A stretch of DNA of 62,978 bases, filler included, from Vannella sp. (lineage: Eukaryota), in NCBI GenBank assembly GCA_023345925.1. It is 9 parts of 9 records of this genome, joined end to end, with 100 filler letters (N's around TTAATTAATTAA, not from the genome) between each part and the next. Parts side by side here need not be neighbours in the genome. Positions count along the whole stretch, not along the records: positions 15,758 to 21,912 come from JAJQQN010000833.1; 8 more parts are not named here. One strand, written 5' to 3'. A model generated the notes under the pieces. The model was not told the DNA's origin. It ran no database searches and saw only the letters and a program-made list of their open reading frames with translations. Within the stretch, counting starts at the first letter, position 1; every line of letters begins with the position of its first letter. Below are positions 1 through 62,978 of this stretch, in pieces. The translations under genes were made by a program, and so were the position numbers.

Positions 1-182
1 CTTCTGTGCGAGTGCCGAGCTGAAAGCGCAACTCCCTGCGCCAGACGGAAGGTTTGAGGGAACTGGACTTAGAAAATTTTTGTCAGACAAAAAAGGTGCG
101 AAAATTTGGGGGTCGTGCCCCGACCGAGTTTCTCTCCTCTCGCTCCTGACTTCGCCAAAATCACTTTCCAGCAACAATTTGG

Positions 183-216
183 ATCAATTCTATCAATTCT
201 ATCAATTCTATCAATT
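183..216. repeat. 9-bp tandem repeat (ATCAATTCT)x~3.8 just upstream of the TRAPPC11 ATG
   Basis: atcaattct atcaattct atcaattct atcaatt is seen directly. Confidence 0.85.
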
Positions 217-238
217 ATATTTTTGGGGCAACGGGTCG

Positions 239-3200
239 ATGGACAAGTACCCTTCGGAGCTACTCGCTGCTCCCATCCCTGTGGTGGCGCTGATGGGGCA
301 GAGCCGCATGCAAGAGCCGATAAAGGAAATCCTCTTGGCTTCCTATCAGATCAAGGCGCTGGCGTACGACTTGACAGATCCAGTCGCGTTCGCCTCTCCC
401 CCGAAGCGCGCAACGTACGATAACTACGTCGCGAAGGGGATTCTGAAGGCCAACTGGATGCACAAGACTGTCAACGTGAATGCTTCAACAGTCGCTCTTC
501 TCATTCCTTGGTGTGATAAGGAGGGACGCGATGAGCGGGGCAAGCCTTGGCATACGCGAGAGCCAGACCTTCTCCAAGCGGTCAATTACATCCTACGCAA
601 CTACCAACATCTCCGCAGTCCCCATCATATCATCTTCATCATCCTGCTAGCTCCTGATCTTGTGCTTGCGGAAACTTCGTGTGTGGAGAAGATCTCCCTC
701 TTCCGCCGTAAGACTGAGCTTAGCGAGCGCTTCTTCTTTGTTATACCGGAGGAGGAGATATCACCAGGCTCTCTATCAGGGTGAGTAGCGGGCCATCCAT
801 CGGGTATGGCTCTCGGGCTAACACTGAGAACAGGCCAGTGGAGGTTCTGAGGGAGCTTTCAAGCAACTACTACCTTGAAGAAGGTCGCAGGCTTAAGCGA
901 GAGAAGGACCTCATCTCTAGAAGGACTCAGCCGCTAGCTTTCGTTCGCCTTCATTGGAAGATTGCCTTCCTGAGCGAGTTCCGCAATGACACTCAAGGCT
1001 CGCTCAAGTACTACACAGCAGCATATGGGTTCTGTCGAGACGTACCGAAGGAGTACCAGGGAGAGGCTAAGATAATCGCAGACTACGCTAATTTCAAGCT
1101 CTGTAAGATCTTCCTTCAGAAGTACAGCTTGACCGAGGTTATCTCGCAGTTTCAGAGGCACGCAAGGTTCTGGAAACAGCCTTCTCCTTATCTTTCGTTG
1201 ACAGCAGAGTCTGAGCATTGGGGTTGGGTGTCTCGGCAGTACCAGGTGCTTGGGGAGATGCTTCTGGACTCTTCCTCCACGGCGTTGTGGGCTGGTACTA
1301 ACCCTGGATATCAACATCCTGCGTATTACTTCCACTGTGCGGCTACTTTTGCGGCTCAGAGGAAGCGGAAAGCGAACTTAGCCATCGAGAGTGTGGACTT
1401 AGAGATGCGAGAGACTTGGAAGTCACTCCCTCCTCTTCAGTTGGCCAAGATTGATCTCACAAGGCAGCAATATGTGGGCCAGATACCCCAGGCCCGTGCA
1501 GACTACGAGGAACCTCACCGCCTCACCTACGAAGAATGGCAACTGGCCCGACGAGCCATTGGAGAGAGCAATGTCCTTCATTCTCGGGCAATCATCGACC
1601 TCCTTCAGAAGGCTCACAGCTTGTATTCTATGAGGATGACAACGGGGCAAGGATCTTGCAAACGCACAAAGCTTTTCCTTCTCTTTGAGATTGCCGAAGA
1701 GTTTTTTGAGGAAGGCTCTTTCGAGAAGGCTAAGGAAATTTACGACGCTCTTTGTACCTCAACATTGCGCACAGAGGATTGGAAGACTCTCTCTACAGCA
1801 GTGTATCAGCGGACACTTGAATGCGCCATGAGGCTTAAATTGACTCAAGACGTCATTAAGTTCAGTCTGCGGCTTTGTAGCCCAGAAACACCTTTAGACC
1901 AGGCTCAAAAGAGGACTCTGCAAACTCAAATGTCCCACACAATCAATCACCTTGGCGAGTTTGATCTGCCTGCGGCAGAGCCTGTCATCATCAACTGCTC
2001 TAGCCCTCGCCACTCGTTGATTCAAGTGAATTGTCAATTTGTGGAACGCAACGTCCGCATTGGAGATCCGCTCCTCATCCGCGTTCAAATTCAATCTTTC
2101 TTCCCACTTCCAATCCATTTCAGGAAGATCGAACTGGGGTTCAGCCATGCAGACTATGATATTGAAGCTGAACATTCTGAAGAGCACAATCTTGAACTCC
2201 TGCCGGGAGAGCCTCGTATTCTTGAGTTCTCAAAGATGGCCAGTGCCCGCTGTGACTTGTCTGTAAGTTAACTTTGAGGCGCTGCAACCCTGATGTATTA
2301 ACGATACGTTCTTCTCTAGTTTGAGTCCATAGAGCTGGAAATGGGACATCCTGATGCTTTGATTCGGTTCCATTGGAATGTTACTGAATGGGAACTTGAT
2401 CCTGAAATTGCTCTCTTAAAGCTTGACCGGGACTTTGTTCAGCGCTCTACCACCTGGTAAGGGAATAGATCATTGAAAGTGAGTTACTCTAACTGGGGGA
2501 CAGTGTCTTAGATCCACAGCCCCGAGTCACCATCGACTTGGAACATCTTCCACCTGCTCTTGTGAACGAGTATTACAGGCTAGTGTTGGTAATCAGCAAT
2601 GAAGGTGCGGAAGCAATGGAGTCTGGTTTTCTCTTCCTTTCAGATCCAGCACAAGCAAACTTGGTCTGCCAGTTCTTCACTGAGGGCTTGGCACCCATTG
2701 TTGATGGGCAAGGCGTAATGGTGCCTAATTTGGAGGCCGGTTGTCAACAACAGGTAGTGATTTTTATCGTATCGCAAGTGGCTGTGAAGATGCAACCAGT
2801 TTCAGTCCTTCTCAAGTACTCAACAAGCCAGTATCAAACCCAAGTTTCGCGCTCCTTTGGGATTCCCATGATTTTGGCTCTTTCGTCTGCGTGTGCGTTC
2901 TTCAGCGACACGTTTTCGCCCTGTATTGAAGTCACTGGAAGTAGTACAACGATCCGCGCGGACCAAACATGGATGATGAGGGTGGAAGTACGCAACCACT
3001 GTCCATATCCTGTCCAAGTGGTCGAGTCTGTTCTGAAATTGAACGAAAACGCGCGCTGCCTTACCTCAACAAGTGGTTTTGTATTCAAAGACGGTGCACC
3101 ACCCCAAGTGCTTCAAGCCCTGGACAAACTAACTTCTTGGTTTAAGATTAGACCCTCACTCTCTGGCACTGACATTAGTATTGGCCAGTTTGAGCTCAAA

Positions 3201-3677
3201 TGGAAGAGAGCACCCCATTCCAAGCAAATGAGCAATTCAGAAGAGGATTACGAAAGGGTGGTTTACAGTCCCACTCTAATTCCGCGTGTCACTGTTGAAA
3301 GAGCGCCCTTCATTACCCGTACAGCTGCTCCACCTGATGCTACTGTGGGAAGTTCACTTCAATGCACTTTAGAAGTCTCCAATATGACCCGCCGAGTGGA
3401 AGAATATTCCCTTCTTGTAACGGAGTCACCAAACTTTCTCTTCTCCGGTACTCGCGCTGCTGACTTCAAGGTGACCCCACTTTCGTCATTCTTCTTCACT
3501 TTCCAGTTGGTTTCCCCCCAGTTGCTTCTGTTTGCTCCTTCTAACTCTGAGGGCAGGCTTATTCCGTTGAAATCTGGGAAAGTGGCGCTTCCTCACTTCC
3601 AAGTGGCTTCCAAACGGTTTGCCCAAACAGGTTCTCAGCCCCGAAAGTACCTTTTTGTGCACCCTCGCCTGGTTTAA
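239..3677 (+). CDS. TRAPPC11: Trafficking protein particle complex subunit 11 (Foie gras/Gryzun), spliced
   Basis: N-terminus MDKYPSELLAAPIPVVAL...PPKRATYDNYVAKGILKANWMHK resembles TRAPPC11, followed by the foie-gras region (WKIAFLSEFRND, EHWGWVSRQYQVLGE). GT-AG introns 781-833, 2263-2319 and 2457-2503 join the ORF pieces in frame. A probable in-frame 51-nt intron lies at 3506-3556 (CTAAC branch point). Confidence 0.9.
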
Positions 3678-3746
3678 ACTCCTTTTCCGTGATTTGAAGT
3701 GAAGGAGGAAGTCTTATCGACTTGCATCAATCGCATTTAATCCAGC

Positions 3747-6700
3747 TTAAAAGGGGAACTTTCCTTGAAGTTGGGGCGAGAGAGATTGCAACGCATCTTG
3801 CATTTGGTTGGGCGACTGGGACTGCATTCTTTGGATCTCCTTGACGATGTCTGTTCTGGTCTGCTCATCAAGAAGGGAAGGATCTTCTATCGCGTTGACA
3901 AGGGCGGAGAGAACGAGAGGAAGATGGCTTCCTGCGGAGGCAGTAAAATGGCAGAGCTGTTTGTAGATGACACCGATTTCGCAGTTGTCATCGTCCTCTG
4001 AAATGGGAGGAGGAAGGAATGATATCCAAGTGGGCAGATGAGAGGCCACGTGGACATTGGCCGAGTGGAACTGGAGGATCTTGCCGATGGCTGAAAGAGC
4101 GTTTTGAGTGACCAAAACATTTTCTTCTTCCCGGCTGTCTTCTGCAGAACTCATCTGGAGCAATGCGGTCAAAGAGTCTTCGAGAACAGGGCTCATAACT
4201 TCGGGATTCTTCTCCGCGAGAGCTCCCAGCGCATAAGCGACTGATTGCCGGACATCATTCGCATCGTGTGACACCAAGGACAAGATCTTTGGCAACCAGG
4301 ATTGGTACACAGGAGTAGCTTGGACGGTGGCAGACTCGACAAGATCACCAAAGTAGCACACACTCACGTTCGTCTCTTGGGAGAGCTCATTCAAACTCTG
4401 TCTTTCAATTGTTAGTACCTAGATAGGTGACAAAGAGAGAAACGCACCAACAGAGTGCCAAAGAAGTTCGTAATGTTGCCAAGGAGAGAGAAAAAGGATT
4501 CTCCTCGGGTCTTCAGCCCTTTCCTGACAATGTTTTCCACCATATCGATGATGTCGTGTTGCGCATCCAGATTCTTATGGCAGTGGCAGTCTTCCTCTTC
4601 ATGGCTGTCATGTTGGTGAGGATTTCGCTGCTTCATGAAGGATTCAAACAGTTTCTCCAAGCTGGCAACGACAGCCTGGACCTCAGGAGTGGTCAAATAG
4701 TTCCCGCCAGTCTCCATAAACTCGTCTAAAACCTCCAAAAGGGAGATGCACCCCACTTCGACTGTCTCTTGGTCAATAGCTCTGATGATTTCCCGAACAG
4801 CTTGGCAGACAAAGCTCTGGGTTTGCGGGCTTTCAAGTCCAGTACATTGCACAACGGAGCGCAAAAGAGAGCGAAGAATGAGAGCAGAACCAGAACGCAC
4901 CAGTTCTTCATGAGGGAATGCCAGTCCGTCCATGCAGATGGGCAGAATCACATCAAAGTGGGGGTAAATCAGTTCAGTAAGCTCACTGGAGAGAACAAAG
5001 AGCCACCCAACTGCTGCAGCTTTCTCCTTGACAACAGCTGAGCTGACTCCCAAGTTGCTCTGATCTGGGTCAAGAAGCTGCCATTCAGCCTCGTCGTTCA
5101 TTTCCTCATCCGTGAGGAACTTCACTTCCACTTGAAGTCCAGCAGAGCGTAGAATGGAAGGGAGAATGGGTTCTAGATAAGGTGCGAACTCGTGCTGAAG
5201 GGCTTTCGCAAAGGATCCCCAAGCACTCTGAAGAAAAGCTTTGCGTGGGTCTTCCGCAGGAAGATTGGATCCTTCAAGCTGCAGAAGGACTTCCATAATC
5301 TCTTGCGAATCAACGCGGAAAACTTCGAGACCCACTGCCGATGCCACAAGTCCAATAGCTGCAATGGACTTTCCTCTTATCTCCAAAGTGTCTACCAATC
5401 CACTGCCAGACAGGAAGGCCTTCATCAGTGGCAGTGTGGCTCCATAAAATGGAATAAAATCAATTTCAATGCAAGCAGCAACCACACCTGTTGCTATGAT
5501 GGCTTGCTCCACAACAATGGACTGATTGGTTTGCATTAACTCAATGAGTCTGCCAAGGAGAGGTTCTGCGTGGGGAAGAACGCACTCTGGGTCAGCATCT
5601 TGCACAAAGTTGATGATTGCAGCAGCTGCAAAGGACTGAACCCGCGGATTAGCGCGGTCATCCATAGCTTGAAGAAGAGAGCCGACGAGTTCCTCGTGGA
5701 AGGTCTTCTGTAAGACTGGCTGAAAGTCACTGCACAAGTGTCCCACTGTCTTACAAGCGGCCCACCGCACTCGCTCATGCGAGTCCTTGAACGATGGAAG
5801 AACCAAAGAAACCACTTCTTCCAGGTTCTGCTCAAAAACTTCCGCGCAGCCTTCTCCAGCTACTCCAATGGCCAACACGGCGGCCATTCTGGTGCGCCAG
5901 GACGAGTTTTTGACCATGGCAGGCAAACAATCCTCTCCCAAAAGGATGTCTGCTACACTGCTGTGCAGGGCTTGTGCCAGCTGGTCGAGGAAACCCCGTG
6001 CTAACTCGCTCTCTTCGTCTTCAAGGTCAAATTCCTCGCCTTTGTTCCACTCCTCGTTGTCCTCTACATCGCCTACCATCGAGAGCAAGAGCTTCACGAG
6101 CTCTTCCAGCTCGGAATGTCGCTTCTGAAGGAACGAAGAGTCACTTTCAGCCAAAGAGAGGATTCTTTCGAGTGCCCAGTGCCTGATAGGTGAGCCACTC
6201 GTTAAGGAAGGTACTCATAAAGAGAAAAGGAGAGAGGAGGGTGCAAGGATATTGCCAGGGAGCGAGCGGTTGGAAGAGGCGGAAAGGCAACTGCCGAGGA
6301 AGGAGTTTTGGAAGTCTGCGGCGATCGCAGGGATTGGTGAGACTTCAGACTCGAGGAGAGCATTGAACACTTCCATTGCGGTCTGTTGTTGGGCGGCCAA
6401 GGTGGATCCCATCCACTGTCCCAGCAATGCCACGAGTTCAGGCCACGGGTTTGCTGAACAAAGGAGGATTTAGGGCCCTACGGTTGCTTAGGATACGTAC
6501 CTTGAAGCACTGATACAGCTACGGACCCAACAAGGTTGTTGAGATGAGCGTGGAGTTCGAGGGGCGGATTGGAAGTCAAAAGATCGATCAAAAGGAGCTT
6601 CAGAGCGTCTCTTGTGGGAGATTGGATGGTCTCCCACACACTATCGACCGTCTGAAGTAAAGACAGTACACAGACGCGCTCCTATCAGCGATGAGACAAA

Positions 6701-6940
6701 GAAAATGCGCTTCCCGACTGGTCAACCCACCGCCAAGGAGATCTGGTCGCTCTTGGCCAAACCACACAAGCACAAGAGGTACTCGTCAGGCATATCACTC
6801 AACATCTCATCCGTCCGCTCCTCTGAACCACTCAAAGCTCCAGTGATGATCCCCCGAAGTTCCTTTTCCATCGAAAGACCAAGAAGAAATGGTTTCCCGC
6901 CCTTTTCCCTTTTTCCCCCCTCTCCAGTGATGCCCTTCAT
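3747..6940 (-). CDS. Importin-beta family HEAT-repeat karyopherin (IPO5/Kap121-like), copy 1, spliced; start at 6940 or 6871
   Basis: Motifs WPELV, RHWALE, LDQLAQAL, SWRTRMAAVLAIGVAGEGC, DSHERVRWAAC, NPRVQSFAAAAIINF, VRQSVAYALG and TQNALSAIGKI. Several short introns, including an AT-AC intron at 6190-6252. Confidence 0.85.
6190..6252 (-). other. U12-type (minor spliceosome) AT-AC intron
   Basis: Minus strand reads ATATCCTT...CTTCCTTAAC (branch site) GAGTGGCTCAC|. Removing it gives in-frame P-G-T-I-R-H-W-A-L-E and removes an in-frame stop. No in-frame GT donor is available in this copy. Confidence 0.88.
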
Positions 6941-7042
6941 ATGATTTGATTTTCTGAATCAAATTGGATTACAGGTGATGCTTAAATGGACTGACTCCGG
7001 AAAAAGTGACTTTGTGATGCGTTGAAGAAGATTTGAAATCTT

Positions 7043-8012
7043 TCAGTGGCGCCAACCTGTTAGTTGTGAGTAGGTGTTCGGAAACTGGGTGGTGGGAGAC
7101 TAGAGTCCAACCTTTCTCATGGCCGTCAGCCATCTGAGGTTCTAAGAAGCCGCGAAAGTGGGTTCCATCCGCTTCCCAACGCGCGCCATAACCTTCTGCG
7201 ATGCGGCACTCAAAGATAGAAACTTCGTGCTGCCAGAGCGTCAGAACCTTCCAAAAGAGGGCGCTCTTGGACTTACAGGAAGTTGGTGAACATTCAGCCA
7301 AACGGCCTCCTCGAGGATCCTTCCAATGACCTCTAAAGCTTCGGCATTCTTCATCTCATTCCCTCCCTGAAGGACAGCTCTGTCAGCAATGAAATGCTCC
7401 TCTTTGGCTGCCAACCTTCATGACTCCCCAGAAGCCATCGGAAGCTCGGTGAGCGTGTTTCGAAAGTGCGCGAGCTCCAACTGTTAGATTGACTCCGGGA
7501 CGGGAGCAGTGGAGTTGCTGGAAGGAAGCCAATAGCTTCTCTCTCAAGGGAGGGAGAATGGGGAGACTCCCTGCTGTATAGCGCATGCGCAATAGTGTTA
7601 ACACAACGCGGTCATCAAGAAGGTTCAAAAACTCCTTCCAAGTTTCCTTTAACTCGCGCGTGGAGGCTTCCAGAAGCGGAAGATCTCGAAAGCAGCGTTG
7701 CAAAAGGGGAAAGTGACTTTGTAACTTCTCATGATGTTCGGTGTACTGCTGCAGACCCTCAAAATTGGACTGATTGAGATAGCTAAGGTTCCCTGTCTGA
7801 TGCCAAACACTGAAAGAGCGCACCAATTCGTGGATCCGAGGCTCTGTAGGAAGCCCAACCGACCTCCAAGAGAGCTCCTCCCATCCCCCGCGGCTCTCAG
7901 ATGCTTCGAGTAAGCTTATTTGCATCTGCTCACTCAGAGAAACCTCCCCAAAGACCCTTCTTTCCAACACCTCCCGAAGGTCCCCCGCCAGCCCTCCCAA
8001 CCCCTCGGCCAT
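7043..8012 (-). CDS. Conserved protein with a GARALSKH...GYGARW...FRGFLEP...GWRH domain (like the C-terminal domain of plant ASCH-domain proteins), 3 introns
   Basis: Introns 7367-7415, 7230-7276 and 7057-7111 give ...LTVGARALSKHAHRASDGFWGVMKGGNEMKNAEALEVIGRILEEAVWLNVHQLPHEVSIFECRIAEGYGARWEADGTHFRGFLEPQMADGHEKGWRH*. The family resemblance is from memory. Confidence 0.75.
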
Positions 8013-8179
8013 CACCAAAATGAAAGTTTTTGTGTTTGGTTGAGACCAAACAAATCAATCTGAAAGAAGAAGAGCGCTGGGAGTCCTTTATTGAAGGGAA
8101 GCAGTTGGATTGGCACCAAAGTCCCTGATCGGTCCCTCCCCTCCCTTCCCCTTCGCTTCTAGTTGGGTTCAAATGAGAG

Positions 8180-11094
8180 TTACGGAAGCAGATGGAGAGG
8201 AAGTGATTGGAGCGCTTCAGCCAATTGGCTGGAGTGTGTCCGGGCATTTTTGATCTTTTCTGCCAACTCTGTTTTGGTAGCTTCGTCAAGGAGGTAAGGA
8301 TCTTGTAAGGCGTTGATAAGGGTTATTAGCATGAGAGGAAGATGATTTGTCACAGGAGTGGGAGTTGAGGTGGCAAAGTGGCAGAGTTGCGTGTAAATGA
8401 CAATGACTTCGCAGTTTTCTTCCTCCTCCGAGATGGGAGGCGGCAGAAGTGAGATCCAAGCAGGCAAGAGACTATTCACATCAACAAAGTCTCCGTGGAA
8501 GTGAAGAATCTTGCCCATTGCAGAGAGTGCGTTTTGAGTTACCAAAGTGTTCTCTCCTTCTCGGCCGTCCTCTGAAGAAGCCAACCGGCTCAATGCAACC
8601 CAAGACTCCTCGAGAACCGGTAGCAAAACCTTAAAATTCATCTCAGCGAGAGCTCCTAGCGCGTATGCAGCTGCTCGGCGCACAGAAACTTCATCATGTG
8701 ACACAATGGAAATCACTTGTGGTAGCCATGATTGGTACACAAGAGCGGATTGGGTGGTAGCGCACTCGACAAGGCCAACAAAAAAGCAGATGCTCTCCTT
8801 CGTTTCCTCCGGGAATTCATCCAAACTCTGTGCAGTAGTGAGAAGAATACGCAGAGATTCGGTCTCACCCAGCTTACCAAAAGACTGCCAAAGAAACTTA
8901 TGATGGGACTAAGGTTGGGATAGAAAGCATCACCGCAGGAGCGAAGTCCTTCAACAGCAATAGCTTCAATTCTCTGTAAGATTTCCCATCGTCCTTCAAG
9001 ATTATCTTCAGCAATAACTGGTTTCTCTTCTTGTATGTCGAGAAGAGCCAGATCTCGCTTCTTCTCAAAGGTTTGAATCAGTTTTCCCAAGAGTGACACA
9101 ACAGCTTGGAGTTCAATAGCACTCAAGCACTTGCCACCGATTTCGATACACTCCAGCAAGTTATCTAAATGGCACACAGATAATTCCTCAGAACCCCCGT
9201 TTGTAATGTAAACAGTCTTGGTGAGTTCGTGAACTGTTGTACAAGCGAATTCTTGAAACAGTAAATTTTCTGATCCAGCGTATTGCAAAGTCAATCGGAG
9301 AAGATCTACCAGTATGCAACCAGAGGAAGTTCGGATCTGCTCTTCGTGGGGAAACGCCAGCCCATTCAGACAAAGCGGGAGAATAGAATTGAAATACGGG
9401 AAGAGCAGCTCCTTCAGTTCACTAGAAAACAAGAACAACTGCTTCATTGCTTCTACCTTCTCCTTGATTATAGCAGTGCTAACTCTCAAGTCTCTCTTTT
9501 CATCCACACACAGCCAGTCCTCCTCATCATTTACCTGGTCGGCAGTCCTCACTTCTACCTTGAGTCCTGCTGAGTGTAAAACAGAGGGTATAACCTCTTT
9601 GAGATAAGGCCCGAACTCTTGCTGTAGGGCTTTCGCCAGAGCTCCCCACGATTCTTGAAGGGAGAGTTTGCGAGGATCGTCCTCAGGAAGGTTAGAGTGG
9701 AGTAGCCCGATGAGGACACTCATTATATCATGAGAATGTGAACGAAAGACTTCGATACCTACTACTGATGCAACAAGGCTGATGGCTTCGATTGCCCTCC
9801 CTCTTATCTTCAAAGTGTCAACTGGGCCATTTCCAGAGAGGTAGGTCTTCATCAGTGGCATAGTTTCTTCATAGTAAGGAATGAAACTTCTCTGGATAGA
9901 GCAGGCCACTCCAGCTATCGCAGTGATAGCCTGCTCCACGACAATTGCTTGGCCACACCTCAATAACTCGATAAGGTTGCGGAGGAGAGGAGCCACATGA
10001 ATAGAAATGATTTCCGGATCAGTATTGTCGCAAAAATTGATGATTGCTGATGCAGCATTGGACTGGACACGCGGATTAGCGCGGTCATCCATAACTTGAA
10101 GAATGGAACCAATGAGCTCCTCGTGAAAGAGTTGCTGCAATACTGGATGAAGATCAGTGGCCAATTGCCCTATTGCTTGACAAGCAGCCCACCGCACTCG
10201 CTCGTGCGGGTCTTGAAGTGAGCGAAGAACCAAAGTGACAACATCTTCAAGGTTTTGCTCAAAAACTGTCGCGCAACCTTCTCCTGCTATTCCTATGGCC
10301 GTTGCCATTGCATATCTGGTGCGCCATGATGAATTTTTGAGCATGGCAGGCAAGCAATCCACTCCTAACAGAATATCTGCCACTGTGCCATTCATCGCTT
10401 GTGCCAGCCGGTCGAGGGAAACGCAACCGATCTCGCTCTCTTCACTTTCCAGGTCAAAATCCTCCCCCTTGTTCCAATTCTCGTTGTCAAGGACATCGGC
10501 TACCATCAAAAGCAGATAATCGACGACCTTCCTCAAGGTAGGAAGCCTATTCTGAAGAAATAAGGGATTGCCCTCGGCCAAAGAGACTATCCGTTCGAGA
10601 GCCCAGTGCCTAACAGGTGAGCTTATCGTTAAGGAAGTCAGTAAGAAGGAAAGGAGGGGAGAGCGAAGAGGATATTGTCTGGAATAGACCGGTTAGTAGC
10701 ATGGTACAAGCAACATTGGAGGACCTCCTCAGCATGGTCTCCAACAATGGAGGGAATGGATTCCCCCGACTGAATAAGCTCGGTGAAAATATTCATCGCA
10801 GCTTGCCGCTGCTCAATAAGGTTGGAGTGCAGCCAATTTCCCAGCAACGAAGTGAGTTCAGACCAAGGATTTACCGAATGTCCTCAAAAAGAGGATGAAT
10901 GGCAGTACGAGTGGATCAAAAAGTAATACCTTCTGCTACTAATAGGGCAAAGATCCCTACAAGTGCATTTACATGCTCATGAAGGTCCAAGGGGAGTTTT
11001 TGGGTCAAGAGATCGACCAACGCAACCTTCAATGAGGCTTTCGTACCTGTCCGGATCTCCTTCCATGTGTCATCGAGCTCAAAAGACTGGATCA
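8180..11094 (-). CDS. Importin-beta family (IPO5/Kap121-like), copy 2, 5'-truncated by contig end
   Basis: Clear paralog of 3747-6940 (SWRTRYAMATAIGIAGEGC, DPHERVRWAAC, NPRVQSNAASAIINF, TQNALSAMGKI), with introns at matching positions. Confidence 0.85.
10617..10675 (-). other. U12-type AT-AC intron (same position as 6190-6252)
   Basis: Minus strand reads ATATCCTC...CTTCCTTAAC GATAAGCTCAC|. Splicing gives P-D-T-V-R-H-W-A-L-E-R in frame. Confidence 0.88.
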
Positions 11095-11194
11095 NNNNNN
11101 NNNNNNNNNNNNNNNNNNNNNNNNNNNNNNNNNNNNNNTTAATTAATTAANNNNNNNNNNNNNNNNNNNNNNNNNNNNNNNNNNNNNNNNNNNN
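11095..11194. other. Artificial contig spacer (44N-TTAATTAATTAA-44N); also at 15658-15757, 21913-22012, 28839-28938, 33296-33395, 40185-40284, 48683-48782, 57083-57182
   Basis: An identical 100-bp linker with stops in all six frames occurs eight times. Confidence 0.98.
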
Positions 11195-11530
11195 GTATTA
11201 AGTGCAAGGAGGGATCTCTCCCTCGCTCAGGGCATCTGTGGGGCTCTTCTGGATGAAAGTTGATCTTGGGAAGCCTTTCCCCTGCTGATCTGTTGGTCTT
11301 GGCAACCACAAAACGGACAAATGTATACTTCTATATCTCTCTCGTGCTTCCACACACCTTTGGTACTGCCAGAGCTGAGCTTGTGCGAAAGGTTCGGAAA
11401 AGGGCCAGCAGAAGGGGCTGATTACCAGTGGCCTCCAACACACCAAGTTACACCAAACAAAGTAGTTCCTTCTCTTCAATCCGTTCCTGTGCGAGCAAGT
11501 CCTGCTCCTAAAGGGCTGGATTCCAGAAGG

Positions 11531-11559
11531 CTAACCCTAACCCCTAAACCCTAAACCCT
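11531..11559 (+). repeat. Interstitial telomere-like tract CTAACCCTAACCCCTAAACCCTAAACCCT (mixed TTAGGG/TTTAGGG on the minus strand)
   Basis: Seen directly; it gives four G-tracts on the minus strand. Confidence 0.8.
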
Positions 11560-11749
11560 TCGGTAGAAAGTTCCCAAAAAGAACGGTATCTTGCCTGATA
11601 GAGTGGATCTCAATCGGTCGCAAGCGGACTGTCAGAGTCAGGGATTGAAAGGGTCCATGGGAAGTTTGCTGTTGGGGGAAAGGCTCGGAGAGGGAGCTTT
11701 CATTGCGTTCTGGTGAATAATGTTGCTTGTTAGCATTAGAATGAAGTTT

Positions 11750-14035
11750 TTATTGGTCTTCGGGACTCTGGATCTCAATGAGAACCTTCTTGGCTTCTAC
11801 CAAGTCACCAACTTGGAAGAAAACGTTTCGGATGATTCCGGGGGAGGTGGCTTTGATCTGGTGCTCCATCTTCATGGCTTCCATGATCATCAAACAGTCT
11901 CCTTGTTCCACACGGTCGCCTTCTTTGACGCTCACCTTGATAACGCGACCGGGCATGGGTGACAAAAGAGACCCGCTGGAAAGAGTTGTCTTCGTAAAAG
12001 ACGGCTCAGGAAGGACCAATTCATAGACTTGGTCTCCATGGAAGATGAAGAGGGATGCATCAGAGGTCACCACAGTGGCACGAGTGATGTGGTCCCCAAC
12101 CTGTCCCGCAATAACATTGTCCGCTTCGAGAGTCGCCCGAACTGTGGAAACCTCTCCACCAGGAAGCTCTACAGTCCAAACAGAGTCATCACTACCATGG
12201 GACACGGTCACATCGATGGGCTCGTCGTTCTGCAGGAATTGGAGAGTTTGTCTGAACCCGTGATTGAAGCGGCGGTTAGGCATGGAGTGCCAGGTGCTTG
12301 TAGTAGCAGGGGACTCATTCAAAGAGTGCTCCTTCTTCATGGCAAAGACAGCTGCCAGGGCGAGCGAGTTGGACGGGATTCGAGCCAAACCAGTCAATAA
12401 TTGATTCTTGTACTCTTCAATGAACTTGGTGTCGACAGGACCCGCTCTGAAGGCGGGGTGCATGATGACCTTCTTGAGGAAAGCAATGTTGGTCGTTAAT
12501 CCCACAATCTTGAACTCCTGGAGTGCCTCGTAGAGCTTTCGGATGGCACTTTCTCGGTCTTTCTCCCAAACGACCAACTTGGCGATCATGGGATCATAGA
12601 ATACGCTGACTTCGTCTCCCATGCGCACTCCAGTGTCCACCCGGACGTTCTCAGACTCCACGGGAATCTGCATGAACTTGATCTTTCCTGTGCCAGGAAG
12701 GAAGTCGGCATCGGGGTTCTCTGCGTAGATGCGAACCTCCATAGCATGTCCATGGATCTCCAGGTCGTCTTGTGTCATTGGTAGGACGTTGCCAGATGCT
12801 GCATTGAGCTGCCACTCGACTAAATCTTGACGCGAGATCATCTCAGAGACGGGATGCTCCACTTGGAGGCGCGTGTTCATCTCCATGAAGTAGAAAGAGC
12901 CGTCTTCATCAACGATAAACTCAACTGTACCAGCTCCCACGTATCCCACGGCTTTGGCAGCGTTAACGGCAGCTTCTCCCATCTGCTTGCGCCGTTCTTC
13001 ACTCATCCCTGGCTGCCCTCCCTCTGTGAGTGCCACATACTAACACTTCAGTAGATAGGAGACAGACTTACAGCAGGAGCTTCCTCCACCACCTTCTGGT
13101 GGCGACGTTGGACGGAGCAATCTCTCTCGAAGACGTACACGCAGTTGCCATGTTCATCGGCAAAGACTTGTACTTCAATGTGACGAGGGCGGACGAGGTA
13201 CTTCTCCACCTGTTCCTGGTCAGCATCTGGTACTGCAGGGGGAAGGGAGTCTTACCAACACACGGTCGTCGCCAAACGAGGAGACGGCTTCGCGGCGGGC
13301 AGAGTCGACTGCAGCAGAGAACTCTTTAGCATCATAGACGATGCGCATGCCCTTGCCACCGCCACCCATCCATGCCTTGATGAGGACGGGATAGCCCATC
13401 TTGTCCGCTTCTCTCTGCAGTACCTCGATTGATTGGTCCGCACCGTGGTACCCGGGCACCACGGGGACATTGGCCTCCTGCATGATGTACTTGGAGGCGC
13501 TCTTCGACCCCATATCGCGAATGGCGCTGGCGGGAGGTCCAATGAAGACAACTACGGGCTCGTTAGTCACTCCTGGTTAGCAGACGAGGCCAATTGACAT
13601 ACTGCCTCTCTTCTGGCACTCTTCAGCGAAGTCTGCGTTCTCGGAGAGGAAGCCGTAGCCCGGATGGATGGCTTGAGCACCGCAGCGCTGCGCAATATCG
13701 AGAATGTAGTCTCCACGAAGGTAGCTCTCCTTGGCTGGTGGTGCACCAATGTAGAATGCTTCGTCAGCCATCTTCACGTGCATCGAATCCTTGTCGGCAT
13801 CGCTGAACACGGAGACTGTACGGACGCCAAGTTTGCGGGCGGTCTTAATCACGCGACAAGCGATCTCTCCACGATTGGCGATAAGGATCTTATCAAACAG
13901 TGGTTCTATCATCATTGTACTCATTTAGATCAGCCTCATCCTCCCTCAGGAAGCCTTACTTTGAGCCACAGACTCGGCAAAGAAGCGCGATGGCACCCAA
14001 CGCCACGGAACAGCCACTTGATTAGCTCTACTCAT
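11750..14035 (-). CDS. MCCC1: Biotin-dependent carboxylase alpha subunit, most like 3-methylcrotonyl-CoA carboxylase alpha (mitochondrial), spliced
   Basis: [54 protein letters not shown] and the biotinylation motif EAMKMEH. The Arg-rich N-terminal leader is joined by intron 13906-13958. Confidence 0.88.
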
Positions 14036-14180
14036 AGCCCCATCTCCCTTCAGTCTCCTTTTACCTTCTCTGATCCCACTCACACAAGAGAAGCGCGGTA
14101 ACGCAACAAACTCATCACGGGGCCAACAAAGAATGACTTTACAAGGGCTCCTCCTTTGCTCAGCGACCTTCCTCGGCATC

Positions 14181-15125
14181 TTACAAGTTGCTAGGTGTCG
14201 CTTGGTGGTCGCTGCGTTGAGGCATGATCGTGATCTCTGTTGGACAAGCGTTGCGAGGGAACTTTTCGGGGTAAGGGAGGGAAGGAGGTCGCTGGGTTGG
14301 TCTTTGGAGCTTACCTTGGTGACAAAGGCAACAGTGTCAGCGATGTCCTCGCTCTGGATCATCGTATCCAGCGACTTGTTGAAGAGGAGGGCGGCCATGT
14401 CGGTGTTCACGAATCCGGGGCAGATTGTGCACACTTTGATGTTCTTGTCACGTACAGCAAAGAACAGAGACTTCATGTATCCTTGCAGACCCCACTTGCT
14501 CGCACAGTCTGGAGAGCGAGGGTGAGAGAGGCAAAAAGAAGGTTAGGGACCTATTCTTACATGGCATGAGAGCGGGGATGGCATTCTGACCAGCTATAGA
14601 GCTGAGTTGAATGACTAGTAAGAGTAAGTTGCGAAGAAGGGGGGCTGGGAGAGCGAGGGGAAGGCGCACTGCAGCCGGAACCGAATCGTTCGAGATGGGG
14701 AAGCGCTTGTTGGGTAACAGCCATGGAGGAGACGAGGTTGACTTGTAAGCACTCTTCCCACTTTTGGAACGCCTGTTTAGCACCCACAGCAATCCCCGCT
14801 AGTAGGTTATCAGCTTCCGAAGGTACAGAAACGACAAGGGCTGGTGCGTACCGCTGTTGATGACGATGCTGAGACCTTCCATCTTCTCTGCTGCTAAATC
14901 TACAGCGTTTTGCATGGCTTGGGTGTTGGTAGCATCCGCTTCGATGGAGAAAGCCTTCACTCCAAACTTCTCGCACTCCGCCACAACCTCTGCAAGCTTG
15001 TCAACCGCACGAGCTGTCACACAGACATCCGCTCCTTCTTTAGCCAACCGAATGGCGATCGCACGGCCAATCCCACGGCTTGCCCCAGTCACAAACGCCT
15101 TCTGCCCCCGCAAGTCTGCCGCCAT
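14181..15125 (-). CDS. Short-chain dehydrogenase/reductase (classical SDR), spliced
   Basis: TGASRGIG Rossmann motif, YCASK catalytic motif (formed across an intron) and ICPGFVNTDM. The spliced C-terminus ends ...ATPSNL*. Confidence 0.9.
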
Positions 15126-15960
15126 CCCTCTAAAAAGTGTTCCTTTCCACCCCTCACCGATCCCTTACCCTCCCATCTCTCTCTCTTAGCCTACCAGAAG
15201 CATCCAAAGCGCCATAACGGAGAAAGCGAAGGAGAGTGAAGTGTCCAAGTGACATTCCCAAACCAACCCGTTGGTCCTTCACCCAATCTCCCAGTATAGA
15301 GCACGCAGGGGTAAGGTAGAACGTTAGTGAGCTCTCTATCTGGTGTGAGAAGCTACGCAGATGAGGAGAACATGAGAAGTGACTCCTTCCACCCGGCCCT
15401 CCTTCCAGGGGACCTTTGTTGGTGTGATCTGAGTGTCTCTGCAACCAAGTTGGCCAAAGTGAATCAACCCAAAGGCCCAAAAGGCCGCTTCGAGGCCCCT
15501 TCAAGGGAGAGGAGGATCGTGGAGCTGCCGGAGGGCATCTCAAAGAATGGCAAGGAAGAGAGGAAAGACGCCATTTGCATGTACGCCTTGCGCTTGAGGA
15601 CAGCTCGAGGGATCGTCCAACTTCCGATGATGGACCCGGAAAGGACGACTTTCCTGGNNNNNNNNNNNNNNNNNNNNNNNNNNNNNNNNNNNNNNNNNNN
15701 NTTAATTAATTAANNNNNNNNNNNNNNNNNNNNNNNNNNNNNNNNNNNNNNNNNNNNAACTCTCTCGATGGTCCTGAAGCCTTCCACCGGTCCTCCGTCC
15801 GAGTTTTCGAGAGAAATGGGCATTTCTATTCGTTTCAGACGAAAATTCAAATTCCGTCAGAAACATGTTTTTTAGTGCTTACAAGTGTTTCTTTGGGGTT
15901 TGACGATGGTGCGGGCAATCTCGTAGACATCATCGATAGCGATGTTTCCAAGCTAGAAGG

Positions 15961-16007
15961 AAAAGTAGGTATTTAAAACATTTTTTGGGAAAAAGTAGGT
16001 ATTTAAA
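15961..16007. repeat. Direct repeat AAAAGTAGGTATTTAAA x2 (30-bp period)
   Basis: Seen directly at 15961-15977 and 15991-16007. Confidence 0.75.
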
Positions 16008-17552
16008 GAATTTTCTCAAAATAGATGAAATGAGGGTTCTTTCTGAAACATGGATCTGATCCGAGAAGTCTCGGTGGCGAAGGCGTTTAGGTTGGTCACT
16101 CCTAATGGGAGCAGTGCGAGTGACATATGTGGTGTTTATCACGGTTCCAAAGGATTCTGGTGGACACAGTCTCAAGGACCAACCTTCAAGGAAGTCCTTT
16201 TGTCCCGCTGCGTGAAGTTTGTGTATTATATAAGAGCCTCAAAAAAGGCGACAACCTCCTCTTCTGTTGACCAACGGCTGAGTACTCTCTTGAGCTCTCC
16301 TTCTTCTCCATCGGCTCCCCTTCAAAGGTGATCAAACAAACCTGGAAGGTGGAAATTCCCTCCAACACCAACACAGAGTTCTCTCGTCTCAGGCAATGGC
16401 GCTTTGGGACAGCACCGTGCAAGCACCCGCCCCATCGCCACAGAGGGAGGGGCGCGTCGAAACATACGGGTGTTAGAAGAAATGACCTACAACAAAGACT
16501 CAAGTGTCGTTTCCTTTCCTCTCTTTTACTCTTATTTCCTCTAATTCCTTCCATCATTTTCTCATCATTTCATATCTTTCCAACCTATCATGTCCAAGCA
16601 ATAACTATAAGGTCTTTTTTTGACATCAAGACCACCCCTTGGGACAAACCTTCTGCTATGTCTCCGTCAGAACTCTTTTCACCAAAGGGCGCTCACGCAC
16701 CACAAACTACTTGACAGAAAGTAACAAACGGAGTGGCTTCCTCCTCCTTTGCTCTTTCCCGCAATAAACAGTCCCTTCCTCTCCTCTCGCCCACACTGGG
16801 TACACAACAAAATACACAGGCAGTAGGGAGAGCCATCTTCTACTGCAACGGAAGTAAAGTTCACGGAGCTTCAGGTGCTCCATTTGTCGCGAGGCAGCCA
16901 TGAGAACCTCTTAATACCTTAGCATCTGGTGGTAGCTGTGTAATTGATAAAGAGATGGTTTGAAGTGCGTGAATTTCCGAAATTTTTTAGGAGGCAGCTG
17001 TTCAAAGCTTATTCAGTGGACTCTCTTGAGAGTTTGTAGATTGAAGCTCTCATTAATATGGTCTCTGAGAACAGTGTTGGCATGATTTAAGACTATTTGG
17101 AACAAGATTTCTATGCAAGAACCCCTCTCACGGCTACCCTTCCACAATTTTTCTTGACTATCGAACTTCGCATCGTGTATTGATGACGCCTCCAGATTGT
17201 CATTTGTGACATTCTTACAAGAGTGATTTTATGATGCTTTCGGCAAGTACCGCAATTTGGTTGAAAATCACCGTACGAGAAGCCAAAGAAAGGGTCCGTT
17301 CCTGGCCCAGGGGAATGGAGTTATAACTACGTACTTAGTCCCCTGCAAAGGACATCTCAACAGAGATCTCCAAAGAGGGTTAACTTCATTTAATCTTCAT
17401 TTTGGGCCTTTTCCTGCTGTTAATGGGTTCAAAAAATCTCTCAAAACTATAACTAGAAATGTGGCGAAGAGCTTCTCCACAATCGGTACTTCCGCACAGT
17501 GTTGAGTTGTTAAGAAGACGAGTTTATGATAAAAAGAGGGGAAATGCCCACC

Positions 17553-20500
17553 CTAAGGACCAATGATAGGATTTGGAGAGAAAGCTTTTGCTAGTTCCCT
17601 GTCCAGTTTGATACGTCTCCGACGGATTTGAAACTCGACTACCAGCCCTGAGAAGGCGACCAGCAGGACTGCTCCGCCCACCATTCCAAGAGAGATCCAC
17701 GAAATAGTGTCATCTCTACTATGCTGGCAGGGATCGTCTCTCTCGCTTCCGATTAGCAAGAGAGCAAAGTTTGTAAGGTGATCAGTTTGGCCACACAGAA
17801 GACTCTCCTCTTTGTTGTTGCTGTTGGATGATTTCGTACCTTTGGAGGCAATAGTGGTGAGACACTTATCTTCGCATCTCCATTTGTCTTTGCGCTCATC
17901 GTAATAGCTCAAACACACCCTTTGGCCCCTCTCTTTGTTTGGAAGGGCTAGACAGATGGTCAGTGGCGAGTCCAATTTGGTAATGGAGTTGCCTTGACCG
18001 TCGAAAAGGGTGATGTTCAGGACAGTGCTAGCCAGCGATTGCTCGTTAAAAGAGGTTCCCTCAATACTGTCAAAATAGGAAGTTATCAAAGTAATGTTGA
18101 CTTGGTTGCTCAAGTTTGAAGGTATGTACAGTGCTCCCACTAATTCCTTGCCTGGTAGGTCTGGGAGCTCCACCATGTTGTTGTTTGAGGCAAAATTAGA
18201 GGGATTGACGCTTACAATCAAGGCCTGAATGATAGCCGGAGAAGTAGTGGCAGATGAACTCACGGAGGGTGGATCACTCTGGCTAGTAGCAGAAGAGGAA
18301 ATGTTGATAACGGAGCCACTCGCGATCTCGCTTTCAGTCGAAGAAGGAGTGGATCCTGTAAGGAATGACTCTCTCCTACGAGAGGATGACTTCGATTCAA
18401 GGTCTGTTTCACTGGAGACACTTGATGAGAGCGTTGAACCAGCCGTGCTAAAAGAAATCGATCTTGACACGAAACTGCTTCTCGTCACCAGATTCGAGGA
18501 ACTAGCAGGGGAAGGAGTGTCCAATCTAGTTGGAGAGGGTGTTTCTGAAGCTGAATGACTTCCGCTGAGAGTAGCTGAACTCGACCCGCTCTCGTTACTT
18601 CTCGAAGGAAGCAGATCTGGAGCTTCAGAACTGCTGGAAAGAAGCTTGGAGGTACTAGAAGAACAGGTTGCTGAAGCAGTGAGACTTGCGCTGAAAGAGG
18701 GACTTGAACTGGCACTGATTAGATGCGTTGCTGAAGTAGTGGGACTTGTGCTGACGGAGGGACTCGCCGAGGTTGCTGCTGAAGCAGTAATATCTGCGGT
18801 GACAGAGGGACTTACCGACCCACTGCTGCTCGAAGAGGGTATTGCTGAAGCAATGAAAGTTGGACTAACAGAGGGAAGGCTTGGCACACTCTCACTACCA
18901 CTCGAAGAGGGTGTTTCCGAAGCAGAAGGACTGCCGCTGAGAGAGCGAGACCTCAACAAACTTTGAATGATACTTGTAGTTGGCGTTACCGAAGCAGATG
19001 AGCTCGCGCTGGGAGAAGGCGTTTCACTAGCCGAACTCGTAAACGAAGCGCACGCTCCGGTTATGTCATTGCATGTTGCTCCGCTTCCGATGTAACCAGG
19101 TGGAAGAGAAGAGCAATTGAAGACCTGATTGGTGAGATCAATCGAGTAATTGGCTGGGCGAGGATCGGGGAGATTTCCACAAAGTCGGTTGCTCCCTCCC
19201 AGATTGACAGTTAGATTCTGAATCTGCAAATCTTTCCAGTATGGCAGAAATCCACTGATCTGGTTGTTGTACAAAGACCTACGAGCAATCGATGAGCGAT
19301 GTCACATATTCTTCTGATTTAGAATGAACTGTAAGTACTCACATGAAAACCAAGCTCGTAAGATTGTACCATTCTGGAAGGGATCCGCTGATCTGATTGC
19401 TGTCCAATGACCTACAATCAGTCGATGAGCGATGTCTCAAGCTTGCAACGCTTCCAAATTTGGGGCCCTCGTGTCTCCCAAATGAAAGAGGGTCAAGTAC
19501 GTACATTGATTGCAGACTTGTCAGATTAGACCATGCTGGAATAGCACCGCTGAGCTGGTTGAAGCCCAAGAACCTGAAAGCAATCGATGAGTGATATTCC
19601 CAATGATGAGCATCCAAACCGAAAAAGGGATAAAAGTACTCACATGTAGAGCAGGTTCGTCAGATTTGGCCATTCAGGGAGACTTCCACTGATCGCGTTA
19701 TTGATAAAGTCTCTGTTTTCAATTGATAAGTGACTTCTAATGTGTCCATGGCTCTCATGTCCTCGGTGCGAAGTAATACTCGAAGAGGTTTGTAATGTAC
19801 TCACATGTACTGCAGGCTCTTAAGATTTAGCCACACTGGAAAAGATCCGCTGATCTGGTTATGATCCAAGATCCTGCGAGCACTTAATGAGTGATGTCCT
19901 CACTTTGTAAAAGAGGACTGAAAGTACTCACATCCTCTGAAGGTTCGTAAGATTAGGCCATTCTGGAAGAGATCCGTTGATCTGGTTGAAGGACAGGACC
20001 CTGCAAGCAATTGACGAGAAAAGTTCTTGGTTAGTGGCGCTCAAGTAAACATGGCAAAGCCGTATTCTCGCAAACGAACTGAAATACTTACATACGAAGC
20101 AGGCTCGCCAGATTTGGCCATTCTGGAAGAGATCCACTGATCTGGTTGTTTGTCAAAGACCTACAGGTAATCGATGAGTGATGTCCCGTACTAGAGCTGC
20201 TCCAATGATAACGTAATTCTCGTCCATCCAAATGGAGAGGACTACTCACATTTGCTCCAGACTTGTCAGATTGAACCATTTTGGGAGGATACCACTGATT
20301 TTGTTGTTTTCCAAGTACCTGGAATCGATAAGTCAAGCCCAATGTTGTGGCAGTCACATCCACAAGATTAAGTGATCCTCCTCTTCATCCGACGGGAAGA
20401 GAACTAATGCTTACATGATCTTCAGGCTCGCCAGATATGACCATTCTGGAAGAGATCCGTTGATTTGGTTGTTGTACAACAGCCTGCAAGCAAGCATCAA

Positions 20501-21294
20501 TAAGTGACAACTCTTGTGTAAGATCGGCCTACTCACATTCCCTCCAGATTTGTCTGATTCGACCACCCTGGAAGAGATCCACTGATCTGGTTGTTGTGCA
20601 AGATCCTGCCAGCAATCGGTGAGTGAGTTTCCCGTATTTGTTGCGCTAGTGATGAAGTTTCTCGCTCTCTCCATTCTATAAGAGGTTTAAACCTACATGT
20701 ACTGCAGTTCCATCATACTGGGCCATTCTGGAAGAGTTCCGTTGATTCGGTTGGTATCCAAGGACCTGCCAGTAATCGATGAGTGATTCCTCAGGCTGCA
20801 TTGCGTGTGGTGCTTATATCCAGATGGACCAGATTATCTTCTCCATTGAACTTACATGAACTTCAAGTTCTTCAGAGAGGGCCATTCTGGAAGAGACCCG
20901 CTGATCGTGTTGTTGAACAAGTACCTGCATGCAATCGGTGAGTTGAGACCTCCACTGGTGGTTTGTGGCGCTGATGGGAAGTTCACTGCTCTTCGCAAGA
21001 GAAGGGAGCAAAGTACGTTTCTTACAAAGTCGTGAGAGCGGGGAGTTGAAGATCCGGGAGGGTACCGGTCAAGTTGTTCGAGGGGAGGGAAATGACAGTT
21101 ACATTATCATTCGAGTCGCAGACAATGCCGTACCAGCGGGGCGCGCATGGGTCCGTAAGTGGTTCCCAGTTGATGATCCAGAAAGGGCCACCCGTTGCAC
21201 TGTAGAGGGAGAGAAGCGAGTCCGTCTGCTCCTGAGGTGTGGTACATCCCACAGACAGAAGCAAAGCGAAGAAGAAAGGCAACAAAGGCTGCAT
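17553..21294 (-). CDS. Single-pass surface receptor: signal peptide, LRR N-cap, ~13 LRRs, Ser/Thr-rich stalk, GAIN/GPS motif, TM helix, short tail (13 exons)
   Basis: Exon 1 (21026-21294) reads MQPLLPFFFALLLSVGC...SLYSATGGPFW...DPCAPRWYGIVC. Eleven 69-bp LRR exons follow. The last exon (17553-19278) carries the Ser/Thr stalk, CLSYYDERKDKWRCEDKC...LCGQTDHLTNFALLL and the hydrophobic WISLGMVGGAVLLVAFSGLVV. Confidence 0.9.
19279..21025 (-). repeat. Tandem array of exon+intron units, each exon 69 bp encoding one 23-aa LRR
   Basis: Exons 20856-20924, 20697-20765, 20537-20605, 20415-20483, 20250-20318, 20092-20160, 19932-20000, 19805-19873, 19644-19712, 19505-19573 and 19343-19411. All are phase 2-2. 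Intron 3' ends share ~CACTCATCGATTGCTyGyAG. Confidence 0.92.
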
Positions 21295-21470
21295 GGCCGC
21301 CCAAGGCTGGGGAAAAGAACTGAAACGCCATAAAAGGAACTAACTCCGTAACAGGTGGTCAACTCCAGTCAATCACGAAATGATTCATTGCTTAGCAACA
21401 TATAAAATCTTTTTTTCATTGATGCCAGCCGATTAAAGAAGCACTTTCAGCCGAGTGAAGGAAGAGGGCG

Positions 21471-21590
21471 GAGAGAGAATTCACTGCTCCACTCAACCAC
21501 GTCCCCTGGCCTCCGTTGAAAAGTGCCTCTAAATTCAACTGGGACCGATCCGAAAGATGATTTTATATGTTTTTAAGAGGGCAGCTTTTC
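21471..21590 (-). repeat. Dispersed ~120-bp element, copy A
   Basis: Minus strand: GAAAAGCTGCCCTCTTAAAAACATATAAAA...CCCAGTTGAATTTAGAGGCACTTTTC...GGCCAGGGGACGTGGTTGAG...GAATTCTCTCT. Similar to copies B and C. Confidence 0.8.
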
Positions 21591-21620
21591 CATCGTTTGA
21601 GGGATGATCAAATGAGCCCC

Positions 21621-21737
21621 AAAAGTACCTCGATCAAAACATATAAAAAGTTCATTGGTAAAGGTCCCGATCGAATGTAGAGGTACTTTTCAACCACGGC
21701 CAGGGGACGTGGTTGATCTGGGCTGTGAACTCTCTCT
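21621..21737 (+). repeat. Dispersed ~120-bp element, copy B (inverted relative to copy A)
   Basis: AAAAGTACCTC...AAAACATATAAAAAGTTC...GAGGTACTTTTCAAC..GGCCAGGGGACGTGGTTGA...GAACTCTCTCT. Perfect 11-bp inverted repeat at 21621-21631 / 21680-21690. Confidence 0.8.
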
Positions 21738-22012
21738 GCGCAGACACGAGTTCCACCCCTCTCTTCCCCTTCACTGGTGGATTTTCTCAAATTGCCCTTT
21801 ATTTTGTACCGTTTTTGGAAAATTCTCCAACAAGATGCTCGCATGTGCGAAAATGGTTTAAGTCGTGTTCCTCTGACGTGGCCGCCATTGATTGGCAGAA
21901 AAAGTCTTCCCCNNNNNNNNNNNNNNNNNNNNNNNNNNNNNNNNNNNNNNNNNNNNTTAATTAATTAANNNNNNNNNNNNNNNNNNNNNNNNNNNNNNNN
22001 NNNNNNNNNNNN

Positions 22013-25000
22013 TACCACAGTGGAGGAAACAAGCGGCTGCCGCCCCACATCTTCGGCATCGCTGATGCTGCGTACAAGGATATGTTCTACGGCAGTCAGA
22101 ACCAATCCATTCTTATTTCTGGAGAGAGTGGAGCTGGTAAGACTGAGGCTACCAAACAGTGCCTGGCCTTCTTCGCCGAGGTCGCCGGAAGCGAGGACAA
22201 CGTCGAACAGAAGATTATTCAAGCCAATCCCATCCTTGAAGCCTTCGGTAATGCCAAGACTGTGCGTAACAACAACTCCTCTCGCTTCGGAAAGTACATG
22301 GAAATCCACTTCGACAGGAATGGCAAGATCATCGGAGCTCGTACCGAGAACTACCTTCTGGAAAAGTCTCGTGTTGTCTACCAAGCGAATGGAGAGCGTA
22401 ACTTCCACATCTTCTACCAATTGGTACGGGGAAGTCTCAGCGAGAAGTACGGATTGAACCAGCCGTTGGAGTCATTCAGCTACCTCAACCAAAGTGGATG
22501 CTTTGATGCAGAAGACATCGACGATGTCAAGGAGTTTGAGGAAGTGCAGGAGGCCTTTGAGATTATCGGCTTCTCCCATGAAGAGACCGATTGGCTCTTC
22601 CGCACCATGGCTGGTGTCCTCAAGCTAGGCAACTTGGAGTTCATCGCCTCAGGAGAAGCAGGTTCTGCTATGAAGGACAAGTCCTTGGTTGGAGACATCG
22701 CTACTCTGCTCCAAGTGGACCCCAAGAAGTTGGAAGAGTCCGTCCTCTCCCGTTGGTTCGTCATTCGTGGCCAAGAACCCACAAAGATCCCTTTCAAGCC
22801 CAACGAGGCGCGCGATGCTTGCGACGCTCTCGCAAAAGCCATCTACGGAGAGGTCTTCAACTGGCTGGTGCAACGCATCAACAAGAGTGTGGAAGTAAAG
22901 AAGGGAGCCTCTCATCGCTTCATTGGAGTCCTTGACATCTTCGGCTTCGAGATTTTCGAGATCAACTCGTTCGAGCAGCTTTGCATCAACTTTGCGAACG
23001 AGAAGCTCCAACAGCACTTCAACCAGTACACCTTCAAGCTTGAAGAGAAGGTTTACGACTCCGAGAAGATCAAGTACGACCACATTGAGTTCGTGGACAA
23101 CCAGCCCATCCTTGACATGATTGAGAAGAAGCCTGACGGTCTTCTCGTACTTCTGGATGAGGAAATCGTCATGCCTAAGGGCTCTGATGAGACGTGGTGC
23201 CGCAAGGTGTGCCAGAAGCATGGCAAGGGCAACTACCTGGCTGCCAACCGCAAGAAGGACACAGCGTTTACTATCCACCATTACGCTGGCCAGGTGCTCT
23301 ACGACTCGACAGGCTTCCTCACAAAGAACAAGGACACTCTCTACCAAGACTTGTACGACGTACTAGCTGGAAGCTCTCACAAAATGCTTGCGGCCCTCTT
23401 CCCCCCCATGACCGGAGAGGCAGGTCGCAAGAAGATCTCCTTGGGAGGTCAGTTCCGCAAGCAGTTGTCTGACTTGATGGATAAGCTGAACCAAACGGTC
23501 CCTCATTATGTCCGTTGTGTGAAGCCGAACAACTTGAAACAACCCAACATCTTCATGAGCGTCATGTCGCTTGAACAACTGCGCTACGCTGGTGTGTTCG
23601 AAGCCATCTCCATTCGCCAGCAAGGTTTCCCCTTCCGCTACTCCCACAAAGAGTTTGTGCGCCGGTACAAGTGCCTGGCACTCAAGGACGACGGTTGGCG
23701 CCCATTGACGTCGAAGGATGCCAAAGGACAGTGCAAGGAGTTGCTCGATATTACTCGCCAAGACTTCAGCACCGTCCAGATTGGTCGCACTCAGGTTCTA
23801 TACCGCGCTCCTCAGCAACGTGTCCTCGAGCTTTTGCGCAATCTCTCTTTGGAACGCGTGTGCGTCATCTCACAAGGCTGGACAAGAATGACTCTCACTC
23901 AAATGTTCTCACGCCGCCTTCGTGCGGTGCGCCCAGCACTCCAAGAGGCTCTCAAAATCAATCACGATCTCGAGAAGGTTGAGGCGGCACTTGACAATGC
24001 GACCAGCGTGATTGGTGGACTCATCAAAGTGTTCAACTTCCAAATGTATGAGATTACCTTGGCCAAGGAGCTTCGCGTGAAGCTACTCGAGCGAAAGCGT
24101 GTTAGCGAAGTGCTTGCGGAAGTCTTCCCTCTCGATCCTGAAGACCATTTCGATGGTCTCACCGATGCTGTTCGCCAAGGTGATGAAATTGAAGCCTTCC
24201 CCGGAAACGCTCAACAGATTAAGCTGTACAGGGATGCCAAAGCCAAGTTGGAGCTTACCATCAACCGACGTGCCATTCGCGCGGAGTTGCGTGATGCCAC
24301 CTCCAAGGCAGAGAAGGAGCGCCTGTTGGAGGGTATTATCCGAGCCAAGGAGCTTGGCATCGGCAGTTGCTCTGAAGTGGAGTCAGCCAATGCCATGGTT
24401 GAACGCATCGAAAAGGAGGAGGCTGTGATTGCCAAGTTGCAGGATGCCCTTGCCGATGGTGGCATCACCTATTGGTCCCCCACTGCCCAAAGCCAACTCA
24501 ACCTAAAAGGTCTCGATGGCGCTATCTCAGAGGCTACTCGCTTCGGTATGAAGACGGCATTGGGCCTTACGTTGCTGAAGGCAGCCACATCCGTTAAAAA
24601 ACTGCGCCAAATGCTCTCTTCCGCTCCATGGGAAGGCCACAGCAAATGGATGGCCGTTGAGGCTCTGTTTGAGAACGAAGCCGATCTCGAAGACCTCTTA
24701 ACTAACGAAGAATTGGTCTGGGCCCGCGATGAAACAATATACCGCGCCCGTCTTCGAGAGGTGTTTGAGCCACTCAAGGCTGCTGTCGATATCCTCAACG
24801 AGGACGAGATTTCCAGACTCATGAAGACTCTAGAGGCCACTCCCGGTCTCGGTATTGACCAACTTCAGCGTTTGATGGAGAAGGAAACAGAGTTGGCCTC
24901 TACCGCTACTGAGGCGCTTGAGAAAGTCCGCAATGCCAAGAACCTTCTCACCCAAGCCAACGAGACCGAGGATGAGGACAAGCTTATTGCGGCTCTTGCG

Positions 25001-27220
25001 GCCGCCCAGAAGTGCAACATCAGCGATTCCATGGCAGCGCACTTACAAGAGCGCTTCGCTGTGGCTAAGATCCTCTTGGCCCTCAAATTCCACATCGCAG
25101 AGGGTGTTCGAGGTGAAGTCGGCCTCCTTCTTGACGAGGCATTGGCTGGAGCCACTTCCACGACCATGGTAGACGAAGACGGGACGAGTGTGCAAGAGCT
25201 TGGAAAGGAAGCTATCATTGCTGAGCTCAAGACACAAGCCAAGGCGATCACCGACGCATTGGCATACGCCCACACTGTCGAGATTGAGACGGACATGGGC
25301 CAAATGGCCCTCAGAAAGGGAGAAGTCTCCGTCCAGCTTCGCAAATGCCTTTTGGCCCGAGACTGGCCCGCTGTTGAGAAGCTGGTTAACCAAGCTGGGT
25401 CCCTCCAAATGGACGGAGCGGATGTCCGCCTGGCTCGAGACGAGATTCTCGGCCGCGCTGCTGCGGAAGACGTCCTTCAGAAGATTGAAGACGCCATTGC
25501 TGATATCGTCAACCCCTCTGCGGAGGAAGGCCATGACTCTGAAGGTGTCTTACAGACCTGCCTTGCTCAGGCTGAGCGTCTCCAGATGAAGGAGCTTCCT
25601 CAGATCACCCAAGGTCGTGAGTTGTACGATCGCATTGTAGACACTCGCCAAGCACTCCAGGCTTCCTTAGTAGTCACCCAATACGAGAGCCACATTACTC
25701 TCGCCGAAGAGTTTGGTCCTCTTTACGACATCTTGGGGACCAACATTGATGCCCTCGGCAACGCCATCGCCTTGGCAGGCGACTTTGAGTACCGCACGAA
25801 AGAGGTCGAGGATGCTGAGCACCTCTTGTACGAGCTCACGATTCTCCACAACTTGCAGACAGCTTTGCAAACGGGCGGTTACCTGTACGCTGCTTCGCCC
25901 CCCGATGTTCCTGCCGTGTTTGTGGAGGTTGAGCCACTCAGTGAAGCGTACGGACCCACGGATGGGTTCGAGTTGACCACAGAACTGAGCCACTACATCG
26001 TCACCAAAGCGTATCACATTATCTGCATCCGCGGAGCTGTTCAGGTTCTCAGTGCTGAGCACACCCACTTGGAAGAGGCGGTCAAAGAGGCAGCGGATGG
26101 AATCGGATACGACACTCCTGAGCTGCAGTCTGCCCGCGAACTGGTCGCTGTCGTCCAAGACATTCTTGCGCGCATGGCCACCGCCGAAGAGAAGGTCGAG
26201 CAGGAGCTATTGGAAGACGCTGTAGCCACCGCAGAGAAGTACTTCTACGAGAACGAGAATGTAGACCGCGTTAGGAAGCTGCGGGATCGCGTCATTCAAC
26301 TCAACGAAGAGTCCCGCCAGGCGCTCTGGAACTTTGACAAGGAGCGCATGGCGAAGGTGTACGGCGAAGCCAACGATATCCGCTTGGCAACGCAGCATCT
26401 GGACCGCATTGGAGGCTACTTGGACTTCTCTGAGGAGGACTTCCTCAAAATCGAGATTAAGAAGGCCGCTGAGTTGGGCGATGAGCCCCGAAAGATCCGC
26501 TTGTCGATTCGCCTCAAGGAACTCACCCTCAACATGTTCGGCGCCATGCTGGGCGTGCTTCAGTACAAGTCTTTGCGGTCTGGCAAGGACTTTGCCAACC
26601 AAAAGCTGCTCACCACCGACCGCAAGAAGTTAGCGTTGGGAATGATGTGCTGGACCAAAGTGCCTCTTCACACTTCTCTCACGGAGATCGAAGATCCCAT
26701 CCTCCTCAAGGCCGCTCTTCGCTGCCACAAGAACATTATCGGCTTTATGATGGACAAGAAGTACCCTTATCCTGCCACATTGGCTCAGGAGCTCATCCAG
26801 ACCGCCATCGAGTTCCCTGGCATCCGCAGCGAGATCTACTGCCAACTCATCAAGCAGCTGACGGAGCATCCCGTCCCCGCTAACAAGCAACGCGGATACC
26901 ACCTTCTGGCTCTATGCTGCGGCCACTTCCCACCCGGCTCTGACTTTGAGAACTACTTGGAGATGTACTTGCGCAACGTGCCTGAACTCTCTTCAAAGTA
27001 TCTCGCTGCCTTGCGCGATTCCCAATACGGAGATGCGGTCACAACCGCTCCTGCGCCTGAGCAAGTCGACTCGTTCGTGGCCACCTTCTTCAACCCCAGC
27101 CAGCCCACCGGCACCAGCAAGTTCTGCGTCGCTCAAGCCCTCAAAACCGCTTCCTATCCAGACTCCTTCTTCGCCGATGCTGAGAAGCTCTTCCTCGAGA
27201 CCGAAGTCGAGATCAAGTAA
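22013..27220 (+). CDS. Unconventional myosin heavy chain with C-terminal MyTH4 domain (class IV-like), 5'-truncated
   Basis: Motor motifs LPPHIF, GESGAGKTE, LEAFGNAKTVRNNNSSRFGK, DIFGFE and PHYVRCVKPN. One IQ-like segment, a long helical tail and a MyTH4 motif (IRSEIYCQLIKQLT...GYHLLALCCGHFPP). No intron is needed. Confidence 0.93.
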   Translation, partial: YHSGGNKRLPPHIFGIADAAYKDMFYGSQNQSILISGESGAGKTEATKQCLAFFAEVAGSEDNVEQKIIQANPILEAFGNAKTVRNNNSSRFGKYMEIHFDRNGKIIGARTENYLLEKSRVVYQANGERNFHIFYQLVRGSLSEKYGLNQPLESFSYLNQSGCFDAEDIDDVKEFEEVQEAFEIIGFSHEETDWLFRTMAGVLKLGNLEFIASGEAGSAMKDKSLVGDIATLLQVDPKKLEESVLSRWFVIRGQEPTKIPFKPNEARDACDALAKAIYGEVFNWLVQRINKSVEVKKGASHRFIGVLDIFGFEIFEINSFEQLCINFANEKLQQHFNQYTFKLEEKVYDSEKIKYDHIEFVDNQPILDMIEKKPDGLLVLLDEEIVMPKGSDETWCRKVCQKHGKGNYLAANRKKDTAFTIHHYAGQVLYDSTGFLTKNKDTLYQDLYDVLAGSSHKMLAALFPPMTGEAGRKKISLGGQFRKQLSDLMDKLNQTVPHYVRCVKPNNLKQPNIFMSVMSLEQLRYAGVFEAISIRQQGFPFRYSHKEFVRRYKCLALKDDGWRPLTSKDAKGQCKELLDITRQDFSTVQIGRTQVLYRAPQQRVLELLRNLSLERVCVISQGWTRMTLTQMFSRRLRAVRPALQEALKINHDLEKVEAALDNATSVIGGLIKVFNFQMYEITLAKELRVKLLERKRVSEVLAEVFPLDPEDHFDGLTDAVRQGDEIEAFPGNAQQIKLYRDAKAKLELTINRRAIRAELRDATSKAEKERLLEGIIRAKELGIGSCSEVESANAMVERIEKEEAVIAKLQDALADGGITYWSPTAQSQLNLKGLDGAISEATRFGMKTALGLTLLKAATSVKKLRQMLSSAPWEGHSKWMAVEALFENEADLEDLLTNEELVWARDETIYRARLREVFEPLKAAVDILNEDEISRLMKTLEATPGLGIDQLQRLMEKETELASTATEALEKVRNAKNLLTQANETEDEDKLIAALAAAQKCNISDSMAAHLQERFAVAKILLALKFHIAEGVRGEVGLLLDEALAGATSTTMVDEDGTSVQELGKEAIIAELKTQAKAITDALAYAHTVEIETDMGQMALRKGEVSVQLRKCLLARDWPAVEKLVNQAGSLQMDGADVRLARDEILGRAAAEDVLQKIEDAIADIVNPSAEEGHDSEGVLQTCLAQAERLQMKELPQITQGRELYDRIVDTRQALQASLVVTQYESHITLAEEFGPLYDILGTNIDALGNAIALAGDFEYRTKEVEDAEHLLYELTILHNLQTALQTGGYLYAASPPDVPAVFVEVEPLSEAYGPTDGFELTTELSHYIVTKAYHIICIRGAVQVLSAEHTHLEEAVKEAADGIGYDTPELQSARELVAVVQDILARMATAEEKVEQELLEDAVATAEKYFYENENVDRVRKLRDRVIQLNEESRQALWNFDKERMAKVYGEANDIRLATQHLDRIGGYLDFSEEDFLKIEIKKAAELGDEPRKIRLSIRLKELTLNMFGAMLGVLQYKSLRSGKDFANQKLLTTDRKKLALGMMCWTKVPLHTSLTEIEDPILLKAALRCHKNIIGFMMDKKYPYPATLAQELIQTAIEFPGIRSEIYCQLIKQLTEHPVPANKQRGYHLLALCCGHFPPGSDFENYLEMYLRNVPELSSKYLAALRDSQYGDAVTTAPAPEQVDSFVATFFNPSQPTGTSKFCVAQALKTASYPDSFFADAEKLFLETEVEIK

Positions 27221-27394
27221 AGCGAGTTCGTTGGCTCCTCCCAGGAAGCCACCCTCTTCCTTCCCTGCTCTCTTCCTTCCTTCTCTCTTCCCTCCCTCTT
27301 CTCACATAAACCCGTTTGGGCGCCCCCGCTATCTCATGGTATGCAAAGGAACCTTCTTGGGCGGAGCGTTTCCGCTTGTTGCAGCAAGGAGGAC

Positions 27395-28322
27395 TCACAG
27401 GAAGACGGAATGGTTCTCCAAATGCTGGCGGAGGACTGACACTGCTTGGTTGCTATTGTTGAAGAGCTCCGCGCGCCATCCAAACTGGCGGGCGGCGTTG
27501 ATGTTCTCGCTCTTGTCGTCAAAGAAGAGGACTTGGGAGGGCTTCGTGTTTGGACGCACGCTGCAAATGCGCTCCATCGCTGCCTTTCCCCTTGGTCAGC
27601 CACTGCTTGGGCTCTCTGGCCCTGTCAGAACGTTACCTGGAAGATCAAAAAGTCAGGTTTGGCGCAGCGAACCTCCTGGGAGACGATCACGAGTGGTGGG
27701 CAGGTGAAGACTCGATTCAGCTCGCCTTTCTGCACGTACGTGCTGAACCACTCCGTACAATGGTTTGAAACGATGCCGATGTATCTCTTTGATCCACTCT
27801 ACTCACTCTTGTGAGTTCTGGCGGCAGCGGGAACGAGAAAAGGTGAGCCGTACCTCACTGGTGGAGTTGCCGATCATTTGTGCGAGCTGTAGCACCTCCG
27901 GATGGACAAGCATGGACTCACGAACAAGTTGTTGGCACTGCTGAATGTTCTCACGAAGCCCAGCTGCGCCCAAAGCCTTCAGAGAGGACCAAACAAGCCT
28001 TACTTGGGCAGAACTGACCTGCAGCAATCAACACTTCCCAGTACATCGCCTCAGTGAAGGCGGGGTTGCTCTTGATTTCATTCCAAGCCTGACGCACTTG
28101 CGGGAGAGCGTTCGCAGTGGCCACCTTGGCGCGGAGTTGCTGCACTTGGTACTCTTCCAAAGCCTCTCCCTCACCATACGACTCCGCCAGCTTCACAAGC
28201 ATCGGCTCCGGCGTTCCATTAAACTACCCCCATCATCAGACACCCCCCGAACTGCAACACACACTCACCAGAACGCCTCCGCCGTCCATCATCACGAAGA
28301 GCACTTCGTCTTCCTCCTCCAT
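27395..28322 (-). CDS. HAD-superfamily hydrolase, spliced
   Basis: Motif I MDGGGVLF (across an intron), motif II IVSN, motif III AKPDFLIF and motif IV LFFDDKSENINAARQFGW. Confidence 0.8.
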
Positions 28323-28402
28323 CAGCCCACCAAAGAATGAGCCCATTATTCCGTCTCCACTTTCTAATGCCTCTTATTTGAAAGCAGTTTGGAAGGCTCA
28401 GA

Positions 28403-28428
28403 GCGGGAAAAGAAAAAAAGGCGGGAAA
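28403..28428 (-). promoter_or_regulatory. Two E2F-consensus sites (TTTCCCGC) upstream of MCM6
   Basis: GCGGGAAA at 28403-28410 and 28421-28428, within 45 bp of the MCM6 ATG, matching TTTSSCGC. Confidence 0.6.
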
Positions 28429-28445
28429 AGCCATTTGTTGGGAGG

Positions 28446-28838
28446 ATGGAAGGCGTTGTCATCGACCGCGTGGGTGTGGGCATTCAAGAGCGCTTTGTTG
28501 ATTTCCTGTCCACTTATATAGACTATGGGGGCGTGGGGGGTGCTGGGGGCAAGTCGTACTCGCGGCAAGTCGACCAAATGGTGGAGCGCGAGAGCACAAC
28601 GCTCTTTGTGGACTTCCAGCACCTACTGGAGTATGACATAGACCTTGCGGAGCAGATAGAAGACGAGTATTATCGGTTCGTTCACTCTCAAACCCTCCCT
28701 AGGAGCTCCCTAACCGAAAGGCGCTAGGTACGAACCGTTCTTGCGCAAAGGCATCCAGATCTTCGTCAGTAAGCACCATTCAGCGTACGTCAAAGAAGAG
28801 GAGGAGGCAAAAGAGTTCTGGGTGGGCTTCTACAACGT
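28446..28838 (+). CDS. MCM6: DNA replication licensing factor MCM6, N-terminal fragment (3'-truncated)
   Basis: ERFVDFL...ESTTLFVDFQHL...LAEQIEDEYYR|YEPFLRKG...KEFWVGFYN, with intron 28676-28727. Confidence 0.85.
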
Positions 28839-28938
28839 NNNNNNNNNNNNNNNNNNNNNNNNNNNNNNNNNNNNNNNNNNNNTTAATTAATTAANNNNNN
28901 NNNNNNNNNNNNNNNNNNNNNNNNNNNNNNNNNNNNNN

Positions 28939-31900
28939 CGTCTGAAGAGTGACTGTGAGTTTGAGTTCCCTTCCAGCACGCGTAGAACTTACCCGAGAGT
29001 CAAAGATCACCACATCATTGCTTTCTTGACAAATAGCCCAAATGCGTTCGTCCGTGACAACGAGATGATAAATCAGTCCCAAGCCAATCTTGACTCTGGC
29101 TGTACAGCTCAATTTCTTGTGGGGGGTAAGCATAAGACAAGAAAGCTGCTCCAGACTTACAACAGCATCAAAAGCCAGAGCATAATCCAATGCGCCAACC
29201 CAGAGGGTGTCACCATCCAAGTGAAAGCAGCCAACTGTGCTATTCTTCATACTAAACTTCTTCTTGCATTTTAAGGTCTCTGAATGGTACACAGAAATCT
29301 GGCCTTTGACTTCTTCAGGAGAAGAAGAAAAAGCCCAAACTAAGTAGCTTGTTGGATCAGAAGGACCAGAGACCAAGATAAAGTCATTAAACTCTTTGTC
29401 CACCAGCTCTGTCCGATCGGGAACAGGAATCATCTTCATGACTGGCAAGCTCACCCCAATTTTCTCCTTCAAGTTGCCTTTCTGCAAAGCAATGAGTTTT
29501 CCTTCCGAATGTAAGACAAAGGAGTGAACATACCAAGTCCCAAATTGATATTGTGTCATCTGATGAGCACCAGACATGGTCACCCACTCGCTGTATGTCG
29601 TGAATGCGCCCTGAGTGGGATTCATCGATGAGAGTGATGGTGCGTTCACCAATGTGATGGTTAAAGATATGAATAGCTCCGGAAGCATCTCCAAGCCACA
29701 GGAAGGGCAAGACATATTGCATGCAAGATATTTGCATACTCCCCGCCCGGAAGTAGCGAGATAAGCCTGCAGAGATTGTGGTGGAGAGCGGATCTATCTT
29801 GTTCAAAGATAAAGGGCCAGATTGATGCATTGGCCCTGCAAAGGTCTGAGCTCGAACCCCGATAAGAGATTGGCTCATCTTAGGGCCTGGATGCTTGGCA
29901 GGCAAAAAGTTATCCCGCTTCTTAGCTCCAAAACCTGGTAGCTGACGGCGTGTTGCCACCTTTGGCTCCGCTGTTATGTCTGATTCAACTGGCACGCGAC
30001 CGTGAACATTCATCTGTTTTGCTAAATCCACAAGCTGACGCCGACTAGGAGGAGCTACTCCGCCTAACCTTGCAGAGCGTTGCTCAGGAGGAAATAAGAG
30101 ATCGGTCTCTGCTAATATTGTCTCTTCTGAGAGTGGACTAGGTTTGTAAGTGAATTCAACGCGCAGTTGAATCTCGGGAGAGTATCTAGCCGCATCAGAA
30201 AGTGACTGTAAGGTGTACCAGTATTCCGTGGGAACAGTATTCTTGAGAAGGGGTAAAGGTATGAATAATTCAGCCAGGAATGTGTTTCTCGAGAGTGCCC
30301 AGTCATTCTCCCAAATGACTATTCCCAAAGAAGCATTCGGATCTCCCACAAAGAAGTCAAATCCCTCGCCAAACTGTGCTGCATGGAGCTGATCTCCTCC
30401 TGTGGTGTTGGCCTTGGCCAAAACAATCTCTGTTTGAGATCCTAGGGAGACTGAACAACACAAACCACCGTGATAACGAATCTCGTTGGTCTCCAGCAGC
30501 TTCACGTGAAGAGATCCCAAAGATACCTGGGCAGCGAACTGCCCCCGTTGCTGTGTGATGGCAAAGAGTAAGGCATTCATCCAATCATGACATATCCTCA
30601 TGCTACCGGCGCTAATAAGAAAGGGAGCTCGAGAAGTAGATACTTCAAAGCAATAAGGCCATTCTTCATCTGAAACAGGTGAGACACCCTCAATGGAGGA
30701 AAAAGGAATCTCCCCGACACACTTAAGGTCGCGGGGGCTCTTGTAATAAGACAAGCAAGAAGAACGCAGGGTAAACCACCGCCTCTTCCAGTTTCTCACA
30801 GTATGTCCTCTCTTGTACAACCAGCCGCCTTTCACTGAATACACGCCAGAGGTGGGGTCCCCAATGTCACGAGAGATCTTCATGCGACTGATAAGACGCT
30901 CTGAAGAACCACTAAAGCAGATGGAGCCATCGGAGCTGTAAGATGGGGGCCGCTTCATGAAGAGGCTCAATTGGACCTCTTTCTGCTCTGGGCGGAGATT
31001 AAACTCTCTTTCGCCACACGGTTCAAGCTCCAGCTCGAGTAGGAAGGAGTTGGGGAAGCGGGCGTCCTTCTCCGCCTTCTCCAAGTCGCCTTTCTCAAAG
31101 CTGACACGCCCTCCATGGACCATGCCCACGTTGAATACAAGGTGGAACATTGGCTCGCTCGAGTGCATGGGCGTGATGTGATAGAACTGGATGAGAATGT
31201 CTCCTTGCACCATACAGCTCGCCAGGATCGTCCCTCGCTTCGTTGAGAGGTCGAAAGACGTCATTTCTCCGTCAGAACGCTCGCTCGAGTACAGAAGGAA
31301 CTTCTCCCGCTGCAGCTGGTAGATCTCGAAGAAGGGAGTGCATCCTTTCTCCCCTCCTCCAATGGCAAAGCGTGGCATCGGCCCAAAGTGGATCCTACGG
31401 AGGTGCATAGTGTTCATGTGAGGGATGGACTTATCCTGGAGGATTGAGTCGTAGTAATCGATGTACCGCAGCTGAGAAGGGCCTGTGACACCCCAACAGT
31501 TGATGGACCTTCGATAGGAGAAGAAGTTGAGCCCTTGCTCTGCATTGGGGAAGAAGCCACAGTAGGCAAAGAAACAGGCGATGATGACGCCTGTACGACC
31601 CTTCCCTGCAAGGCAGTGGATGACGGCAATGTTTTCGGGGGATCCCGACAACCACTCGTGGATGGAGTGGACGATCTTAAAGAGAAGAGGAAGTGGTGGA
31701 GGGTGGTGGTCAGGGAAGCCACACCAGTTGATCACCTGTCCATTGAACTTGGCACAGTCATAAGGTCGGTTGCTGAGGTTGTAAAGGATGTAGTTCTGAC
31801 CGTGCTTCCTCCGTAACAGCTGGGCGACCTGATCTATGTTATTTCGGTACGTAGCTTCCACGCCTTCTGCCGGGAATGCCATCCCTACAACCCCCCAAAT

Positions 31901-32048
31901 GAGCGCCAGGTCAACCTTCCCACCCCAAAGCCGCACCGACGATCCGATCTGTGATGTATGTGAAGTCCAAGTCGTATCCGTTCAACTGGTAGCGGTTCTT
32001 GTCTGCTGAGACCTTGTGGCGCATGCTATTGAGCACCTTCGAGTTCAT
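28939..32048 (-). CDS. PTEN/tensin-type phosphatase + C2 + PH + C2 + probable beta-propeller, 3'-truncated, spliced
   Basis: VSADKNRYQLNGYDLDFTYITDRIV|GMAFPA, FPDHHPPPL and P-loop HCLAGKGRTG. PH motif KGGWLYKRGHTVRNWKRRWFTLR, C2 motif LGIVIW...FLAEL, and WD-like repeats (VWCSSDDTISIWD). First intron 31885-31936. Confidence 0.85.
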
Positions 32049-32124
32049 CCCCCTCCCCCTCGCGCCAAAACAGAATGCTACGATGACCTGAAGAGCTTTA
32101 GGAGGAGCGCAGTGCCTTTCATTG

Positions 32125-33295
32125 TCAGTTAGGACTGAATTCGAAAGCAGCCAACGTGAACTGCAGGCGTTTGAGGAGGAGCTGGTCTTCCTCATCCCCT
32201 TCATCGTCATCCTCTGCTTGTTGGGAAGACAAGAAGCTTTCGAAAGACTCCTTGACCTTACGTTTGCTATAGTCAGTGGCTTGGAGAGTGGCCAGCTCGG
32301 CGTAGCGGGCGATGAGAAGGAGAAAGAGGGAGTGGCGCCTTCGGTACTCCCTGCGGAGGGAGAAGGTGAAGAAGTACTCGCATAGCTTGCGCAGAGAAGC
32401 TGTCTCTCCTTCCAGGCTAGATAATCCCGCGGGGGGCACTCCTATATGGTCTAACAGTCCGTCTAACAGATCAAAGGTCCCCAAGCAAGGTGGTAAGGCC
32501 TGTCCTTATCAGATCGTTCTTGAGAGTGATCCTTCCTACCTGGAGGAAGCTGACACATTCGCTATCTTCGAGGGTTGTGAACCCCTTGATGGTGTTCATA
32601 AGGGTGAGCCCCTCGTCGCTAGAATCAATGAGGCATTCCGCTTCGAGGACCTGAGAGAGCTGTCAATTGGTCTTCCTTGGAGGAGAGAGAGAGCTTACTA
32701 ATGCTAATAGTCCTGAGAGTGCCCTCACACGATCACTGGCATCCCCATCTCGACGAAGGCATTCCAAGCACGAATGGACCAGTTGCAAGCAGAGGTCTTG
32801 ACAGCGTTGATCTTTCTCCTCAAGAAAGAGGCACTTGATGAGGCTATCCTTTGCGTCTCCTTCTCCTCTAATGTCATTCCCAAGAACGACACTGTAGTAC
32901 TTGACGATCTCGACCGCGTTCTGGGCCTGTTGCTGCACTTCGTTCAGGTTCATAATCTTGGTCTACAAGCTGTACCCACTGTACTCGGTTTCCCCTTTTC
33001 TCCCTCGACAGCTTTGAAGATCTCTCGTAGGAACGTCGCCCTCTCCTTGTGTGGGGAGGCTGGAGACCATACCACAGGGTGAGAGCCAGGCTGTTGAAAC
33101 TAAGCATGGTGAGATACCTTTACGGCACTCTGAAGTGACCTACTTGATAGAGCTGAGAGAGTGTCGAGAAGATCATCGCAGAGAGATCCTTGGTTGGGGA
33201 GTTCAACCAGACCTCGAGAAGTTTCTGGTGGATAGGCCTGTCTTGGGGTGAGTCTGGGGGAACTAGTGTGGACTGTCAGAACCAACCCGCCTGGT
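32125..33295 (-). CDS. Hypothetical helical protein, 5'-truncated, spliced
   Basis: ORF segments 32663-32953 and 32125-32484 can be joined through a middle exon by short GT-AG introns. No family recognised. Confidence 0.5.
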
Positions 33296-33395
33296 NNNNN
33301 NNNNNNNNNNNNNNNNNNNNNNNNNNNNNNNNNNNNNNNTTAATTAATTAANNNNNNNNNNNNNNNNNNNNNNNNNNNNNNNNNNNNNNNNNNNN

Positions 33396-33742
33396 CGTTC
33401 AGGAAAGAAAAAGGGCGAAGACAAAGGCATTTCGAGAGGATTGTTCCAACGAACGAAGCCTTCGTTCGAGCAATCAATTGAACCATATTGTGCCAACTCT
33501 TCCAAGAAGGATGCGGAGGCTGCGGCGAACATGGGAGAATGGATCCCAAACATCAGAATGGAGCTTTTGCCCAAAATGGGAATTTCTGTTTCTTGCGGAA
33601 AGCTCAGAAAGGAATCTTTTTGTTGGCAATTAAGGAATCTTCTCGCTTGCCAGTTAAGAAGTAGAGGCGCAACTTCCTTTTCTTTTGGCCTTCCGACGGG
33701 CTGCTGCACCTTTCTCGTGAGGGGCTGTTGAACTGGGCTCAT
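33396..33742 (-). CDS. Hypothetical protein exon, runs off contig end
   Basis: Open frame preceded by a pyrimidine-rich CAG acceptor. Upstream exons unresolved and no family recognised. Confidence 0.3.
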
Positions 33743-34180
33743 GCCTGAGAGAAGGAGTCATACTCACAAGTATGAGAGTAGTAAGTTACACACTTGCTCC
33801 TACTCAGAGTTGGGACGAAGTCTTCATCAAAGAGAGCCATGTAGTTCGTGCTGTTCTCCAGTCCGCGATTAGCATCTGTTCAACCTCAGATTTCGTACAT
33901 CTGACTCATCTCGTTCGCGTATGTCATGCAAGTGAACGAGAAAACCCAGATTCGTCCATTCCAGGAAGAGAGTTGTCATCCAACCGTCTGCTGCGAATGG
34001 GTGGTTGATGACAGGAGGAGGAAGGGTCCATACTAGTTGTCAGTTCAGGAAGAAGTAGACCGGGAAGGGAGCCAAGCCAGTCAAGCTATTTGAAGAGAAG
34101 TACTGAAGATGTTGTCTTTCGTTGGGTCGCAAGTTACACCACGGAACCCAGAGAATGGCTCCAAACCACCTCAAACGAAG

Positions 34181-34309
34181 GAAAAGTGGCCCTCTTAAAA
34201 ACATATAAAAAGTTCGTTCGCTTGGATCCCGGTCGAATTTAGAGGCACTTTTTCCTGCCCTTCTTCGCTAAGGGGCGTGGCGTGGTCGAGTGTGGGGCGA
34301 ACTCCCTCC
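34181..34309 (+). repeat. Dispersed ~120-bp element, copy C
   Basis: GAAAAGTGGCCCTCTTAAAAACATATAAAAAGTTC...CCCGGTCGAATTTAGAGGCACTTTTTC...CGTGGTCGAGTG...GAACTCCCT. Confidence 0.8.
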
Positions 34310-34358
34310 AGATCCTTTAAACTGAGGAAGGGAAGTGCGGGATGACTTCTGGTACAGT

Positions 34359-35387
34359 TTAGGAGTCCGGGGAAGTGTGCGGATGGATGACGGTGTAGAA
34401 GCAGGCGATGGTCGAGGCGAAGAAGGCCAGCAAGAGGAAGATGCCAAAGACGGGCACCGCTCGAGCTTTCCGAGGGGACCAGCGGCGGGCGAACTGGAGG
34501 CCAAAGAAGGAGTATCCGAGGATTATGCCGATGAGTAACCCGCCAAAGTGGCCAGATACATCGACGTTGTTGCTTCCCAGGCTCTCCAGGAAGGTGGCGG
34601 AGATGAAGAGGAGGCAGACGGTCAAGTTCATCCGCTTTTGCCAGCCCTCTATCTTGAACCAGGTCAAGTGGAGCTGCGCAAAGTACGCTCCCATCACTCC
34701 TTGGAAGGCTGAACTAGCAGAGACGCTCACTTGGTTGGGCTGCAAGTCACAACCCAATGCCACGCCTCCCATTCCGCTCAAGATGTAGATCGTTGCGAAG
34801 AGATACCACTTCCATTTGCGCTCCAAGTAGAGCCCCATCCTCATCTGTCCAAACAGGTTGATAGCCAGCTCTACCACTCCCGCATGGAGGAAGATAGGCG
34901 TGAAGAAGCGCCAGACCTGATAGTCATACCGCATCTTTGCGGCGTCCTTTGCTCCCAATGTGACCAGAGACTCTGTTGTAGGACCAAGTAACCAGTTCTC
35001 CTTCGGTGGAGCAAAGCCTCCCAGGCCCAGGGACACGGTAAACATGATAATCTGGTCATATGAGAGGAGGTCGACGGGGAACCGGTATTAGCAGCTTACT
35101 TGGACCAAGGAGAGGATGAATATAGCACTCCTAGGAGTCTTGCGATACTCTTGTTTCCTCTCAGACGTGCAAAGTGGGGGCAGGAGGCAAGGAAGGCACG
35201 CCATCACGAGAATACGCCAAATGGGAGGGCGCTCGGGCAGTTCTATGTCCATTAACGACCGCTGGGACGGACTTGAAGGTGCAAAGTAGAAGATACTGGA
35301 GTTGTGATCAGAGTCTGACGTTCCATCAGAGGAAAGAGAGAGCGCTCGCCCCCGTTCGACCAAAGGGACGTCCTCCCCGCTCGCCAT
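34359..35387 (-). CDS. Rhomboid-family intramembrane protein with atypical active-site motif
   Basis: QVWRFFTPIFLHAG, IYILSGMGG, VSASSA in place of GASGA, and SGHFGGLLIG. One intron near 35054-35098. Confidence 0.85.
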
Positions 35388-35531
35388 CACCCCAAAGAAT
35401 GGTCCAAACCGAGCAGAAAGGAGGGCAAACCATCTTACAGAGACTCTTCATCATAACGAGAAGTGATTGGAGGGTATTAGAGCATTCTCGTAGCGTCCAT
35501 GACCGATCGGCGTGTTCCCGCCCATTTGAGG

Positions 35532-36915
35532 ATGGATCCGTCTTCTGCTCTGGTGGAGGACTCTCCGGGTCGCTTGGAGTTGAGAGTGGGTGCTAGTACT
35601 ATCGTGGAGGTCGCTTGTGAGCCAAAGGAGGGACCTCCAGTGGCTCTGAAGCCCCGGCTGACGCCTTTCTTGTTCATTCTCTCGATTCTTACGGGCTTGC
35701 TCTTCGTCACTCTTCACTACGCACTTATCCCATGGCTAAACGCACCGTACTCTCAAGCTTGGTACGTCTGGATCGTCCTGCATATGTAAGTCGCTTCCCC
35801 CTCTTCTTTTCTCCCTTACCTGATGCCTTTGGGGTTGTTCCTTTCCTTTTGAACAGCGCATACGCTTGTATAGGTTACGTTCTCTCTGTTTGGTGCTATT
35901 GGTTGGTGTGGCGGTCTCAGCCATCCGTTGTCCCTCCCGGTTGGGTGAGATCAGCTCTCCTTCTGCCCTTCTAGCGGCTAACTCTCCTCACCAAGACACC
36001 TGATCTTGATACGATTGATCCAATGACAAGTGATGGCAAAGTCCGCTTCTGTGAGAAGTGTGAGGCAAGCATTTGCTCTTTTCTGTGCTCGGGGGAATTC
36101 GCTTGTTTCTTACCGTGTAAGGGATTGTAGGCTTGGCAACCACCCCGTAGTGATCACTGTAAGCATTGTAAGAGGTAGGTATTCGTCTGAGACGGGAGTT
36201 GAGCGTTGTTTCTGAGAACGGACGGAAAGATGCATTCTCCTTCGAGACCAACACTGCCCTTGGATCAATGGGTGTATTGGATACGGCAATTTCAAGCTAT
36301 ACTTTCTATTCTTGGCGAATACGTTTGGATTCCTGGCCCTTGTGAGCTACATCTTTGTGTCTTGGATCTTCCTCTCTCTTATTGGCTCTGGTACGTCACC
36401 AGATCTCTCTCCTTGTCTCCTCTACAAGCATAACATGCTGTTTTAGATTATGAGCAGTGCCAATGGAGTTCGGCGTGGATCTGCTGGGTATTCGGTAAGT
36501 GACTTGGAAGAACATTGTTCCGACATTCTGACTTTTGGGGTGTCAAGGAGCTTCGATTGTTGTTTCGATCATCTTTATTGGGTTCATTACCTTCTTTTTG
36601 GGGTGGCAGATCAGCCTTGTGATGGCCAATGTCACCAACCAAGAGTATTCAGCTTACTCTGAAGTGCGCAACATGAACTCTCACTTGGTCAACAACAGGG
36701 ACCCCTTTGCTCATCGCGAGTACTGGCCCTACGACACAGAAGATGCCCTCCGTAATATGGCTCAGTTCCTTGGCACTGGAGACATGAATTCAATGATGTG
36801 GCCTCTCAAACGGACCCTCCCCAACGACGGAATCCACTTCCCGCTCAACCCCTTCTGGCTCCGGCGCCGTCAAGGAACCGCCCTCGAAGAGGACCAGAAC
36901 GTAGAGACTATCTAG
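35532..36915 (+). CDS. DHHC-family palmitoyl acyltransferase (DQHC variant), spliced; alternative start 35499
   Basis: The spliced Cys-rich domain reads RFCEKCEAWQPPRSDHCKHCKRCILLRDQHCPWINGCIGYGNFK, followed by TM helices and an NVTNQE (TTxE-like) motif. Confidence 0.85.
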
Positions 36916-37016
36916 ATCATCCCGTATTGCCACCGTCCCTTGGGCGATACACTTTCTCTCTCTCACTAAAAACGCAGGGCGTCACTTTTGGCTCATTTTC
37001 ACACGGGTGGGCGTCG

Positions 37017-40000
37017 ATGGAGCGGGAAGAGGGCGAGGAGAGAGAGTTTAATCTTCTTGTGCTGTTGGAGCAGGAGGAGAACTGTGGGTACGTGGCTAGG
37101 AAGTTGTACACGCACGCGGCATCGCTGGAGTTGCTTGTTTCAGCCATACGGAGAGCCTTTTCCATTCCCAACCCCATCCAGATCTCGTACTTTGATACAG
37201 AGTACCAGAGCTACGTGTTCCCTATCGACTTCTCCGAGATCCCCTCCAAAGGGAAGATTAAAGTGAAGGATGCGAGGAGCCGACGTCCTACGGAAGGTTA
37301 GTACAGAGTGTAGGGGGGTCCATCGGTTGTCTAACGCATGCTTCTTGTAGAGGACCTTCAAAGTATGCTTGCACGTGGAAACCTCCTCCAGGGGATGTCG
37401 CAAATCCCTCAAACAAGCGGACTCTCTTCCAACTCGAAGAAGTTTGACTCGTTCTTAAGCTCAGAAGAGCTGTTTCAGATGCTATGGACCCTCATCATCA
37501 CTATATCTAACAACCTACCAACCAAGAGTGAGCCATCTCGCCGAAGGCAGACAACAAACGAACCTGGAGGACCCTCTCGACGTGACGGCGTCCCGTTCCG
37601 GTCAAAGACCTCAGAGAACGTCATAGCAGGTCTCTCGAATGGCACATTCTCTTCAGAAGACGTTGTTATACAAGAAGGGCCGGTCAAAGAGTTCATAGGA
37701 GTGGTCCACGCGATGGCAAATGTATTTCCTGACCCCAACATTCGGATGGTCCTGAAGAGCGTTCTTCAAGACTACGACCTTTCAGAGCAAGAACAACTAC
37801 TTTCCACACCTCGGGATGCTCGTGAATGGACCCGATGCGTCTTCTCAAGGGTGAATGAGGCGCTGCACAACACTTTTGATGGAGACCACAATCGGCATCC
37901 TTTAACCACTCAAGATGAGTTAGCTGACTTCCAAGTGTCTTGGTTTCCCGTGGCGGAGACCAATCTAAGTGAGTACAAGCTGCAAATCAATATCCCAGAA
38001 GAGGTGAGACCGGGAGTTGGTTCTGGCTCGCAGTCGATTGTAAGAGACTCTGCTTCTGCCTCTCGCCGCTCCAGAGATGACCGCCATCCGATAGAAAGAG
38101 GGAATTCGTTCTCGTCTATTGAAGGAGAGCGGCAGTCGTCCTTTGGGTCGATACCGGATGAGATAGTGATGTACATCTTCCACTTTTTTGATGCCAATCA
38201 GCTTCACGCTGTCTATCGTGTGTGCAAGCGCTGGTCACTTCTGGCAACGGAACCGTTCCTGTGGAAGCATATTTTCAAAGTCAATTGGTCCCTTCGCACT
38301 GGATGGATGGGCAATTGGGACGTCTTTATTATGTATTCTGGCGATAACTGGCGGAATGCGTTCTACCAGTGGTACTATTGGGAGCTTTCCAACTCGCTGT
38401 TGAATCAAAAGGACTCTGAAGAGAACATATTTTATAGTACTGAGGCAGAGGAGTGGCTTGGTCCTCAGCCCTTGACCATGAAGAATCTCATTAATAGCAC
38501 CTTGACTCACTCATGTGACTCTTTGGATCTTCAAGACAACCAAGAATCTACAGAGAGAACTTCTCTTGAGACTCAAAGCGTCGTTCCAGAGCTGGAGATT
38601 CCTAGTTCTTGGGCAGCTCCCAAAACACCTCGGCAGTCAGCTAGAACTGGATTCTCTCTTGGCACCGGACGAGCTTCGTTAGCTGGGGGTCAGAAGAATA
38701 TCCCAGAAAGTCCGGAGATGAGACCTGTCAAAGCTTGCCAAGCGAAGGTTCATCGAAGTCACTCTTATCGGTTTTCTCTCTTTCTAATGGCGGAATCTTT
38801 CACATCAGCACCTTCCAAGCTTCTTCCTGATATTGGCACGTTACTACCTCCTTGTCTCATTCCAAAAGAGGCCACTTTTAAGCTATTTGACTTGCCACTG
38901 CCCTCGTTTCAGCCGCCGGACCAGCCAGCTAATCACATCCGGCAAGCGACTTTAATGAAGCTTGTAGAGCACCTTACAACGCCTTTCTCTCACGACCTGG
39001 AGTACATGAAGATCTTCATGCTCACTTACAACTACTTTACCAATCCCCAAACACTTCTGAAGCTTCTCATTCGTCGGTACTTTGTCGCAACCGGTCAGAC
39101 TCTCAATCCGGAGGAGACTCGCCAATGGGAAGATCGTATTAAGACGCCAATAACCCTTCGCGTATTCAATATCCTCAAGTTCTGGCTCGAGAACTACGAA
39201 ATGGACTTTGAAAAGAACCTCATCACTTGCTTGAAAGAGTTTGCCCAACGCGCTCTCCCCCCTCTCATGGCCAAACAGATTCTTAAAGTCATCATCCAGA
39301 AGAGAGGCGGAGGTAGAAAGTCTCGCACAGTAACCGATTTCCAATTCAACGCACCGCCTCCCTATCCGGACGTCCCAAAGAACATTTTCTCCCAAACCCT
39401 TCAATTATGGGACGTGTCTGACCTGGAGATCGCCCGTCAACTTACGATCACCGAATTCAATCTCTTCTCTGCTATTCATCCTCGGGAACTTCTCAATCAG
39501 TCGTGGAAACATCCCCAAAGGCGCCAAAGCTCCCCCAATGTCATCCGAATGCTCTCGCGTTTTCAAGATCTGAGCTCCAAGTGGGTTCCTCGAGTGATGG
39601 AACGAGCTCCCTTACTGCGGCAGAAGGTGAAAGTCCTCAAGCGACTCATCAACATCGCCACAGAGCTCTTAAAGCTCCACAACTTTCACGATGCAATGGC
39701 CATTTACCAAGGCATCAAGTCAGAATACCAGATTCGCTATCCACGCATCTGGGAAGACCTGCCCAGCAAGTTTAAGAGGGACTATCAGCTCCTAGAAGAC
39801 ATTATGATCTATGAAGAGCACTACAAGGACCTCCTTCCCAACCGGCATCCGTGCATTCCTTTCCTAGGTACGTTCCTTCTTCAGGGGAGTGCAAAGAGAA
39901 GATCTCACTGCCTTCTAGACTACCATTTGAAGAAGCTGGTAGCTGTGGAGGCTCTGGTACCCTCTTCCATCGGGCATCTCGTAAACTTCACCAAATGCCG

Positions 40001-40184
40001 GTAAGAGGGTCCTTCAGAGGAGGGGGAGAGGTTAATAGTGGCCATAGGTTCGTATACAAGGTTATGTCAGAGCTGATCTGCTTCCAACAGACTCCCTACA
40101 ACCTCCAGCCGGTCACCCAGATCGCCGACCTTCTTTGCAACTTTGATGATCTGGATGAGGAGCTGGAGGGTGATATGAACACTC
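37017..40184 (+). CDS. RasGEF (REM + CDC25) with F-box and N-terminal PB1/ubiquitin-like module, running to contig end
   Basis: F-box IPDEIVMYIFHFFDANQLHAVYRVCKRW, REM ATLMKLVEHLT...FMLTYNYFT, and CDC25 EIARQLTITEFNLFSAIHPREL...PCIPFL...VNFTKCR. Introns include 37297-37350. Confidence 0.85.
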
Positions 40185-40284
40185 NNNNNNNNNNNNNNNN
40201 NNNNNNNNNNNNNNNNNNNNNNNNNNNNTTAATTAATTAANNNNNNNNNNNNNNNNNNNNNNNNNNNNNNNNNNNNNNNNNNNN

Positions 40285-42897
40285 CTCGAGAATCAGAGCC
40301 AGGTTCGGATACTCAATGCAGGCGCCGAAGCAGTCAATCAGGTTTGGATGGGAAAGATTGGAAGTGACAGAGACTTCGTTTCGGAAGGATTCCACTTCTT
40401 CAGCGCTCATCTCCAGCGCGAAGAAGGTCTTGACGGCCACCTTTCTGCCGTTCAATTGAAGGAGGTGGACACTTCCAGATGCACCGGAGCCAAGAAGTGT
40501 GCCACCCTGTAACTGCTGGAAAGGGTACTCTGGGACTTGCAATACGACTCTGCTTGTCACTTGCACACCGAGGAACAAGTTATAGATTGATCCTTGAGCG
40601 TTGGAGACTTCCACGTGAATCACATTCGTCAGATTGTTGCTCCGAAGGGCCACCAAGCTTAGTTTCACCCGACAATATTGGCCGGAAAGGAGACTGCCAA
40701 AGATAGGATCTGCAACGATTTGAAAGTGCTCGTGTCTCGGACAAGACACTCGGAAAGAGGCTGGCCTCCCTCCTTCGTTGGTGATCACAAACTCATCTTT
40801 CACGTACTCAAACGCTTGGATATTTGGATAAGAGGAGAAAGCACGATACTTATCGACACTAACCCCCAACACATCCGCATTTGCATCACATGAAGGGACT
40901 CGCACAGGTCTGCGGTTCATGGATTTTGACCTCTCAAGAGAACGCGAAACATTGGGCGACGGGACAGACTTGAGATTCTTCGAATGGTGATCCCGGGCTT
41001 GTCTTTGATAGCTGCCGTTTTCATCAGCTATGACAAAGAAACTCACTTTCCTTCGGAAGCTTCCAGTATGTAGGAGGAAGTTACCAACAGCCGCACTTGT
41101 GATGACTTTCTTTGGTTCATCAATAGCAAGTAAAAGAGAGCTTGTATGCCCTGCACACAAATAGAACACCTGGCTCACAGGAAGACTGACTTGGACCAAA
41201 ACTTGACCACCAGATTCGGTGTTGGCGTTCCTCTGAGTCATTTCAATGGTTGGTCCATCAGTCTCTCGAAGGAAGATGATAAAGTCTCCGCCACAGCGTA
41301 TCTGGGTGATGTCTTCGAGACAATTAGCACGCCTAGGCTTTGTAAATGGTCCCAGGGAGGAGGAAGGATTACCCCACAGGAACGCACTTCCCTTATTTGT
41401 CAATGCACACGAAAAGTCTGGTCCACAGCTTATGCGGGTAAAAAGGAGGCCGCTTTGGCTCCTGGGAAGTTGCACCAATTCAGGGGAGTGAAAGAAATCA
41501 CTTTTGTTTTGGGTCCCGAGACAGTAATTTGTGTTATCACCCCACGTGAGAATCTGATGAGTTTTGGTGAGAACCAGGTTGAACTGAGCACCGCAAGAGA
41601 CTTGATGGATAGAGAATCCTTCTAGCGCTTGGACAAGATAGAACTCTTCCCGGCTCTCACAAGCGTAGCCCAGTTGGCCTTTCTCATTGCTTCCAACTGA
41701 GTATAACTTCCGCGTTTGTACTCCGCGTTCTGAATGCTCCAGAAGCAGAACCGCATGGGCTATACCAAATTGAAGGTCGAGAATCTGGCAATTGTCTTGT
41801 TCTACTATCCTTGGGAGCTGCTGCTTCTGGGGAATAGAGCGGTGATTCGCAAGGTGACTCTGCCAGCCCCACAGGAACACTTTGTTGTCACCTGTTTTGA
41901 CTCCGGATTGGAAGTAACCGGCATAAACAGCTTGGCACTCTCCTGGAAGGCAGATTTCCAACGGTTCTGTGGAGTTTGTGACCAGAGGATGCCCAAGCTG
42001 ACCCCGTTTACCGCTTCCCCAAGAGTAAACGGTTCCCAACTCCGAAAGAGCCAAAAAGTGGCCCGTTCCGGCAGCTATCATGACGACTGCGCGTTTGATT
42101 CCGTTACTAGGAGTGGGTAGTCGACATTCCTTTGGAACAGGGTCGTATTCAGTCCAAGTGTACATCACTGGAAGAAGAGTATTCGCTTCTTGGGGTGTTC
42201 CTTCCTGCCTTGGCTTTGTATCAGCGAAGCGGAAGCTGACTGGGTTATCTTGGAACTCCTTGGTCTCTATACATTCAATAAAACCACTTCGAAGTAGCAG
42301 CTCGGCCAGTTGGAGGGCGGCAGAGCGAGAGGTGCAATCGCATGTGTCGAGTTGGAGGATGGAGTCGACGAGTTCGTCCCCAAAGAAGCAATTGGAATGT
42401 ACTGTACGAAGATATCGATGCTTATGACAGGCGATAGAGCTTCGCAGGGTCTCTGCAATGAGATGGAGCGGTTTCATGAGGGACCGAATGACAAGATTGG
42501 GATAAGGAGGCAATGACAGTGTGTCATGCACAGGTATAAGCTGTTTGATACCTTCATCATAGTAGGAGAGCTCAAAGTCTTGTGTGAGAAGGAACTCACG
42601 TCGAAGAGCATCACAAAGGGAGCGATAGTCATGGACATCGAGGTGCAGCTCTTTGGGAGGGTTCAGATGCTTGGAGAAGACACTCGTGACGGTAACAGGC
42701 AGTAGAGGAGGAGGATGGAACTCCTGCTTACCAGAGAGAGAGTCCAAAAGCGGGGCACGTTCTTCCACAACGGAAGCCTTCCGCCACCGAGAGGCTGGCG
42801 ATTGCGCTTTACTCCATCGCACACTCTCTTCGATCTCAAAGAGAGACTGCAGGATCTCGGACGTCTCAGCTCGGGTTCGACTTTGGGGCTCTACCAT
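40285..42897 (-). CDS. DEP + RCC1 repeats + Ig/MSP-like segment + TKL-type protein kinase, 3'-truncated
   Basis: DEP NCFFGDELVD...SRSAALQLAELLLRSGFI, RCC1 VYSWGSGKRGQLG and VSCGAQFNLVLT, and kinase LGSGASGSV...VAVK...FRNEV...LSHPNLI. Confidence 0.85.
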
Positions 42898-43208
42898 GGT
42901 GACGCTCCCAGAAAATGCTGGAACTTGGCAGGCAGGCTGGGAGGACGAACTTTGAAGTTTCCTTCATTCATTAGCAAGTTCAATAGTCTTGGGACTGTGA
43001 GGATGTGCCTAAGCTGTCATCCACTAAAGGAGAACCCAGCCCAACTGAGCCATCCTCAACCAACCCTTCCCACTGGAGCTTGCCTTCATTTACATCAGAT
43101 TCTAAATCTGTTTAAAGCAAGGAGACGAAGGTACCTTCCAACCAATGAGTCCACGAATGACGATTGAGATTACGAAGTCATCTTGTATTGCCATCTGGGG
43201 AAGACCAG

Positions 43209-46200
43209 TTAGGCATAGTAAGTGGGAGACACCAGGAGTTCTTGAAGGATTCTGGATTGGTCAGGAGATAGAACTTGGGTACTGTAAATGTGCCACATCT
43301 CTTGGTGAGTCCTCCGGAAGTCTTTGACTGTGTTATTGACAGAGGAAGCGATAGTGGAGGGACCATCAATGTGAGAAACAAGTTCCATTAGCCAAGGAAC
43401 CACAAAGGCAGGTAAATCATAGGGGTAAAGTAACAGAAGGGCCCCCAATCCCAACACGCCACCGTGCTTCACACCGAAGCGTTTGCTCTTGAGATCAATT
43501 CCTTTTCCTTCTCCCAGTTGGATCCGAGCGGCCTTCTGAAAGCGCTGAGCTAACTGGCCAAGATACGCAGGATCACTGCCCCGTAGTACAGAGTTGAGTG
43601 TGATGGCAGCAAGCTCCCGGACTTCAATCTGAGGATCCGCAAGGAGTTTAACACATAACTCGTGTGTTAACAGGTGAAGTTCCGGCCCACAAACAAAGCG
43701 ATGGTTAAAGTCTAATAATTGGGCAAACGGAAGAACGGCCCTGCGGATGTGCCAATCTAAAGAGGAGGCAACAATGGTCTCCATGAGGCTGAGAATCTCT
43801 CTAACAGTCTCTGCTGTAAAGTTGCATTGAGCAATCAAGGCTAGACAGACACGCGCATGTTGCTGAACATTGTTATTCTCTTGGACCAAGCACTTCATCA
43901 CGAAAGAAATCGAAGATTTGAGAAGCTCTAATCCCTCCAAGGTGTCTAACTTGGAACTGAGCATTCCTGATTGTTGGAAGAATGCGTGAATCCAAAGCAA
44001 TGTTCCTTCAAAGCCATCTGCATCAGTAACATTGGCAAAGTCATCTAAGATAGCGCGAATACTGCTTCCAGCACCTAATCGAAGATCAAGTACAATGGAA
44101 AGGATTTGGGCGATCTCCGCTCGGACAAGGTTGTTGGGATGGGCAGTGAATTCAATACATCCAAGGAAGATGGGATTCAGGAACTCTTCAGGTAGTTGGG
44201 TTGAACCTTCCACGAGCACGGCACGAACACAAGAAAGGGTTCTCAGCAGCTTAAAAGAAGGAACGTTTCCAGAGCCACTCAGAAATGCAAAAGGCCTTTC
44301 AGTAGCTTTTGCAAGAACGCTACATTCCACCAAGATGGGTTCGAGAAGTACCAAGTACTTGGATGGACAGATCTTGCTCAGACTGAAGCGAAGCGCAGAA
44401 GGCCAGTCTCCCACAATCCCAGATTCTCCCGAAAAGGTAGAGAGCAAGAGAGGGTGCAGATAGTACTCCCATAAGGGCAGTTGGGGATTGGGGTTCTCTT
44501 GCTCCAGAAAGCTTCTGAGAAGTCCTGCTGTTGCCTCAGCAAGAAAGGCTTGCTCTTTTCTCTGTTCAGAGTTCTTAAGCTCAAGTAAGGAGCTTGTCCA
44601 TGGAGTGAGGGGAGCAGAAGAGATGCTATGTCCCCACCAAGTGAGCAATCGAGCGTTAGCCACATTGAATAGGTCTGAAAGAAGATCCAAGTGGCTAGGG
44701 GGAGGCCAAAGAGGAGCCAGACCTCTCTGCAAGTGTAAAGCAAGTGCTTCCTGAGCCAAAGCAGTTCGGTCTTGTGGAGATGAAGACCCAATGCCGGAAG
44801 AAAAGGATCCAATACTTGCAAGCATCCCCGATAAGGCAGAGAGTTCTCCCCGACCTATCTTTTCCTCGTCTGATACAATGACATGGTCTTCCACCATGTA
44901 ATTAAATGCCTTTTGAGTGATGCGTTCTAAGTCTTGCTGCAGGTATTGGATCTCGCTGGTGCCTTTTTTAGAGGAGCACTGGAACTCTGAGAAATTGGCT
45001 TGGTGATGAATAGAGGCAAAGCTGCCGAGGGCCAGCTGAGCGAACTTCCGCAGGAATGAGATTTCGCTGGTAAGATCGAGGTTGAACAGTTCTACCACTT
45101 GAGAATCCAAAGGCACATCACTTCGGGCATTGTGGGCATACAGTAGTGACCGTTGAAGTATCTGAAGGCGCCAGTGTCGATTACTATCCCAGGATACAAG
45201 GATTTGAGTTATTTCTTTGTGCTCAAGTAGTTCACTCTCGGAGATGATGTGCAAATGCCTGAAAAGCTGTGAGACAAAGGTCATACAAGCCGAATGGATC
45301 AGAACATGGATGGAGGGTCTCCCAAATCGAGTGAATATTTCCGGAATCATCTGGAAAAAGAGTTTTTGTGCATCCCAGTCGTCAAATAAAGGTGACAATA
45401 CTCTCGAAAGTATATGGAGCTTTCCCTTGATAGAGACATCATCCTGGCCAGTTGCTGACAACAGCTCGGAGAGGAGATCTTTAATTGCCGGAAGTCTTAA
45501 GTCAGGAAAATGGTCTAGAAGGATGAGCAAACTCGCTTGTGCGCCCCGCCGCACATCAACGTATTGGTCCAAACAAAGGTGACGCTGAAACTGGATCAAG
45601 TCCTCGTGGAGAGGAGTAAGTTTCAGGTATTTGGAGGTAGGGTACACTATAACAGAGTAGAAAGAACCAATCGTCTGGTAAGAGAATGCTGCTGGATAAA
45701 CTGAAACGCCAAAATGCGGGCTTCGGGTTGAATGAGACAGCAAAGAAGATGCCCGATTGATTGCGGTCGGATGAAGCCGGCAAGCAAAGATCTTCTTTGC
45801 CTGAAGAAGAGTTCTCATGGGATAAGTCACTCCACCAAAAACGCTTCGGGTGAGAAAGGAATCTAACATCAAAGACACTTGCTGCAAGAGAGAGGCAGAC
45901 AGTAAATCAGAGCTTGATAAGCTGTGCAGGCATCTCAGCGCATTTCCTATTTTCTCTCGACGGGAGCAATCAGCTCCTGGGAGCTGTTGACCAATTGTCA
46001 CAAAGTGCAGGAGCCCACCTCGCGCTGGTAACGATTCTCCAGCATGTAAATGTTCCTTCGTGTTGAATAAAAGGCGCCCAGAGTAGGTAAGGACAGTATC
46101 AAGTACCCATAGGCTTCTCTCTATCCTCTGTCGAGACGTTAGATCTGAGGATGCTTCGGAAGTGCCACTGCTAATGCCTCTGAGCTCGTTCACACCAAAG

Positions 46201-48422
46201 TCCAGGCAAAAGTCCAATAATTCAAACGCGCTCGAACAGAACTCTTCAGGTGTATACCATTCAGGCTTGGTCAAGCCCATTGGATAAACAACTTGCTCAG
46301 TAAGACGCTGTGGCAATAAGTACACCCCCCCAAGGCAAGGTAGAACAGAGTTGGCAAGGTTCAGCCCTCGTTTAAAAACTCCTTTGGTAGTGCAGTGCAA
46401 GGCTTGTTCAATGCAAATCCTCAATTCTCCCAGGACTTTGACGACAAAGTGCGCAGGGGAGCCATCAATCATCGCAGAGAGGAGAGTTAATTTCCACTCC
46501 ACTTCATCTCGAGAGATCTTATCAGTGAGCTTTCCATCGTCTACAATAGAACCCAAATAATGTCGGGCTCTAAGGAAGAGAAGCTCCTCCACGTCAGGAT
46601 TATGTGTGGAATGATAAGAAATTACTGCAGTGAATAGAGCTTTTGTGCAAGGAGGGAAACCGGAGCGCTTATTCTCCACCATCGAGACGAACTTAGAGAA
46701 TACTGCAGAGAATGTTTCCGAGTTCCACAGAGGAGCCAGGGCGTAGATGCATTCACACTGCTCGTTGTTTGCACTCAGCTCATCCTTTGAAAGATAAAGG
46801 TTCATTGAATCCAATCGCTCAATCAAGGCCAATGACCATTCTTTCATCTCTTCACGACGTCTTTTCTCTTTCAATAGCGCAGGATCGACTTGCAGCGCAA
46901 AGCTGCGGTAAAACAAAAGAGTTTTGGAGGACTTGTTGAGGTCATTCGGATCAATACCAGGAAGAGTCTGCCACAGTAGAGCCATCAGAGAGTCCCACCA
47001 ATCTCCCTGTTGCGCAGTGAATGATTCTTCCATCCCTGGCAGGAGCACAAAGCAAAGAGAAGAGAGTGCCTGAATCGTACTTATGACTTGGTTAGGGGAA
47101 ACGTTTGAGTCCAGAACTGTGTAGAGAGATTGGAAGACGCTCGTTATTTCAGAAGGAATGAGCCAGAGGAGACTTCTCAAGGCGGAGGCTCCAGATGTGG
47201 TCATTTCATTTGATTTGCTTTGAACAGCCTGCAGGGAGACGTTAATCAGTTGCTTCAAAAGAGTCTCCAAATGACCGCCTAAGGAAGAAGAGCGATTCGA
47301 GGCTCGTAGAAAGGCAACACACTTTTCTACCGAAAGAGCCAATTGAGAAAGAAGGCTAGATAACATTCCAACCCAATGCCCTGTGTTGGAGGGATGATAG
47401 TACGGTAGTAGAAGATCGAATAGCTTCTGAAGCTTCTCAAAGCCTTTGTTCTCAGGATTGGAGGACAAGACAATGAACTTGGCGAACTTGGCACAAAGCT
47501 CAGACTTGGTATTGAAGATAATCGACTCAACTCCGATAGGCAACCGCACCTCTCCAGAGCGCTTTACGTTCTTTAGTGAGGAATTGGAGGTCACACTAAT
47601 GTCCAGCGATCTCAACAGCTTGGCAATGGTCATCTGTATCAGAGACTCCGTGTGTAGATAAAGAGAAACCGGAGAGGGTGAAGCATAGACTGACTTTGCC
47701 AAGCGAGAGAGTAAGAGCATCCAGTGGTAGTCCCACGCATTGCAGCCTTCCAGCCAATTCCATGTTCGTTCTATCAACCTGACTGATCTCTCAACGCAAC
47801 CTTCCAGATTCCTCTCAAGAGACACAGACGGCAGAAAGTGGACCATCAACACTTGGCTCAGGAGAGTTCCGCGAGGATCAGAGGGATCCATTCGTGCTTC
47901 AAAGTAGTCCATTATCTCGTGCCACACACTTCCTGAAGATTCTGTGGAGGCAAAGAAGGGTCTTGAATGATGTATCAGTACGAAGAAGTCCCTTTTGTGC
48001 ATCAGATCGACCTGGAAGCCGAGGTGGGAGTTGGGTGAGTCCACGTGTAGCTTGCAGAAGATGTCCCAGAGGCTCTTCCAGTTCACTACAAGTTTGGGTG
48101 GACCCATGTTCTCTTCCTTTGCAGCTCGCTTAAGGAGGCAAGCAAGGACTTTGGCCATCCTCAACTGGATGTTGAAGTAGTTCGTGGGATCACCTAATAC
48201 CCACGCGAGGAGAGGCTCAGCAAGGGCAGGATACATGGTAGTAGGAATAGGGAGGCGTTGGATCAAGTAGAAGTGGAGAGAGTGGCTAGCAGCTCCCGAA
48301 GCCGCAAAATCTCGTTTGGAGAAGGTGGCTGAGAGTTCATCAGCAAGAGGTTGGAGCAAGGTCACTGCCTCCTCTTCTGTTGGAGAGTAACCAGTTGGCA
48401 GATGCTCCACCAACAGCCTCAT
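43209..48422 (-). CDS. PSME4: Proteasome activator PA200/Blm10 (PSME4), no intron needed
   Basis: YYHPSNTGHW, LPGIDPNDLNKS, DPQIEVRELAA, KHGGVLGLGA..YPYDLP and FRRTHQEMW, ending in the HbYX-type C-terminus SPTYYA*. Confidence 0.93.
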   Translation of the reverse strand: MRLLVEHLPTGYSPTEEEAVTLLQPLADELSATFSKRDFAASGAASHSLHFYLIQRLPIPTTMYPALAEPLLAWVLGDPTNYFNIQLRMAKVLACLLKRAAKEENMGPPKLVVNWKSLWDIFCKLHVDSPNSHLGFQVDLMHKRDFFVLIHHSRPFFASTESSGSVWHEIMDYFEARMDPSDPRGTLLSQVLMVHFLPSVSLERNLEGCVERSVRLIERTWNWLEGCNAWDYHWMLLLSRLAKSVYASPSPVSLYLHTESLIQMTIAKLLRSLDISVTSNSSLKNVKRSGEVRLPIGVESIIFNTKSELCAKFAKFIVLSSNPENKGFEKLQKLFDLLLPYYHPSNTGHWVGMLSSLLSQLALSVEKCVAFLRASNRSSSLGGHLETLLKQLINVSLQAVQSKSNEMTTSGASALRSLLWLIPSEITSVFQSLYTVLDSNVSPNQVISTIQALSSLCFVLLPGMEESFTAQQGDWWDSLMALLWQTLPGIDPNDLNKSSKTLLFYRSFALQVDPALLKEKRRREEMKEWSLALIERLDSMNLYLSKDELSANNEQCECIYALAPLWNSETFSAVFSKFVSMVENKRSGFPPCTKALFTAVISYHSTHNPDVEELLFLRARHYLGSIVDDGKLTDKISRDEVEWKLTLLSAMIDGSPAHFVVKVLGELRICIEQALHCTTKGVFKRGLNLANSVLPCLGGVYLLPQRLTEQVVYPMGLTKPEWYTPEEFCSSAFELLDFCLDFGVNELRGISSGTSEASSDLTSRQRIERSLWVLDTVLTYSGRLLFNTKEHLHAGESLPARGGLLHFVTIGQQLPGADCSRREKIGNALRCLHSLSSSDLLSASLLQQVSLMLDSFLTRSVFGGVTYPMRTLLQAKKIFACRLHPTAINRASSLLSHSTRSPHFGVSVYPAAFSYQTIGSFYSVIVYPTSKYLKLTPLHEDLIQFQRHLCLDQYVDVRRGAQASLLILLDHFPDLRLPAIKDLLSELLSATGQDDVSIKGKLHILSRVLSPLFDDWDAQKLFFQMIPEIFTRFGRPSIHVLIHSACMTFVSQLFRHLHIISESELLEHKEITQILVSWDSNRHWRLQILQRSLLYAHNARSDVPLDSQVVELFNLDLTSEISFLRKFAQLALGSFASIHHQANFSEFQCSSKKGTSEIQYLQQDLERITQKAFNYMVEDHVIVSDEEKIGRGELSALSGMLASIGSFSSGIGSSSPQDRTALAQEALALHLQRGLAPLWPPPSHLDLLSDLFNVANARLLTWWGHSISSAPLTPWTSSLLELKNSEQRKEQAFLAEATAGLLRSFLEQENPNPQLPLWEYYLHPLLLSTFSGESGIVGDWPSALRFSLSKICPSKYLVLLEPILVECSVLAKATERPFAFLSGSGNVPSFKLLRTLSCVRAVLVEGSTQLPEEFLNPIFLGCIEFTAHPNNLVRAEIAQILSIVLDLRLGAGSSIRAILDDFANVTDADGFEGTLLWIHAFFQQSGMLSSKLDTLEGLELLKSSISFVMKCLVQENNNVQQHARVCLALIAQCNFTAETVREILSLMETIVASSLDWHIRRAVLPFAQLLDFNHRFVCGPELHLLTHELCVKLLADPQIEVRELAAITLNSVLRGSDPAYLGQLAQRFQKAARIQLGEGKGIDLKSKRFGVKHGGVLGLGALLLLYPYDLPAFVVPWLMELVSHIDGPSTIASSVNNTVKDFRRTHQEMWHIYSTQVLSPDQSRILQELLVSPTYYA

Positions 48423-48494
48423 GGTGAGGCCGCGAAGGCAAATGGCCAACTTTTCCCAACATTTCCCTTCCCTCCTGGATGACGTGTCCGCTCG

Positions 48495-48550
48495 GAAAAG
48501 TCCTCAAAATCAACTGGGAGTAGCTACAAAGTCTTTTTTATAACATTTTC
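48495..48550 (-). repeat. Degenerate partial copy D of the dispersed element, upstream of PSME4
   Basis: Minus strand: TTATAAAAAA...TCCCAGTTGATTTTGAGGACTTTTC, matching the core of copy A. Confidence 0.55.
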
Positions 48551-48782
48551 CATTTTCCATTTTTTGGTCATGATGATCAACTCCATGATGGTCCGGTGTT
48601 TCGTGTGTCCTGGATGAGTATCAGAGGGATTGTTCTTCTGGAAGAGGGATTATCATTGTGAGTCAAGATGAAGCGATGGGGANNNNNNNNNNNNNNNNNN
48701 NNNNNNNNNNNNNNNNNNNNNNNNNNTTAATTAATTAANNNNNNNNNNNNNNNNNNNNNNNNNNNNNNNNNNNNNNNNNNNN

Positions 48783-49200
48783 ATTGGACGCTCCGCTGGT
48801 CATCTGTCTGGCAAGGCCCAATGCCACGAAGAAGGTGAGGAACAGTGGAGTCTGTCTGAGCTTTTATGACGAGCGCAAGGCCAAGTGGGTGTGCGAGGAT
48901 GAGTGCCTTTCATACACAGGAAAGGAGGATCAGCTTTGCGGACAGACCAGCCATCTTACCAACTTTGCTCTTCTTCTGTCCGGCGCATCTGGAGGGAGCG
49001 GCGATGGCGATCCTTGCACCTCTTCCAGCCAAGACAACACACTGGCCTGGGTGTCCTTGGGCATGGTCGCTGGAGCCGTCATAATCGTCGCTTTTTGTGT
49101 GGTCGTTGTTGAGATCTGCACTCGTGCGAACGCTGGTCTGTTGGACCAGCAAATCAAAAGCAGATTCAAAAATGTGGGCGCTTCAGCAGCCAGCATCTAA
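48783..49200 (+). CDS. 3' end of a GAIN/GPS + single-TM surface protein (paralog of the 17553-21294 C-terminus)
   Basis: LDAPLVICL...VCLSFYDERKAKWVCEDECL...LCGQTSHLTNFALLL...DPC...WVSLGMVAGAVIIV. Confidence 0.85.
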
Positions 49201-50175
49201 GGCTTACTCGGCAGTCAATAAATCATCTCCACTCTTAAGTAACGAACGTTCTGAGAAATTAAGCGTCAGCCCCAGCCAGCGTTGCACCCAGTGCTCGGAG
49301 AGCTGTCCACTGAACGCAAAACTTGCGAGTCACTCAAGTGCAAGTAATTGTTGGTCAGGAATCCTTCCCACATGACGCTGCTTCTGTGCAGGCCCATGAA
49401 ACGCTACGGAAAAAGTGTGTAGATTCAGGCTAGTGGGGGAACAATTAGTTCATACTATTCAACGAGTAACTCATTAGAACTGTCACTGACCAGGGGAATC
49501 CGACTGGGGCGCCCAATGGCGCAGGAAATCAAGCTAGTTTCTCTGCTGCATTGCTTGGGAGTTCTCGAATCTCGAACGGAGAGAAGGGAAACGCAGTGCC
49601 CTCTCATGACTTCTCTCGAGAAAGATGAGGGGTTTTGAGGTTTAGCGAGGTGCAATCAAAGAATCCTCGTCTTACATGTCAAAGCTAAGCATCAAAATCA
49701 TTGTAGGTTGGCTCAAAGAGAATCCACGAGCCGAGGGGAAGAGGTCCCTAAAACTCGTGCTGATGACCTCCATCTCTACAGGATAAGCTTTTGAGCTGAT
49801 TTCATTTTTTGAGTTTTGGTTGCTCCAAGGAAGGACCCACATGAGGGGAAAAAAAAATGCCCTCGTGAACGATTTATACTGAGGACAAGCTCGCAGGATT
49901 CGGGACGAAGAAAACTTAAAAACCAATGAAAATATGTTCCGCTCCTTCATTGGCGAGCGATTTGACACCTGCCCAAAAGGTGGGAGGATCTGATTGGTCC
50001 GAAGAGCGCTGACCAAGGAGGACTTTTAAGACGGAGGATCAATTCCGAAATGGCCTCTTAAACGTCAAATGTAATGGTCAGAAAGAAAAGTGAAGAAGTG
50101 GTCTTGTAAAGGATGAATGAAGAGCTCATCGACCAATCAAATCGCGAGGTCGTGCCCGATCGTTCACTTTTTCTT

Positions 50176-53100
50176 ATGGCTTGTTGGTGGAGGTTGCTTC
50201 TGTTCTTTGGTCTCTTGGCAGCTGCTCTTGCGCAGAACTGTGTGCCAAATGTGACTGTGATTGGAGTGGGACAAGTGCGTGGAAGTACCCTCGGTGTGCC
50301 CGTGAGCCAAACTCTCGATTCTTTGGGCTACTCCAGCTGCCGTTCTATCAATACTCGCAACGAACGAGCAGTGTTCTTCTCTTACACGCCTGAGAGAAAA
50401 GCGTTGAGAACTTCCGTCTCTCTCTGTAACAGCACCAACGTGGGGCCAGGTCGACTTGATTTTCTCGAGTTCAGCGCCGCTTGCAACACTACGCAATGCC
50501 CCTTGTCCTACTACACCAACCTTTGTGGTAACACATACCCATCGTTGATGATCACGCCTACTCTTCAGTTTCCAAGCCTTCTTCTGTCTGTCCAAGAGGA
50601 AGTTGGAGGAGGTTCGTTCTCCTTCACCCTGGAAGTGAAAGAGGATCCCCTGTGCGATCAGCTTTATCAGATCTTCTTCCCTTACGGTGAGTATGTCACC
50701 AGCTCGTTCACCATCCAAGACTACGGCCTCCCCAACTGTGTCCCTGGAATGGAGCAAGTCGCCTTGTTGAAGCGCTTTCGCCCCTTAGAGAATCACATGG
50801 AGCTTCTGATGTCCTTCGCACAACTGTCTGGTCCTGCGGTTGTTGTCATCTATCGAAACGGATGCTCTCAACCCACTTGCGAGGGACCCGTTTACACCAG
50901 CAACGGCATTGGTTTTCTCTCGGCATCCTCAAAACACGTTTCCAGCAGGTGACGATCTCTTGATCGCCATTCTGAGAAGCTCTTTAATCACCCGAGGCTC
51001 TCGTTCTCCTTATTCTTTTTCGATCGCTGAAGTACTGCCTTTGACGGACAACTTAGAGTGCGAGAACCCTTTGGAGGCTCAACCTGGTTTCTTGTACGTT
51101 GAAGCTGTCCCAACAGGAACGTTCTCTGTGAATCAATCTCTCCCATGCACAGACCATCAAGGAATCGTTTACTTTTTCAAGTACACTATTCAGGGACCCA
51201 CTCGGTTCTCTTCTTGCCCAACTGGTCTCTATAACTATCCAGAGTACTCATCTGCTGGACAGATCTCCTTGTACACAGGATCTTGTGACAATCTGCAATG
51301 TCTCATTCCTTCTCGCACAAAAGGTTGCGCATCCAGCTCTGTTGGTCAATATCTCGATGTCCTTTCCACCAATCCAGGGACAATTGTCACCGTTGCCGTC
51401 TACTCCCTTCCCACTATTATTAGTTCACGTTCTCTCGTTTCCCTGGAAATCAATCGAATCTTCCCTTTGAATGACCAATGCACCACCAGCAAGGAAATTT
51501 CCAGTTCAGTCCTGATTGAAGGAGACTTGCGACTCGTTCAAACGAATTACTTGAACTCCCGCGTCTTGTGGTACAGATATTACTCCACAATGCCTGAAAG
51601 CAAGATCACTGCATCGGTTTGTTATAACACTCTCGGTGACCCCCAGGTTGGCATCTCGCTGTTGGATTGCAGTTCTCCTACCCTTTCTGTTTCAAACGAA
51701 CGAGGCTGTTGGGAAAACTCTAACGCTGCAATCACCTCTTCTCGTGCAGCAGTACCATTCCTCATTTACGTTTTCCAAAATGATCAAAATCGATATCCTG
51801 CAAATCGTTTCCAGCTTGTGGTGGAAGAGCAACCCCTTGTCTTCAGTTGCTCCTTGATCCCATTCATCACAACAAACAACAGAATTATTGAAACCACCCG
51901 CTCGGATTCTGTTCCTCTCCCGACTTGTGGTGATGGTCCTTCTGTTTCTCCTTCATCACTTCCCAGCCATGTTTCTACACTTTTCAAGTTTGCAACTGAC
52001 AATGCCAGTAGCACTATTCTCATCAGCGCATGCCCTACTGCTGACGCGGAGAGTATTCAATACTACCCTCGAATTGCCGTCTACACTGGAGAGTGTGGGT
52101 CGCTCCAATGCTTTTCTAACTATTCTTCTTGCATGGCATCTATTGAAGGTCTCCCTCCTTCCAGCATTGTCTACATTGCTGTAATCCACAGCGGCGTAGC
52201 GGAGATCACAATTGGCAAGCCGAGCCTTTTGCCCACTGGAGTCGACTGTCAAACTGCCCTACCATTACTTAATGGCATTCCAATCAGTGCCAACACGTCA
52301 GAATACGCCTTGCGCGCCAATCCGTTCCTTTTCGAAAACAACGCGCGGAATTATGTGGTTTTCCGTTATCAAGTTCAGCGAGAATTCAGCTATATTGCTA
52401 TTACAACTTGTGGCTCCCCTACTCCAGTTACTGTAAACCTATTCACTGGAACCTGCAGTTCTTATCAACATATCGGTCCGATCAATTACCTGCCAAAATG
52501 TTCAAATGGAGGAGTTACAATCCAGGCCGGCCAATATGCGCCATTCAACAAAGGGGAGGTAGTTTATTTCCTCGTTCATGCTGTGGCACAAGAAGGTCTC
52601 TTTTTGCTCCAAGTCAACGAGCTCTCTTCCGCTTTTCAGTATGAAGGAGTGGAAAAGGATCCTTTTCCTTGCCAAAATGCAAGTTTGATCCGATCTGGTG
52701 ACATTGTGCAAGGTCTTCCTTATGGATATACCCTTCTTAAGGACGTCCTAAGCATCAACTTCACTGGGTGCCTTTACCAGATTGATTTTAGAGATATAGA
52801 TTCTGGTTTTCTAGAGTGGCCGGTCCAGTTCTTCCGATTCATTGTGACTGATCCTGAAGCTCGACTTGACATCAGCTCTTGTGATAGATCCACATCGACT
52901 GTCGCAGTGATTCTATTTTCTGGATCCTGCAGCGGGCTGCGATGTTTAGAAGCCGACTCGAGTGGTTGTGGAACACAGGGCAAAATAGGATACTATCTAA
53001 ACAACACGTTTCCCTCGGGAACCGAATTGTTCATTGGTGTTCTGTCGAAATTCCAAGGTCCCCTCAGCTCTCCGTTCTCCTTACGAGTTGCAGAAACGTC

Positions 53101-56100
53101 ATTTCGCTCTTCCTGCTTGTCGCCTAACATATTGACCCAAGGGAAAATGGTGGAAGGTAGCTCACATCCTCAGTTTTCCGAAAGTCTTGCTGCCTTCGAC
53201 GAATGTGGAACTTCCGGGCCAACTTTGTTTGGAGAGACATTCGAACTTACAGTGGCCACCAACTCCACCGGATTCACCATTGATACGTGTGGTCCTCACA
53301 CCAATGCTAATGTGTCTGTGCTTGTTTATGACTCCTCTGCAGGTTGCGGGAATCTACTGTGTTTGGCATCGGGATTTACGGACTGTTCCGGTCCTTTGCG
53401 TCTTTTTCTTGAAACACAGGTATCAAAGTTACTCATCGTTGTTGGAAGCTATCAGGTGGAAGCAGATTTCCAGATTCTCGTCAAGGAAGTGAATTCAGTG
53501 CCTGGCAATGGTACAACCTGTGAAAGTGCAGTTCAATTGATTGCTTCTACAACAGTGGATGGTAATACGCTGGGATCTCCTACGTTGGGATCAGACTTGC
53601 TACCGTGCGGATACCCGTACAAGTCGCCAGTTGTGTTTTACAAGTTTATTGTTCCGGAAGGAATCTCGTCTGTGAAATTCAGCACATGTGGCTCCACACA
53701 GATGGACACTTATCTTGCTCTATACTCCGGAGAATGTGGGTCATTAGTGTGTCAGTTCGAGAATGATGACTCTTCAGAATGCGGCACTGGTTCAACCGTG
53801 CAAATCCGTTTGGAACAGATCAATGTTGGTAACAGTTTCGTACTTGCTGTGTATGGCTTCGAGGGGGGAGCTGGACCGTTCAAACTTACAACCACAACGA
53901 CAACATACGCTCAAAATACTAATTGCTCCAATGCGATTTCACTGTTCAACAGGGTGCCAATTCTGATAGATCCAGCTCAGGCTTGGGGAGCTCCTTACTC
54001 TCTATTCCCTTGCTTCGTGAAAGGGTTCTCATTCCACCAAACCTACAGCTTCTCCGGTCTGTACAACTCCAACGTTAAGTTTGAAGTGTCTTTTCAGGAG
54101 CCTGGCCAAGTTCTTCTGTTCTCTTTAGCAACAATCGGTTGCACTTGTATTCAATCCCAATTTGTGTACTCTGACTACTCCTATGAAACATTCGGGAAGG
54201 ATTTTCTTATCAGTGTGGATCTGGACCAGGCGTCTAGCTTGCGACCATTTACTCTAACTGTGTCACAACAAACTATCCAAGACCTTGCAACCCCAATCCG
54301 AACTGGAGAATCAAAGCTCTTATATAGTGCACTCGGAGGCTACTTACCCAACTATTTTCTCCCTGTGGACTGTCTACCATATTTCAATCCAACCTTCGAA
54401 CAGATATTTGTGTACAGCCCGCAACTTGACTATCAACAAGTGAGAATCACACTCCGCAGTGCTATCCGTGTGGCTGCAGTTTTTCTTGACCAAGAAGGAG
54501 GTGCAACATGCGCTGGAGCTATTACAGAAGGCGATATTCTGCTGACTGGATTGACTCGTTTAGATCGCCTTTTGATTTCAGTTCACGGTCCTTATAATGC
54601 CCCCAAACTCTCCAATCGAGCACTTCAGCTCCAAAACGAGACCTTGTTTATTGAAGAGCTTCCTCTTCCAGAGAGCAATGATGTTTGCTCTCGATTTGAA
54701 GAACTAACCCACGCTCTGCCTATCAACGGGAATACGAGTCGCCAGTTCTTTGGAGCAATCAAAGATCAGCCATGTCTCCCAGACGGGTTCGGATCTGTGC
54801 TGTTCTTCCAATACATTGGAAGAGGTCTGACTGAGATCAACACCTGTTCTCCCGTCACTGAGTTCAACACACAAGTGTCTGCATTCCTGGGATCATGTGA
54901 GGCACGCCGCTGTAGTCCCTTGTTGTTAGACGTGTTCCCTGGTCCATACCAGTTTGGTATTCGAGGATTGGTGACCCTCCCTGCACAAGAAACAGCTCTC
55001 TTCATCACTGTCTCAGGTCTTTCCAATGAGGATCGCGGGGCATTCAGCTTGACTGTGAGCCATGTGGTGGATATCAATGATCGATGCCAGAAGGCAGTCC
55101 CCCTTTTTGCAAATGTGCCTGTTTTGGGAGACTTCCGGTTGTCAGACAGACTTGGAATTGAAATGTTGCCGGATTGCACGGGTCCACTTCGTGGATTGAT
55201 GTATTCATACACTACCACACTTACAAACAGCACTTTGTTCATTTCAGTAACTACTCAAAAAGCATATGATGCATACTTCCGGATTCCAATCGGATTTCAT
55301 TACCGAAATGGCTTGTGTAATACCACTTGCTTAGCTCCTCCAAACTTGATTCCAGACGGGAAAAGAGGAATTCTCTCCAGCGAGATTGAAACAAGAGATC
55401 CACCTGGTGCCAGTCCCATATTTACACTCCCTTTCTTTGATGAATCACTGCCTGCTGGAACTGAACTTTTACTCACAGTTTACGACTGGGACGGAGAGGC
55501 CACATTTGAGATTGAAATCGAAGAGTTCGTGGACCAGACTGTTTCTGATCTTTGTGGTTTTGCAGAACCTCTGATTTTAGGAGTACCGAAGATACGAAAT
55601 TTGCAATACGGTTCCTTTGTTGATTCGCTTGAAGTCAACAACATCACTGTTTGCCCTTCTCCCGATGGTCCATTCCCGGTGGGTATTCCTGCTGTCATGT
55701 TCCGCTATGTGGCAACGAGTTCTGCACCTTTAGTCGTTTCTGCTTCTCACAAAGGGGATTATATATATTATGCACTTCTTGTGACTGTGTACAATGGCAA
55801 CTGCGGAGCTCTGAGTTGCATTCAGCCTCGCGCAACAGGTCTTACCCTGATCAATGGGCTGGTTGCTGGAGAGCAAATCTATATCGCAGTTCAGGGTTTT
55901 GGTAATGCAGAGATACGGATCCACGAAGGACCATTCCCCGAGCTCTCCACAGACCTGAAATCAGCACCCTTGCTTCTCAACAATGGCGTTGCTCGCTTCT
56001 TCAACTATTCCCAACAGTTTTACACAGCACAAGACATGGGATTTAGAACCTCATATTTCGGAGCTTGGCCAGCCTTCTTCCGTTATCGCTTTGAAAGATC

Positions 56101-57082
56101 CTATCCAGAACTACGGATCACTTTGACAGGTGCCATCAATATGAAAATGGAAATCTACACGTACGACTCGAACGGCCATCTTAATCTGATTCAATTTCAA
56201 AACAGATACCAGTCTTTTAGTTCACAGGGCATTGAGATGGTGGCAATCTCTTTCTTGAAGCATAACATTTACGGAAAAATACCGTTCCTCTCCAAACTGA
56301 ACAAAGACCAGGAGATAGTAATTGTCACCTCAGCTTCTCAAAATCCCTCTATCATTTCTCCTTATTTTGTGATGGTGGAGGAGTTCCCGACGGAGTACTA
56401 CTATCAAGGAGAGGAGCAAAAGCTGGCAGCATTGACTTCATCAATCCCGATCAAAAGTATGGAAACAGTGGCGATCTATTCAAGAGGATCAAAGTTCTTG
56501 AAATATTCAGGCCTTCCCATCTGTCCCCTTCAGTTCCCTTTGGAGCCTGTTCAACTGTTCACCTTTGGAAGAGCAGAACTGAACAGCACTTTGCTTTTCA
56601 GCACTTGCGATAACATCATTACCACTGGCCAGACTGTCATCACAGTCTACGGCAAGCTGAACAACCAGCTGGTGTGCTTGGCATCGGACAACTCGGCCTG
56701 CCTTCAAAAAGGAGAAGTTCATCTCTTCGGGTCAGAGTTGGATCCCCGCATCACAACCTTTTACATTGCTGTGCAAGCTCTCAATTCATTGGAGGTATCA
56801 GCAGCAGAGCTCAATAATGCTTACTTCTTCGCTAACGACAAGGTCTCCCAAGGGGAGGCTTCTCTCTTTGCAGAAGAGTTTGATCCGGCGGGTAAGGATC
56901 CCGTCCTCCGGCCCATGACCAACGGCAAACCGCTTCCTCTCTTCATCGACCCCGACCGATCTCCTGTCAACAAAAGCTCTCTTCCAGCATGCGGTCAGAA
57001 TGAGACTTCATTGCCTGCGGAATACGGGTACTATGTGACTCAAATCGCTTCCTCGGAGATGCTCTTCAGCACATGCGAGTTG
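50176..57082 (+). CDS. Giant secreted/surface protein with many Cys-containing ~120-aa beta-sandwich repeats; frame break near 50910-50950; 3'-truncated
   Basis: Signal peptide MACWWRLLLFFGLLAAALA. Recurring motif NDxCxxAxxL...STC...DT.L.LYxGxCxxLxC...G....IAV...GxFxLxV. Open reading of more than 2000 codons after the break. Confidence 0.8.
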
Positions 57083-57610
57083 NNNNNNNNNNNNNNNNNN
57101 NNNNNNNNNNNNNNNNNNNNNNNNNNTTAATTAATTAANNNNNNNNNNNNNNNNNNNNNNNNNNNNNNNNNNNNNNNNNNNNAATTAAGCAATGATTTTT
57201 GGTGCAACAAAATGCTGGTTCATCTTTCTTTAGTTTTCATCGATAACATTAAATGATAGCGTCATGGCAAGCTGGGTTGCATGGATGAGTTTGGGCGGTT
57301 GGCATCATTCAGGCACATCAGGTGTTGAGTTGACAGGCTCTTTGACTGTTGATACCACATGGCAGTTCTTATGGTTTAGTACCTTCTGTGGGATCAATTG
57401 GGATCACTGATTGATGAGTCTCCCATGGAGCTGTGCAAGGGTTAGTCCAAGAACATCGATTGCTTTGCGGCAGTGGAGCTCAGTTCGTTTCATATCGGAA
57501 TCAGTTTGGTTCATGTCAAATTTCTGCTTTTTAACGTCATCCTCGCTCCACTGCCACCTGCGCGCACTCACCTCAAAAGAAAAATGACGAAAACCCGAAA
57601 CTTTGAAAAT

Positions 57611-58139
57611 TTATTCTCGTTGAAGAAGCAAAAGGCCGAAGTAGAAGGCAGCAAGCTGTTCCTGATATCAGAATAATTGGGAGTGCATCATTACTTACCC
57701 AGAAGAGGAGATTGACAAAGGCCGAGGCGGAGGTTCCCCAATAGCTTTCCACAGCAACCCACACGATGGTAATCAAGTCTAAAACAACCATGACCCCGCA
57801 CAGGACGACGTACTGCGCTTCAGTGGTTAGTGGTCGCTGAACAAGAAAGGGGTCAATCCATGCTCACTGCAAGAAGGCCTTTGGAGTGACGCTTAAGGGC
57901 AGCAAGTATACCAAAGAGAGAGCATGTCATCGTAATAATGCCAATCACCAGAGCCCAGATCGCGCTCGCGTCGAGTTGGTCGAACGCAACACTGAAGACG
58001 ATGAGGCACCCGAGGATCTGGCTCCAGTGTGAGCCAGACTCCTTCAGAAGACAAAACCTACAAAGATAACGACAGAGAGCACCAGCGAGATGATGCGAAT
58101 GACCTCGTGGCTGAGACCCAGCAAGTTCAACTTTGCCAT
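57611..58139 (-). CDS. Small four-TM (tetraspanin-like) membrane protein, 3 introns
   Basis: Spliced MAKLNLL...IISLVLSVVIF|ILGCLIVF...LFGILAALKRHSKGLLA|YVVLCGVMVVLDL...LLFW|EQLAAFYFGLLLLQRE*. Confidence 0.6.
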
Positions 58140-58184
58140 GGTCAGAAGAATGGAGGTCAAGGCCAATGATTATCATAATGATTA

Positions 58185-61100
58185 TTATTGGAGAACTTCC
58201 CGTTGGAAGATTTCCTTAAAAAGGCGAGGAAGCATGTCTGTGGTGAGAGAAGCGTGGCCGACTCCTTTGGGCAATCTGTACAGTTTGATTGTCAGTCTGA
58301 TCCTGATCTCAATGTGTTGATGTTACACACTTGGAGATGATGTAATCCGCTTCGTCCCAGAAACTGGCAATGAAGAACGCGTGCGCGGTGACTCCAGGGT
58401 GGGCCGTTAATACCGATCCCAGTCTTTCTGGTGGGATGCCGTAGCGTTCCTACAGTCTATGTCAGCATATGGAGGAGAGTGGTATGATCACACACAAAGT
58501 TGGCATCAGAGAAGAGGAAGACAAACTTGAAGTTGTCTGAATCAATTTTAGCCATTTTGTTGACCGCGTTCTTGGCTGCTTCCACGGTGTGGTCACCACT
58601 TTGACAATATTGGGAGAAAGAGACCATTCTTAAAAGTACCTTGTACCTCTCTTTCCGGTTCTGAGGAGGGCGATCATAATCCACAAGAAGATGACGGGCA
58701 CTGTCTCCAGAATGTCCAGTGATACTGTACGAGAGGCGCTCTTCAAAGCCTGTAAGACTTTCCATGATAATTACAGCAATCTCAAGCATTCTTTCAAGAC
58801 GGTGATCATGTCCATTGAAGCGATACATGCTGCCGCTCACATCCAATACAAAGTGCAGATGTTTCTTGCTCTTATTCGAGGACTTCCAGTGAGAAGTTGG
58901 GGATTCCACACGAAGCTTGTAAACATTCCTATTCCACCGATGAGATTCAGATTCTAAAGGAAGTGAATGAATGACTCACTTGTCACCGGCAAGGGCATCG
59001 ACCAGCTTAGTATCGTCAAGATCCCCAGAGCTCTTGTTGTGCACCCAAACCCTTTCCTTTCCTTTACTTTTCATTGCCTCCATTATCATTCGAAGCTGGT
59101 CCACCTCAGTGCGGACACTGTGAAGATATTGTTCATATTGATGGGCATCTCTTGTGTCCATGTCAATCTCTACCAGTCTCTTGCGGAGCGCTTCTTCTCC
59201 CATCTTCCGGGCCGCATCAAGGGATTCCTTTGAGATGGCTCGCTTCTCCTGTTCGGAGATCTGGTGGACAGTGTGTCCCTTGTCCAAACGATATGGTCCT
59301 CCTTTCCCTCCCAGTCCAGCAGTGTCCGCACCACCTGTTCCTCCTGCCCAAGTGTTACCACCCACATGGGGTTGATTATCAGGATCCTCTTTCCCGTGTT
59401 TAGGAGAGGATGCTTCTCTCTTGCCATCGTAATCCACCCACATTCGGAGCTCCTCCGCTTTGCTTGAGAGCTGATTGACTACTTCTCTTGCTCCAACATC
59501 GAGTATACTCCTATCCACAGGGATTCCATACTGCAGGAATGCCTTCACAATGTAGTTCTTGGCCTGAGAGTCGAGGGCATCAAAGGCGAGAACATTACTC
59601 AGTGCGTGGGAGATTGAGTCTTCGGGGAACTTTGCAAGATGTTTTGCTACGCTCACACACTCACGAGTTGAATAGGGATACGCAGTAATCCCATGTTCCG
59701 CATAGGAACGGAGCTCATCAAATGCATTAACAATGGCTTGCAGAGTTTCGTGATTGACTTGTGGTGCATAGTTCTTTAGAATCTCCAACTGGGACTCTTT
59801 GCTAGGATTGGAGACTGGATGGCAACTGAATAACTCACCACATTCTGCGTAAAAGTCGTTTCCTTGGAACGGCCAGTTCGGTTTGTTAGCTAAGACAATC
59901 ATTCGGAAGTTCTGGTGGATTGGAATCAGCCGGGGGTCATTGGGACTCTTCTTCGAAATAGCTGAGAACTGCTTGACAACTTGTCGGCCATCTGGAAGCA
60001 CTAACTCTCCATCAATCAATCCTTTCAGGATGCAAACAACCTCGCGAGGGGCCTTATCAGCCTCATCAACCACAAGAACTTGCCCTTCACGCAAGGCAGT
60101 AATAAGGGGAGAGTCCTCTAGATGAAGACCACCATCCCGAAGAGTGTTTTGTGATGTCAGAGACTGAACAGTCACATCGCGGTGCAGTTGTACATACTGG
60201 CGAGGAAGATTAAGCTTCTGTAGAAGGTGGTCACAGAGCTTATTCTTCCCAACGCCCTGGTTGCCAATGAGGAGGACGTGTTGCCCAAGAGCTAACTCAG
60301 CGCTGAGGGATTGGAGAACCTCTAGTTGAGTAGCGTTATCATAAAACACGACGCTAGGAATGAGATGGACAGTGCTAGGGTCTGTGGGATTAGAGGCTCT
60401 TTCCAAATGGAACCGATCTGGAAGTTGTTTGCCCAAATCAAAAGACACTACTTGGGATTGGACTTGATTGGGAAGACCAATGGAGGATAGAAGGCTAAGG
60501 AAATCCGTTCGCGCAGATTCGGGAGCAAATGAGGCAAGACAAGAGCTCATCAGTGACTTGCAAAGCTCAGAATTGCGATCTTCAGGGGTGGAATGGAGCA
60601 TGACTTTCTGCAGAACCCTGTGGATTTCTCGAAAGCCAAAGTTCATGTTAAGATGAGCTTCAGAGCTCCTTAGCCGCTGACTCAGATGAACCAGCTTTTC
60701 GACAAGCTGAAGATCGCAACCAGGTACAAGAGTACTTAGCACCGTTTGGGCACTTTCTGTGGTAAGAGGAGAGATTTCATGATAGTGAAAGAGTTCTAAA
60801 TGATCATCTGACAGAGAGACGGGAAGAGAGGTTGCAATGATGCGGAAAGATGGGTGAATCCCAATAATACCGCGCTCTCTAAGCTGCTCATCTGTCAATC
60901 CAAGACTACTTTTGAGTTCTTCAAACCTTGAAGAGCTCACAAGACGCTCCCCGTTGAAGAGGGAAACTTCTCGGTCTTGAATCAAAGAGGCCAATGTAGT
61001 TAGTGTGGTGGGAGGCAATCGGTCAATGTTGTCCAGAATAGCAATGTGGCCTTCCATAGCTGCCCGCAAGAGAGGCGAGTATTCCCATGAAGTATCCTGA

Positions 61101-62664
61101 GCTCCTGAATGGAGTGATGGCTTTGTGACCCGCCTGAGAAGGAGATCTCTTGAGGTCATATCTCTGAATAGGAGCATTCCTTCCGTCCTGTAGCCCAATC
61201 GACGGGCAAACTCTTGAATAAGGACTGTCTTTCCAGAAGACTTACTGCCCACTAGGCAAAAGTCTTGTCCCAGGGAGTGATCATGAATCATCGCCGAAAT
61301 AGTGTTCTCACAGTCAGGTGTGGGAACGTATTCTGCGACAGAGGTATTCAGGCTGTTCTCCTCCGAAAGAGTCTCACATCCAGTAGAGACACTCCATTGG
61401 GAAGTTTCATCTCCTAAACGCACTGATACTAAAGCTTGGTGGGAGCCTGAGGACTCAATGTGAGTGACCTTGAGGGTGTGAGAGCCTTCAGATTGTGCCT
61501 GAAAGTGAAATCTTTGGAGTAGACTGTGAACAGGCGAGCGACGCCCAGTTTCGGGTTGAAGCATACGGTACGGATAGGTTCGAGAGAAAAGGTTCTGAAG
61601 CCTTCCGGATACTTGAGCCACTGTTTCCTTCTCCAGCGTTGGAATAAGAGGAGAGAGGGACTCTGCCCCACGAAGGAAGGACATAGTGCGAGCCATTGGG
61701 ATGTTCTGAGGTGGTTTAATCAGGTCCCGGAAAAGATCTGCTGTCAAGTCAGTATCCAAGAGACAGACAAGTCCGGTACGAACCTCCTTCTGCAGAGGCC
61801 AAGGCATCAACGACTTTGACATAGTTCTTCATAACAATAGGACTGGATGAAGAGAGCTGGGGAGCTTCCTCTCGGCTCAACTGAAGTAGGGAGCCAACTG
61901 ATAAAGAAGGGAAGTATCTCGCTTGGAATCTGGATCGTAGAGGGGGATCCAACGTACTGGCTTTGCGACCGTTTGTCTTCATTAGGCCTATCACACGAAA
62001 GTCAGGATGGACGTGGACAACGTTGCCTTGGTGAGCTGAGCTGGTTTTCATCAGAGAATGAGCCCGATGGGGAGGAAGAAGGAGTCTACCATCCTCAAGA
62101 GTGATCTCTCTGTTCTCCAATAGGTTGTTTAGAAGAGGTAAAATGTTCCTTTCTACCCGATCAACGCCCTCGAGGACGAGAATGCGTCCATAAATGGCTG
62201 CGCGGACTGCCGCTTGGTCTACGAAGACAGAAGAGTTGGCCCTCAGCTCCCTTCGTTGTCGCAGATCCTCATGAGCAGTGTCTTGGCTCAAGCTAACATG
62301 CTCTGCCTCCTTTCCGCTCAAGCGAATCCACTCCTTGACACATCGGCGCATCTCTCCCATGTTCTCTGTTCCTTTGTGAGGGTGGGGAGCTGGAGCAGGT
62401 CTTCCTCGACCTACCTCCCATCAAGATAGAGTCTTGGCCGAGTTGATCCTTCTGGATCAGCCAGCGAAGATGCGATCGAGCCTCTGTTGTCTTCAAGAAG
62501 GGATCCGCGCTGCGTCCGGGGACCAATTCCTCCCTCTCTGGGACTCCAATCTCCTGTGAGACGTCTCCAATACCAAAGCGAATGGGTCTATTCGTCCCTT
62601 TGCTCCTGACAGAGCGAGCAGCTACCCACACAGTCATTGAACGCCTCCAGGAAGCCCGCCACAT
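58185..62664 (-). CDS. VWA8: VWA8-like AAA+ ATPase / von Willebrand factor A domain protein, spliced
   Basis: HLRWLIQKDQLGQD, NNLLENREITLEDGR, Walker A motifs GSKSSGKT and GNQGVGKN, the hallmark PHVGGNTWAGGTGGADTAGLGGKGGPYRLD, and VWA LDVSGSMYRFNG. Confidence 0.92.
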
Positions 62665-62978
62665 CCTCCCGCTGGCGCGCTCACCAAAGAATGGCCATTT
62701 TCATTTTCATCAACCCCCAAGGATGACTTTGGAAGAGCGCATGGAGGTGCCCATCAACTTGTGGGATGGTTTAAGTCTTCAACAGAACCGTTCGGAACAC
62801 CGATCGTCCCCTCTTCAGAATAGAGCAGTCTCCTGTTGGGCTTCCTTTCAGCAAGACCTTTCAAGTGCTATTCAAAGAGCAGAATCAGTCTTCAAGAAAC
62901 TTTCTGTGAAGGAGGACTCAAAAGAACGAAAGGGCGGGCGGAACCCAAATTGCGGCCAGTTCCTCGAGAAAGTGAATT

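Follow-up and report, generated by a model that had tools for sequence, protein, structure and literature searches.

Plant LRR receptor-like proteins and kinases share a general architecture with an LRRNT_2 cap and a single helix, followed by a short tail in the receptor-like proteins. In plant LRR-RLK genes, phase-2 introns predominate (PMC4654520). In the brown alga Ectocarpus, the type II LRR exons of LRR-kinases were reported to be under positive selection, and no signs of shuffling were found in those loci (PMC3341825, Zambounis et al. 2012); the brown algal LRR-ROCO genes are documented to have spare exons, both intronic and inverted, as well as recombined paralogues and splice variants (PMC11378527, Teng et al. 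2024; PMC3341825). Nearly 50,000 phase-2 LRR exons of 90 bp were recorded over ten species of Tetrahymena, where exon number varies by unequal crossing over (PMC6564038). The GAIN domain comprises two subdomains, A (helical) and B (beta), and cleavage requires the entire domain (PMC3321182); GAIN domains without a seven-helix membrane part are known outside Holozoa, including GAIN proteins of Dictyostelium and Tetrahymena (PMC3321182; PMC12716839).

The gene described here lies on a 6.2 kb contig (15758-21912) within the window, i.e. the whole analysed stretch of 62,978 nucleotides, which is composed of several contigs with N-linkers between them. It is predicted on the minus strand (21294-17553) with 13 exons, which give a stop-free frame of 917 amino acids once the introns are spliced out (Table 1). 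The predicted protein contains, in order, a likely signal peptide (called by eye from the hydrophobic N-terminus), an LRRNT_2 cap (Pfam PF08263, E 5.8e-6, over the curated cutoff), 13 LRRs, a cysteine cap, a cysteine-rich module, a Ser/Thr stalk, a GAIN-B/ZU5-like domain with a GPS motif, a helix and a tail, everything from the last LRR onwards being encoded by the last exon (19278-17553, minus strand). The stalk is mucin-like, and the predicted protein has many N-glycosylation sequons. A Pfam scan of the first and last exons revealed no ROC-COR, kinase or NB-ARC domain, and the frame stops 26 aa past the helix. A search for a continuation into seven helices after the GPS gave none: one helix is predicted and, by eye, no membrane-type ORF follows further downstream on the same strand. 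Solved structures yielded no significant relative of the cap/EGF-like part, and a search for longer proteins with exon 1 gave four weak matches, whose listed domains never make up an LRR-GPS single-pass architecture.

Table 1. Coordinates of the predicted gene and its parts, counted along the window.
Feature	Position	Strand	Evidence
Exon 1 (269 bp): ATG at 21294, likely signal peptide, LRRNT_2 cap, first LRR; ends in phase 2	21026..21294	-	
LRR cassette 1, 69 bp	20856..20924	-	AG/GT scan, spliced frame, exon pattern
LRR cassette 2, 69 bp	20697..20765	-	AG/GT scan, spliced frame, exon pattern
LRR cassette 3, 69 bp	20537..20605	-	AG/GT scan, spliced frame, exon pattern
LRR cassette 4, 69 bp	20415..20483	-	AG/GT scan, spliced frame, exon pattern
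LRR cassette 5, 69 bp	20250..20318	-	AG/GT scan, spliced frame, exon pattern
LRR cassette 6, 69 bp	20092..20160	-	AG/GT scan, spliced frame, exon pattern
LRR cassette 7, 69 bp	19932..20000	-	AG/GT scan, spliced frame, exon pattern
LRR cassette 8, 69 bp	19805..19873	-	AG/GT scan, spliced frame, exon pattern
LRR cassette 9, 69 bp	19644..19712	-	AG/GT scan, spliced frame, exon pattern
LRR cassette 10, 69 bp	19505..19573	-	AG/GT scan, spliced frame; sole exon missed by the exon pattern
LRR cassette 11, 69 bp	19343..19411	-	AG/GT scan, spliced frame, exon pattern
Twelve GT-AG introns, phase 2, 53-101 nt; most with a common 3' block of ~20 nt including a branch-point-like motif	19279..21025	-	
Start of last exon: LRR 13, cysteine-containing capping repeat, small cysteine-rich module (EGF-like by eye)	19044..19278	-	
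Ser/Thr-rich stalk; S+T = 51% over residues 421-690	18237..19043	-	
GAIN-B/ZU5-like beta domain with GPS motif at its end; H-L-T at 17780-17772	17754..18227	-	
Single predicted transmembrane helix (~17705-17634), 26-aa tail, stop	17553..17705	-	hydropathy; model helix 182-220

An initial annotation of this DNA, which left out the larger gene of which the array forms the front part, had described eleven consecutive exons of exactly 69 bp, each encoding one LRR, and a scan for AG/GT-bounded LRR-coding segments recovered all of them on the minus strand, together with the twelve short phase-2 GT-AG introns of 53-101 nt, the array spanning exactly 21025-19279. The residues given there for the strand at each splice junction agree with our register in 11/11 cases, the first of the 12 junctions having been omitted. 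A degenerate pattern of the 69-bp exon matched 10/11 exons and nothing in 100 shuffles, and its search in collections of metagenome contigs and of viral contigs returned 0 matches in each. Tandem exons of equal length and symmetric phase 2, with one repeat each, are a feature of one-LRR-per-exon arrays that is thus present here. The conserved block at the 3' end of the introns is specific to the array, although introns 4, 5 and 9 match it poorly: a 15-nt version (at most 3 mismatches) was found in 8/12 array introns and at one other site (chance expectation 2.24), and with a leave-one-out weight matrix over the 21 nt upstream of YAG, 9/12 introns outscore every one of the other 3053 YAG sites of the window. 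Candidate introns of the other genes in the window scored negative with the same matrix, and this comparison against the YAG sites of the window rejects the block as a general 3' splice signal of the organism. Within the block lies CTCAT, CTCAC or CTTAT, which we take to be branch-point-like.

The middles of the introns are faintly alike as well (mean local score 13.7 vs 11.9 +/- 0.3 in shuffled sequences), and the cassettes share synonymous codons, with CCA for the conserved Pro in 10/11 (background 25%) and GGA for the Gly in 8/11 (background 39%). The specificity of the intron block, the likeness of the intron middles and the shared codons together show that exon plus intron units were copied in tandem, as had been proposed. 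The copying was not recent, because any two cassettes differ at 17-30 of their 69 nt, no pair being near-identical, neighbouring cassettes are no more alike than distant ones (r 0.01, p 0.46), the two halves of the exons give no common tree (r -0.27), and a PHI-type recombination test of the 11 short cassettes, which has low power, was not significant (p 0.71). The longest exact run common to cassettes is 28 nt. This divergence pattern fits a star-like burst of duplication, old exchange among the cassettes being also possible.

Like plant LRR receptor-like proteins, the predicted protein has an LRRNT_2 cap, repeats of the NxISGxLP type, a single helix and a short tail; unlike plant LRR receptors, it has 23-aa repeats, a long Ser/Thr stalk and a GPS domain, and no kinase. 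Ectocarpus type II exons also encode one LRR each and have their boundary within the beta strand (beginning with xLxxNxL and ending with LxxL in the published description; PMC3341825), and the strand-splitting boundary is therefore not unique to this gene. Those exons, however, measure 72 bp (24 aa) as against 69 bp (23 aa) here, and they belong to kinases of a brown alga, whereas the present gene encodes a predicted GPS-anchored surface protein lacking a signalling domain, from a probable amoeba (PMC3341825). The type I exons of brown algal LRR-ROCO genes are likewise phase-2, one-repeat exons, with selection reported at the concave positions that are likely selected here, but LRR-ROCO proteins are described as intracellular GTPases with the exon boundary outside the strand (PMC3341825; PMC11378527), and the window scan found at this locus none of the spare or inverted exons reported for them (PMC11378527). 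With the Tetrahymena arrays, the gene shares a unicellular eukaryotic setting, tandem LRR exons of equal length, phase-2 introns and a common junction codon, whereas the ciliate exons of 90 bp occur in thousands of genes, with clonal expansions of recent date and a retrotransposon linked to them, as against 69 bp in this single gene (PMC6564038). At the level of gene evolution, the gene resembles the cassette genes of brown algae and ciliates, and it is neither a ROCO, nor a kinase, nor an adhesion GPCR. Because the exon design is already on record from several lineages, this gene contributes a further lineage and another architecture but no new principle: what is new is a probably amoebozoan, GPS-anchored, single-pass form of the LRR cassette exon array. 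We found no description of an amoebozoan LRR-GPS single-pass family in the open-licence literature.

In the LxxLxLxxN numbering, the intron cuts the codon of L4, and Met stands at 10/12 junctions. A conserved backbone combined with a variable concave face was borne out across the 11 cassettes: N9, G, P, W and L1 are invariant, and x3, x5 and x7 show 7, 7 and 9 different residues, respectively. A fixed-site codon model with a shared synonymous rate gave omega 2.25-2.56 for the concave codons x2, x3, x5, x7 and x8 (p 0.002-0.003 vs 1, holding under three codon-frequency sets), compared to ~0.2 for the backbone and 0.83-0.88 for other exposed sites. The excess vanished when the concave codons were given their own rate (omega 0.94-1.25, not different from 1). 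Site models of the cassette codons favoured a selected class (M8 vs M7, p 0.006-0.013; M2a vs M1a, p 0.008-0.023) and singled out x3, x5 and x7 with posteriors of 0.93-1.0; all codon models were run with custom code on 11 sequences of 23 codons and a star tree, using naive empirical Bayes. These three positions correspond to exon sites 15, 17 and 19, which are reported as selected in Ectocarpus (PMC3341825). The hypervariable codons are interleaved with a conserved Leu codon (TTG in 9/11 cassettes), and this alternation disfavours conversion at the scale of tracts. Positive selection at the concave-face codons is likely, with a signal that is moderate and depends on the model.

The beta domain before the membrane was assigned from several comparisons. 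In the Atlas, its two best clusters are 100% PF01825 GPS (scores 0.93 and 0.91); the Pfam scan itself gave no GPS match (below Pfam's own threshold). The GPS motif columns C, W, C and H-L-T-x-F-A-L-L are invariant in 7/7 aligned rows, and the domain ends here with H-L-T-N-F-A-L-L. Foldseek with the low-confidence domain model (pLDDT 58) placed BAI3/BAI2 GAIN in the top three positions (E ~5-8e-4), and in VIA-align the same model tied between GAIN and ZU5 (Z 7.6-8.7, rmsd ~4, 135-141 aligned). The H-L-T GPS motif just before the membrane and variable N-terminal binding domains are shared with GAIN/GPS proteins such as adhesion GPCRs and PKD1-like proteins (PMC3321182; PMC12716839), but adhesion GPCRs have seven helices instead of one, and only the beta subdomain (~160 aa) is present here, the helical subdomain A being seen upstream neither in the model nor in the sequence. 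Since the B-like part stands alone, self-cleavage at this GPS is uncertain and a guess. For the GPS-plus-one-helix module, 483 cluster representatives reach E 0.001 or better; among the best 150, the motif occurs in 138, one helix after the motif in 122, and at least two helices in none. Longer relatives bear varied N-terminal heads (collar, FG-GAP repeats, cysteine-rich repeats), identified by a Pfam scan of 21 of the 150, most family matches being single-exon ORFs with possibly incomplete N-termini. An LRR cap resembling that of this gene was found in 3/150 relatives (P0002, P0084 and P0147). In P0084 the last repeat is preceded by an Arg, the residue expected if an AG acceptor at the same phase-2 position had been read through. 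LRR cassettes were absent from seven JGI loci that carry the GPS module (31-35% identity, 1.1-4.8 kb).

Because exons join in frame with M, L or I at every junction, the capacity for recombining exons exists: the claim that any exon skip stays in frame held for 78/78 possible joins, all stop-free, which would yield 74 different strands. An operating combinatorial repertoire, as the initial annotation had envisaged, is not supported, since near-identical cassettes, a recombination signal and orphan or inverted cassettes were all lacking and near-identical contigs are colinear. A six-frame scan of the whole window, including the search for orphan cassettes, detected just the 13 in-gene repeats, with no spare, inverted or broken LRR exon, and the longest array intron has 101 nt. 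Metagenome X1 may be the source sample, and those of its pieces that show 0-2 differences run colinear with the array where they overlap it; they cover exon 1 to cassette 1, cassettes 6-7, cassettes 9-10 and cassette 10 to the last exon, none crossing the whole array. A total of 228 X1 contigs matched, 193 of them less than 95% alike and 52 placeable at two positions, and their overhanging ends and a single joint look like further introns, ending in this 3' block, with different residues at x5 and x7. The X1 joints (15 listed of 34) were rejected as cassette deletions, being 85% alike and nearly all with undefined intervening sequence, for which paralogues fit better. The diverged relatives are probably paralogues, although other strains or species are also possible in a single metagenome. 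As many further contigs of one metagenome carry related cassettes, cassette diversity likely exists among paralogues.

Our preferred explanation, which we hold with moderate confidence, is that this 13-exon gene, probably from a vannellid, encodes a single-pass surface receptor or adhesin with a duplicated LRR arm, a concave face likely under selection and exons kept in a fixed order. The arm would have arisen by tandem duplication of a single exon-plus-intron unit, selection likely diversified the concave-face residues, and every exon is likely spliced in order, giving one main protein. Variation would likely build up over evolutionary time and not per cell, through point substitution and, now and then, cassettes gained or lost in frame among paralogues. 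Relaxed constraint, by which a structural coat or adhesion protein would have let its exposed strand residues drift after the old duplication burst, with the backbone conserved or homogenised, appears fairly unlikely. An omega of about 1 under a separate rate and simple counting at the concave codons (pN 0.60 vs pS 0.63) agree with it, as do the mucin-like stalk and the many sequons, and neutral divergence may exceed what the backbone dS suggests, because the intron middles are nearly unalignable. Drift would, however, leave the lower variation of the other exposed positions to be explained (pN 0.34 vs 0.60), and the fast sites are the very sites selected in brown algae; moreover, neutral simulations at a shared rate reached the observed diversity at first and second codon positions in 0/3000 cases, and in 0.5% at a 1.5x rate, becoming borderline at a 2-3x rate (p 0.07-0.03, codon-position statistic).

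Lamprey VLR genes diversify by somatic swapping of cassettes, and a comparable programmed recombination or conversion, exchanging cassettes per cell or clone via homology in the intron block and exon core, could be imagined here, given that variable codons are flanked by short conserved blocks (exact shared runs of up to 28 nt) and that the sample contains many related cassettes. We consider it highly improbable in view of the window, where no orphan, inverted or broken cassette occurs, the colinear near-identical contigs and the non-significant PHI-type test (p 0.71, low power); even for brown algae, the loci treated in PMC11378527 include no reported somatic recombinant. Regulated exon skipping, in ROCO or Dscam style, would turn one gene into many isoforms with hybrid binding strands, which the in-frame, stop-free joins (78/78, 74 different strands) would permit, and splice variants with differing LRR sets are reported from Ectocarpus ROCO genes (PMC11378527). 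Amoebozoans show little exon skipping, which is associated with long flanking introns, with exceptions (PMC6142364), whereas the introns here are short (53-101 nt) and the window contains neither mutually exclusive clusters nor spare cassettes; we therefore judge this alternative distinctly unlikely. A broader idea, that a vannellid family of GPS-anchored single-pass LRR receptors exchanges cassettes between paralogues, by way of the intron block and exon core, or skips them, thus forming a fast-diversifying, sheddable recognition repertoire, seems rather doubtful to us; if true, it would represent an adhesion-GPCR-like ectodomain system without a GPCR in a bacteria-eating amoeba.

The Ser/Thr stalk would keep the LRR solenoid at a distance from the cell, and the GPS-type domain would anchor the protein and may self-cleave, permitting shedding. 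Ligands of the predicted receptor would be prey, substrate or other cells, and signalling, if any, would proceed via a partner, the tail having just 26 aa. To our knowledge, the receptor-level basis of prey, pathogen or kin discrimination in free-living amoebae is poorly known. Surface proteins that are anchored by a GPS domain and bear interchangeable heads at the N-terminus, some of them likely selected LRR arms, are concrete candidates for recognition receptors, and this gene is a plausible diversified surface receptor among them; it would also exemplify a GAIN-type domain employed without a seven-helix receptor outside Holozoa. A vannellid amoeba is only the probable host, because the support comes from a single gene, located on a different contig of the bin. 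That gene, a myosin from a neighbouring contig, matches Clydonella sp. best among the named entries (63%), and in a quick tree of 21 rows, including 20 of the 120 listed matches picked by top rank or name, it groups with Clydonella (Vannellidae, Amoebozoa) with an SH-aLRT support of 99.

The window holds a second gene with the module of a GPS-type domain followed by a single transmembrane helix that characterizes the LRR cassette gene (the main gene), and the two modules are compared in an alignment of GPS-module sequences, in which the second is 56% identical. Only the 3' end of this second gene is present, at the start of another contig; its N-terminal part is missing, cut off. Eight N44-TTAATTAATTAA-N44 linkers (e.g., 21913-22012) connect separate contigs in the window, and genes on opposite sides of a linker are therefore no true neighbours.

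Features of the window accompanying the main gene
Feature	Position	Strand	Remarks
Two diverged HEAT-repeat genes in tandem	3747-10692	-	
Apparent imperfect inverted repeat, ~130 bp per arm	21420-21780		upstream of the main gene's ATG; by eye
Intronless myosin, long tail, MyTH4-type end	22013-27220	+	relatives carry PF00784
3' end of second gene with GPS-plus-one-helix module	48784-49200	+	GPS-module alignment
Very large predicted surface protein, intron-poor	50110-57082	+	cut at contig end

Among the protein relatives of the GPS module, P0004, P0033 and P0058 contain several ZU5/GPS-like units in tandem, related to the GPS-type domain of the main gene. P0004 has a lipoprotein-like N-terminus and, judged by eye, looks bacterial, which offers a lead on how GAIN and ZU5 are related. 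Two other relatives, P0073 and P0126, carry a phage tail collar domain (PF07484) at the head, anchored by the same stalk, GPS-type domain and helix as in the main gene.

The inverted repeat may be a MITE-like element or a promoter feature. The large predicted surface protein (>2000 aa) is built of repeated cysteine-containing modules, for which a Pfam scan at E 0.1 gave no match. The myosin belongs to a subfamily common to Clydonella and unnamed metagenome sequences, and the HEAT-repeat genes, which are separated by a short, unrelated gene, appear from their sequence to resemble importin-5.
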